Assembly: GCA_963843295.1 (NCBI GenBank)
Contig: CAWJJP010000005.1
Location: 230,159-294,158, forward strand
DNA from: an uncultured Gammaproteobacteria bacterium
Lineage (GTDB): Bacteria > Pseudomonadota > Gammaproteobacteria > Steroidobacterales > Steroidobacteraceae
Direction: 5' to 3'
Length of the DNA stretch: 64,000 bases
This document shows, in pieces, positions 1-64,000 of the stretch (the first letter of the stretch is position 1; the number at the start of each line of letters is the position of its first letter). The notes under the pieces were generated by a model. The model was not told where the DNA came from. It saw nothing but the letters and a program-made list of their open reading frames with translations, and did not search any database. The translations under genes were made by a program, and so were the position numbers.

Positions 1-535
1 TATCATTCTCGGCATGCTCTACGAGAGCTACATACATCCGCTCACCATTCTCTCCACTCTGCCGTCGGCCGGCATGGGGGCGCTGCTGATATTGCTGCTG
101 TTTCACATCGAGCTGTCGGTAATGGCGCTCATCGGCATCATTCTGCTCATCGGTATCGTCAAAAAGAACGGGATCATGATGGTCGACTTCGCCATTCAAG
201 CCGAGCGGCAGCAGAATCTGTCGCCGCACGATGCGATCCGCCAGGCCTGCCTGCTGCGCTTTCGGCCGATCATGATGACCACCATGGCGGCGCTGCTCGC
301 GGCCTTGCCGCTCGCGCTCGGCCGCGGCACCGGCTCGGAGCTGCGCCAGCCGCTCGGCTACACCATGGTCGGCGGACTCATCGTGAGCCAGGCGCTGACG
401 CTGTTCACGACCCCGGTGGTCTATTTGTACCTCGATCAGTTCCGGCTCTGGCTGAAGCGCCGGCGCGGCAAGACACAACAGCCGACGCTGCCCCCGATGT
501 CCGATCACCCGCCGCCGCTCAGCGAGGCGCCGTGA
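1..535 (+). CDS. RND multidrug efflux permease, C-terminal fragment (MdtC/MdtB-like); 5' end lies upstream of the window
   Basis: Frame is open to the window edge. '[66 protein letters not shown]' is the conserved last-TM block of AcrB/MdtC-type pumps. Stop overlaps the next start (GTGA at 532-535). Confidence 0.88.
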
Positions 536-1212
536 AAGTTCTGCTGGTCGAGGACAATGAGCGGGTCAGCCAGTTCGTCATCAAGGGACTGCAGGAGGCG
601 GGACATACGGCCGACTACGCCGCCAATGGGCGCGAGGGCATGTTCCTCGCCGCCAGCGAACCGTACGACGTGATCATCATGGACCGCATGCTGCCCGGCG
701 ACATCGACGGACTGGCGATCATCGAGGTGCTGCGCAAGGCGGGCAAACGCACGCCGATCCTGATTTTGAGCGCGCTGTCCGAGGTCGATGACCGGATTCG
801 CGGCCTGCGCAGCGGCGGCGACGACTATCTCACCAAACCCTTTGCGTTCGGCGAATTGCTCGCACGGTTGGACGCGCTGCACCGTCGTTCGCAGGGCGTG
901 AACCGCGAAATCCCGCTGTCAGTCGGCAACTTGCATCTCGACCCGTTGACGCGCAAGGTATCCCGCGGTGAACGGCAGATTGCCCTGCAACCGCGTGAAT
1001 TCAAGCTGCTCGAATATCTGATGCGCCACGCCGATCAAGTGGTGACGCGCACCATGCTGCTGGAAAACGTATGGGATTATCACTTCGATCCGCAAACGAA
1101 TGTCGTTGACGTCCACATCAGCAAATTGCGGCAGAAGATCGATGCGGAATTCGAGCGCCCGCTGCTGCGCACGGTGCGCAACGCAGGGTACATGGTGACG
1201 GCGGCCGAATAG
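532..1212 (+). CDS. OmpR/PhoB-family response regulator
   Basis: Receiver motifs ([27 protein letters not shown]) plus a winged-helix output ('[12 protein letters not shown]', '[13 protein letters not shown]'). GTG start coupled to the upstream RND gene, as in mdt-bae type operons. Confidence 0.9.
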
Positions 1213-1213
1213 C

Positions 1214-2638
1214 ATGATGCGGTCATCTGCGCTTTCCCTGGCCCTCGGCTACGTCGCCCTGGGAATCGCCTCGTTGGTGCTGTTCGCCGCGCCGCTGTGG
1301 TATGCGTGGCAGGTGACGATCCAGGATGGGCGCAGCGAGATTTTGCAGGCCGACGCCCAGCGGCTCACCGACGTCTACCGCCGCGACGGCGGCGATGCGC
1401 TCAAGAGATTCATCGACACCCGTGTGCACATGCAGATCGCCGGCGACCGCATCCTCTTGCTCACTGACCCGATGCTCCAGCCGCTCGCCGGCAATCTCTC
1501 CGCCTGGCCGCGCAATCTCCCCGTGACTCCCGGCAACTACCGCATCAAGGTCGACATGGGGGAGAAGGGCATTCAGGAGTCCCTCGTGCATGTCGCACTG
1601 CTCGGCGGTAATTATCTCCTGGTGGGCCGCGACAACAAGCTCTTTGCGCCGCTTGAGCGGCGGTTTTGGTACGGGTTGGCCGCCGCCATCGCGGTGCTGT
1701 CGATCGCGGGTCTGCTGGTCGGCCTGATCACCCGGCGCGCCCTCATGTCGCGCGTCCACAGCATCCGGCGCACCGTCTCGGCAATCATTCACGGCGACTT
1801 GAAGCATCGGCTGCCGACGCGCCTCAACGACGATGAGCTGAACATCCTCGCGCGCACCATCAACGGGATGCTCGATCAGATCGAGCTCCTGGTGCACGGG
1901 GTACGCAATGTCTCGAACTCCATCGCTCATGACTTGCGCACGCCGCTCGCCGAATTGCGCTCGCGCCTCGAGGAGCTCGCGTTGATGCGGCCCCCGCCGC
2001 AGGCGACGTTCGCGGAAATCGACGGAGCGGTCGCCGACGTCGACCGCGTCATCCGCATTTTCGACGCCCTGCTGCGGTTGGCGGAAATCGATGTGGGCAT
2101 GCGCCGCTCGGGTTTCGTGTCGCTCGACGTGGTCGACCTTGCCGCCACCGCCGTGGAGTTCTACGCGCCTGCGGCGGAACTCAAGAACATCTCGCTCGCC
2201 TTTCATGCGGATCGCCCGCTCACCGTCTCGGGCGACCCGATCCTGCTTGCGCAGGCACTGAGCAACTTGATCGACAACGCGTTGAAATACGCGCCCGAGA
2301 ATGGCGCGATCGAGGTCGCCGTGCGGCAGAGGCCGGACGCAGCGGTGGAGATCGCAGTCGCGGATAACGGCCCGGGCATCAGCGACGCGGAGAAGGCCAA
2401 AGTCTTCGAGCGCTTCTATCGCGGTGACGCGAGCCGCGGCACGCCCGGCGTGGGACTCGGGCTCAGTCTCGTGCAAGCCGTTGCCAAGCTTCACGGCAGC
2501 GTACTCGAGCTCTCGGACCGACGCCCCGGGCTCAGCGTCATGCTGGTGCTACCCATTGCCACGACGAGCGCGGCGCCGAGGAGCCCCGAGTCGGCCGCCG
2601 CTTCGCCGGCGGCGGCGCCGGTGAATGCGGCGACCTAG
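1214..2638 (+). CDS. Sensor histidine kinase (2 TM, HAMP, HisKA, HATPase)
   Basis: ATG lies 2 nt after the regulator stop. H-box 'SNSIAHDLRTPL', N-box 'LIDNALKYAP', G-boxes 'DNGPGI' and 'GVGLGLSLV'. Two hydrophobic segments flank a periplasmic region. Confidence 0.9.
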   Translation: MMRSSALSLALGYVALGIASLVLFAAPLWYAWQVTIQDGRSEILQADAQRLTDVYRRDGGDALKRFIDTRVHMQIAGDRILLLTDPMLQPLAGNLSAWPRNLPVTPGNYRIKVDMGEKGIQESLVHVALLGGNYLLVGRDNKLFAPLERRFWYGLAAAIAVLSIAGLLVGLITRRALMSRVHSIRRTVSAIIHGDLKHRLPTRLNDDELNILARTINGMLDQIELLVHGVRNVSNSIAHDLRTPLAELRSRLEELALMRPPPQATFAEIDGAVADVDRVIRIFDALLRLAEIDVGMRRSGFVSLDVVDLAATAVEFYAPAAELKNISLAFHADRPLTVSGDPILLAQALSNLIDNALKYAPENGAIEVAVRQRPDAAVEIAVADNGPGISDAEKAKVFERFYRGDASRGTPGVGLGLSLVQAVAKLHGSVLELSDRRPGLSVMLVLPIATTSAAPRSPESAAASPAAAPVNAAT

Positions 2639-2958
2639 TCGCCGCAGGTGGGACAGCCGCCGCCCAAATGAGCGCCGCCGTACATCGGCACATCGTACGG
2701 ATCCGTCGGATCGATGCTCACCATGCGGCGTTCCGCCATACGGTCGCAGAAGAAACTCCCCGACGTGGAGGAGAATTCCCCGAGCTTCCATCCGGCATCG
2801 ATCCAGGTCAGCATGGCGGCGAGAAATGCGCGCTTCAGATCCGACCTCGGAGGCAGCTCGCGTGATTCGAGCACGGACCCATGCATGCTGCGCACCACGT
2901 ACCAGCGCGGCGCCGCAGTGGGCTCGAGCGGATCATGGACGGTGCGGCGCCGGATCAT
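2635..2958 (-). CDS. Hypothetical small protein (C-terminal CPTC motif)
   Basis: Part of minus ORF 2635..3144, with an internal ATG at 2958 ('MIRRRTVHDPLEP...GGGCPTCGD'). Protein-like composition, but no recognisable family and no clear SD. Start uncertain. Confidence 0.3.
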   Translation of the reverse strand: MIRRRTVHDPLEPTAAPRWYVVRSMHGSVLESRELPPRSDLKRAFLAAMLTWIDAGWKLGEFSSTSGSFFCDRMAERRMVSIDPTDPYDVPMYGGAHLGGGCPTCGD

Positions 2959-3181
2959 GGGAAGAGAAACTACAAGATTGATGAAACAGGCGTCCACCCA
3001 GTAGTCCGCGCCGCAGCAACCTGTACGCAGGGGCAGGACCCCTTGCACGTGGTGCGGAGGCTGTCGGCAACCTCCTACGCGCTGTGACCCTTTGGACCAA
3101 TTACCGGACGGGTGCGGAGCTCCTAAGCTTCGGTCGCCATCCAACCGTCAACGACATTCAACCGTCAACGAGGAGAACTCC

Positions 3182-3445
3182 ATGGGCGATACCGATGCTC
3201 CGAACGACGATCCATCGGCGCGCGATGAGTCCGAGCGCAGGCTTCGAGGCGGCCCGCTGGAAGGGTCCGAGCAGAAGAAGGCCGTGGATCATGCTACGTA
3301 TGAGCGTTCGCGTAATCCGGACACCGAGCTGCATCTCGATGGGGAAAAGGACACCCTCTACAACGATGGCCTCGACATCGACGAGGATGACACCGATGAT
3401 CCGCTGCTCGGTACCCGCGGCGATTCGTTCGGGATCAAACCCTGA
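3182..3445 (+). CDS. Hypothetical small, highly acidic, low-complexity protein (87 aa)
   Basis: ATG at 3182 is preceded by AGGAGA (3171-3176). 'MGDTDAPNDDPSARDESE...DGLDIDEDDTDDPLLG'. No family recognised. Confidence 0.45.
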   Translation: MGDTDAPNDDPSARDESERRLRGGPLEGSEQKKAVDHATYERSRNPDTELHLDGEKDTLYNDGLDIDEDDTDDPLLGTRGDSFGIKP

Positions 3446-3563
3446 AAAAGGGTTGATTTCCCGGGGATTTGTAGGACAAGACGGTCTCCGGCATAGAACA
3501 TAACGCGGCTTGCGCGATCGACTCCACAGTTCCTGAAGTGAGGACTGTGGCCGCTCTGGCGCG

Positions 3564-6398
3564 GTGCAAGAATGGCGCTCTCCTTGGGCGAGTACCGTTT
3601 GCATGGGGCCTGGGTCGACAAATTTCCGGGCGGGCTTGAGACGCACGTCGCGGCGCATTCTCTATCGGCTGGGCCGCCATCTTTCCTTCGGCATCGCGGG
3701 ACGTCTTGCGGTTTCCTTCACGGCCGTTGCCGTTCTGGCCGCTGCCGCCAACCTTTTCATCGAGCGCGGCGTTGCCGTTGTTCATACGACGCGTCTGGAG
3801 CGCGGTCTGTTCTCGCCGTTGCCCTCGCCCGTTGTACCGACGGAGACCGTCCCGCACGAGGCCGTCAAGCATCGCGTCGAGCCCGCCGCGCAGATCGCTG
3901 AGCCGGCCGCCGCACACGCAATCAAGAGCGAGCGGCTCATCGGTAGCATCGACCGCTACCAACACGCGATTCAGGCACGCGAGGCGGTCGACTCGGCCGG
4001 CACCGTTGATGAGCTGCAGGCGGCTGGCGGCGAACTCGAGGGCACCGCCGAGTATCTTCAAAAGGCGGCCGCTCCGCTCGCGGCGGCAGCGCGGCCGTTC
4101 CCGCAGAAGCTCGCCGCCTACATGGCGGAGGGCGGCAGCTTCGTGCAAGTCGCAGACACGCGCCGTATCGCGCTGCGCGAATACGCGCGGCGCCTGGATT
4201 CCATGGATACGCGCGTCAGCTCCTCGCTCGATCGGGCGTGGAAGATATTCGGCCGGGTCATTGCCCGCCAATCCCTGATGCAGATGCACAGCGACCTCGA
4301 GGAGCTGCACCACCGCTTCGCCGGCATCGGTGGGGCGGAGGCTTACGATGTCGGCACCATCGAGTCCCTCTCGGCCAGTGAGCTCGCCCTGGCCGCAACG
4401 TTCAACCGCAACGAGGGCGGCTTCAAACGATCCGAGGGCGCCGAGTGGGTCCGGCGGATGCGCGAGGACTTGTCGCAAATCGAATCGCTGCGCGAGGCGA
4501 TCACCGAAGCGGACGCCGAGTCGCGCGATGGCGCCAAGCGCTTCGCCGACTCGCGCGTGCAGCTCATCGGTGCAATACCGAAGATTCCGCCCAGTCCGGT
4601 CGTACGAGCGGCGGTCGAGCCGCCCATCGTCGCGCCTGCGGCGCCGAGTGCGGCGCCCATCGTGCCGGCGATCGCCTCCCCGGTCGCGGATGCCGTCATC
4701 ACCACGACGGTTCCCGACGAGGACTTGCACCGCACGACCATCGCGGCCATCACCGCGGCGGTGCTCACGGTATTGCTGGCGATTTCCGTGCTCACGGTCC
4801 GCAGCATCGTGCTGCCGGTGAACCGGCTGCTGGGTGCGACCAAGAAGCTCGCCGGCGGCGATGTCCATGTCCGGGTACCCCGCGGCGGCATCAAGGAACT
4901 CGATACGTTGGCGGTCGCATTCAATCGGATGGCGGCGCAGCTCGCGGCAGCGCGCAACATGACGCAAAACTATCGGCAACATCTCGAGACCCAGGTCGAG
5001 CAGCGCACGCGCCAGCTTCAATATCTGGCCGAACACGATCCTCTCACCATGCTGCCGAACCGGCGCCATTTCTTCGCCCTTCTGAGCAGTTCGCTGCAGC
5101 GCGCGGCGCTGCGCGGCAGCAGCGTTGCCGTCTTCTTCATTGACATCGACAATTTCAAGAACCTGAACGACAGCATGGGCCATGCCTTCGGCGACCGTGT
5201 GCTGGTGAGCGTCGCGCAGCGGCTGCAGGACACCGCCGGCGCCGCCGGCTTCGCAGCGCGCCTGGGCGGCGATGAATTCACGGTGGTGTATGAGGATGCC
5301 TCGCCGATGCACGTCGCCCACGACGCCGGCCGCAAGCTCGTCGAAGCGTTCCAGGAATCCCTGACGGTGGACGGACGCGACGTGAGTGTGAGCGTGAGCG
5401 TCGGTGCGAGCTTGTATCCGGATCACGAGCTGCGTCCCGAGGAGCTCCTGAGCGCGGCTGACGCAGCGCTTTTCCGAGCCAAGGCTCTCGGGCGCAGTCA
5501 GCTCGCGATCTACACGCCAGAACTGCTCGAAACCGCGACCCGGAAATTCACCACCGAGCAGGGTCTGCGGCGCGCGCTCGAGCACGACGAGTTCGAACTC
5601 GTGTTTCAACCCGAGGTGAGCCTGCAAACCCTGGAAGTCGGGTTGGTCGAGGCGCTCGTGCGCTGGCGCTTGCCGGATGGGCGGCGCGCCACTCCGGATG
5701 AGTTCCTTGCCGTGACCGAGGAATCCGGCCTGATCATCGAACTCGGGAATTGGGTGCTGCGGAAGGCGGTCGAGACCGCATCGATGTGGCATTACGGGCT
5801 CTGGCCCGGCGTCCGGATCGCCATCAACGTGTCCGCTCGCCAGCTGCTCGATCAGCGATTCGTCGATCGTGTTCAGACCTTGCTGAGGGAGTACAAGCTG
5901 CCGCCCCGCTGCATCGAATTCGAGCTGACCGAATCCGTGCTGCAGACGGGCCCCGCGACCATCGAGACGCTGCGCCGGCTCAGATCCCTCGACATTTCCA
6001 TCGCCCTGGACGATTTCGGGACCGGCTACTCATCGCTCGCGTCCCTGGAGCAGCTGCCGCTCTCGCGCATCAAGCTCGACCGCACGTTGATCGCGAATAT
6101 CGACACCAACATGCGCTCAGCCGCGGTCACCGCCGCCCTCATCAAGCTCTGCGACGGCCTCGGGCTCGAGGTGACCGCGGAAGGCGTCGAGCGCCCCGCG
6201 CAGTTCGCCTGCTTGGCGGGGAATCGCGCGATGTACGTGCAGGGTTACCTCATCGCACGGCCGATGGCGGCCGAAGATGTCCTGCGCGCCAACGGCGCCA
6301 TTCCGCAAATCATGCAGGACCTGTTGCTGTCCATCCCGACGGCGAGTGCACGGATCGAAAAACTGGATCCCCACCGCCGCCGCAGTTTTTCCTCGTAG
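3564..6398 (+). CDS. Membrane-bound GGDEF-EAL (diguanylate cyclase/phosphodiesterase) protein with HAMP
   Basis: TM segments, HAMP ('VNRLLGATKKLAGGDVHVRV'), GGDEF site 'RLGGDEFTVVY', EAL signature 'LVEALVRW', plus 'EFELTES' and 'DDFGTGYSSL'. The exact start (3564 or the nearby 'MGPGS') is uncertain. Confidence 0.9.
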   Translation: MQEWRSPWASTVCMGPGSTNFRAGLRRTSRRILYRLGRHLSFGIAGRLAVSFTAVAVLAAAANLFIERGVAVVHTTRLERGLFSPLPSPVVPTETVPHEAVKHRVEPAAQIAEPAAAHAIKSERLIGSIDRYQHAIQAREAVDSAGTVDELQAAGGELEGTAEYLQKAAAPLAAAARPFPQKLAAYMAEGGSFVQVADTRRIALREYARRLDSMDTRVSSSLDRAWKIFGRVIARQSLMQMHSDLEELHHRFAGIGGAEAYDVGTIESLSASELALAATFNRNEGGFKRSEGAEWVRRMREDLSQIESLREAITEADAESRDGAKRFADSRVQLIGAIPKIPPSPVVRAAVEPPIVAPAAPSAAPIVPAIASPVADAVITTTVPDEDLHRTTIAAITAAVLTVLLAISVLTVRSIVLPVNRLLGATKKLAGGDVHVRVPRGGIKELDTLAVAFNRMAAQLAAARNMTQNYRQHLETQVEQRTRQLQYLAEHDPLTMLPNRRHFFALLSSSLQRAALRGSSVAVFFIDIDNFKNLNDSMGHAFGDRVLVSVAQRLQDTAGAAGFAARLGGDEFTVVYEDASPMHVAHDAGRKLVEAFQESLTVDGRDVSVSVSVGASLYPDHELRPEELLSAADAALFRAKALGRSQLAIYTPELLETATRKFTTEQGLRRALEHDEFELVFQPEVSLQTLEVGLVEALVRWRLPDGRRATPDEFLAVTEESGLIIELGNWVLRKAVETASMWHYGLWPGVRIAINVSARQLLDQRFVDRVQTLLREYKLPPRCIEFELTESVLQTGPATIETLRRLRSLDISIALDDFGTGYSSLASLEQLPLSRIKLDRTLIANIDTNMRSAAVTAALIKLCDGLGLEVTAEGVERPAQFACLAGNRAMYVQGYLIARPMAAEDVLRANGAIPQIMQDLLLSIPTASARIEKLDPHRRRSFSS

Positions 6399-6431
6399 CG
6401 GGCGCGCTCCATACGGTAAGATTCCGGAAGC

Positions 6432-7007
6432 ATGCAAACGTATACCGGGTGGGCCGCGATCGCCGCAGTTGCCGCCTCCTTATTCTCAGCCGCGCCGAGC
6501 GTCGGACAAACGCCGGAACAGGAAAAAACGTGGGAGGCCGAGCGCGCACGCGCCCTCGCCGAGGCGAAGATCAAAGCCGAACGCCTGGCGCAGGAGCGCC
6601 AGGCGCGCAGTGCCGATCCGATGGGGTGGGTTCGTACGCTCGATCCGATGACCTCCGGCGGTTGGGAATTTCGAGCAGTCGACAATCGCGCCTCCTGGGC
6701 CACCTTCAGCAGCAGCCATCAGCTCAAGCGCTCGGGCCAGGTCGTCACTGTTTGGTTGAGACAGGAGTACGCCGAGCCTCAGACCGGCAACACCGGCTCC
6801 TATCTCAGCGAGGTCGAGAAGGTCCAATATGACTGCAAGAAAGAGCAGACTCGCGACCTCTTGGCGGTTTACTACGTCGCGAACAACGTTCAGGGCAGCC
6901 AGCAAACCGAAGAATCCGATCCGAAGAACACTCCCTGGAACGCGATCGTGCCGGGCACGCGCGAGGAGACGACATTTTTGTGGGCGTGCGGCCCCGCGAA
7001 GCGCTAG
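6432..7007 (+). CDS. Secreted hypothetical protein (pattern resembles the surface-adhesin protein E fold family)
   Basis: Signal peptide 'MQTYTGWAAIAAVAASLFSAAPSVG', a charged coiled stretch, then 'VVTVWLRQEY...VQYDCKKEQ...WNAIVPGT...WACG'. The W/C spacing recalls protein-E-like domains. Family call is from memory only. Confidence 0.55.
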   Translation: MQTYTGWAAIAAVAASLFSAAPSVGQTPEQEKTWEAERARALAEAKIKAERLAQERQARSADPMGWVRTLDPMTSGGWEFRAVDNRASWATFSSSHQLKRSGQVVTVWLRQEYAEPQTGNTGSYLSEVEKVQYDCKKEQTRDLLAVYYVANNVQGSQQTEESDPKNTPWNAIVPGTREETTFLWACGPAKR

Positions 7008-7014
7008 ACGTCTC

Positions 7015-9174
7015 CTAGACAGTCTCTGAGCCGCCCAGAACAATCGTCCCCACGAGCAGTCGCACACGATCCGCGCACGGTCCGACGAGAATCTCCACCT
7101 CCCCGGGCTCGAAGACGGGGCGCAGATCCGGGCCGAGAAAGCGTAATTCGGTCGCCGCGAGAAACAGCGTCACAGTACCGGTTTGACCGGGTTCCAACTT
7201 GATCTTCGCGAATCCTTTGAGCTCGAGCAGCGGCCTCGTCACCGTTGCGAGCTTATCGTGCGTGAACAGGAATACCGTCTCTTCCGCCGCACGTTCGCCG
7301 TCGTTGAGGACGTCCACGCGTACCACGACGGTGTCCTTCTCCGTGATTCGCTCGCTGGTGAGCCGCAGATTGGACAACGTGAACCGTCCATAGCTCAGAC
7401 CGAACCCGAACGGGAACAGCGGCTCGTTCGATACGTCGAGATACTTGCTGGTGAAGCGGTCCTTGGAATCGGCGGGACGTCCGCTGGGACGTTCGCCGAA
7501 GAACACGGGCACCTGCCCCAAGGCGCGCGGCCAGGTGACGGCGGTACGGCCGCTCGGGCAAACCTTGCCGGTGACCACATCCGCGATCGCATTGCCCGCC
7601 TCGCTTCCCAAGAACCAGGCCGCAAGCACTGCGGCGGCTCTGTCGATCAACCAAGGTACCGCGAGCGGCCGGCCCGAGAACAGGACGACGATCACCGGCT
7701 TGCCTTGCGCCGCCGCGCCTTCGAACACGGCCTCGGCAAACATGCGCTGCCGTCCCGGAAGCCCGAGGTGAGCGCGACTCGCCGCCTCGCCGCTCATCCC
7801 CGCCGCTTCGCCGAGACACAACACAATGGCATCCGCCCGCGCACACACCTCGAGCGCCTCGACCATACCCGTCAGATTCTCGCCATCGATGTCGATGCCC
7901 GGGGCGTGCAACACCTCGCCTCCGGCGAGCGCGGCGCGCAGACCCGCGAGGACGGTGACCGGTTCGTCGGCCTGCGCGACACCCCACCAGGGGCCGCGCA
8001 TTTCCGCGGCCGCATCGGCGAGCGGACCGACGACCGCGAGCCGCTGCAAACCGCCGTGCAGCGGCAGAACACCTTCATCGTTCTTCAACAGCACGATGGC
8101 GCGGGCGCCGACGCTGCGCGCGAGTCGTCGGCGCGATGCGCGGGCCGCGGGCTTCTGCGCCACCGAGCCGCGGCGATATGGATCGTCGAACAGACCGAGC
8201 CGCAGCTTCAGCGTCAGCACCCGACGGACGGAGGCGTCGATCTCCTCGACGGACACCCAGCCGCGGTCGAGTGCGACCGGCAGGCCGTGTCGATAGGCGC
8301 CGGCCATCATGTCGATGTCCACTCCCGCCTTGAGCGCGAGCGTCGCTGCCTGCGCGAGATCGGCGGCGACTCCGTGGTGGATGAGCTCGGCGATCGCGTT
8401 GTAGTCGCTCACGATGACTCCGTCGAATCCCGACTGCTCTCGCAGCCAGCCCTTGAGCAGCGGCACGTTCGCGGTCATTGGAATGCCGGCGAGGTCGGTG
8501 AAGGCAGGCATGACCGCGGATACGCCGGCGGCAACCGCGGCCGCGAAGGCGGGCAGGTACACTTCGTGCAGCGTACGATCGGAAATATCAACGGCAGCGT
8601 AGTCGCGACCGGCGGTCACAGCGCCATACGCGCAAAAGTGCTTGGCGACGGCGGCCAATGCATCGGCTGCCGCGAGATCGGCTCCCTGGAAACCGCGCAC
8701 CTTGACCTCGGCGATGCGTGCACTCAGCCACGGATCCTCTCCCGGTCCTTCCGCGCTGCGTCCCCAGCGCGGGTCGCGCGCCACATCGAGCATGGGAGCA
8801 AACGTCATGGCCACTCCATCGGCGGCCGCCTCCCTGGCCGCCGCCCGCGCCGTCAGCGCCCAGGTTTCGGGGTCGAACAGTCCCGCTTCGGCCAATGGGA
8901 TGGGAAACAGCGTGCGGTGACCGTGCACCACATCGAAACCGATGAGCAGCGGTATGCCGAGCCGGGACTCCTTCACGGCCAGGCGTTGCATCTCGTGAAC
9001 CTCCTCTGCGCCAACCAGGTTGAGCAGATTGCCGACCGTGCCGGCCTTGATCGCCTCGGTCGAATCTCCGGCAATCGTCGGGCCGGTCACCGCATGCCCC
9101 GCGGCGGACATCGTGAGCTGGCCGAGCTTCTCGGGCATCGACATCTTTCGCAGCAGGAGATCGATTCGATTCAT
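7015..9174 (-). CDS. bglX: Glycoside hydrolase family 3 beta-glucosidase (BglX-like)
   Basis: 'MSMPEKLGQLTM', 'GIPLLIGFDVVHG', 'GVIVSDYNAI' and a C-terminal fibronectin-like domain. 719 aa is typical of periplasmic BglX. Confidence 0.9.
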   Translation of the reverse strand: MNRIDLLLRKMSMPEKLGQLTMSAAGHAVTGPTIAGDSTEAIKAGTVGNLLNLVGAEEVHEMQRLAVKESRLGIPLLIGFDVVHGHRTLFPIPLAEAGLFDPETWALTARAAAREAAADGVAMTFAPMLDVARDPRWGRSAEGPGEDPWLSARIAEVKVRGFQGADLAAADALAAVAKHFCAYGAVTAGRDYAAVDISDRTLHEVYLPAFAAAVAAGVSAVMPAFTDLAGIPMTANVPLLKGWLREQSGFDGVIVSDYNAIAELIHHGVAADLAQAATLALKAGVDIDMMAGAYRHGLPVALDRGWVSVEEIDASVRRVLTLKLRLGLFDDPYRRGSVAQKPAARASRRRLARSVGARAIVLLKNDEGVLPLHGGLQRLAVVGPLADAAAEMRGPWWGVAQADEPVTVLAGLRAALAGGEVLHAPGIDIDGENLTGMVEALEVCARADAIVLCLGEAAGMSGEAASRAHLGLPGRQRMFAEAVFEGAAAQGKPVIVVLFSGRPLAVPWLIDRAAAVLAAWFLGSEAGNAIADVVTGKVCPSGRTAVTWPRALGQVPVFFGERPSGRPADSKDRFTSKYLDVSNEPLFPFGFGLSYGRFTLSNLRLTSERITEKDTVVVRVDVLNDGERAAEETVFLFTHDKLATVTRPLLELKGFAKIKLEPGQTGTVTLFLAATELRFLGPDLRPVFEPGEVEILVGPCADRVRLLVGTIVLGGSETV

Positions 9175-9214
9175 GGATAATGGCGCAACTGTTCACCCCT
9201 AAAAGAGCCAAGCC

Positions 9215-11029
9215 ATGGCGACAGACCGGTCGGACGACATCATCGCTTCCATCCCGAATAAGGACGAGATTGCTGAATCGGGGCTGATTTCGCAATTGAC
9301 CATGATGGCTCGCGCGTTGTGGGCCTCGCCCACCCGCAACGTGCTCGTGCTACTCGCCGCCGCGCTGTTCCTCGTCATCGTCGCCACCGCCTTCGGGCAA
9401 ATTCGCCTCAATAGCTGGAATCAGCCTTTCTATGATGCCTTGTCGCGCCGGGACTTTCCCCATTTCCTGATGCAGTTGGGTGTTTTCGGCATCATCGCAG
9501 GCACGCTGCTCGTGCTGAACGTGGCGCAGCGCTGGTTGGGCGAGATGCTGAAACTGAAGCTGCGCCAGGGTCTCGTGCACGATCTGGTGCAGAGCTGGAT
9601 GTCGCCGGTCCGCGCCTTTCGCCTCGCCAATGCGGGCGACATCGGCGTCAATCCCGACCAGCGCATGCACGAGGATGCGCGGCATCTCACCGAACTGTCC
9701 GCTGACCTCGGGATCGGTCTGCTGCAAGACTCGATCCTGCTCATCACCTTCATCACCATCCTGTGGGGCATATCCAGTCAATTCGAGTTTCATGTCGCCG
9801 GCCGGACGCTCGCGATCCCCGGCTATATGGTGTGGGCCGCGATCATCTACGCGGGCTCCGCCTCGTTGCTCAGTTATTGGGTCGGACGCAGCCTGATCGA
9901 GCGCAATGCGGAGCGCTACGCGCGCGAGGCGGAACTGCGCTTTTCACTCGTTCGCGTGAACGAGCATATCGATGCGATCGCGCTCGCCGGCGGGGAGGCC
10001 GACGAGGCGAGGCGCATCGAGCATGAACTCTCGGGAGTTCTGCTCGCGACGCGCAGGCTCGTCGCGGGACTCACGAGTCTCACCTGGGTCACCGCCGGGT
10101 ATGGCTGGTTCACCCTGGTGGCGCCAATTCTCGCGGCGGCTCCGCTCTATTTTGCCGGAAATCTGTCCTTCGGCGGCCTCATGATGGCGTCCGGCGCGTT
10201 CGTGCAGGTGCAGTCCTCGCTGCGCTGGTTCGTCGACAATTTCAGCACGCTCGCCGACTGGCGCGCGACCTTGCTGCGCGTTGCGAGCTTCCGGCGCGCC
10301 GTGCTCGGCGCCGACGTGCTGCACGATGTCGAAAGTCAGATTGCCTTCGTCGAAGGCGAGCCGGGAACACTGGTCATCGATCATCTCGAGATAACCTCGC
10401 AGGGCGGTTGCACCAAACTCGAGGAGCCGCACATCGAGGTGAAAGCGGGCGAGCGCGTCCTGATCGTCGGCGAGGCAGGCACCGGTAAGACGCTGCTGTT
10501 CCGTGCGCTCGCGGGTCTTTGGCCATGGGGCGCGGGTCGCATCGCACTTCCCATCGGCCAATCCATGGTGTGTATCCCGCGCACCGCCTACCTGCCCCCC
10601 GGCACATTGCGCGAGGTTCTCGCCTATCCATCCCCGGTTGCGAAATTCGCCCCCGAGATGTTTGCACGTGCACTCGAGCGGCTCGGCATGGAGCGCCTCG
10701 TGCCACTGCTCGACCAAACCCGGCGCTGGGAGCAGCTCTTGAGCGATGGGGAACAACAGAGCGTGGCCTTCGCGCGGGCGGTGATTCACGCCCCACCATG
10801 GCTCCTCATCGATGAAGTGCTCGATGCGCTCGATGACGACACGTTCCGCAGGGTGAGCGATGTGATCCTCAAGGATCTTGCCGGCAGCGCCGTCATCCAC
10901 ATCGGGCGCAGCGCCTTGCATCGTGATCTGTTCGGACGCGTGCTGCATCTCGTCAAGGACCCGCAGGCGCGCCGGCTGCCGCCGGTGGCCAAGCTTCAAC
11001 CCTCGGCCATCGCGCCGTCGGCATCCTGA
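9215..11029 (+). CDS. ABC transporter, fused permease/ATPase (YddA / ABCD-like)
   Basis: N-terminal TM domain with 'SWNQPFYDAL', typical of the YddA/SbmA-like membrane domain. Walker A 'GEAGTGKT', signature 'LSDGEQQSVAFAR', Walker B 'LLIDEVLDALD'. Confidence 0.85.
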   Translation: MATDRSDDIIASIPNKDEIAESGLISQLTMMARALWASPTRNVLVLLAAALFLVIVATAFGQIRLNSWNQPFYDALSRRDFPHFLMQLGVFGIIAGTLLVLNVAQRWLGEMLKLKLRQGLVHDLVQSWMSPVRAFRLANAGDIGVNPDQRMHEDARHLTELSADLGIGLLQDSILLITFITILWGISSQFEFHVAGRTLAIPGYMVWAAIIYAGSASLLSYWVGRSLIERNAERYAREAELRFSLVRVNEHIDAIALAGGEADEARRIEHELSGVLLATRRLVAGLTSLTWVTAGYGWFTLVAPILAAAPLYFAGNLSFGGLMMASGAFVQVQSSLRWFVDNFSTLADWRATLLRVASFRRAVLGADVLHDVESQIAFVEGEPGTLVIDHLEITSQGGCTKLEEPHIEVKAGERVLIVGEAGTGKTLLFRALAGLWPWGAGRIALPIGQSMVCIPRTAYLPPGTLREVLAYPSPVAKFAPEMFARALERLGMERLVPLLDQTRRWEQLLSDGEQQSVAFARAVIHAPPWLLIDEVLDALDDDTFRRVSDVILKDLAGSAVIHIGRSALHRDLFGRVLHLVKDPQARRLPPVAKLQPSAIAPSAS

Positions 11030-11031
11030 GA

Positions 11032-11937
11032 TCAGGGTTGGGCCGACGCCAGGGCCTTCAGCTGCCTGAAGCTGTCGGCGGGCGACTTGCCGCTCGTGTC
11101 GCACGTGAGGTCCGCTTTCGCATAGAAAGGCGCGCGCTCGGCGAGAATGAGGCGCAGATCCTCCATGGCTTGCCGGTTGCCTGCCATGGGACGGGCATCG
11201 CCCTGCGCAACCACCCGGCTCATATGCTCCTCCGGCGCCGCCTTCAGCCAGATCGTCAGGCAATTCTGCAGCAACAGGTTGAAGGTCGTCGGCTCCGAGA
11301 CCAGGCCGCCCGGAGTGGCGATCACGACGCGGGGATTACGCGCAATCACTTCCTCGAGCGCGTGACGCTCGTAACGGCGGTACGCGTTGGCGCCGTAAAG
11401 CGCGTGAATCTCCTGCGGGCTGCAGCCCGCCAAGCGCTCGACCTCGCGGTTGACCTCGACGAACGGATAACGCAGTTCCTCGGCGAGCATGCGGCCGAGA
11501 GTCGACTTGCCGGCGCCGCGCAGGCCGATGAGCGCGATCCGATCGGCGCGCCGCGCACTGCTTCCCGTCAAGCCGAAATGATCCGTCAAGGCGCGGCGCG
11601 CGTCCGCCAGCTCCTTCGTGCTGCGGCCGCGGAGCAAATCGCGGATCAAAAGCCAGTCGGCCGACTCATCGGTCTCATCGCCGACGAGCTCCGCCACGCT
11701 GCAATTGAGTGCGCGTGCCACCTGCCGCAAAATCTGCACCGACGGGTTGCCCGTTCCGCTCTCCAGGTTCGCCAGATGACGCTCCGAGACCCCGGCCTCC
11801 TTGGCGAGTTGCCGCCGGGTAAGGCCACTCCTCGCTCGAAGGCGGCGCGCGCGGGTGCCGAGTTGGGTCAGAAAGGGGTCGCCCGGCTTGAGGGGGAGCC
11901 GCCTTGGACCGCTCGATGGTGCCGATTGTGTTTTCAT
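11032..11937 (-). CDS. BzdR/BoxR-type regulator: XRE-family HTH fused to a shikimate-kinase-like domain
   Basis: 'LTRRQLAKEAGVSERHLANLESGTGNPSVQIL' (XRE HTH), then P-loop 'LIGLRGAGKSTLGRMLA' and a shikimate-kinase-like core. ATG at 11937 chosen over the upstream ORF start. Confidence 0.8.
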   Translation of the reverse strand: MKTQSAPSSGPRRLPLKPGDPFLTQLGTRARRLRARSGLTRRQLAKEAGVSERHLANLESGTGNPSVQILRQVARALNCSVAELVGDETDESADWLLIRDLLRGRSTKELADARRALTDHFGLTGSSARRADRIALIGLRGAGKSTLGRMLAEELRYPFVEVNREVERLAGCSPQEIHALYGANAYRRYERHALEEVIARNPRVVIATPGGLVSEPTTFNLLLQNCLTIWLKAAPEEHMSRVVAQGDARPMAGNRQAMEDLRLILAERAPFYAKADLTCDTSGKSPADSFRQLKALASAQP

Positions 11938-12246
11938 CCCCAGCTCTCTCACCGCTACCCCTTGGAGTGCGTCCAAAACACCGATAGTGCAATATCGTGC
12001 ATGTTGCGAGCGTATCATAATGCATACCAGCCCGCGGGGCCATGTCGCCCGCGCGACCGCTGCGCTCCGCCGCGGCGAGAGTTCACTGCGCCATCGCTGC
12101 GCGGGATTTGGTGTCGGGAAGCATCATCCATCGCTCGAAATTTTTTTCCAGCACACATTGCGCGGCGCCGCCTGGCGCGAATGTGCTCGAATCTCGCGCA
12201 TGCCGCGCCTCAAACGCGCGCGCTAATACACGCTGCGCGCCGCTGC

Positions 12247-12259
12247 GGAAATGATTTCC
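12247..12259. promoter_or_regulatory. 13-nt perfect palindrome GGAAATGATTTCC upstream of prkA
   Basis: Read directly at 12247-12259, about 150 nt upstream of the prkA ATG in the 470-nt divergent intergenic region. Function unknown. Confidence 0.25.
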
Positions 12260-12407
12260 AGAAACAACTTGAAGCTGTGACCGATCTAACATAAAACAGT
12301 CTCATAGAGTTGAAAGCGGTCACGTTTCACTCGGGCAACTTGTCTTTAACTTAAGCTGAGCATTTGCCGGCTAGTGCCCAGTCCAATTCCGCAGCGGAGG
12401 TTCGACG

Positions 12408-14357
12408 ATGGGAGCATCACAGCTTAGCGTAGAGTCCAATCCCTCGGACTTCATCGATTCACTGAACAAGTTCAGCAAGGAGCATCGCGCGCAGCGATGG
12501 GAAGGCAGCCTCAGCGATTTTTTGACGCACATTTTGCCGACCCGCCCCGCCGCCTTCGTGCGCACGAGCCACGAATACATTTGGGACATGCTGCTCTGGC
12601 ATGGTCGCAGCAGCGAAGGAGATGACACTCACAAGGCGCGCGAACTGTTCAAGCGCGAGTTGTATGGGGTGGATGAACCACTCGGCCGGGTCGTGGACTA
12701 TTTCAAGGCCGCGGCGGCGGGCTCGGACGTCGGGCGGCGGCTGCTGCTGCTGCTTGGGCCGCCCTCGGGCGGCAAGTCCACGCTGGCGATCCTGCTCAAA
12801 CGTGGGCTCGAAGAATACAGCCGCACCGACGAGGGCGCGTTGTATGCGATCAAAGGCTCACCTCTGCGCGAGTCGCCTTTGAACCTCATTCCGGCGAGCC
12901 TGCGGCCGGAGTTTCGCGAGACCTACGGAGTCGATATTTCGGGTGAGCTTTCCCCGTGGGCGCGGGATTATTTGGATCGCGAGTGCGACGGTGACTACCT
13001 GCGGGTGCCGGTCGAGCGCATTTTCCTATCGGAGGCGGCCCGCTGCGGAATCGGCACCTACGCGCCGCATGATCCGTCGACCGCCGATATCGCCGATCTG
13101 GTCGGCTCGGTGGACTTGTCCAAGGTGGCCCGGGTCGGCGACGAAGGCGATCCGCGCGCCTGGTCCTGGTCCGGCGCGGTATACGCCGCGAGCCGCGGCG
13201 TGCTCGAGATGATCGAGATTCTGAAGGTCAAGCGCGAGTTTCTCTATCTGCTGCTGACCATGACGCAGGAGAAGAACGTCAAAGTGGCGCGCTTTCCGCT
13301 CATCTATCTGGATGAGACGATTCTGGCGCACACCAACCTCGCGGAATTCAACCGCTTCCTTCAAGAGAAGGAGAATGAGGCGCTGCTCGATCGCATGGTG
13401 ATCATCAAGGTGCCCTATGCGCTGTCCTACAAGGACGAGGCGCGCATCTACAAGAAGTTGGTCTATGGCGCTCCGGCATTCCGCAATACGCACCTGGATC
13501 CCCATGTACTGCACCTTGCCGCCGTGTTTGCGATCCTCACCCGGCATCAGAAGCCGGAGCGCGAGGGGCTCGATCTGCCGAAGAAGGTGCGCATATTCGC
13601 CGGAGAAGCCGTCGAAGGGTTCTCCGAGACGGAGGCCGTGCGGCTGCGAGCGGAGGCCCCCGATGAGGGACTGTCGGGAGTGAGCCCGCGCTTCGTGATC
13701 AACGCGCTTTCCACCGCCATCACCCGCGGCAATGCGCGCAGCCTCACCAGCATGGAATTGTTGCTCGCCCTGAAGGATGCCATCGAGAGCGACGCGCGCA
13801 TCGACGCGAAGCAGAAGAAGCTCTGGTTCGATCACCTCGTCACGGCGCGCAAGGAATTCTACAATCGCTGGGTCAAAGAGGACGTGCACCGGGCGCTCTT
13901 CGCCTCGTTCCAGGACGAGGCGCAGCAACTTCTCGAGAAATATCTCGATGAGGTTGAGGCTGCGCTCGACCAGCGCAAGGTCACCGATCCGATGACGGGC
14001 GAGAACCGTGCGCCGGACGAACGATTCTTGCGCTCCGTGGAGGAAAAGATCAAGGTCTCCGAATCGGGAAAGCAATCGTTTCGGCAGGAAGTCATCCGCA
14101 AGGCCATGGTCGCGTTCAAGGCGGGGGAGAAATTCCGCCTCGCAAGCCACGCGCGGGTGCGCGAAGCGATCGAGCAGTATCTCTTCGAGGAGCGGCGCGA
14201 CGTGCTGCGTTTGGTCACGTCCACCGCGAGGCCCGACGATGAAGCCCGGCAAAAGATATCCGTCGTGCAGGAGCGGCTCGTCAAGGAATACGGCTACGAC
14301 GAACACAGCGCCCAGGAAGCACTGAACTACGTCACCACGCTCTTGTCACAGGAGTAG
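12408..14357 (+). CDS. prkA: PrkA/YeaG family serine protein kinase
   Basis: 649 aa. P-loop 'LLLLGPPSGGKST' and the characteristic PrkA N- and C-terminal blocks. SD GGAGG lies 6 nt upstream of the ATG. Confidence 0.93.
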   Translation: MGASQLSVESNPSDFIDSLNKFSKEHRAQRWEGSLSDFLTHILPTRPAAFVRTSHEYIWDMLLWHGRSSEGDDTHKARELFKRELYGVDEPLGRVVDYFKAAAAGSDVGRRLLLLLGPPSGGKSTLAILLKRGLEEYSRTDEGALYAIKGSPLRESPLNLIPASLRPEFRETYGVDISGELSPWARDYLDRECDGDYLRVPVERIFLSEAARCGIGTYAPHDPSTADIADLVGSVDLSKVARVGDEGDPRAWSWSGAVYAASRGVLEMIEILKVKREFLYLLLTMTQEKNVKVARFPLIYLDETILAHTNLAEFNRFLQEKENEALLDRMVIIKVPYALSYKDEARIYKKLVYGAPAFRNTHLDPHVLHLAAVFAILTRHQKPEREGLDLPKKVRIFAGEAVEGFSETEAVRLRAEAPDEGLSGVSPRFVINALSTAITRGNARSLTSMELLLALKDAIESDARIDAKQKKLWFDHLVTARKEFYNRWVKEDVHRALFASFQDEAQQLLEKYLDEVEAALDQRKVTDPMTGENRAPDERFLRSVEEKIKVSESGKQSFRQEVIRKAMVAFKAGEKFRLASHARVREAIEQYLFEERRDVLRLVTSTARPDDEARQKISVVQERLVKEYGYDEHSAQEALNYVTTLLSQE

Positions 14358-14397
14358 GTGAGGAGAGCATGACACGCACATTGGAACCGGGGCGCCG

Positions 14398-15585
14398 ATG
14401 AGCTCGGACTCGACAGGGGACGAGTCAAATACGCTTAATGGTTGGTATGAGCTGTTCTCGCGAGGCTCGCGCGACTGGCTCCGGCACAGTGAAAAGATAC
14501 GCGAGGCGGTGCGTGAGCACCTGCCGCAGATCGTGTCGGGCTCCGACATCATCAATGACGGCTCGCGCACGGTCAGGGTGCCGGTGCGCATGCTCGAGCA
14601 TTATCGCTTTCGGCTGTTGTCGACCGGCGAATCGCAGGGAGTCGGCCAGGGCAAGGCGAAACCCGGGGATGTGCTCGGCCAGGCGCAACCCGCCGGCGGG
14701 CCCGGGCAGAAAGGCGCTGGGGGCAGGGAGCGAGGCGGCACCGAGCTGATGCTCGAGTTCAAAGTGGACGATGTGATCGATTGGCTGTGGGAGGACCTGC
14801 AGCTGCCCAATCTTCAGCCGCGCGGCGGCGCGAGCGAAGAATCCGAGTGGAAGCGCGAGGGCTGGGATCGCCGCGGTGCGCGCTCGCGCCTCGACCGCCG
14901 CCGCTCTCTCAAGGAATCCGTGAAGCGGCGCGCGCTCGAGCCCGATTCGCCGGCTTTCACCGACGAAGATCTGCGTTTTCGGCAGCTCACCCGCCGCCGG
15001 CAGCCGGCGCTGCGCGCGGCCGTGTTTTTTCTTCTCGACGTCTCCGGCAGCATGTCCGAGCGCGATCGACAACTGGCGAAGACCTTTTTCTTCTGGGTGG
15101 CCGCCGGGCTGCGGCGCGAATACAAGGCGCTGGATATCGTGTTCGTCGCACACACCACCGACGCCTGGGAATTCAGCGAGGCGGATTTCTTCAAGACCAC
15201 CGGCAGCGGTGGCACCGTTGCCTCGGCCGGCCTCGCGAAAGTGCGCGAGATCATGCAGGCGCGCTTCGATCCGGCGACGTGCAATGTCTACCTCTTCTAC
15301 GCATCCGATGGCGACAACGCCGCGGACGACCGCGGGCCGGCCGCGCAGGAGCTCGAGGGCATCGCCAAGGTGGCGCGCTATGCGGGTTATGTGGAGATCT
15401 CAGCGGGAGCGCGCAGCACCCAGAGCGAAACGGTTCGCCTGTTTCAGGACGTCGCGGACGCAGGCCTGCCCTGCAGCCGCTATTCGATCACCGGACCGGA
15501 CGATGTTTCGGGTGCCGTGCGCCACTTCTTCACCACCGAGGCGCAGGCGGCCGCGCAATCCGATCCGACGGGAGCCGCTCCATGA
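14398..15585 (+). CDS. yeaH: YeaH/YhbH family protein (DUF444, vWA-like)
   Basis: 'WYELFSRGSRDWLRH..IREAV' N-terminus and 'FFLLDVSGSM' vWA/MIDAS motif. Conserved partner of PrkA. Confidence 0.9.
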   Translation: MSSDSTGDESNTLNGWYELFSRGSRDWLRHSEKIREAVREHLPQIVSGSDIINDGSRTVRVPVRMLEHYRFRLLSTGESQGVGQGKAKPGDVLGQAQPAGGPGQKGAGGRERGGTELMLEFKVDDVIDWLWEDLQLPNLQPRGGASEESEWKREGWDRRGARSRLDRRRSLKESVKRRALEPDSPAFTDEDLRFRQLTRRRQPALRAAVFFLLDVSGSMSERDRQLAKTFFFWVAAGLRREYKALDIVFVAHTTDAWEFSEADFFKTTGSGGTVASAGLAKVREIMQARFDPATCNVYLFYASDGDNAADDRGPAAQELEGIAKVARYAGYVEISAGARSTQSETVRLFQDVADAGLPCSRYSITGPDDVSGAVRHFFTTEAQAAAQSDPTGAAP

Positions 15586-16955
15586 AGGGCGATTGGCGCG
15601 CTCACGTCCCACAGCTCGAGGACCTGGCCCGCAAACTCGGACTCGACTGGTCGCCGGTCATCTTCGAGGCCGTTCCCGACAGCTTCATGACCGAAATAGC
15701 CGTGTACGGACTGCCGGTACGCATGCCGCACTGGTCGTTCGGGGCACGCTACATCTACCAGCTCTTGCAACGGCACATGGGCTATTCCCGCTTGTTCGAG
15801 GTCGTGTTCCCCGGCAATCCGGGTCGTGCGTACCTCGCCGCGAGCAACGGGCTCGCGGACAATGTGCTCGTGACCGCCCACGTGCTCGGGCATGCGGACT
15901 TTTCCAAGAACAACATGTTGTTCCGCCGCTGCCAGGAACAGGGCAACGCGCAGATCATCGAGCACGCGGCGAGCCACGCGCGTCAGATCGAGCGTGACAT
16001 CGAAGCCCACGGGTTCAAGGCGGTGGAGCAGGTGCTCGATGCGGCGCTGTCCCTCGAGCAATACATCGACCTCGATCAGCCGCTGCGCCGCGAGCTCTAC
16101 CCGGAGTACGCGCCGGCCGATGCGCATCCGCCGGACGATGCGTTTCGTTCCCGCTTCGCGACGCTCGATGCCGGAACCGGCACGGCTCCGCAAGCGCGTA
16201 AACTCCGCGCGCCGGTGCCGCCGCATCCGGAGCGGGATCTGCTCTGGTTCATAGCCTCGTATGCGCCGGAGATGGAGAGCTGGGAGCGGGACATCTTTCT
16301 CGCCGTGCGCGAGGAATCGTTCTACTTCTATCCGGTATTCGCCACGCAGATCATGAACGAGGGTTGGGCCTCCTACTGGCACGCGCGGCTGCTGCGCGAA
16401 GCGGATTTCATTCCGCAGGCGACCTACCTCGATGCGATCAAGTGCCACTCGGACGTCGTACGCCCGGTCGCCACGGGAGAACAGGTGGCGCTGACGATCA
16501 ACCCGTACCATCTCGGATTCACCTTGTGGGAGGAGATCGTCAAGAATTCCGGCATCGACGCGGCGCGCCAGGTCATGAAGGAGGATGACGACTTCAGTTT
16601 TGTGCGCAATCATCTCACGCGCGAGATCGCCGCCGAGATGGGGTTGTTCCGATATCAACGCCAGCAGAACGGGCCGATCAAAGTCGTCGAGGCGGACGTC
16701 GGCGATCTGCACGAAAGCTTGCTGCTCGAGAAATACAACTTCGGCGCCCCGCGCGTCCTGGTCTCCGAAGTACGTCACGACGGCACGCTCGTGCTCGAGC
16801 ACGACAGCCGGCTCGACGGCCGGGGGCTCGACGCGGACCGGGCACGCAGGGTCCTCGAGTATGTGAAGCACGTCTGGCGGCGCCCCGTGCTGCTCAAGAC
16901 GGTCGATGCCGCGGCGGCGACCGTGGAGTTTTCCGCGGACTCTGCCGCCGCCTGA
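15582..16955 (+). CDS. spoVR: SpoVR/YcgB family protein
   Basis: ATG at 15582 overlaps the yeaH stop (ATGA). 'GLPVRMPHWSFG', 'VTAHVLGHADF', 'QIMNEGWASYWH' are SpoVR hallmarks. The track ORF (14781..) is an artefactual 5' extension. Confidence 0.9.
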   Translation: MKGDWRAHVPQLEDLARKLGLDWSPVIFEAVPDSFMTEIAVYGLPVRMPHWSFGARYIYQLLQRHMGYSRLFEVVFPGNPGRAYLAASNGLADNVLVTAHVLGHADFSKNNMLFRRCQEQGNAQIIEHAASHARQIERDIEAHGFKAVEQVLDAALSLEQYIDLDQPLRRELYPEYAPADAHPPDDAFRSRFATLDAGTGTAPQARKLRAPVPPHPERDLLWFIASYAPEMESWERDIFLAVREESFYFYPVFATQIMNEGWASYWHARLLREADFIPQATYLDAIKCHSDVVRPVATGEQVALTINPYHLGFTLWEEIVKNSGIDAARQVMKEDDDFSFVRNHLTREIAAEMGLFRYQRQQNGPIKVVEADVGDLHESLLLEKYNFGAPRVLVSEVRHDGTLVLEHDSRLDGRGLDADRARRVLEYVKHVWRRPVLLKTVDAAAATVEFSADSAAA

Positions 16956-16982
16956 TCCGTCGCTCGCCTCGTCGGCTCACGG

Positions 16983-17429
16983 CTACTCGAGGCAAACGAC
17001 CAGCCTTGCCGAGTGGGTGCGCCAATTGATGGGGATCACATAGGAACGTGAGTGCGGCGCCACGACCAGCTCCGGCTCGTTGGCGATGACCGTCGGAACC
17101 GATATGAGGAAGTTCTTGCCGAAATCGCGGCGCGCGTTGCCGGAAATCGTGTTGGCCACTTCGCCGACGAGATCCCTGATGGTCTCCTCGCTCGAGTCGG
17201 TCTCCTGCATCCGCATCAGCAGCACCATCAGCATGGCGCGGCGCGCAGTGAAGTAGACAATTCCCTTGCGCGCACCGGAAATGCCGATGACGCCGGTGTA
17301 CTCGTAGCAGCCGGGCTTGCCGTCGGTCACCAGATACGGTGAGCCGACGCTCGCGGCCTGCTGCGCGGAAACCTCGAAGTAGTTCGTCGTGCCTTCGATG
17401 AAAGTGCGAATTTCGGCTTCTTTCAACAT
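16983..17429 (-). CDS. CheX-like (CheC/CheX family) chemotaxis phosphatase domain protein
   Basis: 148 aa. 'YTGVIGISGARKGIVYF' and 'LVGEVANTISGNARRDFG...ISVPTVI' fit the CheX pattern. Start shares 1 nt with the CheY-like stop (TGATG). Confidence 0.75.
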   Translation of the reverse strand: MLKEAEIRTFIEGTTNYFEVSAQQAASVGSPYLVTDGKPGCYEYTGVIGISGARKGIVYFTARRAMLMVLLMRMQETDSSEETIRDLVGEVANTISGNARRDFGKNFLISVPTVIANEPELVVAPHSRSYVIPINWRTHSARLVVCLE

Positions 17430-17821
17430 CAGGTTTCCGACAGCAACTCTTCCAGCGCGTCATTGAGTTGGCGATCGGTGAACGGCTTGCACAGGAAGCC
17501 GTTGGCCCCCTTCTCGATGGCTTCGACTGCGGTGGCCTTGTCCGCCAGCGCCGACACCACCAGGATCAAGACCCGCGGGTTGAGCGCCACCAGCTGCTCG
17601 ACACAGGAGATGCCATCCATTTCCGGCATTGTCAGATCCATGGTCACGACATCCGGCCGGGTACGCCGGAACAGATCCACCGCCTCGCGGCCATTGGCGG
17701 CGGCTCCCACCACCTCGAGGCGCGCGATCTGCTGCGAGCGCTCGATGCGTCGTCGAATGATATTCGAATCATCGACGATCATGAGCTTGAGCGGGGTTTG
17801 CAGGCGGGTATTCGTATCCAT
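17429..17821 (-). CDS. Single-domain CheY-like response regulator
   Basis: Canonical receiver: 'LMIVDDS', 'VVTMDLTMPEMDG', 'LVVSA', 'GANGFLCKPF'. Start abuts the upstream kinase stop (0-nt gap). Confidence 0.9.
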   Translation of the reverse strand: MDTNTRLQTPLKLMIVDDSNIIRRRIERSQQIARLEVVGAAANGREAVDLFRRTRPDVVTMDLTMPEMDGISCVEQLVALNPRVLILVVSALADKATAVEAIEKGANGFLCKPFTDRQLNDALEELLSET

Positions 17822-20032
17822 CTAAGCGGCCACGGTGTCGTCCACGGGCTTGCGGGGGGCCGGCAAGGTCATCGTCAAGCGCGTGAATTTTCCCACCGAC
17901 GTGGCAACGCCGACGCGCCCGCCGATTTGCTGCATGAGATCCGCCATGAGATTCATACCGACGCCGCGACCCGCGTCCTTGGTGGCATGCTCGACCGTCG
18001 AGAACCCGGGTCGAAACAGCAGCGAGAACGTCTGCTTCGCGTCGAGGCGCGGTGCCTGCTCCGCGGTGATGAAGCCTTTTTGGAGCGCCACTTCCTTGAT
18101 GCGTTCGGGCAGCAGGCCGCGCCCATCGTCCTCGACGCTGAGTTTGTAGCCTCCCTCGCCCAACTCCTTGAATACCAGCCGCACCGCCCCGGCCGACGGC
18201 TTTCCCGCCGACTCACGTGCCGCCGGAGCTTCGATGCCATGGACGATGGCATTGCGTACGGCTTGGATGGCGATGTCCTTGACGATCCGCCGATATTCCT
18301 CCGGTACCGCGTCCAAGCCCGAGCAATGCAAGGCGGCCTGTTTGCCGCTCTCCGCGGCCACCCGTGCCGTGAGTTGCTCCAGCCCGGTCTGCAACCCCCC
18401 ATCGGCTGCGCCGAGGACCGGCGTACCCTGCTCCGCCGCGCCCCCGGCGGCGGGCGCCGGCGCAAACGCGATCTCCGTCTGCGGCACTTGAAACTTCGAC
18501 AGCCGCGACACCAATTCGCTGACCGACTGCAGGTGCGTCAGCAAGTCGTCGAGCTTGATGACGAGCGGCAAGAAGTCGTTGCCCGACAATCCGGGCCTGT
18601 CGCGCAGCAGCTTCAGGTCGTCCTCAAAGGAGTGGGCCCGGCTCTCGATCGAGGACAGCCCGAGCGCGGCCGCTTCTCCCTTGACCGAGTGCGCCTGCCG
18701 GAACAGCGTATCGAGTTTCTTGCGGAACGCGCCCTCCTCCCGCGCCGGCTCGCGCAGCACCGCGTTGATCATTTTCATGGCCGCATTCGAATCGTTCAAG
18801 AACGAGGCAAGCTGGTCCGGATCGATGTGCAGAATGCCGAGCAGCGTATCGACCTGCGCCTGCGCCTGGCTCTGAGAATTCTGCAGCTCGCGGGCGAGCT
18901 CCACCCGGGAACTCACGTCCGAGACGGACACCAGGATGTGCGTGATCCTGCCATCGACCCGTACCCGGTGGAATTCGAATTGGAGAAAGCGCGTTTCGAA
19001 TTTGCCGCCGCCGGCATCCAGATGCACCTCGACCTCACCGAGAGGATTGATCGACTTGACCAGCTTCTCGTTGGTCCGCTCCAACCAAAGAACCGTGACG
19101 AATTTCAATGCGGTATCGAGGGTCTTCTCCGACACGATGTTCTTCAGCAGGCTCTCGAAGGAGAGTCCCGCGATGTCGCGGCGTTGAAACAGGGTTTCCA
19201 GTGCGGTCGAGAAGGTCGTGCCGATGACGAGATTGCGGTCGAGCAGGAACAAACCGTCCTTGACGGTGCGGAGTATGTCCGTCGTTTGCTGGCGGGCCTC
19301 GCGCAGGCTCGCATCCTGACGCTGCCTGGCGCCGATCATCAACAGCACCAGCAGCACCAATACTGCGGCGATCAGCAGCCCCATGAACAGCACCAGCTGC
19401 AGCTCCTTCGCGGCCTGCACGTTGCTCGACTGCAGCCGGGCGCTGATTTGCAACAGCAGCGCGTCGAGTTCGGGGAGCACGTGATGGCTCGTGCGCGCCG
19501 CGGCGGCGATGTCACGCTCCAATTGGCGCCCGTTGTCATTGAGCGCGGTGCCAGTGGACTCGTTATCCTTGTAGGGCACGCCGTTGAAGTTCACCAGCGG
19601 CTCGAGCACCGCGCGTTCGCGCGCCCAAAGCTCGTGCAATTGCGCCGCGCTCCTGCCGGCGATCGACTCGGCGGTGGCGCCGGTGTCCCCGGCCAGAGCG
19701 AGCCAGCTCGCGGGACGCGGCGCGGTCATGGCGGGCAGGGCCGCATCGATCTTCCCAACCGCATCGCGAAGCTGATCGGCGGCCTCCTGCAGATAACCCC
19801 GATTGTTCAACCGGTCGCGCATGACCTCCAACGAGGACTGCAGCAACGTCGGATAGCGCTGTTGGTCGGCGACCAACTTCAGGGCCGCCGTGCTCTCCAC
19901 GAGCTCGCTTGCGAGTTCGATTCCCGGAATGAGCACCGTCGTCAGGAAGGTCATGCCGAGAACGGCGACCAGCGCGCCGAGGCCGACGGGCGAGAAGGCA
20001 GGAATGGAGGATTTCAACGAGCGCCAATTCAT
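17822..20032 (-). CDS. Membrane-anchored CheA-like histidine kinase (TM-periplasmic-TM, Hpt, CheA-type ATPase; no CheW-like P5 domain)
   Basis: Two TM segments flank a helical region of about 170 aa. Hpt 'FRQAHSVKGEAAALG'. ATPase boxes 'VRNAIVHGIE', 'VEDDGRGL', 'LLFRPGFST', 'GRGVGMNLM'. The protein ends about 40 aa after the last box, so there is no room for a P5 domain. Confidence 0.85.
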   Translation of the reverse strand: MNWRSLKSSIPAFSPVGLGALVAVLGMTFLTTVLIPGIELASELVESTAALKLVADQQRYPTLLQSSLEVMRDRLNNRGYLQEAADQLRDAVGKIDAALPAMTAPRPASWLALAGDTGATAESIAGRSAAQLHELWARERAVLEPLVNFNGVPYKDNESTGTALNDNGRQLERDIAAAARTSHHVLPELDALLLQISARLQSSNVQAAKELQLVLFMGLLIAAVLVLLVLLMIGARQRQDASLREARQQTTDILRTVKDGLFLLDRNLVIGTTFSTALETLFQRRDIAGLSFESLLKNIVSEKTLDTALKFVTVLWLERTNEKLVKSINPLGEVEVHLDAGGGKFETRFLQFEFHRVRVDGRITHILVSVSDVSSRVELARELQNSQSQAQAQVDTLLGILHIDPDQLASFLNDSNAAMKMINAVLREPAREEGAFRKKLDTLFRQAHSVKGEAAALGLSSIESRAHSFEDDLKLLRDRPGLSGNDFLPLVIKLDDLLTHLQSVSELVSRLSKFQVPQTEIAFAPAPAAGGAAEQGTPVLGAADGGLQTGLEQLTARVAAESGKQAALHCSGLDAVPEEYRRIVKDIAIQAVRNAIVHGIEAPAARESAGKPSAGAVRLVFKELGEGGYKLSVEDDGRGLLPERIKEVALQKGFITAEQAPRLDAKQTFSLLFRPGFSTVEHATKDAGRGVGMNLMADLMQQIGGRVGVATSVGKFTRLTMTLPAPRKPVDDTVAA

Positions 20033-20062
20033 GACTCAAAGCTCCTTGGAAAGTTGCTGCCA

Positions 20063-22159
20063 TCAGCCCGACAGGTGAAATATGACGCGCAACTTCGTCG
20101 TGACCGAAACCGCTTTTCCACTCTGCAGCACGGGCTTGTAGCGCAAGCGGGAAACTGCACTGGTGGCCGCCGCATCGAAGATGCCCGGCGGACTCGTATG
20201 AACCACCTTGATGTCGGTGACGGTGCCTTTCGCGGTGACCGTATAGGCCACCTGGACCTCACCCTCGATTTGATTCCCGAGCGCCTTCGCCGGATAGTCC
20301 ACACTGAGCTTCTTGGTGCGCGTGAGGGTCGCTTCGGGCACTTCCTGCGGCACATCGGCGGCCGACAGCGCAGCGGCTCGGATTCGCTCGGTCAACGCAT
20401 TCGACTCTTTGGAGTCGCCGAGGACGCCGGCCATCTGCAGCAGCGTGTCGGCTTTCACATAGTCACCGCCATCGATCGCCGTTCGGGCCCGGTCGAGAAT
20501 TTGCGCCTGCACCGCGCTCGATATCTGCGGCAAGCCGGCATTGTGCGGATCCGCCGCGCGCAGCTTGTTCACGTAGTACAGCGCGCTATCGTCATCGGGT
20601 TCGAGCAAATTGCCCTGTGCGAGCCGCGCTCGCGCCAGATCGAGCAGCTGCGGTTCCTGTTTTTCATGCGTCGGCTGTACGCGCGCAGCGGCCAGTTGGC
20701 GCTGCAGAGTCGCAACCGCCTGGGGTGGCGCGCTCAGGCTGCGCAGCGCCGCCAGAAACCGGTCCGCATCGAGGATACGGTGCTGGTCGATGGCGCCCTG
20801 CGCGGCCTGCGTGAGTCGATTGAGCAATTCCCGGTATTGCGGCTGAACCGCGGCGGCGCTCGCGCCCGCTTGCCGCGCCTGCTCGAGATAGTAGACGGCG
20901 TTGTCGTTGTGCGGATCGAGCAGATGATCCTGCTCCAAACGGCTGTCGAGCAGCGCCAACAGGCGTGCGACGTCGCCCTCCGCGCGGTGTCGGCGCAGCT
21001 CGTCGCGCAGTTGATTCGTCTTGGCACTCCCGAGCGTCTTCGACCGCGCCGCTTCGTCGATCAGCTGCGCAGCCCGGTCGAAGTTTTGCGCGTTGATGGC
21101 AGCCTGGATCTCCGCGGGCCCGAGCTCGGCCCGCAAAGCCGCGATTCGTCCATCGAGCGGCACCAGGCGGCCGTCGTCCGGCGCAATGCTGCGGGCGGTC
21201 TCGAGGGCCTGCAGCGCCACATCGAACTTTCTCTCGTCCAACGCGGACTGCACCCGTGCAATGAGAATTTCGAGCAGCCGCTGCATCCCCTGGTGTGCCT
21301 CACCGTTCGCAGGATCCAGCATCAGGGCATCGCGATAGAGCGTCAGGGCACTGCCCTCCGCCGGCTCGATGAAGTGCCGGTCGAGCATCGCCTGCTGCGC
21401 CTTCTCGATGAGAAGGTCGACCTTTTCCTCGCTGGCGGAGCTGCCGCCGGCAGCGGGGCTCGCGCTGGATGAGGGCGCGGATACCGCAGGAGCCTGCGAC
21501 GTGGAACCATTCGGTGCCGGCGTTGGCCTGACCGCGGACCCGGCCGGCGGGGTGGCGGTGCGAAAGTGGATGAACGCCGCGGCAGCCGCGATCAGCACAG
21601 CGGCCAGGCTCGCTGCGGTGACCCAGGGTATTTTCGAGGCCGTCGGCGCGCGCGGCGGAGGAGCAGAGCCGTCAGCGTCGTCAGAGCCGTCAGCGTCGTC
21701 AGAGCCGAGCAGCACGATGCGGGTATTGAGTTCCTCTTGAGCCCTCGTGAGCGCTTCGGTCAAGGCGGCCGGATCGACCGGCAAGGTCACGAGTGAGGCT
21801 ATATGCCGGTGTTGCACCGCCACGGTCCACGTCGCCGTGCTGTCAGCGGTATCGAGCGCAATGATGAGGCAGCGCGCGCACAGCGACTGCAGCCGTGACA
21901 ATTCCGCTGCGGGTTCGGCATGGTCGCGGGCATCCCACAGAACGATTGCCGGATCCGGGCCCGTGGTACCGAGCAACTCGTCGATCGAATCGAGCTGCCT
22001 CGGGGCGAAGTCAGCGCGGAGATGCGGGCCGATCTGCTGCCACAGCTCATCGTCCGCCGTGACCAGCAAAACCGGGAGCTTTTTTTTGTACGCTGACGCA
22101 GTCGACTCGCGACCGATCGCCGGCGCGGCAGGCTCCTGCTTTCTTGCTGTCTTCGTCAA
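20063..22159 (-). CDS. Receiver-like domain / TM / helical-repeat / TonB C-terminal domain protein
   Basis: TTG start with GGAG 7 nt upstream. 'PVLLVTADDE..AIVLWDARD' is receiver-like, with TM 'WVTAASLAAVLIAAAAAFI'. Three 'LL[DE]P..D.A[LV]YY' repeats. C-terminus 'YPAKALGNQIEGEVQVAYTV..GTVTDIKVV' is a TonB-C fold signature. Confidence 0.75.
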   Translation of the reverse strand: MTKTARKQEPAAPAIGRESTASAYKKKLPVLLVTADDELWQQIGPHLRADFAPRQLDSIDELLGTTGPDPAIVLWDARDHAEPAAELSRLQSLCARCLIIALDTADSTATWTVAVQHRHIASLVTLPVDPAALTEALTRAQEELNTRIVLLGSDDADGSDDADGSAPPPRAPTASKIPWVTAASLAAVLIAAAAAFIHFRTATPPAGSAVRPTPAPNGSTSQAPAVSAPSSSASPAAGGSSASEEKVDLLIEKAQQAMLDRHFIEPAEGSALTLYRDALMLDPANGEAHQGMQRLLEILIARVQSALDERKFDVALQALETARSIAPDDGRLVPLDGRIAALRAELGPAEIQAAINAQNFDRAAQLIDEAARSKTLGSAKTNQLRDELRRHRAEGDVARLLALLDSRLEQDHLLDPHNDNAVYYLEQARQAGASAAAVQPQYRELLNRLTQAAQGAIDQHRILDADRFLAALRSLSAPPQAVATLQRQLAAARVQPTHEKQEPQLLDLARARLAQGNLLEPDDDSALYYVNKLRAADPHNAGLPQISSAVQAQILDRARTAIDGGDYVKADTLLQMAGVLGDSKESNALTERIRAAALSAADVPQEVPEATLTRTKKLSVDYPAKALGNQIEGEVQVAYTVTAKGTVTDIKVVHTSPPGIFDAAATSAVSRLRYKPVLQSGKAVSVTTKLRVIFHLSG
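21665..21707 (-). repeat. 18-nt in-frame tandem duplication (2.4 copies) encoding GSDDAD-GSDDAD-GS
   Basis: 'agagccgtcagcgtcgtc' occurs at 21665-21682 and again at 21683-21700, followed by a partial copy 'agagccg'. It lies in the linker between the receiver-like domain and the TM segment. Confidence 0.9.
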
Positions 22160-22232
22160 GCACGCACTCCGGCAATCGGATCATTCTGTTGGGGCCCATT
22201 CCATCTTATGGAAACAAGGATTCCGCGTGCTG

Positions 22233-22249
22233 GTGTGGATCACATTTTG
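22233..22249 (-). promoter_or_regulatory. Shared 17-nt motif, copy 1 (plus strand GTGTGGATCACATTTTG), upstream of the TonB-C/CheA-like operon
   Basis: Identical at 16 of 17 positions to 23816-23832. Centre lies about 82 nt upstream of the TTG at 22159. Contains TGTG-N3-CACA dyad symmetry. Confidence 0.5.
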
Positions 22250-22358
22250 TGTGATGCGGATCGTCCGAGCCTGCGGCGTCCGCGCCGGGAACCTGCAAAT
22301 TGGGAACCAGGTCGCAGTCGAGGCTCGAGGTACTCCGGGAGCCTCGAAATGGGCATAT

Positions 22359-23666
22359 TCAGGGTGCCGCAGCTCGCTTCGGCCTCGCTGCGCCGACACC
22401 ATCGAACGCCTCGAGAAATTGCGCGGCGGATGGGAAGCGGTCCTGGGGATTTTTTTCCAGCAGGCGATTGATCAGCGGTTGATAGCGCATCAACGATACG
22501 GGCAGCGGCGGCACCGGGGAGGAGCGATGGCCCTCGAAGATTTCCGCCAGCGTCTTGCCGCGGAATGGCAGCACGCCCGAGAGCATCTCGTAGAAAATCA
22601 CGCCCAAACTGTAGAGATCGGCGCGTTGATCGGTCTTGTTGCCCTGAATTTGCTCTGGGCAGACATAGTAGGGGGTTCCGGTCATCAGATCCGAACGCGA
22701 TAGATCATGCGCCACGAGCTGCGCGCGGGCGGATCCGAAATCGATCAAGACCACGCGATTGTCGCCGGTCAACATGAGATTCGACGGCTTCAAGTCACGA
22801 TGCACGATCCCGGCGGCATGCACCACTTGCAGCGCTTCGCCGATTTGCCGGACATAGTTGAGCGCATCAACTTCACTCACGGGATTCTTCAAGCGCTCGC
22901 GCATGCTGCCGCAGGGGAAATACTCGAGCGCGAGATACAAATACTCGGGTGTGATGCCGAAATCGATGACGTCGGCTATCGATCGATGGTTCAAGCTGGA
23001 AAGAATTTCGCATTCCCGGGCGAAACGCTGGCGATCCTCTTCGGACACGCTCGCATGACCGTCGATCGCCTGAACCTTGAGCGCCACCGGTTGCGCCAAA
23101 TCGTCGTTGCGTGCGAGATACACCGTGGCCGCCGACGAGTGGGCGATCCTCTTCAGAATCTGATAGCCGGCCACGTCGGGCAATCCTTGATCGGCCGGCC
23201 TGGGCTTCGCGGGGGCGCCGCGCGGTGGATTGAGAAATGGCTCCAGCGTCGTCGCGAGTTCGGCGAGGTCGACCGAATGGATCGGCCAGTAGTCGACCGC
23301 CCCCGCTTTGATTGCACGGGCCGCCGAACGCTCGTCACCCTGGCGCGCGAAGATGAAAATCGGCAGTCGTGGAGCTCGGGCGTGCAAGCGTGCAACTTGC
23401 GCTAGCGGGTCGCCCGCCCCCCGTTGCATGAATTCGACGATGAACAGTACCGCGGCATAGCCGCCGAGTTGGTCGATGGACAGACCGTCGAGTCCCGACC
23501 CGGTAACCGTGTCGGCATCGACCTTGACGGGTGCGCGGCGCACAAGGTCGGCCAGCTTCAAGCGCAGATCGAGATCGTCATGAACGACCAGGCAGCGGCG
23601 GCCGGCGCGTTCGAGGTGCGCGGTGGGGCTCTGGTCTCGGACCGCTTTGTTTGCCAACGGCGTCAT
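22359..23666 (-). CDS. Hanks-type Ser/Thr protein kinase with N-terminal receiver-like domain
   Basis: Kinase motifs 'VALKV', 'HRDLKPSNLML', 'LIDFGSA', 'GTPYYVCPE'. The N-terminal ~125 aa are receiver-like ('CLVVHDD', 'IKAGAVDYW'). ATG at 23666 preferred; the ORF could start at 23765. Confidence 0.85.
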   Translation of the reverse strand: MTPLANKAVRDQSPTAHLERAGRRCLVVHDDLDLRLKLADLVRRAPVKVDADTVTGSGLDGLSIDQLGGYAAVLFIVEFMQRGAGDPLAQVARLHARAPRLPIFIFARQGDERSAARAIKAGAVDYWPIHSVDLAELATTLEPFLNPPRGAPAKPRPADQGLPDVAGYQILKRIAHSSAATVYLARNDDLAQPVALKVQAIDGHASVSEEDRQRFARECEILSSLNHRSIADVIDFGITPEYLYLALEYFPCGSMRERLKNPVSEVDALNYVRQIGEALQVVHAAGIVHRDLKPSNLMLTGDNRVVLIDFGSARAQLVAHDLSRSDLMTGTPYYVCPEQIQGNKTDQRADLYSLGVIFYEMLSGVLPFRGKTLAEIFEGHRSSPVPPLPVSLMRYQPLINRLLEKNPQDRFPSAAQFLEAFDGVGAARPKRAAAP

Positions 23667-23815
23667 CGGGATCTCACCATAAAAGTACGCGGCTTCCTCA
23701 TCGAAGCGGCGCCGGGACAGCGGACAGGTGGCGCCCGCGCCGGGCGTGCCAGGCCTCTTCCGCATGGTCGGCGCAACGTCTTGTAGCGTCAGGGAATTTC
23801 AGGTCGCGTGGGCGT

Positions 23816-23832
23816 GTGTGAATCACATTTTG
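23816..23832 (-). promoter_or_regulatory. Shared 17-nt motif, copy 2 (plus strand GTGTGAATCACATTTTG), in the kinase / lctP divergent region
   Basis: Matches 22233-22249 at 16 of 17 positions. Weaker similarity (tctt.t.g, aggaattcc-like, gcgtg blocks) continues about 40 nt toward lower coordinates at both sites. Confidence 0.5.
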
Positions 23833-24053
23833 GACCTTGCGATGCAGCAGCGTGCGTCGGGGCCCCACCCGCAACCCGCGTTTTTGTGAGCCAATTCGCA
23901 TGCTTCCCCTCCGCTTCGGGCGCCGGACGGGCAGCAACGGCAGCACGGGATGGGGGCCAGGGTGAGGGGCGAATTGCGGCGGGACATGAAACAATTGGCG
24001 GGCGATCGAACCCAGAGAAAAATCAACACTTCAATCGACAAGGGGAAAAGCAT

Positions 24054-25670
24054 ATGTTCAACCAGTCGTTATCGCCGGTCGGCGGAAGTCTGGTCCTATC
24101 GGTTATCGTCGCGGCGATGCCGATCGCTACCGTGCTGGTTGCACTCGGTGTGTTGCGCCGGCCGGCCTGGCAGGCCTCGTTGGCCGGCCTATTGGCTGGA
24201 TTGGCCATCGCCGTCCTGGTGTGGAAATTCCCCGTGGGGCTGGCGCTCGACAGCGTGGCAGCCGGAGCCGTGTTCGCACTCTGGCCGGTGATGTGGATCG
24301 TGGTCAATGCGCTCCTGCTGTACAACATTGCCGTCATTTCCGGGCGTTTCGATGCATTTCGCGATTGGATCCTCAAGCATCTGCCCAATGACCGGCGCAT
24401 CGTGCTGGTGGTGATCGGCTTTTGTTTCGGTTGCCTGCTTGAAGGCATTTCGGGATTCGGCACGCCGGTCGCGATCACGAGCGCGCTGCTGATCTTGATC
24501 GGTGTGCCGCCGCTCGAGGCCTTGACCGTGACGCTGATCTTCAACACCGCACCGGTCGCCTTCGGCGCCCTGGGGACGCCGATCACCGTGCTCGCGCAGG
24601 TCACCGACCTGCCCGCGGTGAAGCTTGGAGCGATGGTTGGGCGCCAACTGCCCTTCTTCGCGTTGATTTTGCCGTTTTACGTGATCGGAATTTATGGCGG
24701 TCTGCGATCGGTACGCGCCTTGTGGCCGGTTCTGGCAGTTGCCGGGGGAAGCTTTGCGCTGGCGCAGTTTCTCTCCTCGAATTATCTCGACTATTCGCTC
24801 ACGGACGTGTTGGCCGCGCTGACCTCCCTCCTCGTTACCCTGGCGTTCCTCAGGCTCTGGTCGCCGAAAGCCGATGCGGAGTATGCGATTGCGCGGCCCG
24901 ACGCGAGCGTGCCAAGCCGCGGCGTCCCCGCCTCGGCGGGAAACGTCCCCGCCTGGCAGGGTTGGATTCCCTGGGTGATCGTCTCGGTGGTGGTCATTCT
25001 TTGGACGCATCTGAAAATCGCCGCAATCGCTCAACAGACCATTCATTGGCCGGGTCTGCACAACGCGGTGTACATCACCCTCTATCACAAGCCATATGCC
25101 GCCAATTGGGTGTTCCAGCCGCTCGGCACCGGAACGGCCATTTTGATTGCGGCCATCATCACGGCGGCGCTGCTCGGTGTCGGGCCCGGTCGATTCATTG
25201 AAGCGATCCTCGCGACCTGGCGGCAAAGCCGTTTGGCCATCCTCACGGTCGCGCTGATCGTAGGTCTCGCCTATCTCATGAATTACTCCGGAATGAATTA
25301 CACACTGGGGTTGGGCGTCGCATCGGCGGGCATTTTCTTTCCCATGCTGTCCGCGTTCTTGGGCTGGGTCGCCGTGTTTCTGTCGGGCAGCGACACCTCC
25401 GGGAACGCCCTGTTCGGCAATCTGCAAGTCGTTGCCGCGAATCAGCTCGGTCTGAATCCGGTGCTCATCGCGGCGACCAATTCCTCGGGCGGGGTCATGG
25501 GCAAAATGATTTCGCCGCAAAATATCGCCACGGGCGTCTCGGTCACCGACTTGAAGGGGCAGGAGGGCCATGTTCTCGCCCGCACGTTCAAGCACAGCAT
25601 CGCCTTGACGATTCTCCTCGGGGTTCTCGTGGTGCTCCAGCAGTACGTATTGCATTGGATGATCCCTTGA
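24054..25670 (+). CDS. lctP: L-lactate permease (LctP family)
   Basis: ATG at 24054 after 'aaggggaaaagcat'. 'LLYNIAVISGRFD', 'FGCLLEGISGFGTPVAITSALL', 'GGVMGKMISPQNIA' are LctP/GlcA hallmarks. 538 aa. Confidence 0.92.
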   Translation: MFNQSLSPVGGSLVLSVIVAAMPIATVLVALGVLRRPAWQASLAGLLAGLAIAVLVWKFPVGLALDSVAAGAVFALWPVMWIVVNALLLYNIAVISGRFDAFRDWILKHLPNDRRIVLVVIGFCFGCLLEGISGFGTPVAITSALLILIGVPPLEALTVTLIFNTAPVAFGALGTPITVLAQVTDLPAVKLGAMVGRQLPFFALILPFYVIGIYGGLRSVRALWPVLAVAGGSFALAQFLSSNYLDYSLTDVLAALTSLLVTLAFLRLWSPKADAEYAIARPDASVPSRGVPASAGNVPAWQGWIPWVIVSVVVILWTHLKIAAIAQQTIHWPGLHNAVYITLYHKPYAANWVFQPLGTGTAILIAAIITAALLGVGPGRFIEAILATWRQSRLAILTVALIVGLAYLMNYSGMNYTLGLGVASAGIFFPMLSAFLGWVAVFLSGSDTSGNALFGNLQVVAANQLGLNPVLIAATNSSGGVMGKMISPQNIATGVSVTDLKGQEGHVLARTFKHSIALTILLGVLVVLQQYVLHWMIP

Positions 25671-28600
25671 CCGCAGGCAGATCGCAGTCGAACGGCACCG
25701 TACTGCCGCCGCCTGAGGTCTGCCGCCTCCTGCACCGTCGCCTGGGCCGTGAGACGCAGGGGACGGTGCTGTTCGATCCCGCCTCCCGCGCCCGCTATGC
25801 AACCGATGCCTCGATCTATCAGATCCTTCCGGTGGGCGCGTTCATTCCGGCCGGCGAGCAGGACATTTCGATTGCCCTCGACATCGCCCGCGAACTGAAC
25901 GTCCCGGTGACCGCGCGCGGCGGCGGCACCAGTCAATGCGGACAGGCCATCGGGGCAGCCTTGATCATCGACAACAGCAAGTACCTCCGGCGGGTGCTCG
26001 ACATCGACGTTGAGAGCCGCACCGCGGTCGTGGAGCCCGGGGCCGTGCTCGATGAGCTGAATGCGCAGCTCAAGCCGCACGGACTCTGGTTTCCCGTCGA
26101 CGTTTCGACCGGTGCGCAGGCCACCCTCGGCGGGATGGCGGGCAATAACTCCTGCGGATCGCGCTCGATTGCGTACGGCAACATGGTGCACAACGTGCTC
26201 GGTGTCCGCGCGTGGCTGTCGAGCGGCGAGCTCCTCGATTTCGGTCCGCTCCCATCGCTCACGGGCCGCGCCGCGCAAATCGCGCAGTTCGTCCGCGAGC
26301 TTGCGGCGCGGCATCGGGACGAGATGAGCGAGCGCTGGCCCAAGGTGATGCGGCGGGTGGGCGGCTATAACCTCGACATCTTCCACAATCAGAGCGAACG
26401 TCCCTACGGCGACGAGGTCAATCTCGCTCATCTGCTGGTCGGCTCTGAAGGGACGCTGGCCTACACGCGCCATTTGACGTTGCGGTTGTCGCCGCTGCCG
26501 CGCCACAGGGTGTTGGGCGTCGTCAATTTCCCCACTTTCCGCGCCTCCATGCAGGCGGCGGAGCACCTCGTCGCGCTCGAGCCGAGCGCGGTGGAGTTGA
26601 TCGATCGCTTCATGATCGAACTCGGTCTCGCGCACCCGAACTTCGGACCGCTGCTGCAACCCGTGCTGATCGGGCGGCCCCAGGCTCTGCTGCTGGTCGA
26701 ATTCATCAGCGATGATGCGGCGGGTCTGCAGGTCAAGCTCGACGATCTCGTCGCTTTAATGGGGGATCTGGGCCTGCCGGGCAGCGTCGTGGCACTGACG
26801 GAAGCCGGTGAGCAGAGGAATATCTGGGACGTGCGCAAGTCGGGGCTCAACATCATGATGAGCCTCAAGGGCGACGGCAAGCCGGTGAGCTTCATCGAAG
26901 ACTGCGCCGTTCCGCTTGAGCACCTTGCCGAATATACCGATGCGCTCACGGAAGTGTTCGCGCGACACGGAACCCATGGAACCTGGTACGCCCATGCCTC
27001 GGTCGGCACGCTGCACGTGCGGCCGATTCTCGACATGCGCCGGGACGGAGCCGACGGCGGCGCCTTCAAAATGAGGGCCATTGCCGAGGAGGCTGCGGCG
27101 CTGGTGCGCAAATTCCGGGGCGCCTACAGCGGCGAGCACGGCGATGGCCTGTGCCGCGGCGAGTGGATCCGCTGGCAATTTGGATCAGCGCTGTACGAAG
27201 CCTTTCGGGCCATCAAGGAACGGCTCGATCCGATCGGGCTGTTCAATCCCGGCAAGATCATCGATCCGCCGCGGATGGACGAGGTCGCGTTGTTCCGATT
27301 TGCACCGCCTTCGTCGCCGCGCCCGTACCGCACCCTGGCGTTGACGCCGGTGCTCGATTGGTCGGCATGGAACGTACGCAACGATCCTCTGACGGGGCGA
27401 ATCACGGCGCCGGGCGGCGGCGGCGACAACACCGGCGGCTTTGCGAAGGCCGTGGAGATGTGCAACAACAACGGTCAGTGCCGGCAATTCGACGCCGGCA
27501 CGATGTGTCCGAGCTTTCGCGCCACGCGCGACGAACAGCACGTCACACGCGGGCGGGCCAACACGCTGCGCTTCGCACTCTCCGGACAACTCGGCGCCGA
27601 TGCATTGACGAGTGAAGCATTATTCGAAGCCTTGGACCTGTGCGTCGGCTGCAAGGGTTGCAAGCGCGAATGTCCGACGGGTGTGGACATGGCGAGGATG
27701 AAAATCGAATTTCTGGCGCACTATAAAGCGCGGCACGGCTACACGCTCAAGGACCACGTGATTGGCCGCCTTCCGGACTACGCCGCTCTCGTGAGCCGCG
27801 CGCCCTGGGCGGCAAATGCGCGAAACAGCGTTCCCGGCGCGAAGTGGCTGACGGAGCGGTTGCTCGGGCTGTCGGCGCAGCGTTCGCTGCCGTCCTGGCG
27901 ATCCAACACCTTCTGGAGATCGCACGCTGCGCCCGAATGGGCGAGCGGCGCGGCCGCACTCGAGGCCGCCAGGGCCGGCCGCCGGGTGGCGGTGCTGTTC
28001 GTCGATACGTTCAACGGCATGTTCGAGCCCGACAATGCATTCGCCGCCGCTCGGGTGTTACGCAGGGCAGGCTACCTCGTGCATGCGCTCGCGAAGACCG
28101 GCGGCGGGTATTGTTGTGGCCGCACCTACCTGAGCAGCGGCATGGTGGCGCGCGCCAAGGCGAAGCTGCAGGCTTTGATCGGCGCTGCCGAACCATTTGC
28201 ACGCGAGGGAATTGCCATCATCGGTCTGGAGCCCTCGTGTCTTTTGACCCTGCGCGATGAGGCACTGGTCTTGGGAATCGGCAAGAGCGCGGAAATCGTC
28301 GCCGCCCAAGCGCTTCTGTTCGAAGAATTCGTCGCCCGCGAGGCGCGCAGCGGACGTTTCGCGCTCGCGCTGCGCCCGGTGGAGCGGCCGATTTTGCTGC
28401 ACGCTCATTGTCACCAAAAAGCGTTCGGCACGGTCAGTCAGATACTCGAGGTGTTGCGGATGATCCCGCAGGCGATACCGCAACTCATCGAGAGTTCGTG
28501 CTGCGGCATGGCGGGTGCTTTCGGCTACGAAGCCGCGCACCACGGAATTTCCATGCAAATGGCGGAAGCGTCCCTTCTGCCGGCCGTGCGCGCTCGGCCC

Positions 28601-28747
28601 GAGGCCATCGTGATTGCCGACGGCACCAGTTGCCGGCAGCAGATTCTCGACGGCGCGCAGCGCGAGTCGATCCCTCTCGCGCGGCTTCTCGATGAGCTGC
28701 TGCCGGGCGATAGCGGTGGCATGGCGCAAGCGCGCAGCGGGCGGTAG
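25655..28747 (+). CDS. FAD-binding plus Fe-S cluster oxidoreductase (GlcD-GlcF fusion, E. coli YdiJ-like; probable D-lactate/2-hydroxyacid dehydrogenase)
   Basis: About 1030 aa. FAD-PCMH domain ('DASIYQILP', '[14 protein letters not shown]'), two 4Fe-4S-like motifs ('[11 protein letters not shown]', '[12 protein letters not shown]') and a CCG-type C-terminus. TTG start overlaps the lctP end; the start codon is uncertain. Confidence 0.87.
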
Positions 28748-28757
28748 CATTGACGGC

Positions 28758-29258
28758 ATGTTGCGCCTGAAAATCAACGGACGGGAACGCACGATCGAGG
28801 AGTCCATCGATCCCTCGACCCCGCTGCTGTGGGTGCTGCGCGATAATCTCGGCTTGGTGGGCACCAAATTCGGTTGCGGGGCGGGATACTGCGGCGCCTG
28901 CTCGGTCATGGTGAATGGAGCCTCGACCCGTTCGTGCTCGGTTCGCGCGGTGGACGTTGCTGGTCAGGAGATCACGACCGTCGAGGGCTTGGCCGGCGTG
29001 GACGGCCGGCTGCATCCCCTGCAACAAGCCTGGATCGACCACGACGTGCCGCAGTGCGGATATTGTCAGGCCGGACAGCTGATCTCTGCCGCCGCTCTGC
29101 TGCGCCGCACGCCCCACCCCAGCGATGCCGACATCGACACCGCGATGGCCGGCAATCTGTGCCGCTGCGGCACGTACCTGCGCATTCGCGCCGCCATACA
29201 TGGCGCGGCCTCGGGTTCCCCGCGTGCCGCTGCGGCAGGCGATTCGCATGGCGACTGA
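28758..29258 (+). CDS. (2Fe-2S)-binding small subunit of an aldehyde oxidase/xanthine dehydrogenase-family enzyme (IorA-like)
   Basis: '[16 protein letters not shown]', 'CGYCQAGQ', 'CRCGTY' are the two [2Fe-2S] motifs of this family. ATG at 28758. Confidence 0.9.
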
Positions 29259-31557
29259 GCGACTCCGGCGCATCCCGCTGCCGGCCCGCGCGTGCAGCTC
29301 CGATGCGCTCGCTCACGAGGCGCTTGAATTGGCCGAGGCCTCGCCGGTGCATGCCGATCAAACGCTCGAGGTACGGCCGCTCTCGCGCCGCGAGTTTCTG
29401 CGGCTGAGCGGCCTCGCCGGAAGCGGCTTGATGCTGGCCTTCACGTTGCGCTCCGCACCGGCCCCTGCCGCGGATGGCGCGCAGGCCGGCAGCCACTTTT
29501 CACCGAACGCCTTCCTTCGCATCGGCTCCGACGATTCGGTCCTGATTTACAGCAAGGGACCGGAGATTGGCCAAGGCATCAAGACCGCCTTCCCCATGAT
29601 CATCGCCGAGGAACTCGATGCCGATTGGACGCGGGTGCAAATCGAGCAAGCGCCTATCAAGCCGGAAGTGTTCGGCTCGCAAGGTGCGGGCGGGTCTCGT
29701 TCCATTCCCAGCAATTGGGATCAATTGCGCCGTGCCGGGGCGGTGGCGCGGCAGATGCTGCTTTCTGCCGCCGCCGCGGACTGGGGGGTGGCCGCCGGCG
29801 AATGCACCACCCGGGCGGGCACGGTGATGCACGCCGCGAGCGGGCGCATGGCAAGCTACGGCCGGCTTGCCGAAAAGGCTGCAGCCGTCCCAATGCCGGA
29901 CGTGAATGGCGTGCCTTTGAAAAAGCGCGCGGATTACCGAATCCTGGGCACGCCGATCGGCGGCATCGACAATGTGAAGGTCGTTACGGGTCAGCCGCTA
30001 TTCGGCATCGACCAGACCCTGCCGGGCCTGGTCTATGCCGTGTACGAGAAGAGCCCGGCCCACGGGGGTGCGGTGCTCGACGCGAACATCGAGGAGGTGC
30101 GGTCGCAGCCCGGCGTCAGGGATGTCTTCATCACGTCAGGGGACTCGCGTGGGGATGCTCCGCCGGGCGTGGTCATCGTGGCCGATTCAACGTGGGCTGC
30201 CTTCAGTGCCAAGCGCCGTCTCGAGGTGAACTGGGGCGTCAGTGCCGCCTCAACCGACAGCTGGAGCAATGCGGTCCAGAAGGCGCAGGCGCTCACCCGC
30301 AAGGGTCCCGGCGAGAATACGATCGTGACGAGCGGTGATGCGGCGGCGTCGTTTGCAACGGCGAAGCATGCCCTCGACGCCTATTACACCTGTCCTTTCG
30401 TAGCGCACGCCCCCCTCGAGCCGCAAAACACCACCGCCTGGATGCACGACGGCGGCATCGAAATGTGGACACCGAGCCAGATGGCGGATCGAGGTCGCGC
30501 GACCGTGGCCGCCATGTTGAATCTGCCGCTCGACCGCGTCGTCGTGCATCAAACGCGGGTGGGAGGCGGTTTTGGCCGGCGGCTCATGGTCGATTACATG
30601 GCCGAGGCGGCGCTCATCGCGCAGAAGGTGAAGGGACCCGTGAAGCTCGTATGGACGCGCGAAGACGACATGACGCACGACTATTACCGCGTCGGCGCAT
30701 TTCACTCCCTCAAGGGAGGACTCGACGCGCAGGGCAAATTGGTATCGTGGCAGGATCACTTCGTGACCTTCAGCGCCGACGGGCAGAAGCCCGTGGCCGG
30801 CGGCGCATTGACGGGTGCCGAGTTTCCGGTGCCGCTCCTGCCGAACGTTCATATCAGCCAGAGCTTTCTTCCTCTGGGAACGCGATGCGGACCGTGGCGC
30901 GCGCCCGGTTCCAATACCATCGCATTCGCGCTGCAGAGTTTCCTGCATGAGCTCTCGAGCGCGGCCAGGCGCGATCACCTGCAATTCCTGCTCGAGATTC
31001 TTGGCGAACCACGCTGGCTCGAGCCGCGCAACGAGCGCGCGCTCAACACCGCCCGCGCGGCCGCCGTCATCAAGCTTGCTGCGGACAAGGCGGGCTGGGG
31101 CCGGACGCTACCCCGGGGACGGGCTCTCGGTCTTGCGTTCTATTTCAGTCATGCCGGTCATTTTGCCGAGGTCGCCGAGGTGAGCGTGACGCCGGCGAAG
31201 AAGCTGACGGTGCACCGGGTGACCGTGGCCGGGGATATCGGGCCGGTGCTCAATCCGAGCGGCACCGAAAATCAATGTCAGGGCGCCGTCATCGACGGAC
31301 TGAGCACGATGCTCGCGCTCGAGATCACCATGGAAGAGGGCCGCGTGCAGCAGGACAATTTCGGAAATTACCGTCTACTGCGCATGCCCGATGCCCCGAT
31401 CGTCGATGTGCATTACATTCAGTCGGATTTCTCTCCCACGGGCGTCGGCGAGCCGGCGCTCCCACCCTTGGCGCCGGCAGTATGCAATGCCATTTACACC
31501 GCCTCCGGGCATCGCGTGCGAACGCTGCCCTTGAGCCGGGAAGGCTTCGGCGTTTGA
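29248..31557 (+). CDS. Molybdopterin-binding large subunit (IorB-like), Tat-type signal
   Basis: '[20 protein letters not shown]' twin-arginine motif, then aldehyde-oxidase a/b hammerhead and Mo-binding blocks. ATG 29248 overlaps the iorA-like stop. GTG 29347 is an alternative that gives a normal-length Tat leader. Confidence 0.86.
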
Positions 31558-32471
31558 ACCGTACCCACCCGGGATTCGCGGTCACGGCATCCGTCGCGCT
31601 CGCACTGCTCGGCCTCGCCGCCGGCCTAGCGCATGCGAAGGATCCGGCACTGCTGTCGCTCACCGCGGAGCACTTCAGGGACACGGCAACGGTCAAGGAG
31701 GACCGGCCCGGCGCGATGGCCACGATTTCCACGGAGAACGGGTTTGTCGAGCGCAAGGGTCTGATGGGAATGGTGTGGAACGATGAGTACCTGAAAGGCC
31801 TGATCGATGAGAAAACGGATCAGAAGAGCTTTCAGGTGTACTCGATGATCACGTACCGGGGGAACTGGCGGTTCTATCAGAGTGCGAGTTACCAGACACC
31901 GGCCGGACCCCGGTCGGTGCCGCTCGTTCAGATCGGCAAGGAATCGGACAATTGCGCCGTCGGGGAGTGCATCTACACCGAGCGCGTCGCATTCTCGATC
32001 GATGAGGGTTTGCTGCGTCAGCTCGCGAGCGAGAACGCGCCCGGCAAACCCACCCTCTGGCGCTTCAAGCTGATCGCCAAACAGGGGCCCGAGTACGTGG
32101 GCGGAATTTCGAGCGCGGAGATCGCCGGCTTCCTCGCGAGGGTCGATGACTACAATCACGCGCTTCCCATGGTCAAAGCAGGCGTCGCCGGCGCATCTCT
32201 CAAGCTCGATCTCGGTGTCGGCGGGATGCCGGTTGCCGCCACCGCCGAATATCCGAATCGCTCCGGAATCCTGATCATCGACGTGAACCACGGCTCCGTT
32301 GCGCAAAAGGCCGGCATCATCATCGGCGACATCGTGACCGAGGTCGATGGTCGTCCAATCAAGGGGCTGACGGACCTTCAGGCGGCGGTGGCCGCGCGCA
32401 CTGCGAACTCGGCCGCTTCGATCAAGCTGTATCGCGGCACCACGGAAATGACCGTGACCGCCCGGTTCTGA
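31554..32471 (+). CDS. Secreted protein with C-terminal PDZ domain
   Basis: No in-frame ATG near the signal peptide 'VTASVALALLGLAAGLAHA'. TTG at 31554 overlaps the upstream TGA (TTGA). PDZ: 'GILIIDVNHGSVAQKAGIIIGDIVTEVDGRPI'. Start inferred. Confidence 0.6.
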   Translation: MNRTHPGFAVTASVALALLGLAAGLAHAKDPALLSLTAEHFRDTATVKEDRPGAMATISTENGFVERKGLMGMVWNDEYLKGLIDEKTDQKSFQVYSMITYRGNWRFYQSASYQTPAGPRSVPLVQIGKESDNCAVGECIYTERVAFSIDEGLLRQLASENAPGKPTLWRFKLIAKQGPEYVGGISSAEIAGFLARVDDYNHALPMVKAGVAGASLKLDLGVGGMPVAATAEYPNRSGILIIDVNHGSVAQKAGIIIGDIVTEVDGRPIKGLTDLQAAVAARTANSAASIKLYRGTTEMTVTARF

Positions 32472-32495
32472 ACCCCCGCCGCGCGCCGCTCGAAG

Positions 32496-33665
32496 TCAGG
32501 CTCCCCGCCGGGTAAACAGTGTTTTGGAGTTGTACTCGCTGCGAAACACCAGCGGTTTCTCCCCCGGCCCCAGCCGCTCGACCGGCGCCGCCGGCTCGAC
32601 CGGCACCGCCCGTTCGGCCCTGACGATCGCGTCGCTGACCAGATGATGATGCGGGGAAAGTTCGCACACCGGATCCGCGTTTGCCGCATCGCCCGTCAGC
32701 AAGTAGGCCTGACAGCGGCAGCCGCCGAAGTCGCGCGTCTTTTCGGGACAACTGCGGCAGGGTTCCTTCATCCATTCATCGCCGCGATATCGATTGAAAG
32801 CGGCTGAATCGAACCAGATCTGCTCCACGCGCGCATCGCGCACATTCGGAAATTCGAGCCCCGGCAGCATCCGCGCGGCGTGGCAGGGAAGCGCGGTGCC
32901 ATCCGGCGCAATGGTCAGGAAGATCGAACCGAGACCGTTCATGCACGGCTTGGGACGCGTCTCGAAATAGTCAGGCACCACGAAATAGATCTTCATGCGT
33001 CCGGCGAGGCGCTCGCGAAAAACCTGCGTGACCTCCTCCGCGCGTTTCAATTGCTCTCGGCTGGGCAGCAGCTGATCCCGATTGTGCCACGCCCAGCCGT
33101 AGTACTGGGTGTTGGCGAGTTCCACATAGTCCGCGCCCAATTGCTCGGCCATGCGCAATATTTCCTCCACATGATCGATGTTGAGGCGGTGCAGGACCAC
33201 GTTCAAGACCATGGGATAATCGTAGCGCTTGATCAGGGCAGCCGTTTTCGATTTCAGTTCGAAGGTGCGGGTGCTGCTCAAAAAGTCGTTCATCTGGCGC
33301 GAGCTGTCCTGGAACGAGAGTTGAATGTGATCCAATCCGCCGTTCTTGAGAGCTTGAATGCGCGGCTCGCTCAAGCCAACGCCCGAAGTGATCAAGTTGG
33401 TGTAGAAGCCGAGGCGATGCGCCTCGGCGACGATCGCCTCCAGATCGTCGCGCACCATGGGTTCTCCGCCCGACAGGCCGAGCTGCACCGCTCCCGCGGC
33501 ACGCGCTTCGCGCAGGACGCGGATCCACTCCTCCGTGCCGAGTTCGGCGCCCGTCGAGGCGAAATCGGTCGGGTTGTAGCAAAACACGCAATGCAGCGGA
33601 CACCGGTACGTGAGCTCGAGGTTCAGCCACAGCGGCGGTCCGGGCTTGGTCCTCGCTGCATTCAT
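32496..33665 (-). CDS. pqqE: PqqE, radical SAM/SPASM peptide-modifying enzyme
   Basis: '[16 protein letters not shown]' (CxxxCxxC) and SPASM cysteines near the C-terminus. ATG 33665 overlaps the pqqD stop (ATGA). Confidence 0.93.
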
Positions 33666-33946
33666 GGGCGAATCTGCAGCCATCGCTTGGCCACCGCCAT
33701 GACGATGAAGTTGCGAACATCGTCGGCGAGCCCGGTCAGCGCGAACTCGCGTTCCAGATCCGCGGTGATTTCCGCGATGGTTTTCGTGCCGTCGCAGCGT
33801 TTCATGATCTCTCCCGCACTGCCGTTGAGCTTGATCATGCCTTCCGGATACAGAAGCACATGGGCATTTTGCGCCTCCTCCCACTGCAGCCGGAATCCGC
33901 GCTCGATGGCCGGTCGCGCCGCCGTACCGATCGCATCGTCGCTCAT
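33662..33946 (-). CDS. pqqD: PqqD, PqqA-binding chaperone
   Basis: 94 aa '[44 protein letters not shown]'. ATG overlaps the pqqC stop (ATGA). The longer track ORF is a 5' extension. Confidence 0.9.
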
Positions 33947-34638
33947 AACGGAACTCCGTAGCGCAGCGCCATCGCATCGCTCATCTGCCACAGCACGTCC
34001 AATTTGAATTGCAGGATTTCCAGTGCACGCTGCTGCAGGGCGGCCGAATTGAAGTATCCGAGGGTGAACGCAAGACCGAATTCGACGTCGCGGCGCGCGA
34101 GACTCACGCGGCTCTGAAAGTACTCGAGTCCCGCGCGATCGATCCACGGGTAGTGGGTGGGCCAGTTGGCGAGGCGCTGTTTGTGAATTTCCGGTGCGAA
34201 TAATTCGGTGAGCGAGGAACACACTGCTTCCTGCCACGGGGCCCGGCGCGCGAAATTCACGTACGCATCGACGGCGAACCGCACGCCCGGCAGCACCTCG
34301 GTGAGGTTCTCCACGGTGCTGCGGGAAAGCCCGACGGCAACTCCCAAGCGCAGCCAGGATTCGATGCCGCCGGGATCCTCGCCGTAGCCGTCATGGTCGA
34401 GAATGCGCTGTACCCAGCTGCGGCGCACGTCACGGTCCGGGCAATTGGCGAGGATCGCCGCATCCTTGATCGGAATGTTGATCTGATAATAGAAGCGATT
34501 CGCCACCCAGCCGCGAATCTGCTCCGGAGTGGCGGCGCCCGCATTGAGCATGACATTGAAGGGATGATGAATATGGTAAGAGCTTCCGCGCGCCTTCAAC
34601 TGCGCCTCGAATTCCGCGGCGCTCCAGGCGGCGCTCAC
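33943..34638 (-). CDS. pqqC: PqqC, pyrroloquinoline-quinone synthase
   Basis: '[14 protein letters not shown]', '[21 protein letters not shown]', 'HYPWID..LEYFQSR' are PqqC blocks. GTG start overlaps the pqqB stop (GTGA). Confidence 0.93.
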
Positions 34639-35552
34639 AGCAGGATCTCCATGCCGTCGTGCGCGACCTCGATTCCGCGGCGCGAGAGCTGTGCCCGCTC
34701 GGGCGACTCCTCATCGAGAATGGGATTGGTATTGTTGATGTGAATCAGGATTTTGCGCGTACCCGGCGGCAGGCGGTCGAGCCACTCCATCATGCCCCCG
34801 GGACCGCTTTGCGGCAGATGGCCGATTTCGCGCCCGCGCTTGCGCGACACGCCCGTGACGATCATCTCATCGTCCGTCCAAAACGTCCCGTCCACCAGCA
34901 CCACGGCGGCAGCCTGCATCGCATCCCACACCTCGTCGTCGATTGCACCCAAGCCCGGCGCGTACAGGGCGCTCCTGCCCGTCGCCCGATCCTCGATGAC
35001 GAGGGCGACGTTATCTCCCCGGACGGGTGCGTCGCGATGAGGGGAATAAGGAGCCGGCTTGCTGGCAACCGCCAGCGCACGCCAGTGCAGGTCGGCGAGG
35101 CCGCCAACCACGAACGGATCCTCCAGGTCGATGCGGCGCCGATCCACGCCGCAATAATGCGCCAGCACGCCGAGAATCGGGTTGCCGCGCGTCAGGTCGG
35201 CGTAGGTGCTGTCGGTGCACCAGATGGGCCAGGGTCTGGTCGATTCGCGCAGCATATAAAGGCCGGTCGTATGATCGATCTGCCCATCGACGAGAACGAT
35301 GGCAACGATCGCCGTGTCTCGCAGTGCGCGCGCAGGCTGTAAATCGGGATGGCTCTGCAGCTGGGCGGTAATGTCCGGTGATGCGTTCACCAGGACCCAG
35401 GAGCCGGGGGTGTCACCGGCAACGGCAATGGAGGACTGCAGCCGGGCGAATGCACGGAGTGCGCCTGATCGGTGACCTGCGCAGTTGCGGCAATTGCAAT
35501 TCCACTGTGGAAAGCCGCCACCCGCGGCGGACCCCAAGACTCGAATTTTCAA
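34635..35552 (-). CDS. pqqB: PqqB (metallo-beta-lactamase fold)
   Basis: '[24 protein letters not shown]' is the canonical PqqB N-terminus. The first codon in the DNA is TTG. Confidence 0.92.
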
Positions 35553-35601
35553 GGAAGGTGGGCGGTCGCCCGGATAAGCGGGCGATCGCCCTCACCTGTG
35601 C

Positions 35602-35676
35602 TCAGCGATTGGCCACGTACATCGTGATTTCCATGCCAAAGCGCATTTCAATGGCCGCAGGGGTTTCCCACTTCAT
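35602..35676 (-). CDS. pqqA: PqqA precursor peptide (24 aa), not in the ORF track
   Basis: The reverse complement reads ATG AAG TGG GAA ACC CCT GCG GCC ATT GAA ATG CGC TTT GGC ATG GAA ATC ACG ATG TAC GTG GCC AAT CGC TGA, giving MKWETPAAIEMRFGMEITMYVANR with the conserved E-x3-Y. AAGGAGA lies 5 nt upstream and pqqB starts 49 nt downstream. Confidence 0.9.
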   Translation of the reverse strand: MKWETPAAIEMRFGMEITMYVANR

Positions 35677-35818
35677 GCAAATCTCCTTCTTTGAGGTACG
35701 CCGCCATAGTTACCCGCCCATTGATCCGTCGAATCAGCCGCGCAATGAAAAGGGGCTCATGATTTTCATGAGACCGCCGTGACGGCGCTGCCCGGCCAGC
35801 CCTGGTACCATCCGATCA

Positions 35819-37177
35819 ATGACATTGCGGACACGCCTGAATCTGGTGGTGGCTGGCCTCAGCGCCGCATTCGTAGCCGTGCTCATCGCCGCCCAGATCC
35901 AGAGTGCTCGTGCCTCGGTTCGCGAGGAAATCGAGGCCGCAAACCGCGTCGCTGCGCAGCTGCTCGGCCGGCTCGCACTCGTCTATTCCACGATGGGAGG
36001 CCCGGATGCGGTGCTGCAGTTCCTGCAGCAGATCGGACGCGTCCGGGCGAACGAGATCTATCTGCAATCGGTCACGGGTGAGGTGTTCTACCGTTCTCCG
36101 CCCGCGACCTACAAGGCCGGCCGGGAAGCGCCGCGGTGGTTCTTTCGCTTGCTGGCGCCGCCTCCCGCGCGATACGCCTTCTCGCTGCGCGGCAGCGTCC
36201 TCCTGGTGGTGGAGTCCCAGCCCTCGCGCGCCGTTCTCGACGCCTGGGACGACATTACCCGCCTATCGGCCATTGCCATCGGCATGTTGGTCATCGTCAA
36301 TGGGCTCGCCTTCTGGTCCGTGGCGCATGTGCTCAAGCCCTTCCCCATCATCGCGGACGGCCTGGAGCGTATTCAGCGCGGAGAACTCGATTTTCGCCTG
36401 CCGAGATTGGCGGGATTCGAGGCGCATGCGATCGGCACCGCGTTCAACCGCATGGCGCAAGCCGTCGAAGACAAGGTCGCGGCCGAGCGCAAGGCGCGCG
36501 ATGCCGAGGCGAGGCTCGAGGAGCGGCGGGAAATGGCGTCCCTCGCGGACCAGCGGGTCGAGGAGGAGCGGCGCCTCATCGCCCACGAGCTACATGATGA
36601 ATTCGGCCAGTCGGTCACGGCCATTCGCAGCCTCGCGCTTGCCATCGCCGCTCAAGGCGGAGCGCGGGACCCGGAGATGGGCAAGGTGGCGCGGTTGATT
36701 TCCGACGAAGCAGCACGCCTGTACGATGCCATGCACGGCCTCATCCCGAGGCTCGCGCCGTTGTCGCTCGACACGCTCGGGCTCGCCGCGACGCTGGAGA
36801 GCCTGGTGCGCGACTGGCAGCGCCGCCACCCCGCCATTACCCTCACCCTTCGCCAGGAGTTGCCCGCCGATCTGGGTCCGAGTGTCACCCTGACGATCTA
36901 CCGGGTCGTGCAGGAAGGCTTGATCAATGCGTTGCGGCACGCGCAGCCCTCGCGGGTCGCGATCGAGGTGCTCTCGGACGGGCGACAACTAGTCGCGCGG
37001 GTGGCCGATGACGGTATTGGACTGCCCGGGGATTGGGCGCGCCCGGGACATTTCGGATTGCGCGGACTCGCCGAGCGCGTGCGTCAGCTCGGGGGAACCT
37101 TCGACATTGACAGCGAGCAGGGTCGCGGTGTGCGTTTGACCGCCTCCATTCCGCTGACGGAGGTTGCCAAGGCATGA
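35819..37177 (+). CDS. Sensor histidine kinase, NarX/UhpB type (HisKA_3)
   Basis: TM-periplasmic-TM, HAMP, H-box 'IAHELHDEFGQSVTAI', and ATPase 'VVQEGLINALRHA', 'DDGIGL', 'GLRGLAERV'. Confidence 0.88.
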   Translation: MTLRTRLNLVVAGLSAAFVAVLIAAQIQSARASVREEIEAANRVAAQLLGRLALVYSTMGGPDAVLQFLQQIGRVRANEIYLQSVTGEVFYRSPPATYKAGREAPRWFFRLLAPPPARYAFSLRGSVLLVVESQPSRAVLDAWDDITRLSAIAIGMLVIVNGLAFWSVAHVLKPFPIIADGLERIQRGELDFRLPRLAGFEAHAIGTAFNRMAQAVEDKVAAERKARDAEARLEERREMASLADQRVEEERRLIAHELHDEFGQSVTAIRSLALAIAAQGGARDPEMGKVARLISDEAARLYDAMHGLIPRLAPLSLDTLGLAATLESLVRDWQRRHPAITLTLRQELPADLGPSVTLTIYRVVQEGLINALRHAQPSRVAIEVLSDGRQLVARVADDGIGLPGDWARPGHFGLRGLAERVRQLGGTFDIDSEQGRGVRLTASIPLTEVAKA

Positions 37178-37809
37178 CCCGCGTCATGTTGGTGGATGAT
37201 CACGCCGTCGTACGCACCGGATTTCGGCTGTTGCTGCAATCGCTGCCGGAGCTGTCGGTGATCGCCGAGGCGGAGAGCGGCGAGGCGGCATGCCAGCTGT
37301 ACCTCACCCTCGCACCCGACGTGGTGGTGATGGATCTTGCGATGCCCGGCATGGGGGGCCTCGAGGCGCTGCGGCGCATTCGCGCCCGGGATCCGCGAGC
37401 GCGGATCCTCGCCCTCTCTGCGCACGACGATCCCATGCACGCCCGGCGTGCGTTGCAGGAAGGTGCCCTGGGGTTCCTGCCGAAGCGCAGCGCCCCCGAA
37501 GCACTGCTCGAAGCGGTTAGCGCGGTCGCGGCAGGCCGGCGCTACCTCGATCCTGGCATCGCGCAGAAGCTGGCATTGGCGGAATTCGAGGGTGGCACGA
37601 AATCGCCGATCGAGCGCCTCTCGGAGCGGGAGTTCGAGGTGTTCGTCCGCTTGGCGGGCGGCGCCACGGTGCAGCGCATCGCTCAGGATTTGAATCTTTC
37701 CGCATCGACCATCGGCACTCATCTTTACAACATCAAACAGAAGCTGCAGGTGGCGAATCAGTCCGAATTGACGTTGATTGCCATTCGGCACGGGCTGATC
37801 GAGGCCTGA
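37174..37809 (+). CDS. NarL/LuxR-family response regulator
   Basis: Receiver 'VMLVDDH', 'VVVMDLAMPGMGG', 'ILALSAH', plus LuxR HTH 'LSEREFEVFVRLAGGATVQRIAQDLNLSASTIGTHLYNIKQKL'. Start overlaps the kinase stop. Confidence 0.9.
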   Translation: MTRVMLVDDHAVVRTGFRLLLQSLPELSVIAEAESGEAACQLYLTLAPDVVVMDLAMPGMGGLEALRRIRARDPRARILALSAHDDPMHARRALQEGALGFLPKRSAPEALLEAVSAVAAGRRYLDPGIAQKLALAEFEGGTKSPIERLSEREFEVFVRLAGGATVQRIAQDLNLSASTIGTHLYNIKQKLQVANQSELTLIAIRHGLIEA

Positions 37810-37818
37810 CCACCGCCG

Positions 37819-40230
37819 TTATTCCCAGCGTATCCGCACGCCCGCCCAAATGGCTCGCGGCGACCCCGGCGATACCGCATTTTCATTGGTCCAATCCGCC
37901 GGATCGGGACGGAACGAACCGTTGGGATCGAATGCATTGCTGGTGAGAAAGCCGGCCGTCGCATATTGTTTGTTCGTCAAATTGGCCACGCGGGCAAAGA
38001 GATCGGCGTATTTCGTGATGTGATACGTGCCCTGCAAATTAATGAGGGCGTATCCCGAAATCCAGCCGCTGCCGGAGACGAAATCCCCGGCGCCGTTGGT
38101 GCCTCCGGCGTGATTGGCGTTGTTCTCGTTGCCGTGAAGATACGAGCCCGAAGCCGCCACCAGGTTGCCGCCGAGGTCCCATCGACCGTTGAGCTGGTAG
38201 TCGAGCACCAGTCTCCCCGTATGCCGCGGGATCAAGGGAATCCGATCTCCGGGACGCACCAGGATGTTGCCGAGCGCATCGGCCGTGCTGTTCGATTCGG
38301 CGTTGACCTGGAAACTCGATTGGAAGGTGGCGTCGACGAAGCTGTATGCGAGACGCCAGCTCAAGCCGCCTTGCTTGCCGCCGAACGCTACGTCCAATCC
38401 CTGCCTGCGCGTATTGCCGACATTGTCGAAATATCCCTGACTGGTGGTCGCGGCGATGAATTGGATGTCGTTGTTATTGACGGTGTGAAACACATCCGCG
38501 CTCCAAACCAAACGCTGATCGGGCAAATTGCCCCGTAGGCCTACTTCTTCGGTTCGGGCAACCACCTGCTGGAGGTTGGGGTCGCTCGCGAAGTTGTTGG
38601 GCAGGCCGCAAGGCACGGCGGGATTGGAGCAGCCCAATTCGATCACCGTCGGTGCCCGGCTCGCTTCGTTGTAATCCGCATAGAACGTCCACGCATCGGT
38701 CGGCGTCACGGTGAATCCCAGCGAAGGATTCACGCGGCTGAAGGTGTGATTCCCGGTGAGAGGGCTCGCCTGATCGAATCCGGAGCCCACATCACTCACA
38801 TCCGTATCCACGCTGTACCCGTTCAGCGTCTCGGTGTTGCGGTTGTAGCGCACTGACGCCGTGACGTGAAGCAACTCGCTCGGCGAGAGCGTGTCGGTCA
38901 GATATGTCCCGACGATCTTGTTGCTGCCGCTGAGCGAAATGACGGTTTCGTCGTTGAACGGACCGGCCTCGTAGATCAGCGTCCGATTGGCCGCCAAGGC
39001 GCCATATTGATAGGTTTGCGCGAACGAGTCGCGGGAGTCGTCATAGTCCGCACCAACGATGGCCTGGTTTTTCCAGCCGAACAGATCCTGCGAATCGGTC
39101 AATTGCACGCCGGATCCCGCGCTGCGTTGGAGCAACCGGGAGACGGCGTTTTGGCCGGGGGCGCAATAGGCCAGATCCGCGCGGCTCGCCGGCGGCGCGG
39201 TGCAGTCGATCGGCGCCCCGGGATAAGCGGTTAGATAATTGCCGTTGACGTTGGAGTTGATGCTCGCGGTGGCGAGCCGGCGATAGTAAGCATTGGCCGA
39301 CAACAGCAGATGGCCGGTCAGAAACTGCGTGCCGGTGAGATTCACGAAATTAAGAAGATTCTGGGTGTAATCCGGCGTGTAGCTCGCCTCGCGCCGGAAA
39401 TCGAGCATGCTCTGCGGCGCGGCGCCGTTGCCGTACAAGCTGGTATCGTCATAGGTGTAGCTCAGATCGATATCGGTCTGGTCGTTTTGCCAGCCCACCT
39501 TGGCGAACCCCTGATAGAGCCTGCTCGGCGACAGGTCGCGCCAACCCGTCTCATCGAAATAATTGCCGGTGAGGAAATAATCGAAATTGCCGGCCTCCCC
39601 TCCGGATTCCGCCTCGAATGCGCGCCGGCCGAAGGATCCCCCATAGCCCTCGATCGCGGTGCCGGGATTGTCGTGTCCGCTCTTGGTCTGTACCGCGAGC
39701 GATCCGCCCAGGGTGTTGAGGCCGAACACCGGGTTCGAGCCCGACTGCAGCGTCACCGTCGAAATCGCCGATTCGGGGATCAGATCCCAGTTGACGGTAT
39801 CCCCGAACGACTCGTTGACACGCACACCGTCGACATAGACCGACAGGCCCACCGGCGTCCCGAGCAGCGGCGAGGCCGCGAAGCCGTGGTAGTTGAGATC
39901 CAATTGAAACGGATTATCCGCGCTCTGCGAGACGTTGATGCCGCTGAAGTTATTGTTGAGATACTCCGCAAGATCGAGCGTTTGCTGACGTTGCATGTCC
40001 TTGGCGTCGCCGGTCTGCACATTGGCCGGCACCTGGTTCAACGGTAAACCGAGCCCCGGCAGCGGCGTATTGGCGATGACGACGATCTGCTGCAGCTCCT
40101 GCGCGGTGGCCGGGTTGCCCGGCACCGCGCCGGTGTCCGCATCGGCCGCCCCCGCCGCAAGCGGCGCTGCCGAGGCCGCGAAGCAAAGCCAACTCCACGA
40201 CGTCAGAGTCGCTTTCCGGCGGTCCACCAC
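37819..40230 (-). CDS. TonB-dependent outer-membrane receptor
   Basis: Signal peptide, plug domain ('VVIANTPLPG..NQVPANVQ', 'GLSVYVDGVRVNESFGDTVNWDLIP') and a long beta-barrel with Y/F/W-rich strands. 803 aa. Confidence 0.9.
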   Translation of the reverse strand: MVDRRKATLTSWSWLCFAASAAPLAAGAADADTGAVPGNPATAQELQQIVVIANTPLPGLGLPLNQVPANVQTGDAKDMQRQQTLDLAEYLNNNFSGINVSQSADNPFQLDLNYHGFAASPLLGTPVGLSVYVDGVRVNESFGDTVNWDLIPESAISTVTLQSGSNPVFGLNTLGGSLAVQTKSGHDNPGTAIEGYGGSFGRRAFEAESGGEAGNFDYFLTGNYFDETGWRDLSPSRLYQGFAKVGWQNDQTDIDLSYTYDDTSLYGNGAAPQSMLDFRREASYTPDYTQNLLNFVNLTGTQFLTGHLLLSANAYYRRLATASINSNVNGNYLTAYPGAPIDCTAPPASRADLAYCAPGQNAVSRLLQRSAGSGVQLTDSQDLFGWKNQAIVGADYDDSRDSFAQTYQYGALAANRTLIYEAGPFNDETVISLSGSNKIVGTYLTDTLSPSELLHVTASVRYNRNTETLNGYSVDTDVSDVGSGFDQASPLTGNHTFSRVNPSLGFTVTPTDAWTFYADYNEASRAPTVIELGCSNPAVPCGLPNNFASDPNLQQVVARTEEVGLRGNLPDQRLVWSADVFHTVNNNDIQFIAATTSQGYFDNVGNTRRQGLDVAFGGKQGGLSWRLAYSFVDATFQSSFQVNAESNSTADALGNILVRPGDRIPLIPRHTGRLVLDYQLNGRWDLGGNLVAASGSYLHGNENNANHAGGTNGAGDFVSGSGWISGYALINLQGTYHITKYADLFARVANLTNKQYATAGFLTSNAFDPNGSFRPDPADWTNENAVSPGSPRAIWAGVRIRWE

Positions 40231-40233
40231 CGC

Positions 40234-40764
40234 TTACTTCGCTTCGGCGAGCTTCTTGAGATTGTCGAGTCCCGCCGTGTAGACCGCGCCGATGGTGTCG
40301 ACGGCCGTCTTGTCGTTCTCATTTCCGGCAGGCTGTTCGCCGGGGTTCTTGCGCTTGAATCGGCCCGACCAGGTTACCAGCGTCTTGTTTTTACCGGCCG
40401 ACACCACGGTGAACGTCGAGGTGTAATCGCTCACCGGCAATACACCCTCGATGATGGCGTATTTGAACGTGCGGCCCGCGTCGTCGAAGCTCAGCAGTTT
40501 TTCCTTGATCGTTCCGCCATCCTTCAAGGTGAGCAGCCGTACGGCGCCCGCGGTATTGTTCTCGCCCTCGACGATCTCATCCTTCGCCACTGCCGGATGC
40601 CAGGTGTTCAAGCCGTTGAAGTCTTTTGCCACGCGCCACACCGCGGCCGCTGGAGCGTTGACGGTAATCGACTTCTTGACGTGCAATTGCGGTGCCGCCG
40701 CCACACAGTAGCCGGCCGCCAAAGCGGATATCGCCAATACGGTTGCAGGGATCATCATTTTCAT
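40234..40764 (-). CDS. Periplasmic SRPBCC (START/Bet v1-like) ligand-binding protein
   Basis: ATG 40764 with GAGGAA upstream. Signal peptide 'MKMMIPATVLAISALAAGYCVAAA'. 'VNAPAAAVWRVAKDFNGLNTWHPAV...LTLKDGGTIKEKLL' fits the polyketide-cyclase/SRPBCC pattern. Stop lies 3 nt from the receptor start. Confidence 0.7.
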   Translation of the reverse strand: MKMMIPATVLAISALAAGYCVAAAPQLHVKKSITVNAPAAAVWRVAKDFNGLNTWHPAVAKDEIVEGENNTAGAVRLLTLKDGGTIKEKLLSFDDAGRTFKYAIIEGVLPVSDYTSTFTVVSAGKNKTLVTWSGRFKRKNPGEQPAGNENDKTAVDTIGAVYTAGLDNLKKLAEAK

Positions 40765-40812
40765 GGTCTTCGTTCCTCGTGTAGTTGTTGTCATCTCGCT
40801 CGATCGATCGTA

Positions 40813-43800
40813 TCAACTTGCATCGACGGGGCCCGGGGCCTCATCGACGCGGGCTGGGCGCAGCCAGCGCGCCGACAAGGGCGGAATCAGCAGCAGGCTG
40901 ACCAGCGTCGACGATACCAGGCCGCCCAGGATCACGACCGCCATCGGGCCTTCGATCTCGTGCCCGGGCTGGTGCAATTGCAGCGCCACCGGCAGCAGCG
41001 CCAGGCCGGTGAGCAGGGAGGTCAGCAGAACCGGCGTCAACCGCTCCTCGGCGCCTCGAAATGCGGTCGCGAGATTCCATGGCTGAAATTCCTCGCATAC
41101 CAGGTGATCATAGTGCGACACCAGCAAAATGGTATTGCGCGCCGCCATGCCGAACAGCGCGACGAATCCCACCATGGCGCCGAGCGTGAGAGTGCCGCCG
41201 GTCACCGCCACCGCCGCGACGCCGCCGATCAGCGTACTCGGCAGCGCCAACAGCACGAGCAGGACATGGCGCGCCTGCGTGAACGCGAGCGACAGCAGCA
41301 ACACGATCAACACGAAGGCCGCGATCGAATGCAGCAGCAGTTCGTTCGCCGCTGCGGCGTGCGCTTCGGCGACGCCGCCGTAGCGCAGATACACTCCCGG
41401 GGGCAATTCCACGCCCGATGCAATCGCCCGGCGTGCGGACCTCGCGTACCCAGTCTGGTCGGCGCCCTTCGAGGATGCAACGACGATCTGACGGCGCAAC
41501 CCGTCTTCGTGATCGATCAGGCTGCGCGCCAACACGGGCTCGATCGCAGCCACTTTGGACAGGGGGGCCGGCGCCCCGTCACGGCCGCGGACGAGCAGCG
41601 CGCCCAAAGCGGCCGGATCCGACCCGGCACCCGAGATGCGCACCACCACCGGCACGCTGCGGTCGGCTTGATTGAGCTGCGAGGCGACGCTGCCGTGGTA
41701 GGCCGCATTGATGACTTGCAGGGCATCCTCCGCCTGGATGCCGTACAGGGCCAGTTGCTCCGGGCGCATCTCCACGCGCAGCTCGAACTCGCGCGGCGGA
41801 ATGCTCAGGCGAACGGATTTCGTGTCGGACAAGTGCTGCAGCACCTCGACGATCTGCGCGCCGACACGGTCATCGGCATCGAGATCGGAGCCGATGACGC
41901 TGATCGAAAACGGCGCCGACTCGCCGGACAGCGTCTCGCCGATTCGCTCGGCCAATACCGAATAGATCTCCACCAATTGGTTCGGATAATCATCGAACAC
42001 GTCGCGGATGGCGGCGTCTATTTCGGTGGCGCTGGTGCCGCGCCGCGGGTCTATCTGCACCTCGAACTCGCTCTTGTTCGGCGCGTCGGGGTCCTGCCCG
42101 TTCTCGGCGCGCCCGATTTGCTCGGCTACGCTCTTGACGCCGGGAATTGCGATCAAACCCTTGGAGATCTTTTCGCCGACCCGCCGCGTCTCGCCGAGCG
42201 ATATCCCCGGTCTCAGGGACGCATGGGCGATCAGGTAGTTCTCGCGAAAATCCGGCAGTAGTCGCGCGCCGAGCATCGGCAGGCAGACGATTCCGGCGAC
42301 TCCGCTCACGATCAGAATCGTCAGCAGAGTGCGCGGACGCTCGCTCAAGTAGGTGATGGTGCGCAGCTGTCCGCGCTTCAAATGTCGCAGAAACGCCGCC
42401 TCAGGCTTCGGTTGATGATGTGCCATCGCCAATGCGCACAGCGCCGGTGTCGCGCTCATCGCAACCAGCAACGACAGGCCTACCGCCACCAGGAATGAAA
42501 TCGACAACGGCCGGAAGAACGACCCCTGCAGGCCGGTCATCATCAGAATGGGCAGGAAGGCGACTGCAACGGCCGCCGTCGCGTAGAAGACCGGCCTTCG
42601 CACCTCGAGCGAGGCGCTCATGAATAGTTCACGAATGTCCGTCTCGCGCGTCGCGTTGCGACGGCGGCGCAGGATGTTCTCGACGTCGATCACGGCATCA
42701 TCGACGACCACGCCGAGCGCGACCACGAGGCCGCCGAGCGTCATCGTATTGAGACTCAAGCCCCATGCTTCGAGAATCCAAACGGTGGTCAGCAGCGTGA
42801 GCGGAATCGCGCTGAAGGACACGAGTGCCCCACGCCAGTCCCGCAATGTCAGCAGCAACAAGGCAACGACGAGCACCGCTCCGATTGCGAGGGAGTTGCG
42901 GAGCTTCTCGATGGCGCTTTCGATGAAGCTCGCGGGCCGCAGCAGCGCGGGATGGTAGGTTACTCCCTGCTTGGCCAACGCCGGCGCGAGCGAGTCGAGC
43001 CGTTGTTCGAGTGCGCGCGTAACCTCGAGGGTGTTGGCGCCGAACTGCGTCGAGGTTTCGATCAGAATACCGGGGCGTCCCGCGATCAATGCATCCCCGA
43101 AGCGGGGTGCGGCGCCGTCGCTGACACCGGCGACGTCGCGCAGGCGCACCGGTAAACCCGCCCGCATGCCGATGACCGCTTGTGCGAGCGCATCGAGCGA
43201 GGAGCCGGGCGCCTGCGCCTGGATTACGATGCGCTGCGCCGGCGTTTCGAGATAGCCGCCGCCAATGAGTGAGGTCGCATGCTTGGCGGTCGCCAGCACA
43301 TCATCGAGATCGAAGCCCATCGCGGCGAGCTTGATTGGATCCACCGTAATCTGGCGCTCGCGCACTTCGCCGCCGAAAATCTGCGCCTGCGCGACACCGG
43401 GCACCGCGAGGATTTGCGGCTTGACCGTCCACTGTACGAGGTCGCGCAACGCGAGGGGCGACAGACGATCGCTGGTGTAGCCGAAATGCACCAGGTATTC
43501 CATCGAGGAGCTCAGGGGCGAGAGCAGCGGCGCGCTGACTCCTTCCGGCAAGAGGCCTGCATAGTCGGCCAGGCGTTCGGTGACCACTTGACGCTGCCGG
43601 TAAGGATCACCGCCGCGATCGAAGACCACCTGGATTGCCGACAGTCCTTGACTGGAGGTCGAGCGGACCGTCTTGACGTTTTCCGTTCCCGCCAGCAGCC
43701 CCTCGAGCGGGCGGGTAACGAGCGCTTCGACCTGGGTCGCGTCGAGTCCCGGCGCCTCGGTTTGTACGAGTACGTGCGGTGGCGCAAAATCCGGGAATAC

Positions 43801-43911
43801 GTCGAAGCGCGCCTCGATGAGCGCGGCGGCACCGAGGACGGCGATGAGGCAGGCGAGCGCGGTTATGATGCGCGGATTACCGAGCGAGGCGCGAACGATG
43901 GCGGCAAGCAT
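40813..43911 (-). CDS. RND efflux permease (1032 aa)
   Basis: 12-TM RND architecture. 'FPDFAPPHVLVQTEAPGL' N-terminal block and TM4 motif 'GVVVDDAVIDVEN'. Subfamily not assignable by eye. Confidence 0.92.
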   Translation of the reverse strand: MLAAIVRASLGNPRIITALACLIAVLGAAALIEARFDVFPDFAPPHVLVQTEAPGLDATQVEALVTRPLEGLLAGTENVKTVRSTSSQGLSAIQVVFDRGGDPYRQRQVVTERLADYAGLLPEGVSAPLLSPLSSSMEYLVHFGYTSDRLSPLALRDLVQWTVKPQILAVPGVAQAQIFGGEVRERQITVDPIKLAAMGFDLDDVLATAKHATSLIGGGYLETPAQRIVIQAQAPGSSLDALAQAVIGMRAGLPVRLRDVAGVSDGAAPRFGDALIAGRPGILIETSTQFGANTLEVTRALEQRLDSLAPALAKQGVTYHPALLRPASFIESAIEKLRNSLAIGAVLVVALLLLTLRDWRGALVSFSAIPLTLLTTVWILEAWGLSLNTMTLGGLVVALGVVVDDAVIDVENILRRRRNATRETDIRELFMSASLEVRRPVFYATAAVAVAFLPILMMTGLQGSFFRPLSISFLVAVGLSLLVAMSATPALCALAMAHHQPKPEAAFLRHLKRGQLRTITYLSERPRTLLTILIVSGVAGIVCLPMLGARLLPDFRENYLIAHASLRPGISLGETRRVGEKISKGLIAIPGVKSVAEQIGRAENGQDPDAPNKSEFEVQIDPRRGTSATEIDAAIRDVFDDYPNQLVEIYSVLAERIGETLSGESAPFSISVIGSDLDADDRVGAQIVEVLQHLSDTKSVRLSIPPREFELRVEMRPEQLALYGIQAEDALQVINAAYHGSVASQLNQADRSVPVVVRISGAGSDPAALGALLVRGRDGAPAPLSKVAAIEPVLARSLIDHEDGLRRQIVVASSKGADQTGYARSARRAIASGVELPPGVYLRYGGVAEAHAAAANELLLHSIAAFVLIVLLLSLAFTQARHVLLVLLALPSTLIGGVAAVAVTGGTLTLGAMVGFVALFGMAARNTILLVSHYDHLVCEEFQPWNLATAFRGAEERLTPVLLTSLLTGLALLPVALQLHQPGHEIEGPMAVVILGGLVSSTLVSLLLIPPLSARWLRPARVDEAPGPVDAS

Positions 43912-43917
43912 GCTGCG

Positions 43918-44889
43918 TCAGTCGTCCTCATCACCGTCAGCTGCGTGCCCCGCCATCCCTTGCAGCGACCACAATGCGCCGGCGCCGCGTACGACGATGT
44001 CGTCGTCGTCGTCGACGCCCTCGATGAGCCAGCCGTCACCATAGGTCGCGAGCAAAGTCACCTTCACCGCTGCGTAGCGCACGTTCCGATCCGCGGAGCG
44101 ACTGACCACCTGTTTGAAGACGTAGGGACCCTGATCATCGTACAGCACCGAATCGCGAGGTACGACGAAGCCCTTGCGCGCCGCCGCCAGCAAGGCCACC
44201 GGCACGCGGGCGCCCGGTCCGAGCCCCGATGGTGCATTCTTCACCTCGACCAGAAGACCGGCACTTTGCAGCTCGCCCGCCTGGCGCAATGGGCCGAGCA
44301 CCCGTCCCGGCACCTGCAGCCCATCGACATCCAACAGGGCATCGCGCGGAATCGCTCCCACACTGTGCCGACCGGCGACATCGGCACGAAGCAGTACGCT
44401 GCGGCCCCCGGTCGCAGCGTCGATGAGGCTCTGCCGCTCACTCATCGGGAGCGCGGCGATCGGACCCCAATGCAGGGCGAAGCGAGCGCGTGCCGTTTGG
44501 ATCTGGGCCTGCGCTCTTGCCTGCTCAGCCTGCGCCGCTTCGAGCATCTTGAGCGATGCGCCGGCACCGGCGTTGACGAGGCCGCGCAATCGCAGGACCT
44601 CGGCAGATGCCGACTGCTCGCCGGCGGCGGCGGCGGACACCTCGCCTGCCTCCGATATCAAATCCGTCGCATCCAATACGACCCCGAGCGCTGGGGTGCG
44701 CACGGGTGTAGTGGCGGCCAAGGGATGGGCGACGCCTATTCCAGCCGCCCGCAGCTGTTCGGCATTGAGACTCGAACTTCCCGGCGGTGGTTCACCGTGA
44801 ACGGCCCCTCCGGTTTCGCCGGCAGCGGCGACGGAATGACTCACCACCAGTGCGGCGATGGCCAGTCCTATGTTCCGAGGATTCCCCAT
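43918..44889 (-). CDS. RND periplasmic adaptor (membrane fusion protein)
   Basis: Signal/anchor 'IGLAIAALVVSHSVAAA', coiled-coil hairpin ('AQAEQARAQAQIQTARA') and beta-barrel blocks. Stop lies 6 nt from the RND start. Start (44889 or 44934) uncertain. Confidence 0.8.
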   Translation of the reverse strand: MGNPRNIGLAIAALVVSHSVAAAGETGGAVHGEPPPGSSSLNAEQLRAAGIGVAHPLAATTPVRTPALGVVLDATDLISEAGEVSAAAAGEQSASAEVLRLRGLVNAGAGASLKMLEAAQAEQARAQAQIQTARARFALHWGPIAALPMSERQSLIDAATGGRSVLLRADVAGRHSVGAIPRDALLDVDGLQVPGRVLGPLRQAGELQSAGLLVEVKNAPSGLGPGARVPVALLAAARKGFVVPRDSVLYDDQGPYVFKQVVSRSADRNVRYAAVKVTLLATYGDGWLIEGVDDDDDIVVRGAGALWSLQGMAGHAADGDEDD

Positions 44890-45053
44890 GTCGTCGCCGC
44901 CGTATATGCCTCGAAGACCGCGCTCTTGCGACATAGCATATCCCAAGGACGCGGCCCGGACCCCACGCACCTCGGTGCTGCGCCGGAGGAATGACGGCGA
45001 TGCGCCTCCATCTGATACATTTCAGGCATATTCTCTTCTCGAGGAGGCTCACC

Positions 45054-45413
45054 ATGGGAACCCTGCGCACTGCAAGCGCCTGGATGTGTGCGACGATCGT
45101 GTTTGCGCTCGCCGCTCACGATGCTCAGGCCGGGCCGGCCGCGCCGGACGGCACACACGGCATGAGTGCCGGCGGAATTTGGAAGGCGGTGGTGCCGGCG
45201 CAGCCGATGAGCGGCGAGTTCGATGGTTTCGATCCGATCGGCGTCGCCTCGGGAGCGAAAATCAAGGCCGACTGCTCCATCAACTGGATCGATCCCGATG
45301 ACGGTAAGCGCTACTGCTTTTCCAGCGGCACCTCATTGGAGTTCTTCCTCGATCAGCCACATACATCCATAGAACGCGCGCGCAAGGGCTGGGAGAAAAT
45401 GCGGCGCCGATGA
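45054..45413 (+). CDS. Small secreted hypothetical protein (possible YHS/TRASH-like C-terminus)
   Basis: ATG 45054 after GAGGAGG. Signal peptide 'MGTLRTASAWMCATIVFALAAHDAQA'. 'CSINWIDPDDGKRYCFSSGTSLEFFLDQP' loosely resembles YHS-type domains. Family call is weak. Confidence 0.5.
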   Translation: MGTLRTASAWMCATIVFALAAHDAQAGPAAPDGTHGMSAGGIWKAVVPAQPMSGEFDGFDPIGVASGAKIKADCSINWIDPDDGKRYCFSSGTSLEFFLDQPHTSIERARKGWEKMRRR

Positions 45414-45419
45414 GACGAA

Positions 45420-45449
45420 GGATCGGCGACGCGCATGCGTCGCCGATCC
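45420..45449. terminator. Bidirectional stem-loop between convergent genes
   Basis: GGATCGGCGACGC-gcat-GCGTCGCCGATCC is a perfect 13-bp stem. It lies between the stop at 45413 (+) and the stop at 45482 (-). Confidence 0.6.
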
Positions 45450-45481
45450 CCCGGCACCGAGCTGTGCTCACGAGCGGCGTA

Positions 45482-46741
45482 TCAGAAGAAAAAGATTCCA
45501 CCGATCGCGAAGTCTTTTTCGGTCGCCTCGTTGCCATTCTGGGCTTTCGCCTTGGTGTCGATGTATTCGCCGACCAGATTCACACTCTTGGTCAGGGCGT
45601 AGTAGAGCCCGACGACTCCCGAGGCATTGCTCTTGAGAAGGTTGGTCGCAGGAAGCGCCTCTTCATTATTCGACTGCTCGAGCTTGGAAATGCCGTAGCT
45701 CAAGCCAATTTTGAGCTTGTCGAGCTTGTACGTTGCCTGCGCGTAGCCGCCGTTCGACTTGCGCGTGCTACCCAAGTCGTCGGTGGCCAGAATGAAGAAG
45801 CCGGTCGTCCCGATCCCTTTTCCGCTGTACCCGTACAGCACCCCCTCGAACCCCGCGACATCGATCTTGACGCCGCCGTCGACGCCGGTGCCCGTAAAGT
45901 CGCTCGAGATGCCGGCAGCGTTATTACCCGCAACGGTATCGGAGACCGCCTTCGCATGCTGGGTGAAGCCGTCGATCCAAACTTTGCCGTTCAGGGCATC
46001 GCTCTTCGGGTCGCCCCACGCGTAGCTCACGCCCACTTGCACCTGAGGTGAGTTGTGGGACGTATAAGCCACCGTGCCCGATGTCGAATCGAGCGGCTGA
46101 AACACGCCTGCCGACGCGCTGAAGCCGCTCCAAGTCGGGGTCGTGTAGGTGATCTGCGGTTCCCAATCGGTGTAGATGTAGCCGACGCCGATCCGTCCCA
46201 AGCTGGTGTTGCCGGGCGCGGCGTTGCCCGCCGCGGTGCCCATCCCGAGCAAGGTCATGTCGTCGAGAATCGCATCCTTGCCGAAGAGACCGATGTCGCG
46301 CCCGATTTTCACCGTGCCCCAACTGACATCGCCGAACGTGAAGAATGCCTGGCGTGCATCGATGCCGGGGGTCTGGAGGGCCGCTGGTAAGCCGGGGCCG
46401 TTGACGCCTGCGGCCGCCGAACTGTTGATGCCGGGATAGAACCCGATGGTCACGTTTACATCGTAATCGGCCTGCCGCGAGGAAGCGCTGAACACCAGCG
46501 CGGCCGGCAGCAGGCCGTTGCGCACCGAGGCGGAGTTATCGCCCGTACAGGCCAGACCACCGGTGACGCTGGTGTTGGCGTTGTGGTCGCAGGTGGTGCC
46601 GACATAGAATCCGTTCACGTTGCCGGAAAAATCCACCTTCCAATCCCCGGCGGTGATGTCAATTCCGGCAAGCGCCTCCGATACTGGAATCATCCAGATC
46701 GCGGCACCCATTGCGATGACCAGCTTGGTACTCGTTTTCAT
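45482..46741 (-). CDS. Outer-membrane porin (trimeric general-porin type)
   Basis: ATG 46741 after AGGGGG. Signal peptide 'MKTSTKLVIAMGAAIWMIPVSEALA', alternating beta-strand pattern and a C-terminal '...GGIFFF' aromatic terminus. Confidence 0.8.
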   Translation of the reverse strand: MKTSTKLVIAMGAAIWMIPVSEALAGIDITAGDWKVDFSGNVNGFYVGTTCDHNANTSVTGGLACTGDNSASVRNGLLPAALVFSASSRQADYDVNVTIGFYPGINSSAAAGVNGPGLPAALQTPGIDARQAFFTFGDVSWGTVKIGRDIGLFGKDAILDDMTLLGMGTAAGNAAPGNTSLGRIGVGYIYTDWEPQITYTTPTWSGFSASAGVFQPLDSTSGTVAYTSHNSPQVQVGVSYAWGDPKSDALNGKVWIDGFTQHAKAVSDTVAGNNAAGISSDFTGTGVDGGVKIDVAGFEGVLYGYSGKGIGTTGFFILATDDLGSTRKSNGGYAQATYKLDKLKIGLSYGISKLEQSNNEEALPATNLLKSNASGVVGLYYALTKSVNLVGEYIDTKAKAQNGNEATEKDFAIGGIFFF

Positions 46742-46953
46742 GAAAACCCCCTTGTCGCTTCGAGTTTCTATAACGTGATTGAGCATTGAACGCTTCGGCA
46801 TCGACACTGCACTCGCCAGACGCCGCGTGGCGTCGCGTGAAGCCTGCCGCGGACGCTGCAAGAGGCGTACCAATGCGCAACAAAGGAAAAAACCGCGCAA
46901 AAGCGCACGTTGTTTTTGTGCTACGGCCGAAGTAGTTCGCGACTGTCACGTCT

Positions 46954-46986
46954 TGAATCAAAACTGTCGCATTTTGTATTGATTCA
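46954..46986. promoter_or_regulatory. AT-rich imperfect inverted repeat TGAATCAAAAC...TTTTGTATTGATTCA
   Basis: The 7-nt arms TGAATCA (46954-46960) and TGATTCA (46980-46986) enclose inner CAAAA/TTTTG arms. Lies about 205 nt upstream of the sigma-54 -24 box and about 215 nt upstream of the porin start. Role unknown. Confidence 0.25.
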
Positions 46987-47093
46987 GATACAGGCCCCGC
47001 CGGATGCACATCGGCGACGGTCACTGCTGCGATCACTCCATGCCATCGCTCCTCGAGCGCTCCGCTGCCTCAATTCTGTGGCACAAACTGTAG

Positions 47094-48377
<1,284 letters not shown>

Positions 48378-48464
48378 GGAGGCAGGGCGAAGTTTATCGG
48401 TATGATTCACGGTCCAAGAGAAGCCGCGTGAGCGGCTGTTAGAAAACCATCGAGAGGAACCATT

Positions 48465-49037
48465 ATGGCAGTTTCAATTCATCCGTCGGTCGACAACGGC
48501 ATCAAGCAGGGGGCGAAAGACTTCGCTGGCGGGACCTTGGTGTGCAAGTGCACCGACAGGCCGGTCAAAGTCTCGGTCAAGGCCCAGTCGATGCACAACC
48601 ACGCCTGCGGCTGCACGAAGTGCTGGAAACCGAAGGGCGCCCTGTTTTCAGTCGTTGCGGTGGTGCCGAAAGACAAGGTCAGCGTAGTCCAAAATGGCGA
48701 TAAGCTCGCCGTCGTCGATCCGTCGGCGACCATTCAGCGTCATGCGTGCAAAGCCTGCGGCGTGCATATGTTCGGCCGGATCGAAAACACCAAGCATGCA
48801 TTTTACGGGCTCGATTTCATCCATACGGAACTCTCCCCGGAGCAGGGTTGGTCGGCGCCCGGATTTGCGGCGTTCGTCTCTTCCATCATCGAGTCGGGGG
48901 CGGATCCGAAGAACATGGGTGCGGTGCGCAGCCGACTCAAGGAACTCGGCCTCGAACCCTACGACTGCCTGAGCCCGCCGCTGATGGACGCTCTGGCGAC
49001 CCACGCGGCGAAGCAATCGGGCGTGCTGAAGGCCTGA
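48465..49037 (+). CDS. gfa: Glutathione-dependent formaldehyde-activating enzyme (S-(hydroxymethyl)glutathione synthase)
   Basis: 'HPSVDNGIK....[10 protein letters not shown]...VKV......[13 protein letters not shown]' and '[15 protein letters not shown]' are Gfa zinc-cysteine motifs. 190 aa. Confidence 0.92.
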
Positions 49038-49053
49038 GAGGCCGCATGAGACA

Positions 49054-49086
49054 AGGTCTCCGGCCGGCGGAGACCTATGTTTCGTT
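49054..49086. terminator. Stem-loop terminator between gfa (+) and the sigma-54 activator gene (-)
   Basis: AGGTCTCCG-gccgg-CGGAGACCT (9-bp stem) followed by ATGTTTCGTT. Confidence 0.6.
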
Positions 49087-49131
49087 CAGGACGTTACACG
49101 CTCTGTTCGCGTCCGGCGCGCGAGCAGACGA

Positions 49132-51129
49132 TCAGTGCTCGAGAACGATGTGGTGTTTGTGTATCTTGCGATATAGCGTGTTGCGGCTGATGCCGAGCGC
49201 TTGAGCCGTGCGGCTGATGTTCCAGCGCATTCTTTCGAGCTCGCGCAGCAGCGCCGCGCATTCAGCCTCGCGCAGAGCCGCTGACGGCAGGTTGACTCCG
49301 GTCGCGGTCGCTGCCGCCGCATCCGGTGCCGCAGTGGCGGGGCGAGCCACCGGTGCCGCGCGCGGATCCGAGTCGACGACTTCCTGGGGCAGATTCGACA
49401 AGCGGATGATTCCGTCCCGACATAGCGCCGAGGCGGTGCGCAACGCATTGCGCAGCTGGCGGATGTTGCCGGGCCATGAATAGTCCAAAAGCTTGCGGAA
49501 TGCGTCGTCCGCGATCTGAACGCCCTCCTGGCCGCCGGATTCCTCCCGCAGCAAGGTCCTGATCAACTCGGCCTTGTCCTCGCGGTCCCGTAGCAGTGGC
49601 AGTTGCAGCGCGATTCCGTTCAAGCGGTAGTACAAATCCTCGCGAAATTCGCCGTTCTGGATCATCTGATGAATGTCGCGGTGCGTGGCGCTGATCACGT
49701 GCAAATTCACCGGGGTGGCCTGGTCGCTACCGAGGGGCACCACTTCCCTCTCTTCGATGACGCGCAGCAGCCGTGTCTGCAGCATCAGGGGCATATCACC
49801 GATTTCGTCGAGAAACAAAGTCCCGCCATTCGATTGCAGGATCTTGCCGACCCTGCCCTCCTTCACCGCACCGGTGAATGCGCCCCGGGTGTAGCCGAAC
49901 AACTCGCTCTCGATCAGACTCTCCGGAATCGCGGCACAATTGACCGTGACGAAAGGTTTGTCGTACCACAAACCGCCGCGATGCAGCGCCTTGGCGAACG
50001 CCTCCTTGCCGGTGCCGGTTGCTCCCAGCAGCAGAATCGGTACCTGCTTTGCAAACAGCTGCCGGCCCGCGGCCAGATTCTTTCGCATCTGCGTGTCCTC
50101 GACCACGTGATGCTGCCCGCGCTCGTGCTGGACGGCCTGCGCGGCGCTGCGCGGCTCGCTCGAGGTGAGAGCCGGGACATGTGTGAGTGAGCGTAGCGGG
50201 GCGCGCACGACGGCGAAGAAGCGCCTTCCATGAGCAAGATCTCTGACGGGCCAGATGGCGCTTGGTTCGAACTTGGAGCGATGATCGAGCGTGCCAAAAT
50301 CGAACTGAAAGAAGCGCTCGATCGACTGCCCGATCAGCGCCTTGCGGGTCGAACACCCCAGTTGCATGAGCGCGCTTTCGTTGACTGCGAGGATGCTGCC
50401 GCAGCCGTCCACGGCAATCAGAGCCTCGTGCAGCAAACCGACGAATTCGGGGCGGCTGTGAAATCGTAATATCCACGACTGGCTGAACTCGTTGAGAAAG
50501 TTCCAACGCGAGATCAGGTGCGTCGACATGTTGACGAGGGCCATGGTGTGGCGCTGAATGAGCCGGCTGTCGCTGGAGTTGGCCGTGGATGCATCGAGCA
50601 CCGCGAGGATCGCACCATGGGGGTCGAGAATCGGCGCAGCGGAGCAGGACAGGGAAACGTTGTAGCCGCGGAAGTGCTCTTGCCGGTGCACCGTCACCGA
50701 ATTGCCTTCGGCGAGGCAGGTCCCGATGCCGTTGGTCCCTTCGTGGCGTTCGTCCCACATCGCGCCGAGCGATAAACCAGCCTGGCGGAACTCGCGCTGC
50801 AGGGCCGGATCACTGATGGTGCTCAGTACCGCCCCCTGGGTGTCGGACAGGATCACCGCAAAACCCGATCCCGCAATCTGTTCGTAGAGGCTTTCCATTT
50901 CCGCACGCGCAATGGGCAGCAACTCGCCCATGCGCTGCTGGGACTCCTTGAGAGAGCCCGGATTTAGCACGGCAATCTGCCGCGGCGCCGACGGCTCGAT
51001 GCCGTATTCACGCAAGCATCGATGCCAGGACCGGGTGACGTGCGGCTCTATACCCGCAGGCTGGAACCCCCCTTGCACGACATGAAGAATGCGTGACGCG
51101 TGACTCGTCGCAAGATTATCGTTCGGCAT
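49132..51129 (-). CDS. Sigma-54-dependent transcriptional activator, AcoR-like (GAF sensor, AAA+, Fis HTH)
   Basis: Walker A 'LLLGATGTGKE', sigma-54 contact loop 'GYTRGAFTGA', Walker B 'TLFLDEIGDM', and C-terminal HTH 'WNISRTAQALGISRNTLYRKI'. ATG 51129 after GGGGGAGAGG. Confidence 0.88.
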   Translation of the reverse strand: MPNDNLATSHASRILHVVQGGFQPAGIEPHVTRSWHRCLREYGIEPSAPRQIAVLNPGSLKESQQRMGELLPIARAEMESLYEQIAGSGFAVILSDTQGAVLSTISDPALQREFRQAGLSLGAMWDERHEGTNGIGTCLAEGNSVTVHRQEHFRGYNVSLSCSAAPILDPHGAILAVLDASTANSSDSRLIQRHTMALVNMSTHLISRWNFLNEFSQSWILRFHSRPEFVGLLHEALIAVDGCGSILAVNESALMQLGCSTRKALIGQSIERFFQFDFGTLDHRSKFEPSAIWPVRDLAHGRRFFAVVRAPLRSLTHVPALTSSEPRSAAQAVQHERGQHHVVEDTQMRKNLAAGRQLFAKQVPILLLGATGTGKEAFAKALHRGGLWYDKPFVTVNCAAIPESLIESELFGYTRGAFTGAVKEGRVGKILQSNGGTLFLDEIGDMPLMLQTRLLRVIEEREVVPLGSDQATPVNLHVISATHRDIHQMIQNGEFREDLYYRLNGIALQLPLLRDREDKAELIRTLLREESGGQEGVQIADDAFRKLLDYSWPGNIRQLRNALRTASALCRDGIIRLSNLPQEVVDSDPRAAPVARPATAAPDAAAATATGVNLPSAALREAECAALLRELERMRWNISRTAQALGISRNTLYRKIHKHHIVLEH

Positions 51130-51222
51130 GCCTCTCCCCCTCAGCCAGCCGACCCAAATCGTGGTCCATTTACAATAATCGCGCAACTGAAATCGCGCTG
51201 CCTGTATCAAAAATGAGACAGT

Positions 51223-51766
51223 CTAGGAGCTGGGCTCCGGTGGGGGCTTCGGCGCACCGAATTTATAGGCGGGATCGCCGTTGTATTTCGATCGGACGAA
51301 GACGAGGATCTTCCAGAGATCATCGGAATTCTTGATGATCGCGCCGAACGGCGGCATTGGGCCGACGACATTCTCACGACCGATGCGCGTGTAGCCTTGT
51401 TTCTGCAAGTCCTCGCTGCCGAGGGTCACCAAGCGGAACAAGGTGTCATCGTCGCCGCCGTATACCCACGTGTCGTTGGTGAGCGGCGGACACATGCCGC
51501 CGCCGCCGCCGCCGCCGTGGCAGCCGCTGCAGGAATAACTGAGCAACAGCTTGCCCCCTTCCGCAACGATATCCGCCTGGGTGTCCTTGTAGGGATTGGC
51601 CAGCTGTCCTTTCGGCGTGCTCTTGACCAGATCCGTGGGCGAAATTTTCGTGTAATCGACGCTTCGCCGGCCTCTCCTCCCGCCCACACGCTGCCGAAAA
51701 TTCCAAGCGCCGTCAGGAACGCGACCGCAACGCCATGACAACTGCGGGTAACACTCGTCTCAGCAC
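51223..51766 (-). pseudogene. xoxG: XoxG/MxaG-like cytochrome c(L), disrupted by two frameshifts in the signal-peptide region
   Basis: A GTG at 51766 follows GGAAGGAGG. The N-terminus reads 'VLRRVLPAVVMA', then shifts frame to 'AVAFLTALGIFGSVWAGGEAGEA', then shifts again to 'VDYTKISPTDLV..SYSCSGCHGGGGGGGMCPPL..'. Haem motif is CSGCH. Shifts lie near 51728 and 51662. Confidence 0.7.
51496..51516 (-). repeat. (GCC)7 trinucleotide run encoding Gly7 next to the haem motif
   Basis: Read directly. It encodes HGGGGGGGM and stays in frame, so it is not one of the frameshift sites. Confidence 0.9.
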
Positions 51767-51786
51767 AGTTCCTCCTTCCCTCAGCC

Positions 51787-52519
51787 TTAAGTCGACTTCG
51801 TTGCGCCATTGCGCCGCGCTTGTCGAAGCAGCTCGACGATGGCATCGTTATTGTTCGACTGCGCGATGCTGAGCGCGGTGCGGCCGTCCTCGCTGCGCGC
51901 ACGGACGTCGGCTCCGGACTTCAGCAGCAGACGCGACAAGGTTCGCATGATTGTCGGCGGCGGCGATCATCAGTGCGGTGACGCCGCCCGGGTTGGCGGC
52001 GTTGACCTTCGCGCCGTGATCGATGAGCGCTGTCGCGAGCTCGCTCGAGCCCGAAATCGCGGCGAGCATCAGCGGCGTATAGCCGCCCTCGGCGACCGGT
52101 GCATTGACGTCGGCGCCGGCGTCCACCAACGCCTCCGCCGCCTTGATCTTGCCGTTTTGCGCGGCGATCGCGAGCGGCGTCAAGACCTCTTGTCCTCCGC
52201 ATCGAGTCTCGCACCATGACGAGAGCATCGTGACAACGTCGGGTTGTCGTCCCACGCGGCATACATGAGCGGCGTCCAGTGGCTGCGGTCCGGCTGATTC
52301 GCATCGGCCTTGTGCTCGATCAGATACTCGCTACGCCAACGAAGCCGAAGCGTGTGGCGTTGATCGAGCGGCGTATAGCCTTCGCCATCCGGCGTGTCGG
52401 CGTGCGCTCCATGCGTCATCAGGTAGCGCACCCGGTCGATGTCGTTGGCGACGATGGCATTGTTCAACTCATCGTCGGGATTCGCTCCCGGCGGCCAGCC
52501 ATTTCTTGAGATCGGCCAT
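51787..52519 (-). pseudogene. Ankyrin-repeat protein gene with multiple frameshifts
   Basis: Ankyrin consensus (G.TPL..A...G...vv..Ll..GAdvn) is recovered only by hopping frames: 'MADLKKWLAAG', 'ANPDDELNNAIVANDIDRVRYLMTHGAHADTPDGEGYTPL', 'INATRFGFVGVA', 'EYLIEHKADANQPD..WTPLMYAAWDDNP', 'DVVTML', 'HGARLDAEDKR', 'LTPLAIAAQNGK..ADNHANLV', 'LLLKSGADVRARSEDGRTALSIA'. Confidence 0.6.
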
Positions 52520-52543
52520 TCGCGCCTGCGTGCATTTTGGCGA

Positions 52544-53433
52544 TTACCGCGGCGGTGTCCACGCGGGCTGGCCGGCTCGTAAGGACCGTGAGAAGGCAGG
52601 TCGCCGGAAATCGCGCACTCGTCGCACTTGACCAGAGGGACGCCGAAGTCGAGCAGAATCTGCCTTATTTCGGCCTTGTGCTCCGCGACAGCCTGCTTCG
52701 ATCGCCGCTTTGATGTCGGGCCGTGCCTCGCGGCACGGCGAGGGCCATGTCGAATTCCATCGGCACGTCATCTTCCATCAGGTTGACTGGCTGGATGATC
52801 AGCGGCGCATGCGCAGCTCTTGTAGTATCCGGCCATCGGACCCCAGGCCGCGGCGACGTCGAGGCTTCCGTCGATGACTTGCTGCACCTGGTAGGAGGGT
52901 TGGTTTTCCGGCACGAGGTCGCCATTATGGCTGAGATAGTGAATCACGGTATTGTAGACCATACGGTGCTCCGACAGAGCCTCACGAATGGCGGACACCT
53001 GGAACACACCCACGCGCAGTTTCTTCAACGCCGGATCGTCCAGGGTCTTGATGTCGATGCCCTTGTCGTTGCGATAGGCCAGGACGAAGGTGGAGCGGTA
53101 CAGCGGAGTCAGGACCACGGCGCCTTCGGTGTCCGCCGCCATATCCATCCATAGATCGCAATTGCCCTCGCTCAAGGTGGTGCGCATGAGCCCGCGCTCG
53201 ATCGAGGGCCGCCAGTAATACTGCACGCCCGTACCAAGCGCGGTGCCGATGACTTGCGCAATCTTGTTCTCGAAGCCCTCGCCTTTCTGGTTCGACAGCG
53301 GCATGTTGCCAGGATCGGCACACACGGTCAGGGACTTCAACTCGGCGCCGAACGCGCTCCCGCTCGAGCCGGCGGCCAGCAGAAACGCGGCTGCGCCTGT
53401 GCTGCACATGAAGCTTACCGACTTGAGATTCAT
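52544..53433 (-). pseudogene. xoxJ: XoxJ/MxaJ-like periplasmic solute-binding protein (quinoprotein-dehydrogenase associated), frameshifted in its last third
   Basis: ATG 53433 after GAGGAGAA. 201 aa are intact ('LTVCADPGNMPLSNQKGEGFENKIAQ..YYWRP..CDLWMD..PLYRSTFVLAYR'). The sequence then continues only by frame changes near 52820, 52730 and 52697 ('APLIIQPVNLMEDDVPMEFDMALAV', 'RPDIKAAIEA', 'AVAEHKAEIRQILLDFGVPLVKCDEC'). The 3' end is uncertain. Confidence 0.65.
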
Positions 53434-53615
53434 TGCTGTTCTCCTCGAGGCGTGCACACCGCGGACTTCATTACGGCGGCGGGTCAGTAATTCGACCACG
53501 GGTTTTCCAAGGTTCAGTTCACGGCCCGCCTTCACCGCAGGACGGCATCCACAAGAAAAAGCCCGGTGCCTCGCGGCACCGGGCCATTCCTTCCTGCAAA
53601 TTCCCGTTACTTGCG

Positions 53616-55505
53616 TCAGTCGCCGACCCGGAAGGTGTACAGCGTACCGCCCTGCGGGATGTGGTTGAGACCGGCAGCTTTGGTCATCGCCGTTGCGCCG
53701 ATGGCACCATACTTGTCGCTGAGATCGAGGCCCGCCGTCACCGGCAGACCGATCCAACCGCCGATTCCGGACCATACCGACACGTACTGCTTGCCTTTCA
53801 CCGAATACGTGATCGGGTTGCCGATGATGCCCGAGCCCAGCTTGCGCGACCACAGCACCTTGCCGGTCGAACGGTCGACCGCTCGGAAATCGCCGCCCAA
53901 GCTGCCGTAGAACGCCAGACCGCCGCCGGTCACAAGCGCACCGCCCCAGTTCGGATACTGATCGGGAATCTCCCACTCGGTCTTGCCGGTCAGACACATT
54001 GAACTTCTTGAACTTGCCGGTCACGCCCGGCTTTTCCGGATACATGTACACGTTGGCAAACACGTACACCGTTCCCTGCTGGGTATGCGAGCGCGACTGC
54101 GGCTCGTCTTCCATGCACCAGTTGTTGGTCGGTACATAGAAGTTGGTCGGATCGCTCGGATCCACCGCCACCGGCTGCTGGTCCTTGCCGCCCATGGCGG
54201 ACGGGCAAGCCTGCGTGTTGTCGCCCACCTTGAGCGGCGAATGCTCGGGCACCTTGACCGGCTTGCCGGTCTTCATATCGACCTTCTCGGCCCAGTTCAC
54301 CGTGACGTACTTGTTCGCACGCAGCAGCGTGCCATCCGTTCGGTCGAGTACATAGGCAAAGCCGTTGCGGTCAAAATGCACCAGGCACTTGCGCGTCTTG
54401 CCGTCGACGTCCATGTCGACCAGCACCACCTCGTTGATGCCGTCATAGTCCCACTGGTCGAACGGCGTCATCTGGTAGGCCCATGACGCCTCGCCGGTGT
54501 TCGACGTTGCGGGCAAAAATGGTCATCGACCATTTGTTGTCGGACTTGCCGCTGTTGCAATTCTCCTGAGTGACCGGCGGGCTGCAGCGATATGAGGGCG
54601 ACCACAGGCCCGGATTGCCGGTGCCGTAGTACACCATGTGCAGCTCAGGATCGTAGGCATACCAACCCCACGCCGCGCCGCCGCCGCGCTTCCATTCATC
54701 CCCCGGATAGCTGCTGATGCCGACATCTTTGCCGGCGGTGCCGTACTCCGGATGCTTCTTGTTGGTGTCCTTGCGTCAGGCACACGTCCTTGTCGCTGCC
54801 GGTGGAGTAGCAGTCCCAGGCCATTCTTGCCGTCGGCGAGGTCGTAGGCCGCACATCGCTCCGCGTGCGGCGAACTCATCGCCACCAAAACCGATGATCA
54901 CCTTGTCGTTGGCGATAATCGGTGCCGGGGTGATCGTCTCGCCGTGCTCGGGATAGGCGTGACTTCACCGTCCAGTCTACTTTGCCCGTCGCCGCATCGA
55001 GTGCAATCACGTAACCATCCAGCGTGCCGAACACCAGCTTCCCATCGGCATACGACAGTCCGCGATTGACGGTGTCGCAGCAGGCGCGAGGAACCGCCGA
55101 TTCATCACGACCGCCGGTTTTGACGTAGCTCCAAACCTGCACCGGATGATCCGGATCGCTCAAATCCATCGCCTGCACGATGTTCGGCCAGCCGCTTTCC
55201 ATGAACATCATCGGCTTGCCGCCGACGTCCTCGATGACCAACGGCTGCCCCTCGTGGCCACGCATTGTGCCGCTCGACTGAGACCACACCATCTGCAGAC
55301 TCTTTACGTTGCCGGTGTTGATCTCTTTAAGGGCGCTATAGCGATTGAGGTTCAGATTGCCTGCCGGAGCGCCCCACTGATTTGGGTCTTTGAAGCGCTG
55401 AAATTGTTCGGAATCAGTTGCAGCCAATACGGTGCCGCAGGTCATGCCCAGCGCTGCTACAACGTAGAACATTTTGACCTGACGTTTTGCGGTAAGCCAT
55501 TTCAT
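53616..55505 (-). pseudogene. xoxF: XoxF-type (lanthanide-type) PQQ methanol/ethanol dehydrogenase split into seven frame segments
   Basis: ATG 55505 after AGGAGGAG, with a signal peptide. Hallmarks: 'ACCDTVNRGLSY' (vicinal Cys), 'MVYYGTGNPGLWSP', 'DQWDYDGINE' (D-Y-D), 'GGWIGLP'. Pieces lie in track ORFs 54876..55739, 54523..54888, 54443..54637, 52768..54516 and 53616..53999, plus two unlisted frames. Confidence 0.85.
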
Positions 55506-55734
55506 CTCGATTCTCCTCCTGCTTGGGGTCTGCCTATCACCGTCACTGATGTGAAGCGGCGTGCACACAGTTCTGGCCTGAGTGCCGTGCTGAAATTGTG
55601 ACCATGGATCGTGTTCACTGAGAAAACTCCCTCCTCTAGCTTTTAGTTCTCTGGTCAAACCCATCGGCACCAGTCTGATCCCAATGAGCTGGTATGTCAG
55701 CGTTGTGCAACTGACAGGACCGCGATGATTGAAT

Positions 55735-55750
55735 AGCAATGGCTATGCCA
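55735..55750 (-). promoter_or_regulatory. Sigma-54 (-24/-12) promoter upstream of xoxF
   Basis: The minus strand reads TGGCATAGCCATTGCT, with GG-N10-GC spacing exact and a TTGC -12 box. It lies about 230 nt upstream of the xoxF ATG. Confidence 0.6.
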
Positions 55751-55951
55751 TCGCGCACTACTTCGAAGAAAATACTGCTTGGTCCGGAAATTGTTTTAAA
55801 TCATGTATTTATACTGCCCACGCAGTGCGGGCCAGGAGCCGGCATGGGGGACTGTGCCAAAGTTGTGACAGTGGAGCAGTCGCGATTGCGCCGTTCGTGA
55901 GGCGACGCACCAAATTTGAAGGCGCTGCGCGAGCGACGCGCCATGCCGGCG

Positions 55952-56932
55952 CTACGGGATGCTGACGCCCCAGGGCAGTTCGCCGACCGCGATCGTCTTG
56001 GTGACCTGCAGCGTCATCGTATCGATCACGCTCACGTTGTTGGAGCGGCCGTTGGCAACGTACAGCTTTCGCCCGTCGCGCGTGAGCGCCAAGTTCCAAG
56101 GTCGCTTTCCCACCACAATGGTCGCGACGACCTTACGGCTGGCGACATCGATCACGGAAACGTTGCCGTCCCCGCCGTTGCTCACGAACACCTGTTTGCC
56201 GTCGGGCGCCGTGACTGCGCCGGCCGGACGCAGCCCGGTGACGATCGACTGAACCACCTTTCGGGCGGTCACATCAATGACGTCGACACCCCCCGCGGTC
56301 TCTTGGGCCACGAAGGCAATCTGCTCGTGCGGCAGCCACGCAATCCCGCGCGGGTGGCCGGATGTGTGCACCGTGCCGATCGAACGCGCCGCTTTCAGGT
56401 CGATGATGTCGACGTCGTCGGAAAGCTCGTTGCTCGTCATCAGGGAGCGTCCGTCCGGACTGAAGGCGCAGTGTTCGGGATTCTTGCCCTGAGTTGGAAT
56501 TTTTTTGACGATGCGAAATTGATCGACGTCGACCAGAGTCACGACATTGTCGTTTTCGACGCAAACGGCGATCGTCTTCCCGGACGGCGACAGTGAGGCG
56601 CCCTCGGGAGCCTGGCCGACATCGAGACTTCGCATGATCCGGCCCGTCGCCACGTCGACGGCAACGAGCGCGTTCGCGTCCGCATCGACGGCGAACGCGG
56701 TTTTCTCGGCCTGGTCCGTGATCACCGCTTGAACTTTTCCGCCGATCTTGCCGTGGTCCGGCAGCGTGCGCGTCAGTTCATCGCGCTCCGTGTCGATGAC
56801 CGACACGGTGCCGCTCGCCTGGTTGCCGACGTACGCGGATGCCTGAGCGGAACCGGGTGCCGACATCGCACCGATGGCGGCAAGCCATGCGCAAGCCACC
56901 GACTGCAATGCGTTCGCGAACTTTCCGTTCAT
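55952..56932 (-). CDS. YVTN-family beta-propeller repeat protein (type found beside PQQ-dehydrogenase genes)
   Basis: ATG 56932 and a signal peptide 'ALQSVACAWLAAIGAMSAPGSAQA'. Repeated 'V.VID....v...i.vG..P.g.a.spDG' blades. Only the 3' third of track ORF 55952..58420 is real. Confidence 0.8.
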   Translation of the reverse strand: MNGKFANALQSVACAWLAAIGAMSAPGSAQASAYVGNQASGTVSVIDTERDELTRTLPDHGKIGGKVQAVITDQAEKTAFAVDADANALVAVDVATGRIMRSLDVGQAPEGASLSPSGKTIAVCVENDNVVTLVDVDQFRIVKKIPTQGKNPEHCAFSPDGRSLMTSNELSDDVDIIDLKAARSIGTVHTSGHPRGIAWLPHEQIAFVAQETAGGVDVIDVTARKVVQSIVTGLRPAGAVTAPDGKQVFVSNGGDGNVSVIDVASRKVVATIVVGKRPWNLALTRDGRKLYVANGRSNNVSVIDTMTLQVTKTIAVGELPWGVSIP

Positions 56933-56945
56933 GCAATGTGCCTTA

Positions 56946-56981
56946 TCGTTGAGGACTGTCGCGTCGTTGAAGACTGTCGCG
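56946..56981 (-). repeat. Two tandem 18-nt direct repeats immediately upstream of the YVTN gene start
   Basis: tcgttgaGgactgtcgcg (56946-56963) and tcgttgaAgactgtcgcg (56964-56981), 17 of 18 identical. They begin 14 nt upstream of the ATG at 56932. Confidence 0.85.
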
Positions 56982-57021
56982 TCGGTGCGCACCGTATGCT
57001 GCAACGTCGGCGGCCGGCGAG

Positions 57022-58248
57022 TCAATACGAGCCCGCTCGAGCGCGTGCTTGCGCGCTGCTCATGGCGATGCCGTGCCGTTCGGGGCCGAGACCGACCATC
57101 ACGGAAATCACCACGGCGACCGCGCCGACGACGATCGCCATCGCCAGGCCGTAGTCGTTGCCGTGCGCCTCTGCGATCGCGACCTGCAGATTTAAATTGA
57201 CCGCGGCAAGCAGATTCCCCAGTTGGTAGACGAAGCCGGGAAATGTTGCACGAATCTCCGGCGGCGAGAGCTCGTTCAGATGCGCGGGAATCACGCCCCA
57301 GGCGCCCTGCACGGAGAGCTGCATCAAAAATGCGCCGCTGGCGAGTATCAGCGGGGTCGAGCCGAACGCCCAGAACGGCAGCGCCGGCAGTGCCAAGAGG
57401 GCTGCGATGATGATGGCGCGGCGACGGCCGACCTTCTCGGACATGGATCCGAAGAGCAGTCCACCGCAGATCGCCCCGATATTCGCCACCGCCGTCACGA
57501 GCGACCCCAGGCGGGTATCGAAGTGATGCTGCACTTTGAGAAACAAGCCGGGATATGCGTCTTGCGAGCCGTGACTGAAGAAGTTGAATGCCGTCATCAG
57601 TAGAACGGCATACGACGCCAGCTTCCACTCGCGCTTCAGCACGGCAAAGATACCCGCACGCGGAGCGCGTCGTTGCTCCTGCCATGCGGGGGACTCTTCG
57701 ACTCTGCCGCGAATGAAGAAGACCAGCACGGCCGGGATGACGCCGAGCACGAACATATAGCGCCATCCGACCCGGTCGTAGAGCAGGTAGACCGCGAGGG
57801 AGGCGAGGAAATAACCCGACGGGTAGCCGACCTGCAGCAGGCCCGACACGAAGCCGCGCGCCGAAGCGGGAATCGTCTCCATCGTCAGCGCGGAACCGAC
57901 GCCCCACTCTCCGCCCATCGCGATTCCAAACAGGGCACGCACGATCAGCAGTATCGACATGTTCGGCGCAAAACCCGAGGCCATCTCCAGTACCGAATAA
58001 GCCAGGATGTTCCACATCAGCGTCGGCTTGCGGCCGAAGCGGTCCGCGAGCCGGCCGAAGAGAAAGGCGCCGACCGGCCGCATACCGAGCGTGAGCAGTA
58101 CGGCCGTCGAGACGAGTTGCATGCTCGCATGCAGCTCCCTCGAGATATCCTTGAACATGAACACCATCAGGAAAAAATCGAATGCATCGAGGGTCCAGCC
58201 CAGGTAAGCGGCCACCACCACGTTGCGCTGGCTTTTTGTCCACGCCAT
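57022..58248 (-). CDS. MFS transporter (sialate/lactate:H+ symporter-like subfamily)
   Basis: 12 TM. 'AAYLGWTLDAFDFFLMVF', 'GRLADRFGRKPTLM', 'ALFGIAMGGEWG'. ATG at 58248 (the track ORF starts one codon earlier at TTG), with GAGGAG 6 nt upstream. Confidence 0.88.
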   Translation of the reverse strand: MAWTKSQRNVVVAAYLGWTLDAFDFFLMVFMFKDISRELHASMQLVSTAVLLTLGMRPVGAFLFGRLADRFGRKPTLMWNILAYSVLEMASGFAPNMSILLIVRALFGIAMGGEWGVGSALTMETIPASARGFVSGLLQVGYPSGYFLASLAVYLLYDRVGWRYMFVLGVIPAVLVFFIRGRVEESPAWQEQRRAPRAGIFAVLKREWKLASYAVLLMTAFNFFSHGSQDAYPGLFLKVQHHFDTRLGSLVTAVANIGAICGGLLFGSMSEKVGRRRAIIIAALLALPALPFWAFGSTPLILASGAFLMQLSVQGAWGVIPAHLNELSPPEIRATFPGFVYQLGNLLAAVNLNLQVAIAEAHGNDYGLAMAIVVGAVAVVISVMVGLGPERHGIAMSSAQARARAGSY

Positions 58249-58281
58249 CAAGGTCTCCTCGGGAGGAGCATACTATGTCGG

Positions 58282-58965
58282 GTGACAGCCGTAGTTCCCA
58301 AACCTGTGACGATCGCCGTCGATGGGACGATCGAGGTCTCCGGCTTGATGCAGCGTCCGGCGCGCGCCGATGCATGCTTGGTGCTCGCGCATGGCGCCGG
58401 AGCCGGCATGCGTCATCCATTCATGAGCGCGGTCGCCGATGATCTTGCAGCGCTCGGGATTGCGACGCTGCGCTATCAATTTCCTTATATGGAAAATGCG
58501 AGCCGGAGGCCCGACCCCCCGGCGCTCTGCCATGCCACTGTGCGCGCCGCCGTCGCTGCGGCCCGACGGTCGGAACCCACGCTTCCTCTCATAGCGGGCG
58601 GCAAATCCTTCGGCGGCCGAATGACGTCGCAGGCACAAGCCGCCGCTCCGCTTCAAGGAGTCTGCGGATTGGCTTTTCTGGGATTTCCGCTGCATCCCCC
58701 AAAGCAGCCGTCGGATGCCCGGGGTGAGCACTTGATGAAAGTGCATATCCCAATGCTTTTCCTGCAGGGCTCGCGGGACGCTTTCGCCGAGTTGCCGCTG
58801 CTCGAAGCACTCGCCGGGCGGTTGGGGACGCGCGCGCGTCTGGTCCTGCTTGCCGATGCGGACCACTCTTTTCATGTACCTGCGCGCAGCGGGAGAACCG
58901 ATCCCGAGGTGCGGGACGAAATGCTGCAGGTTCTCGCCGCGTGGACGGGATCGATCATCCGGTGA
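58282..58965 (+). CDS. Alpha/beta-fold hydrolase (COG3571-like predicted hydrolase)
   Basis: 'LVLAHGAGAGMRHPFM', 'LRYQFPYME', 'GGKSFGGRM', 'LQGSRDAF', 'ADHSF'. The start is ambiguous. GTG 58282 is in frame, but the well-spaced ATG at 58275 (6 nt after GAGGAG) is out of frame by 1. Confidence 0.68.
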   Translation: MTAVVPKPVTIAVDGTIEVSGLMQRPARADACLVLAHGAGAGMRHPFMSAVADDLAALGIATLRYQFPYMENASRRPDPPALCHATVRAAVAAARRSEPTLPLIAGGKSFGGRMTSQAQAAAPLQGVCGLAFLGFPLHPPKQPSDARGEHLMKVHIPMLFLQGSRDAFAELPLLEALAGRLGTRARLVLLADADHSFHVPARSGRTDPEVRDEMLQVLAAWTGSIIR

Positions 58966-58979
58966 GCGGGGAGCGACCG

Positions 58980-59465
58980 TTACGCAAAGCCCGTCCAGCG
59001 GCCGAGCGCGACGATCGTCGCCCACAATAGCAGCGAAAGACCGCCTGAGATCTTCGCCGGGAGCGAGGTCTGCGCGGAGGCGCCCCACTCGTCAACCGTC
59101 CGATAGGTGATCAAGTGGAAGACCAGCATGTTGATGCCCGCCACGCCCAATAACAGGATCTTGGCGCGGAACGTGGCGATACCGTAGTACTTCGTGGCTG
59201 CCGACGAAAACAGCAGCCCCCCGCAGACGGCCGCCACGACGAACGCCGTCCAGGTCCAGGGCAGTACTTCGCGGCTGATTTCCCTCACCGAATGGCCGCG
59301 ATAGGCGAGATTGAGCAATCTCAGATCGACCATGGCAATTGATCCCACGACCAATGTCAGCGCCAGCACATGCAGCGTTTCGATGCTGGGGAACAGCCAG
59401 CCAGACTCGCTGATTGTGATCGAGAAGGGCTGCGCCTCGAGCCATTGGCAGAAGCTCTGGATCAT
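58980..59465 (-). CDS. Hypothetical 4-TM inner-membrane protein, paralogue 2
   Basis: 161 aa. Shares 'P..ET.H.LA......AM.DLRL....LPW.W....AK..G..SLLLW..IV..GRW' with the upstream gene. The two genes are 3 nt apart. Confidence 0.6.
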   Translation of the reverse strand: MIQSFCQWLEAQPFSITISESGWLFPSIETLHVLALTLVVGSIAMVDLRLLNLAYRGHSVREISREVLPWTWTAFVVAAVCGGLLFSSAATKYYGIATFRAKILLLGVAGINMLVFHLITYRTVDEWGASAQTSLPAKISGGLSLLLWATIVALGRWTGFA

Positions 59466-59468
59466 GGG

Positions 59469-59954
59469 TCACGCCGCATACGCGATCCAACGTCCGGCGA
59501 CCACGATGCCTATCCAAAGCAGAAGCGATACCAGACCGGTGACCTTGGCGGCCGCTTCGTGCCTCGAACCCGTTTCCCAGTCGGTGAGGTCGCGTTTCAG
59601 CACGCGATTGAGGCCCCAGCTAATTGCAAGCACGGCGATCAACAGCGCCATCTTGGTCTGGAACACCCAATTGCCGAGCGCCCGGTCCGGTTCGCCGGTG
59701 ATCAGAATGAGGCCCGTGATCAGCAGCACGATCACGGAGCGCCACATCCAGGGCAGAAATCGGCCGGCTATCGCGCGGATGGTGTAACGCTTGGCGGTGA
59801 GGCCCATGAGCCGCAAATCGAGCATGGCCATGGTCGAGATGACCACTGAAATCGCGAGGATGTGGATCGTTTGCACGGCCGGAATGACCCATGCGACGTT
59901 CGCGACCGTTTTGCTCGCCGCAGTACCCAGGATCCAATGAATCAGCGCCTGCAT
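59469..59954 (-). CDS. Hypothetical 4-TM inner-membrane protein, paralogue 1
   Basis: 161 aa with the same conserved pattern as 58980..59465. Starts 10 nt after the TonB-dependent receptor stop. Confidence 0.6.
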   Translation of the reverse strand: MQALIHWILGTAASKTVANVAWVIPAVQTIHILAISVVISTMAMLDLRLMGLTAKRYTIRAIAGRFLPWMWRSVIVLLITGLILITGEPDRALGNWVFQTKMALLIAVLAISWGLNRVLKRDLTDWETGSRHEAAAKVTGLVSLLLWIGIVVAGRWIAYAA

Positions 59955-59964
59955 CTCACCGCCC

Positions 59965-62058
59965 TCAAAATCTCTTCGTTAGCGTCAAGCGCAGCGAAAA
60001 CGGTTCGAGCGGATGGATGTGCACATCCGCGACGCCGCCCGCCGCCTCCCCCGGGAGCCGATCGACATACCAGAATTCCATCGCATTGGCCTTGGTATTG
60101 AGCAGATTATAAGCCCCGATTGCGGCAGCCCAACCGCCGCCCAGCGCATAGCGAACGTCACCGTTCCATTCGTGGTAACCGGATCCTCGAACGGCATCAT
60201 CCGACGACAAGGGATACCCGCTCAAATAGCGCAGTTGCAGAGCGCCGCTCCACGGGCCGAGATTCATCATATAGGCCGTCAGCGAGCCCGTTGCAAACGG
60301 CGCGTTCGGCAGGAAATAACCGATATGTCCGGTGCCGTCCGCATACGGCGTGTCGAACCGGGCTCGATCCTGCGAAAAGCTGCCGTAGATCTCCAGCCAC
60401 CTCGAGGCTTGATACGTCGCATTGACCTCGTAACCGTAGCGGTGGCTCGCCGGTCCGGCCGTATCCATCCCCACATCCGGATTGTAGGTAATCTCCGACT
60501 GTGCATCGAGATTGAACACCGCGAAGGTCAGCGCGACCCGGCCGCCGTACATCTCCTGCCGCACGCCGATTTCCTCCCCGGTCTGAGCGGCGATCAGCGG
60601 TGCGCCGGGGATGCCCTTGATGTTCGCCGCGTTCACGCCGCGCAGGTCGTCGCTGTGAAAGCCGCGTCCCGCGCTCGCATACAATTCCATGGTCGCCGAC
60701 GGCGTGAAGATGAGGCTGCCTTTGGGCTCGAACAATGCCCTGCTGGCGGTGCCGTAGTTCGTGCCTTCATCGACGCCGCGTTGATAGTCCTCGCGTAACC
60801 CGAGCACCGTGCGGAACCGCGCGCTCCAATGAGTCGTCACCTGCGCGTACAGCGAATTGCTCCCGAGACGCACCCGATCGTATTCGCCCATGGCGGACTG
60901 CGCGGGTATCGACGCCCGGTTTTGCGTCAGCGAACGCGAGACGACCAGGAAATCATAGCGCTCATCCGAACCGACGAACCACTCGTTGCTGCGCCCGAAC
61001 CATTGCGCGCGGTGGCTGTAGCAGATCGATCCGCCCGCCGTGCTGCGGTTCTCGTGCTGCTCTTCTTGATCACCGAGGACGGGATTGACGAGGTAATGCG
61101 TGAAATCATTCCACAAGGTCAAGTAATTGCTGAATGCATAGGCGCCGACGGTCAACTGGCCGCCGCCCGCCTGCGCGTAGTACCGGCCGGTCAAGTTCGC
61201 GCGCTGCGCGATCCCGCCGTCGGATGGGTTGAGCGATCCGAAGCGGCCGATCAAGTCCCCGGCGATGGCCCTTTGCGGTTGATCGGTCGTGGCATTCCAA
61301 AGATCGTGGTAATAGGAGGCCGTCAGCGAGTAGCCATCGTGCGCGTCGCCCACCTGATCGCGCAGCAGCACATTGATCTTGCGTTGATCGTCCGGGTTGA
61401 CCCAGGGACCGTCGTAGTGCTGCAGCTCCAGCGCGCCGAGCACGTTGCTGTGGTTGACCGTTGCCGATCCCGCGGCGAACAGGCGTTGATAATTGAAATT
61501 GCCGGCCGTCGCCGATATCTCATCGGGGATGCGGTCCAGATATTCGATATGCACCGAGCCGACCGACGCAAAATCGCCTTCATTGGCGTAGTAAGTTCCC
61601 TTGGTATAGAAGATGTCGGTCGCCAGTTCGGGAATGAGGAAATTCAGATCCGTGTAACCCTGGCCATGCGCGTGCGTCGGCTCGTTGACCGGCATTCCGT
61701 CGACGAACGTCGCCAGGTCCGTGCCATGGTCCAGGTTATAGCCGCGCATGAGATATTGATTTGCTTTGCCCTCGCCGCTGTGTGAGGCGACGTCGAGCCC
61801 CGGAACCGTCTCGAGCAGCTGGCCGGGGCGATACGCCGGCGCGAGCGCCAATTCTTCGTTTACGACCACCCCTTCGCTCGCGCTCGTCGCGATGCCGATC
61901 AGCCGCAGTCTCTCGGCGGTCACGGTGATCTCCTGCAATTGGTCGGTCGGTGCATCGCCGCCGGCGTCCGGCTGTGCCGCGGCCGGCACCAGATCCGGGG
62001 CCGAGAGCAACGCGAGCGTACTAATGAGAGAGCTACCGACGGAGACGAATCGCCGCAT
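59965..62058 (-). CDS. TonB-dependent outer-membrane receptor
   Basis: Signal peptide, plug ('EITVTAERL', 'PGQLLETVPGLDVASHSGEGKANQYLMRGYNLDHGTDLATFVDGMPVNE'), beta-barrel and a terminal '...LTLTKRF'. Confidence 0.9.
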   Translation of the reverse strand: MRRFVSVGSSLISTLALLSAPDLVPAAAQPDAGGDAPTDQLQEITVTAERLRLIGIATSASEGVVVNEELALAPAYRPGQLLETVPGLDVASHSGEGKANQYLMRGYNLDHGTDLATFVDGMPVNEPTHAHGQGYTDLNFLIPELATDIFYTKGTYYANEGDFASVGSVHIEYLDRIPDEISATAGNFNYQRLFAAGSATVNHSNVLGALELQHYDGPWVNPDDQRKINVLLRDQVGDAHDGYSLTASYYHDLWNATTDQPQRAIAGDLIGRFGSLNPSDGGIAQRANLTGRYYAQAGGGQLTVGAYAFSNYLTLWNDFTHYLVNPVLGDQEEQHENRSTAGGSICYSHRAQWFGRSNEWFVGSDERYDFLVVSRSLTQNRASIPAQSAMGEYDRVRLGSNSLYAQVTTHWSARFRTVLGLREDYQRGVDEGTNYGTASRALFEPKGSLIFTPSATMELYASAGRGFHSDDLRGVNAANIKGIPGAPLIAAQTGEEIGVRQEMYGGRVALTFAVFNLDAQSEITYNPDVGMDTAGPASHRYGYEVNATYQASRWLEIYGSFSQDRARFDTPYADGTGHIGYFLPNAPFATGSLTAYMMNLGPWSGALQLRYLSGYPLSSDDAVRGSGYHEWNGDVRYALGGGWAAAIGAYNLLNTKANAMEFWYVDRLPGEAAGGVADVHIHPLEPFSLRLTLTKRF

Positions 62059-62102
62059 TCATCCAATATGCCGCATTTCATCGCTCAGGTGGCATGGAGA
62101 AG

Positions 62103-62123
62103 GGAGCCGGCATGACCGGCTCC
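62103..62123 (-). terminator. GC-rich stem-loop between the GMC dehydrogenase gene and the receptor gene
   Basis: GGAGCCGG-catga-CCGGCTCC (8-bp stem, extendable with one bulge). There is no U-tract, so a terminator or attenuator role is tentative. Confidence 0.35.
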
Positions 62124-62225
62124 TTCGCGGACGATTGCTGCCGCTATTTGAGATCGAGCACCTGCATCGCCGCGCGCGACATGGTAGCGCATGCGCGATG
62201 GCGTCAGTGCGCGTTGTTGGGGATT

Positions 62226-63878
62226 TCAGATTTCGTTCCGGCGCGCGAAGCCCGCGATGTGCTCCGCCGCCCGAAACGCCAGCGCCTGAATGGTCATGGT
62301 CGGTTGGCCGCGCCCGCTCGTCACGAAGCTGCTGCCGTCGCACAGGAACAGATTCGGGACATCGTGCGTTCGATGAAAGCGGTCGACCACCGAATGCTGC
62401 GGATCGTTTCCCATGCGACAGGTGCCGAGCAGGTGAACACCCATCGTCGATTCGGCGACTCCCACGCGCCAGATCTCGAGTGCGCCGGCAGCCGCGAGGA
62501 TCTCGGCGGCGCGGTCCTGCAGCCACACGGCGAATTTGAGATCGTCCGGGTGATCCTTGTAGGTACATCGCATTGCCGGCATGCCCCATGCATCCTTGAG
62601 CGCGGGATCGAGCGATACGCCGTTGGCCTCGACCGCCAGCGATGTGGTGTGTCCCTGGGCGAGCATGGTGCGCGGAAATGTCCGCAGGTGATCCTTGTAG
62701 GTCTTGCCCCACTGTCGCCCCGGCGGCCCGGTCAATGTCCAAAGTGCGGGATTCGGACCGATGCGCGCATCGATGCCTCCGCCTCCGTAAAATCCACGCT
62801 TTGGATCCGCATCGTAGAAGTCGTGAACGACCCGCGTTGCCTGCACGCTCTTGTACTCGTTGAGCTCATGCTCGAACACGCCGTAGGTCTCGGCTCCTTG
62901 ATTGAACATCAGGTACTTGCCGACCAGCCCGCTGCTATTGGCAACGCCGTCCGGAAATTGCGCGTTCGCAGACATCAGCAACAATCGCGGGGTCTCCCCT
63001 CCGTTCGCGCACACCACGACCGCCCGCGCCTTTTGAAAGCGCTCGCGGCGGTTGCGGTCGAAGTAGTGGACACCGGTGATGCGCCCGTTGCGGCCGGTCG
63101 CGAGCCGGAATGCGTAGCTTTCGCTGCGCACCTCGCATCGACCGGTCGCCTCGGCCTCCGGGATCATCGTGTACAGCGTCGAGGATTTCGCCCTGGCCTC
63201 GCATCCGAAGCCCATGCAAAAGCCGCAGTGGATGCAGGCCGCGCGGCCCCGGTAAGGCTGCGAGGCAATTGCCAGCGGCGCCGGAAACGGATGCAGGCCG
63301 AGACGCCGTGCACCGCGCTCGAGCAATACGCCGGAGGATTTCACCGGCATCGGCGGCATCGGGTAAGGCCGCGACCGCGCCGGCTCGTTCGGGTGCGTGC
63401 CGGCAAGTCCGGAGACGCCGATTTCCCACTCGACCTTCGAGTAGTACGGCTCGAGTTCGGCATAACTGATCGGCCAGTCTTCGAGCGCCGCTCCCGGGAA
63501 CGTTCCGAGCAGGCTGCGCTCGTGAAAATCAATTTCATGAAACCGCCAGAAGTTGGCGGTGAAATGCACGCTGCTGCCGCCCACCATGCGCGCATAGCTG
63601 AGCGGCAGCCACGCACCCGGATCCGCGGCGGTGGCTTCGTCGCACGGTGTCTTGCGGAAAGTCTGCGGACTCTGTGCCGGACCATTGGTGATCCCGTGAT
63701 CGACCCAGTACTTGAGCTCGTCGTGCTCGAAATCCTGTGCGGTGAAGCGCGGACCCTGCTCCAGGAGCACGACCCCGAGGCCGGCCTGGGCGAGTTCACG
63801 CGCCATGACGCCGCCCGCGGCACCGGATCCGATGACCACGAAATCCACCACCTCCGAGTCGGCGTAGCGGCGGGTCAT
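62226..63878 (-). CDS. GMC-family FAD flavoprotein dehydrogenase (gluconate 2-dehydrogenase large-subunit-like)
   Basis: 'DFVVIGSGAAGGVMARELAQAG..VVLLEQG' Rossmann motif and a GMC C-terminal block 'HLLGTCRMG'. ATG 63878 overlaps the upstream stop (ATGA). Confidence 0.9.
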   Translation of the reverse strand: MTRRYADSEVVDFVVIGSGAAGGVMARELAQAGLGVVLLEQGPRFTAQDFEHDELKYWVDHGITNGPAQSPQTFRKTPCDEATAADPGAWLPLSYARMVGGSSVHFTANFWRFHEIDFHERSLLGTFPGAALEDWPISYAELEPYYSKVEWEIGVSGLAGTHPNEPARSRPYPMPPMPVKSSGVLLERGARRLGLHPFPAPLAIASQPYRGRAACIHCGFCMGFGCEARAKSSTLYTMIPEAEATGRCEVRSESYAFRLATGRNGRITGVHYFDRNRRERFQKARAVVVCANGGETPRLLLMSANAQFPDGVANSSGLVGKYLMFNQGAETYGVFEHELNEYKSVQATRVVHDFYDADPKRGFYGGGGIDARIGPNPALWTLTGPPGRQWGKTYKDHLRTFPRTMLAQGHTTSLAVEANGVSLDPALKDAWGMPAMRCTYKDHPDDLKFAVWLQDRAAEILAAAGALEIWRVGVAESTMGVHLLGTCRMGNDPQHSVVDRFHRTHDVPNLFLCDGSSFVTSGRGQPTMTIQALAFRAAEHIAGFARRNEI

Positions 63879-64000
63879 GTCGTGTCCTTGGGGATCACGA
63901 ATCCGGCATAATCGCGGTCGTAGTAGCCGAACGGCGGCGAAAAGCCGTGCGTGTCCTCGAAGCCGATCAAGCGCCATCCGGCACCGCCTCGATTGCCCCC
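63875..64000 (-). CDS. C-terminal fragment of a gluconate 2-dehydrogenase subunit-3-like small subunit (5' end beyond the window)
   Basis: The frame reads '...GGAGWRLIGFEDTHGFSPPFGYYDRDYAGFVIPKDTT*' to the window edge and is translationally coupled to the GMC gene. Family call is from memory of the 'PPFGYYD' tail. Confidence 0.55.
   Translation of the reverse strand, partial: GGNRGGAGWRLIGFEDTHGFSPPFGYYDRDYAGFVIPKDTT

Follow-up and report, generated by a model that had tools for sequence, protein, structure and literature searches.

Gene organization of the locus

The window analyzed here is a stretch of 64,000 nucleotides from an uncultured bacterium of the Steroidobacteraceae, and the locus under study consists of five genes, all on its minus strand, which we name g1 to g5 (Table 1). 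A first-pass annotation of this DNA had described five open reading frames with the same types of domains, and all of them were recovered at the positions it gave; its spacing of 30, 0 and -1 nt between genes g2 to g5 was likewise reproduced. The gap between g1 and g2 contains two perfect palindromes (22239-22255 and 22199-22213) and is 91% identical to the corresponding gap of locus L002. It was scanned for Rfam families and for promoter and terminator consensus sequences with no match; in this lineage it may be the promoter or operator of g2-g5. The annotation also held that the window has no MCP, CheW, CheB, CheR, flagellar or pilus gene, in agreement with the absence of the MCP signature motif across the window and of che, fla or pil genes among the 20 other large ORFs scanned. 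TonB-dependent receptors are encoded in the genome carrying the window.

Table 1. Position of the genes, domains and intergenic region of the locus.
Feature	Coordinates	Strand	Evidence
g1, Ser/Thr protein kinase, soluble, 435 aa	22359..23666	-	Pkinase 2.9e-47
g1 pseudo-receiver, aa 18-150	23217..23615	-	column statistics, 76 orthologues; hhalign
g1 kinase domain	22407..23168	-	invariant catalytic motifs
Intergenic region g1/g2, 199 nt	22160..22358	-	sequence read directly
g2, bitopic TonB-like protein, 698 aa	20063..22159	-	TonB_C 6e-19
g2 receiver-fold domain, aa 27-150	21710..22081	-	70 orthologues and wider family; AF2; Foldseek
g2 TM helix, aa 179-200	21560..21625	-	TM prediction
g2 periplasmic TPR-type repeat region, aa 240-600	20360..21442	-	AF2, Foldseek, Pfam
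g2 TonB C-terminal domain, aa 614-696	20072..20320	-	TonB_C 6e-19
g3, membrane sensor Hpt-kinase, CheA-derived, 736 aa	17822..20032	-	Hpt 4.5e-8, HATPase_c 1.5e-12
g3 periplasmic sensor, aa 42-206, between TM1 and TM2	19415..19909	-	hhalign; PF13675 in relatives
g3 conserved cytoplasmic domain, aa 240-405	18818..19315	-	81% mean column identity
g3 Hpt/P1 domain, aa 408-502	18527..18811	-	Hpt 4.5e-8
g3 CheA-type ATP-binding domain P4, aa 555-726	17855..18370	-	phmmer
g4, single-domain CheY-like receiver, 130 aa	17429..17821	-	Response_reg 2e-27
g5, CheX-type phosphatase, 148 aa	16983..17429	-	CheX 1.4e-19

The sensor kinase and its CheY and CheX partners

The g3 product combines two TM segments, a periplasmic bundle, a conserved cytoplasmic domain, an Hpt/P1 domain and a CheA-type ATPase, and belongs to a large family of sensor Hpt-kinases, which clustering at 50% identity divides into no fewer than 150 groups. 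Pfam and alignment agree with the initial description of a membrane kinase with Hpt and CheA-type ATPase but no P2 or P5, and P3 is missing as well; neither CheW nor H-kinase_dim had a Pfam match in g3, which ends 10 residues past the ATPase domain. The periplasmic sensor of the window protein itself gave no direct Pfam match, but PF13675 matches 20/41 distant relatives, and hhalign of the family alignment (A6) against the distant family (A3) gave a probability of 96.7% (E 4.4e-10); it is thus predicted to be a divergent PilJ/NarX-type four-helix bundle. Residues 240-405 are the signature of the family (ERTNEKLV, INPLGEVE) and align across all 150 best representatives. This domain may be PAS-like, its PAS-type PDB matches being weak (E about 0.1-0.2).

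The predicted phospho-histidine is H448 (codon 18689-18691), located within the motif FRQAHSVKGEAAALG and opposite His48 of E. coli CheA in the alignment. H448, K451, G452 and E453 are invariant, as are the N, G1 and G2 boxes of the kinase. The H-x2-K-G-E motif of P1 is one of the likenesses to CheA, together with the P4 domain (E 1e-23 to E. coli and T. maritima CheA; phmmer match to residues 340-508 of CheA 6s1k, E 1.3e-23) and the partnership with CheY and CheX. However, g3 differs from CheA by the lack of P2, of P3 (dimerisation) and of P5 (CheW-like), by its TM segments and its own periplasmic sensor, by the extra cytoplasmic domain and by having no MCP or CheW partner. A census of CheA proteins found four domains in all of them (PMC10782961); as two of the four are missing, g3 was rejected as a CheA proper.

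The assignments of g4 as a canonical CheY-like receiver and of g5 as a CheX-like phosphatase were both upheld. The five active site residues of g4 (D17, D18, D62, S90 and K112) are invariant in 151 sequences, and the motif D86-x3-E90-x2-N93 of g5 is invariant in 149. The two proteins resemble the CheY/CheX pairs of Borrelia and Thermotoga in these sites, in the single-domain receiver and in the adjacent, overlapping genes, although here the flagellar or chemoreceptor context is missing.

A Ser/Thr kinase with a degenerate receiver

The start of g1 at 23666 was chosen over that of a longer ORF (23765) by alignment of 76 orthologues, and no TM segment is predicted. The Hanks-type kinase recognized in the first pass by its VALKV, HRDLKPSNL, DFG and GTPYYVCPE motifs is well supported: K197, HRDLKPSN (289-296), DFG (309-311) and GTPYYVCPE are invariant. 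The Gly-rich loop is without glycine, which casts some doubt on activity; we therefore consider g1 an active-looking Hanks kinase, predicted to be catalytically competent with that reservation.

Ahead of the kinase domain, a receiver-like region with Glu at the phospho-Asp position had been suspected. Its Response_reg match is sub-threshold in Pfam, but hhalign against the g4 CheY family gave a probability of 83% (E 8.6e-6), placing E78 opposite Asp62 of g4, and this residue is E in 69/76 orthologues and Q in 4/76. D30 and D/E31 are kept, the Thr is replaced by A107 and the Lys-Pro pair by W127-P128. Receivers of this kind are known, Glu replacing Asp in plant PRR/TOC1 proteins, and FrzS being another pseudo-receiver; fusion to a Hanks kinase sets g1 apart from them.

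A TonB-like protein with a cytoplasmic receiver fold

The g2 gene, which starts with TTG, encodes in order a cytoplasmic receiver fold, a TM helix, a Pro/Ser/Ala linker, a periplasmic TPR solenoid and a TonB C-terminal domain (CTD). The receiver-like domain was proposed in the first-pass annotation and is invisible to profiles, being detected by Pfam in 0/41 orthologues and missed as well by hhalign against the CheY family; it was borne out by structure prediction. The AlphaFold model (pLDDT 84.8, pTM 0.81) has as its top Foldseek match the DctD receiver (E 4e-6, TM 0.74), and nearly all of the best 50 PDB matches listed are receivers or pseudo-receivers, the latter including CpaE (N-domain), AmiR and RitR. 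Across 70 orthologues D36 and D76-A-R78 never vary and position 37 is either D or E, while D103 occupies the Thr site and L126-P127 the Lys-Pro site; in the wider family the acidic pocket and the D-[AT]-R motif are kept down to ~25-30% identity. Unlike these pseudo-receivers, this domain keeps its Asp and is fused to a TM-TPR-TonB_C unit.

The remaining parts of the protein also correspond to those initially described, with one TM segment predicted, helical repeats and a TonB CTD. The repeat region carries three repeats of type L-x-E-P-x2-D-S-A-x-Y-Y, is all-helical in the AF2 model and matches TPR superhelices; TPR families of Pfam match ~25/41 orthologues. The CTD signature (Y622-P623...A626...E632-G633-x-V635) consists of invariant columns, the profile matches TonB CTDs of the PDB with E values down to 4.6e-17 (Vibrio TonB2), and the fold, with TM-scores of 0.8-0.9, matches TonB bound to FoxA, BtuB and FhuA. 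With TonB of E. coli and P. aeruginosa and with Vibrio TonB2, g2 shares this CTD and a bitopic, N-in topology. The differences lie elsewhere: the short N-terminus is replaced by a 150-residue cytoplasmic receiver-fold domain and the Pro-rich rod by the TPR solenoid, and the gene has no exbBD linkage, being encoded within a phosphorelay operon. Moreover, conservation within the protein is lowest in the TM helix, where the orthologue alignment shows no conserved His. The TonB motif S-x3-H is likewise missing from it, which makes a role as classical energy transducer unlikely; in the five-gene clade the helix is preceded by a Pro-Trp motif.

A precedent is GltJ/AgmX of Myxococcus xanthus, part of the Agl-Glt gliding machinery. 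[quoted passage not shown] Its cytoplasmic ZnR-GYF, which binds MglA-GTP and AglZ (PMC11135422), is however not a receiver, and the sequence relation to g2 is confined to the TonB-C domain.

Conservation and evolution of the module

The five-gene operon is present in ~130 uncultured soil Steroidobacteraceae species, and among 80 species compared g1-g5 occur together in essentially every complete locus, so that the co-conservation of the genes holds beyond the window. The tie of a TonB-C domain, by fusion and operon context, to a chemotaxis-type phosphorelay and a eukaryote-like kinase, as first proposed, is supported by this result. The Ser/Thr kinase gene lies inside the operon in most species, between the TonB-C and kinase genes (55 loci, against 8 with the Ser/Thr kinase gene ahead of the TonB-C gene); junctions are mostly of -4 to +13 nt and overlapping in most species. 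Flanking genes vary from genome to genome: no further partner gene exceeded 22/80 loci, and no TonB-dependent receptor, ExbB or ExbD gene was conserved near the module in the neighbourhood survey.

The kinase-CheY-CheX triad is widespread in Gammaproteobacteria and stands alone in Marin-/Cellvibrio-type genomes. A TonB-C gene accompanies it in locus L086 and in 22/45 metagenome loci; the complete set of five is found in 14/45, among them every locus with a kinase sharing 46% identity or more with g3, and locus L085 has the REC-STK gene and the triad without TonB-C. From these distributions the architecture is nested, the TonB-C partner having joined the triad in a larger soil clade and the Ser/Thr kinase, a younger addition, in the subclade of the window. 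Two accessory genes were recruited beside this triad independently of each other, which speaks for a functional link. In the literature searched we found no published pathway or functional assignment for the five-gene architecture, which had not been recognized as a described pathway in the first pass either.

Proposed function and alternatives

Our preferred reading, held tentatively, is that of a CheW-independent envelope-signalling module in which g2 is an atypical membrane-anchored receiver protein; the comparisons above establish its domains, its conserved catalytic residues, the co-conservation of its genes and its nested history, and from these we infer its phosphotransfer steps, direction and targets. 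The kinase g3 would sense a periplasmic cue directly through its four-helix bundle, with no MCP or CheW, and its ATPase would autophosphorylate His448 of its own P1/Hpt domain. The phosphoryl group would then pass to Asp62 of g4 and be removed by g5; since kinases of the CheA type cannot act as phosphatases themselves, CheX would reset the relay quickly. Two partners with receiver-type docking domains, g2 and later g1, have been added to this relay. In g2 the Mg2+/phospho-Asp pocket (D36, D37 and D76) is kept and the Thr/Lys switch residues are missing; it would be a second acceptor from P1 at Asp76, competing with CheY, and the single TM helix would pass its state on to the long periplasmic TPR arm, the CTD of which would then engage the TonB boxes of outer-membrane receptors differently (inside-out signalling). 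With its receiver locked by Glu, g1 is probably another protein docking on this relay, to which it would add Ser/Thr phosphorylation as an output.

Several observations point to this reading: the g2 gene immediately precedes that of the kinase, in the arrangement of a classical RR-HK pair, the acidic pocket of g2 is kept whereas the g1 receiver lost its Asp, and GltJ offers a precedent for a cytoplasmic switch joined to a TM helix and TonB-C (PMC11135422). Against it, the g2 TM helix is poorly conserved, unexpected for a transmitter of conformational signals, and receptor and exbBD genes are not conserved nearby. Lacking Thr and Lys and unrecognized by Response_reg and hhalign, the g2 receiver may never be phosphorylated. 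These same features suit a less probable contender, in which both receiver-like domains stay unphosphorylated and CheY~P, the sole phospho-output, binds the g2 receiver fold and/or the g1 pseudo-receiver, as receiver-receiver heterodimers or by competition with P1, and so turns g2 and g1 on or off. The switch residues are missing from both domains, and g2 has pseudo-receivers among its structural neighbours. In triad-only genomes CheY must itself be the output, so that its role, with CheX, partly as a sink is an assumption of the preferred reading; CheY is far more conserved than the kinase, even in those genomes (54-76% vs 32-38% identity), as is typical of a multi-partner protein. Yet without metal or phosphoryl chemistry there would be little reason for D36/D37/D76 to persist at ~25-30% identity, and in g1, whose receiver is truly phospho-dead, the Asp was indeed lost.

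Signalling could also run outside-in, which we regard as improbable: the TPR-TonB_C arm would signal, by way of TonB box exposure, what state a TonB-dependent receptor of the outer membrane is in, and the g2 receiver fold would control the CheW-less kinase in the role of MCP/CheW. For this reading alone FecA-FecR-FecI is relevant, where a bitopic inner-membrane protein joins such a receptor to a cytoplasmic regulator, though its domains are entirely unlike and no sigma/anti-sigma factor is involved here. The loss from g3 of P3 and P5, which normally couple CheA to receptors, the adjoining g2 and kinase genes, the canonical CTD and the missing ExbBD-coupling motif, suggesting a binder rather than a motor component, would fit; but the kinase has its own periplasmic sensor, the TonB-like partner is absent from many genomes with the kinase, no nearby receptor gene is conserved, and an input adaptor needs no conserved phospho-acceptor pocket. 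A shade less probable again is that g2 is an extra TonB paralogue on the housekeeping ExbB/ExbD motor, energising particular outer-membrane transporters and gated by the relay and the Ser/Thr kinase. In sequence and fold its CTD is nearest to true TonBs (Vibrio, P. aeruginosa, E. coli), and the Pro-Trp motif and the receptors in the genome are consistent with this, while the TM helix without His or S-x3-H, the 360-residue solenoid replacing a rigid Pro-rich spacer and the lack of exbBD genes nearby are not. Finally, chance proximity of a Ser/Thr kinase and a TonB-like gene to an unrelated two-component operon might be suggested by the 199 nt between g1 and g2 and by the differing flanks, but is very improbable and contradicted by the comparative data: the five genes stay together in ~75 species despite a gene-order swap and changed flanks, junctions overlap in most species, and STK and TonB-C homologues each adjoin distant triads independently.

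Returning to the CheW-independent module, we provisionally view g1-g5 of these soil Steroidobacteraceae as one self-contained envelope-signalling operon, built on a widespread three-gene phosphorelay.

Gene organization and genomic context

The five co-directional minus-strand ORFs proposed by the first-pass annotation were all recovered exactly where it had placed them, and Pfam profiles assigned Pkinase to g1 (the Ser/Thr kinase, STK), TonB_C to g2 (the TonB-like protein), Hpt and HATPase_c to g3 (the membrane Hpt-kinase), Response_reg to g4 (the CheY-like receiver) and CheX to g5. For g1, the start giving the 435-aa form was chosen over that of the longer ORF, since the alignment of 76 orthologues begins at its Met. 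Spacing between the genes from g2 to g5 is 30, 0 and -1 nt, and g1 lies 199 nt upstream of g2. The g1-g2 gap shares 91% identity with its counterpart in L002 (a compared locus whose kinase is 97% identical to g3), contains two perfect palindromes and may be an operator or a promoter; in most other species the g1 and g2 homologues abut or overlap. Neither a promoter and terminator scan nor an Rfam search of the locus was informative.

The window belongs to a Steroidobacteraceae-type MAG. As the annotation had held, it contains no MCP motif, and no che, fla or pil genes were found among its other large ORFs, which include an OmpR-type two-component pair, a lactate permease, an RND pump and a sigma-54 activator. 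Also encoded are a HAMP-GGDEF-EAL protein and two TonB-dependent receptors. They are not conserved with the module, and both receptors lie >15 kb away from it. A PrkA/YeaH(DUF444)/SpoVR stress-kinase trio (Pfam) adjoins the module, convergent with the CheX end in the window type and divergent from the TonB-C start in loci of the four-gene clade (TonB-C plus the g3-g4-g5 triad, without STK), for example L097. The trio is present in ~18/80 and ~12/86 loci and thus is not universal; its adjacency may reflect inherited synteny or a functional link.

Coordinates of the module genes and other features (positions in the window unless a compared locus is named)
Feature	Position	Strand	Remarks
g1, STK	22359-23666	-	435-aa form; alternative longer ORF to 23765
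g1, ATP-binding loop region	23100-23168		aa 167-189
g1-g2 gap	22160-22358		199 nt
Palindrome in gap	22239-22255		ATCACA-N5-TGTGAT
Palindrome in gap	22199-22213		TTCCAT-AAG-ATGGAA
g2, TonB-like protein	20063-22159	-	TTG start
g3, Hpt-kinase	17822-20032	-
g4, CheY-like receiver	17429-17821	-
g5, CheX	16983-17429	-
PrkA/YeaH/SpoVR trio	12408-16955	+
HAMP-GGDEF-EAL protein	3564-6398	+
TonB-dependent receptor	37819-40230	-
TonB-dependent receptor	59965-62058	-
PrkA/YeaH/SpoVR trio, L097	686-5220	-	four-gene locus
Tandem REC-STK genes, L085	4560-7088		unclassified MAG
STK-domain fragment, L147	7628-8000		otherwise five-gene type

The membrane kinase

The description of g3 as an Hpt domain plus a CheA-type ATPase without P2 or P5 was borne out. 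The Hpt (P1) domain is matched by Pfam with E 4.5e-8, and its H448, which aligns to CheA His48, is invariant; by PDB comparison the segment FRQAHSVKGEAAALG aligns with the His48 segment of CheA P1. HATPase_c is matched with E 1.5e-12, and residues 555-726 correspond to P4 (residues 340-508 of E. coli CheA 6s1k; E 1.3e-23, PDB comparison). No Pfam match to P3 (H-kinase_dim) was obtained at E<0.1, and the interval between P1 and P4 is only ~55 residues long and largely low-complexity, therefore neither P2 nor P3 is present. Similarly, Pfam gave no CheW match for a P5 and the protein ends only 10 residues past P4, thus leaving no P5; among 41 sampled distant relatives of g3 a CheW domain was found in none (0/41, Pfam). 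NCBIfam returned CheA matches only, all of them far below threshold. The possibility that g3 is a truncated or mis-called CheA was ruled out, since the same ends recur in hundreds of full-length relatives.

Hydropathy analysis indicated two TM segments, at aa 9-41 and at aa 207-239, and between them a periplasmic domain of ~165 residues that has no direct Pfam match and gave marginal hits only in the PDB profile comparison. This domain is homologous to that of distant family members (hhalign 96.7%, E 4e-10), and 20/41 distant relatives match PF13675, a PilJ/NarX-type bundle. A link to type IV pili, as the name PilJ could suggest, was discarded because none of the loci has a pilus gene and the PF13675 bundle is of a generic nitrate-sensor type. 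TM2 and P1 are separated by a further domain of ~160 residues with 81% column identity, for which PDB profiles showed marginal PAS-like similarity only.

A census of CheA proteins found Hpt, P3, P4 and P5 in all those surveyed, CheA being soluble, receptor-coupled and without a sensor domain of its own (PMC10782961). While g3 shares with CheA the P1 phospho-His and the P4 ATPase, it has neither P3 nor P5 and, unlike CheA, it carries two TM segments and its own PilJ-type periplasmic sensor. Judged by these features of the census, g3 is predicted to use CheA chemistry, yet falls outside CheA.

The CheY-like receiver and CheX

The annotation of g4 as a canonical CheY-like receiver agrees with its Response_reg match (95.9 bits, E 2e-27, Pfam) and with the five active-site residues D17, D18, D62, S90 and K112 (equivalent to D12/D13/D57/T87/K109), which are invariant in 151 sequences. 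Likewise, g5 contains a CheX domain scoring above the Pfam cut-off (70.4 bits versus 27; E 1.4e-19), and its D-x3-E-x2-N active site, a motif reportedly defined by Park et al. in 2004, is invariant in 149 sequences. A predicted phosphorelay from His448 to Asp62, reset by CheX and driven by a kinase that would sense the periplasm directly, is firmly supported by these conserved residues.

Compared with the CheY-like proteins of distant triad-only genomes (L081-L084), g4 displays 54-66% identity, whereas their kinases are only 32-38% identical to g3. This higher conservation of CheY than of the kinase suggests a conserved CheY target.

The Ser/Thr kinase

The Pkinase domain of g1 was detected with E 2.9e-47 (Pfam), the Response_reg stretch being sub-threshold. 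Its catalytic Lys, HRD-x-K-x2-N loop and DFG are invariant in the 76 orthologues; the Gly-rich G-x-G-x2-G ATP-binding loop is replaced by I-A-x-S-S-A-A-[ST]-V-Y, which has no Gly in 76/76 orthologues. By hhalign the N-terminus is a receiver homologue (probability 83%, E 8.6e-6, 119 columns), and the Glu that had been placed at the phospho-Asp site does align there (E78), with Glu in 69 and Gln in 4 of the 76 orthologues. The Thr/Ser and Lys positions are occupied by A107 and W127, both conserved in the same set. With Asp, Thr and Lys all missing, the N-terminus is an aspartate-less pseudo-receiver.

The TonB-like protein

Pfam detected Response_reg in 0/41 orthologues of g2, and hhalign showed no significant similarity between its N-domain and the CheY family (probability 1%). 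An AlphaFold model of the domain alone (pLDDT 84.8, pTM 0.81) has five beta-alpha units, and nearly all of the 50 best PDB matches listed by Foldseek are receiver or pseudo-receiver domains, DctD (TM 0.74), CpaE, AmiR, RitR and CheY among them, in line with the receiver-like domain claimed from the sequence. Since sequence profiles detect nothing, the receiver fold was settled by structure prediction alone. In the orthologue alignment D36 and D76 are conserved in 68/68 sequences, and at position 37 there are 46 sequences with D and 16 with E; D36 and D/E37 follow beta1, and D76 lies within W-D-A-R at the end of beta3. The acidic pocket is thus kept, and the Thr and Lys are absent, the beta4 Thr/Ser site being D103 (Ala in the four-gene clade) and the beta5 Lys site L/V126. 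TonB-C proteins of the four-gene clade retain the receiver-like N-domain and its pocket (T-x-D-D, D-[AT]-R, L-P).

The TM segment, Pro/Ser/Ala linker, helical repeats and TonB C-terminal domain (CTD) described for the rest of g2 were also all present. TonB_C is matched with E 6e-19 (Pfam), the Y-P...A...E-G-x-V signature is invariant, and the CTD superposes on the TonB CTDs of the FoxA, BtuB and FhuA complexes with TM-scores of 0.8-0.9 (Foldseek). In the full-length model a single TM helix is followed by a short, disordered Pro/Ser/Ala linker and by all-helical repeats (aa 240-600) matching TPR superhelices, a solenoid of ~360 residues; TonB CTD and TPR matches dominate the Foldseek search with this model, a search uninformative for the N-domain. 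Within the protein, conservation is lowest in the TM helix, and neither S-x3-H nor a conserved His or Ser was found in it among 49-70 members of the close and wider family. In TonB, the TM-helix S-x3-H (His20) is the hallmark of ExbB/ExbD coupling. No conserved exbBD genes were found near the module in the loci compared. Consequently, g2 has the CTD signature and fold of TonB, but without the S-x3-H and with a TPR solenoid after its short linker in place of the Pro-rich spacer; its tip is TonB-like and, on account of these two differences, the whole is not a classical TonB.

Co-conservation and assembly of the module

A genome scan with the kinase yielded 131 species-level genomes, all from Steroidobacteraceae, Nevskiaceae or unclassified gammaproteobacterial MAGs, from which 80 loci were retained. 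The five genes are present and co-directional in essentially every one of the 80 loci that is long enough (tblastn), and ORF clustering showed no further gene conserved with the module in more than 22/80. The order TonBC-STK-kinase-CheY-CheX was observed in 55 loci and STK-TonBC-kinase-CheY-CheX, which includes the window type, in 8; most junctions range from -4 to +13 nt, placing the STK within the operon in most species.

An exhaustive search of representatives clustered at 50% identity gave 1,382 clusters at E<=1e-30, and the best 150 of these, ~700 aa long, all show the arrangement TM2, cytoplasmic domain, Hpt, P4. Cultured-type genomes (Marin..., Cellvibrio fontiphilus and one other) carry kinase, receiver and CheX only; in another Steroidobacteraceae genome a 587-aa REC-like-TPR-TonB_C gene (homology checked) abuts the kinase and the STK is absent. 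A metagenome scan provided 80 further loci, and the 45 loci from the scan and look-ups with >=3.8 kb upstream were classified as triad only (8/45), STK plus triad (1/45), TonB-C plus triad (22/45) or all five genes (14/45). Among these, kinases >=46% identical to g3 always come with five genes, those at 39-45% mostly with TonB-C plus triad and those at <39% mostly with the triad only. As module grade tracks kinase divergence from g3, and the four-gene TonB-C keeps its N-domain, the order of assembly is the triad first, the TonB-like protein second and the STK last.

At L085, the kinase-CheY-CheX triad is preceded by a MiaE gene and two tandem paralogous REC-STK genes (33-39% identity to g1, the phospho-Asp likewise absent), and there is no TonB-like gene. 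At L147, only a short STK-domain fragment was detected between the TonB-C and kinase genes; the STK may be decaying there.

Possible roles of the TonB-like protein

That STK and TonB-like genes stand beside the triad by chance is contradicted by their co-conservation in the comparative data. We favour a mechanism, with roles for the receiver-type domains of g1 and g2 that we infer, in which g2 would be an atypical membrane-anchored response-regulator-like protein receiving phosphoryl from P1 at Asp76, and the state of its receiver would be relayed to the periplasmic TPR-TonB_C arm. Alternatively, CheY~P could dock while g2 stays unphosphorylated; the strict conservation of the acidic pocket, set against the loss of the Asp in the truly dead g1 receiver, argues for g2 as the phospho-acceptor, and the position of its gene relative to the kinase matches that of response-regulator genes. 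The favoured view of g2 as a switch also has a precedent in Myxococcus GltJ, where a cytoplasmic switch domain controls a periplasmic TonB-C domain (PMC11135422). As a further alternative, an outer-membrane receptor could signal inward (outside-in).

Another alternative is that g2 is an ordinary TonB under regulation, of which it has the CTD. A more far-reaching version of the favoured mechanism, namely that g2 is a response regulator with periplasmic output, that its Asp76~P, produced by a CheW-independent CheA-derived kinase, switches the TPR-TonB_C arm at outer-membrane TonB boxes inside-out, and that the pseudo-receiver STK forms a second branch, is possible but on the whole doubtful; because the ExbBD-coupling motif is absent, g2 might in that case act as a regulated TonB decoy or tether. 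Equally tentative is the claim that the locus embodies a new output principle.

Significance

The locus belongs to known kinds, namely the two-component/chemosensory relay and the TonB family. No description of the kinase class, the receiver-TonB fusion, the operon or the architecture as a whole was found in the full-text literature searched (most subscription-journal papers lie outside it, and this is absence of evidence only), in keeping with the first-pass annotation, which did not recognise a described pathway here. In g3 the CheA catalytic core (P1 and P4) has been uncoupled from the CheW/receptor array and joined to a membrane sensor of its own, and the kinase-CheY-CheX family, which numbers no fewer than 150 clusters at 50% identity, falls outside standard CheA definitions and is undescribed in the literature searched. 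Moreover, the module offers a clean natural case of STK/two-component cross-talk via a Glu-for-Asp pseudo-receiver, and as its parts are small, soluble or bitopic, the predictions are directly testable in vitro. In the abundant soil Steroidobacteraceae the relay is tied to a TonB C-terminal domain by operon and receiver-fold fusion, which points to phospho-control of inner-to-outer-membrane contact, a kind of two-component output without documentation in the literature searched. A periplasmic output of g2, if true, would represent a new two-component output class and would put the TonB C-terminal domain to a new use.

Follow-up and report, generated by a model that had tools for sequence, protein, structure and literature searches.

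A xoxF-xoxJ-xoxG operon broken over many frames is probably a hybrid assembly consensus and not a decaying locus

Has an organism whose methanol oxidation operon carries some 20 frameshifts lost a metabolic capacity, or has the operon been damaged during assembly? The question is raised by a 64,000-nucleotide stretch of DNA from an uncultured Gammaproteobacteria bacterium (GCA_963843295.1 CAWJJP010000005.1:230159-294158; hereafter the window), in which the minus-strand xox operon is broken over many frames. A preliminary description of the window offered recent targeted decay of lanthanide-dependent methanol oxidation and a locally error-rich assembly patch among the possible explanations. Our sequence comparisons point with good confidence to the second, in the form of a hybrid (collapsed-haplotype) consensus from long-read metagenome assembly, and indicate that the frameshifts are very likely neither gene decay nor a real biological feature.

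The sigma-54-dependent activator next to the operon served as the anchor for finding a sister assembly, L032 (ENA ERZ25039525 contig_220825), which we compared with the window over 38.5-61.2 kb (Table 1). The locus resembles known xoxF-xoxJ-xoxG lanthanide methanol dehydrogenase operons in combining a PQQ methanol/ethanol-family dehydrogenase that carries WDYDG, a MoxJ-like binding protein and a c-type cytochrome, and in the window it adjoins the sigma-54 activator and glutathione-dependent formaldehyde genes. The XoxF ortholog of L032 matches TIGR03075 at 576.6 bits (cutoff, 480), homologs in JGI are named lanthanide-dependent methanol dehydrogenase, and the frame-corrected XoxF of the window contains the motif as 'FDQWDYDGINE', the Asp after the catalytic Asp (WDYDG) being the XoxF signature. 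The locus differs from the known operons in two respects. In the window's family, the XoxJ-like protein carries fused ankyrin repeats; in the L032 ortholog, residues 35-268 match TIGR03871 (240 bits; cutoff, 212) and Ank repeats are present in addition. The xoxG-like cytochrome matches the MoxG model weakly (38.7 bits; cutoff, 147.8). The xoxJ and ankyrin segments, described at first as separate genes, form one fused ORF in all relatives. A promoter scan gave one good site upstream of xoxF, a sigma-54-like site at 55736-55750, but the pattern shows no enrichment across the window, and the site therefore says little.

Table 1. Coordinates of the xox locus, its flanks and the control region in the window
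Feature	Position	Strand	Remarks
Divergent indel-rich patch (probable hybrid consensus)	51295..55371	-	~424 substitutions and ~55 BLAST gap openings vs L032
xoxF, PQQ/lanthanide-type methanol dehydrogenase	53616..55505	-	Six window-unique +1 insertions
Fused xoxJ-like periplasmic binding protein + ankyrin repeats	51787..53433	-	12 window-unique indel events; L032 ORF, 549 aa
xoxG-like c-type cytochrome gene	51223..51766	-	Two 2-nt insertions; 3' two-thirds nearly identical to L032
xoxF/xoxJ intergenic spacer	53434..53615	-	~1% substitution divergence from L032, yet several 1-nt indels
Sigma-54-dependent activator	49132..51129	-	Intact; protein identical to that of L032
Upstream flank: promoter region, beta-propeller gene, MFS gene start	55506..57500		Essentially identical to L032
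Second divergent patch: window is the intact parent, L032 the hybrid	57500..61000		Positive control

The frame disruptions were confirmed by alignment with intact orthologs. Against 25 xoxF orthologs, the window has unique 1-nt insertions at 54962, 54854, 54823, 54773, 54501 and 53994. Against 18 orthologs of the xoxJ-ankyrin gene, its unique indel events, with a net change of -3, fall at 52818 (-2), 52724 (+1), 52698 (+1), 52565 (-2), 52527 (+1), 52492 (+1), 52366 (+1), 52328 (-1), 52235 (-1), 52221 (-2), 52190 (-1) and 51933 (+1). The xoxG gene carries +2 events at 51729-51728 and 51669-51668, both near its 5' end. All 20 of the positions noted in the preliminary description were recovered within ~10 nt, so that the genes do not in fact run in a single frame; the common direction of the six xoxF shifts also held, all six being +1 insertions, while some of the other events proved to be 2 nt. 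No stop codon occurs in the 588 + 466 + 167 projected codons of the three genes or inside the frame-corrected translations, in agreement with the reported absence of nonsense codons. The indels do not sit in homopolymers, run lengths at their sites being only 1-2, and a homopolymer-error origin was rejected on that ground. Informal inspection by eye of the insertion sites in the window and in a related genome with frameshifts in xoxF (L008), with a methylation or sequence-motif effect in mind, found no shared motif.

The genes around the operon had been described as intact. This was borne out for the flanking sigma-54 activator, beta-propeller, MFS, abhydrolase, DUF6644 and TonB receptor (803 aa) genes, all of which are single-frame relative to their orthologs, but not throughout the window. 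Gene integrity at 2.4-22.8 kb was checked against the contig of a further related assembly, L001. Compared with its ortholog, a CheA-like gene at ~18.45 kb lacks 14 + 3 nt within a GC-rich repeat, and this deletion shifts the frame.

In L032, the orthologous locus is uninterrupted, with xoxF (627 aa), xoxJ-ankyrin and xoxG (179 aa) all intact. Comparison of the two assemblies established that the window's operon lies within a discrete divergent patch. Each 500 nt of the flanks (39.1-51.5 kb and 55.5-57.5 kb) contains 0-1 mismatch to L032, the exception being an 18-nt insertion at 56967-56988, and the activator and GFA proteins are identical, whereas the operon at 51.5-55.5 kb differs by 21-86 mismatches per 500 nt. 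Across the patch (51.3-55.4 kb), this amounts to ~10% substitutions (~400) in addition to the gap openings, with identical sequence beyond both edges. The first picture of the operon was right about the indels, which are real features of the sequence, but missed the roughly 400 substitutions that accompany them.

We considered that so many frame-disrupting indels in one operon with intact neighbors could reflect genuine pseudogenization of lanthanide-dependent methanol oxidation, either in situ or through import of a decayed copy. We regard this as very unlikely. With the operon ~10% diverged between flanks that are the same as in L032, there was no time for decay in situ. Mismatches between the window and L032 show a period of 3, and in xoxF 169 of 239 fall at codon position 3. 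The dS of xoxF is 0.54 and its dN/dS is 0.085, inside the range of intact orthologs (0.04-0.09); dN/dS is 0.11 for xoxG and 0.275 for xoxJ-ankyrin, the latter somewhat raised, as decay would predict. At the protein level, 47 of the 56 differences between the window's XoxF and that of L032 are residues common among 120 real XoxFs, and the remaining 9 all adjoin indel sites. The marks of relaxed selection that we looked for in the operon, namely, dN/dS near 1, nonsense codons and family-foreign residues, were not seen, family-absent residues occurring only next to indels. The scarcity or absence of neutral substitutions beside some 20 indels would also imply an indel-to-substitution ratio far above that of usual bacterial mutation. 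Flank identity, third-position bias and family-typical residues thus contradict recent targeted decay, as do the indels themselves, which sit at differences between two lineages and, unlike mutations, merge two alleles.

The allele content of the patch is mosaic. The window carries 10 of the 33 derived alleles private to L032 in the patch, interleaved with majority alleles, compared with at most 2 (xoxF) and 4 (xoxJ-ankyrin) in real outgroup lineages, and L032-private and foreign alleles switch over <100 bp. The ratio of the divergence from L032 to outgroup divergence, taken as the foreign fraction, is ~1.1-1.25 in 5' xoxF, 0.3-0.8 in 3' xoxF, 0.03-0.19 in the spacer, 0.3-0.5 in xoxJ-ankyrin and near 0 in 3' xoxG, and relative divergence rises with lineage conservation (rho -0.45, p 0.046). 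A count of switches in parental state (H, as defined below, versus the related lineages L035-L037) was dropped as nondiscriminating, because unrelated control lineages also split ~50:50 at those sites.

We propose that the operon at 51.3-55.4 kb is very probably a consensus in which assembly combined the reads of at least two related populations of soil bacteria. Population H would be the flank strain, represented by L032, and population D would comprise one or more unsampled Steroidobacteraceae lineages at a greater distance, with the same xoxF/xoxJ-ankyrin/xoxG order. The patch may be restricted to the operon because D reads would be recruited only at sequence conserved enough for alignment; other lineages do not align in the spacer, which explains its few substitutions relative to L032. 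In read alignments, adjacent H/D substitutions would appear as a paired insertion and deletion, and a consensus step that retains the bases of both alleles, or loses both, would leave 1- to 2-nt indels present in neither organism.

The indels are shown here to lie at the sites, and to contain the bases, expected from such a step. All xoxF insertions and most xoxJ-ankyrin indels lie at multinucleotide H/D differences and combine bases of both alleles, as in AAGAA|TGGCCTGG at 54823 and ACG|C|AAGGAC at 54773. Mismatches within ±5 nt of indels number 2.94, compared with 1.26 in the background, and none of 20,000 resamples reached 2.94, although local misalignment may inflate this figure. The same process was observed with both parents known in a second patch at 57.5-61 kb, where the roles are reversed and the parents are the window-type sequence and L001. 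There, L032 agrees with L001 at 101 of 103 SNPs. It also carries eight 1-nt indels that neither the window nor L001 has, each of them at an H/D SNP where both alleles were either kept or dropped; the abhydrolase gene of L032 is split over two frames. The SNP-to-indel ratio is ~13:1 in this control and roughly 17-20:1 in the xox patch. The two-lineage mosaic and the both-allele indels support the option of a locally error-rich assembly patch.

A real recombinant xox allele, covering the operon or short tracts of it and derived from another Steroidobacteraceae lineage, with frameshifts added as consensus errors from co-occurring nonrecombinant siblings, would account for a sharp patch between identical flanks and for divergence that looks natural and selected. 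It would also fit 5' xoxF, where the foreign fraction exceeds 1 and the nearest relatives of the window are at ~85%. The best match there is ~86-87% at the nucleotide level and the best locus changes every 90 nt (90-nt sliding match, 117 loci), so that the window behaves in this segment like an independent lineage; H and D would be only ~80-85% identical, which is rather divergent for graph collapse. Still, we regard a recombinant allele as unlikely. Over most of the patch the foreign fraction stays far below 1, L032-private alleles are interleaved at a scale of <100 bp, a mixed read set would still be needed for the indels, so that the frameshifts stay artifacts, and the control patch in L032 yields both SNPs and indels by mixing alone. 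For the xox patch, neither GTDB representatives, a 5.8-billion-protein database nor JGI contigs yielded the second parent, which counts against a hybrid consensus. The closest protein matches were at 88-89% amino acid identity in the protein database, whose representatives are clustered at 90%, which limits the search, and at 89% among 185 JGI metagenome loci; comparison at the DNA level with the top partial matches, P0009 and P0002, gave no closer donor.

Two further readings have only a very slim chance of being correct. The second haplotype could be a second xox operon of the same genome, collapsed with the first, and the patch would then still be an assembly artifact. Many methylotrophs have several xoxF copies, and the foreign component shares the whole operon order, but no second xoxF lies within the 64-kb window, and in the control patch of L032 the second parental sequence clearly comes from a different, L001-like population. 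At a similarly remote level of probability, mosaic and frameshifts could both be real: in a strain that otherwise matches L032, a working xox operon would have been overwritten in patches, by gene conversion, with a divergent copy that already carried frameshifts, or locus-restricted, indel-only mutation would have taken place. Lanthanide-dependent methanol oxidation would then have been lost in one step, with similar events recurring in L008, L031 and L013.

The origin of related assemblies is in keeping with a hybrid consensus. L032 and the closest relatives of the window are Flye-named contigs from Nanopore MFD assemblies, which are Nanopore-only and made with metaFlye and one Medaka round (PMC12313526), and we infer that the window comes from a metagenome assembly of this Nanopore metaFlye-plus-Medaka type. 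Lineage-unique +1 insertions of the same type occur in xoxF of three Nanopore MFD bins (L008, L031 and L013), all of them GTDB species representatives from the window's family. Frameshifted xoxF was found at 3 of 15 Nanopore loci and 0 of 10 short-read/JGI loci, a nonsignificant trend (Fisher p 0.25-0.52).

Collectively, our findings suggest that the real organism's xox operon is probably intact and should be treated as such in any account of its biology. They are also a warning, given that xoxF, a conserved and ecologically important marker, looks multiply frameshifted in the window and in at least those three Nanopore MAGs. If such xoxF pseudogenes in long-read soil MAGs are artifacts, analyses of decay, pseudogene counts and metabolic potential could wrongly score a loss of methanol oxidation. 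Regions of this kind could be flagged without reads by a divergent patch between flanks that match a sister assembly, together with third-position substitutions, low dN/dS and nonhomopolymer 1-nt indels at multinucleotide lineage differences.

Three known systems invite comparison. Like bacterial pseudogenes and decaying operons, the locus has several frameshifts in functionally linked genes with intact neighbors; unlike them, it has neither relaxed selection nor nonsense codons, its flanks leave no time for decay, and its indels are two-allele merges. Nanopore assemblies are known for 1-nt homopolymer indels that give apparent frameshifts and truncated proteins (PMC9262707), and the window shares the 1-nt indels and apparent frameshifts, but its indels are nonhomopolymer, clustered in a 4-kb patch and coincident with substitutions. 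The third is the strain- or species-collapsed consensus of long-read metagenome assemblies, formed when metaFlye unitigs collapse and Medaka then polishes on mixed pileups; metaFlye merges related strains or species, and collapsed and resolved unitigs alternate (Strainy, 10.1101/2023.01.31.526521; Strainberry, PMC8302730). That literature deals mostly with 95-99% identity, whereas the foreign component of the window is at ~80-90% and confined to one conserved operon, and dense nonhomopolymer 1-nt indels at multinucleotide variants are not described in these two papers or in PMC12313526. The window nevertheless shares with collapsed consensus a mixed-allele patch amid strain-resolved sequence on one contig, divergence from every real haplotype and small indels that break ORFs.

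On the minus strand at 51223-55505, the xox operon (xoxF, xoxJ-ankyrin and xoxG) reads as many short ORFs in differing frames. The preliminary description had claimed about 20 indels here, and MAFFT alignments of xoxF with 25 orthologs, xoxJ-ankyrin with 18 and xoxG with 7 reproduced 20 of 20 positions, offset by at most about 10 nt. All six xoxF shifts, said to run in the same direction, are +1 insertions in the 25-ortholog alignment, and the window indels do not lie in homopolymers. The reported lack of nonsense codons was borne out (0 stops in about 1200 projected codons), as was the integrity of the flanks, where the activator, beta-propeller, MFS, abhydrolase, DUF6644 and TonB receptor genes are single-frame relative to orthologs. 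Further away, 13 genes at 2.4-22.8 kb are likewise single-frame, with the exception of a CheA-like gene. Its deletion falls in the linker, where the hexamer (GCGCCG)n forms a GC-rich repeat, after which the C-terminal ~175 residues continue in another frame and are only 67% identical; either true slippage in the repeat or an error of assembly may account for it.

Coordinates of the indels, allele junctions and genes discussed (window positions unless stated)
Feature	Position	Strand	Details
xoxF, six 1-nt insertions	54962, 54854, 54823, 54773, 54501, 53994	-	window-unique among 25 orthologs
xoxJ-ankyrin, 12 events (net -3)	52818 (-2), 52724 (+1), 52698 (+1), 52565 (-2), 52527 (+1), 52492 (+1), 52366 (+1), 52328 (-1), 52235 (-1), 52221 (-2), 52190 (-1), 51933 (+1)	-	window-unique among 18 orthologs
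xoxG, two 2-nt insertions	51729-51728, 51669-51668	-	window-unique among 7 orthologs
xoxF junction	54823		H (L032) AAGAA-AGTGTGG; D (L035) AAGGT-GGCCTGG; window AAGAATGGCCTGG
xoxF junction	54773		H (L032) ACG-CCGAAC; D (L035) ACG-AAGGAC; window ACGCAAGGAC
xoxF junction	53994		H (L032) GTA-GTCACC; D (L035) GTG-CTGACC; window GTGTCTGACC
Second-patch junction	59500		window GGT-CGCC; L001 GGT-GGCC; L032 GGTGCGCC
xoxJ-ankyrin fusion	51787-53433	-	L032 7699-9348; L035 8055-9707; L037 8017-9732
xoxG-called cytochrome	51223-51766	-	L032 9368-9907
Sigma-54-like -24/-12 site	55736-55750	-	TGGCATAGCCATTGC; 1 mismatch to TGGCAC-N5-TTGC
One-carbon context	47100-49037, 55952-58251		
18-nt insertion	56967-56988		between direct-repeat copies TGTCGCGTCG
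CheA-like ORF	17822-20032	-	3 + 14 nt missing at 18440-18464 vs L034 (L001-lineage ortholog)
PrkA-family kinase	12408-14357	+	649 aa

The three xox ORFs are uninterrupted in the closest species-level relative, the soil Steroidobacteraceae MAG MFD05705.bin.2.153 (L001; 12 kb collinear at 87% nucleotide identity). Searching for exact matches to the activator (665 aa from ATG) and to the adjoining glutathione-dependent formaldehyde activation (GFA) protein led to a sister assembly, ENA ERZ25039525 contig_220825 (L032/L033, 249.5 kb), in which both proteins are identical to those of the window and xoxF (627 aa), xoxJ-ankyrin (549 aa) and xoxG (179 aa) are all intact. Nucleotide comparison of the window with L032 gave 0-1 mismatch per 500 nt at 39.1-51.5 kb and 55.5-57.5 kb, and ~400 substitutions (~10%) and ~55 gap openings at 51.3-55.4 kb. 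Because the divergence is confined to this interval between near-identical flanks, the frameshifts belong to a sharply bounded divergent patch, and since the flanks are identical to L032, the patch cannot come from decay in place. The sole window/L032 difference within an otherwise identical 2-kb stretch is the 18 nt extra in the window, in the MFS/beta-propeller spacer. Elsewhere, the PrkA-family kinase protein is 100% identical to the L001-lineage copy, and the DNA around its gene is only 88-93% identical to that lineage.

Substitutions in the patch relative to L032 have an obvious period of 3, and 169 of the 239 in xoxF fall at codon position 3. When the window was projected onto L032 codons, and thus independently of its own frame, dN/dS was 0.085 for xoxF (dS 0.54), 0.11 for xoxG (dS 0.14) and 0.275 for xoxJ-ankyrin (dS 0.24), with intact orthologs versus L032 giving 0.04-0.09, 0.06-0.18 and 0.09-0.24, respectively. 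XoxF differs from that of L032 at 56 amino acids, 47 of them residues common in 120 real XoxFs; the remaining 9 are absent from the family and all lie beside indel sites, and are therefore artefacts of frame correction in our analysis. Given the low dN/dS, zero stops and family-typical XoxF residues, the patch with its indels removed would encode healthy proteins. From bacterial mutation spectra, six frameshifts in a gene that has ceased to function should be accompanied by far more neutral substitutions than are present, and by some nonsense codons; the patch does not show this pattern. Recent targeted decay of the operon, offered earlier as one option, is contradicted by the L032-identical flanks together with the low xoxF dN/dS and zero stops.

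At every xoxF insertion, neighbouring substitutions separate the strain supplying the flanks (H, L032 type) from a second, more distant Steroidobacteraceae lineage (D, L035/L037 type), and the window holds bases of both. Alleles are merged in the same way at most xoxJ-ankyrin indels; at 52328, GCGAG (H) runs into TATCTGATCGAGCACAA, which matches L035 exactly, and the junction is one base short. Around the 18 indel events (±5 nt), mismatches to L032 averaged 2.94, a figure that local misalignment could inflate, against a background of 1.26; 0 of 20,000 resamples reached 2.94. Such two-allele merges would not be expected from mutation or homologous recombination. The xoxF of the window is more divergent from L032 (12.7% nt) than that of L001 (6.1%), and in xoxJ-ankyrin the window is closer to L032 than L001 is. 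The foreign fraction (divergence from L032 over the mean divergence of outgroup lineages) is ~1.1-1.25 in 5' xoxF, 0.3-0.8 in 3' xoxF, 0.03-0.19 in the xoxF/xoxJ spacer, where other lineages do not align, and 0.3-0.5 in xoxJ-ankyrin, and fades to 0 in 3' xoxG; it tends upward with lineage conservation (rho -0.45, p 0.046). The window has 10 of 33 L032-private derived alleles in the patch, alternating with majority alleles at <100 bp, compared with a maximum of 2 (xoxF) and 4 (xoxJ-ankyrin) in real outgroup lineages. Its 5' xoxF looks like an independent, unsampled lineage rather than a 50:50 mix, and H/D identity there would be only ~80-85%. A second parent of the patch was not found among database representatives (best 88-89% aa), 185 JGI loci (closest 89% aa) or in nucleotide comparison of 5' xoxF (closest about 86-87%). 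We consider it unlikely that the patch is an allele truly acquired by recombination and then overlaid with consensus errors, and the frameshifts would be artefacts in that case too.

A second patch, at 57.5-61 kb (L032 1-3700), serves as a positive control in which the roles are reversed and the window carries the intact version. Of the 103 SNPs that separate the two assemblies, 101 have the L001 allele in L032, and all eight 1-nt indels (8/8) are unique to L032, the window agreeing with L001 at each. Every one of these indels coincides with an H/D SNP at which L032 has retained both alleles or neither, and the L032 abhydrolase gene is therefore split over two frames. As these L001 alleles and the indels found in neither parent indicate, L032 here combines sequence of the H strain with that of an L001-like population. 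The rate of spurious indels in the second patch, ~1 per 13 SNPs, resembles that in the xox patch (1 per roughly 17-20). The window and L032, assemblies of what is essentially the same strain, each have their own divergent, frameshifted patch at different loci.

The patch bounds, mosaic alleles, merged-allele indels and L032 control indicate that the second hypothesis of the preliminary description, a locally error-rich assembly patch, was right. The frameshift storm is best explained by a hybrid consensus, one assembled sequence merged from reads of at least two related populations, rather than by loss of lanthanide-dependent methanol oxidation through decay. The mixing may have occurred by graph collapse or when reads were recruited for polishing, or may have involved more than two populations. 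The organism most likely has an intact xoxF/xoxJ-ankyrin/xoxG operon like that of L032, and the biological interest of the storm is low.

The operon lies in a one-carbon context, with GFA and zinc alcohol dehydrogenase genes downstream of the activator and, upstream, a PQQ-catabolism-associated YVTN beta-propeller (TIGR03866, below cutoff) and an MFS transporter. Described earlier as two genes, xoxJ and the ankyrin gene form a single fused ORF (549-571 aa) in L001, L032, L035, L036 and L037, and the gene aligns at full length in 18 loci. The product joins an XoxJ/MoxJ-like periplasmic binding protein (TIGR03871 above cutoff on residues 35-268) to a C-terminal ankyrin-repeat block (~320-540), and we know of no described XoxJ-ankyrin fusion. 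Against the MoxG cytochrome c(L) model, whose cutoff is 147.8, the cytochrome reaches only 38.7 bits; it matches generic cytochrome c/cbb3-type domains, and is named XoxG because of its operon position. The sigma-54-like site precedes the xoxF start codon by ~230 nt, within sequence identical to L032; since matches to its pattern are no commoner in the window than expected (56 versus 74), the site alone is weak evidence.

Lineage-unique 1-nt xoxF insertions (+1) recur in the same alignment in the MAGs L008 (six, with 15 stops in frame 1), L031 (three) and L013 (two), in places where neighbouring substitutions separate the lineages. One insertion, at alignment column 108, is common to L008 and L031. 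All three MAGs are Nanopore MFD bins and GTDB species representatives; L031 and L013 both come from sample MFD04540, and L008, L001 and L021 all from MFD05705, and the samples of the three each yielded another Steroidobacteraceae bin in the set. No such insertions were found in seven short-read and three JGI loci, and the association with platform did not reach significance for this number of loci (Fisher p 0.25-0.52). The findings have some practical value, in that the artefact can be recognised by its signature and is present in public reference MAGs as well. The MFD genomes rest on Nanopore reads alone, with metaFlye assembly followed by one Medaka polishing round (PMC12313526), and the L001 contig and L032 have Flye-style names and neighbouring ENA assembly accessions. 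Long-read assemblers of the metaFlye type merge related strains, even species, into a consensus (10.1101/2023.01.31.526521; PMC8302730), collapsed and resolved unitigs interleave along the assembly graph (Strainy, 10.1101/2023.01.31.526521; Strainberry, PMC8302730), and broken ORFs in long-read assemblies are due in large part to indels (PMC8302730; PMC9262707).
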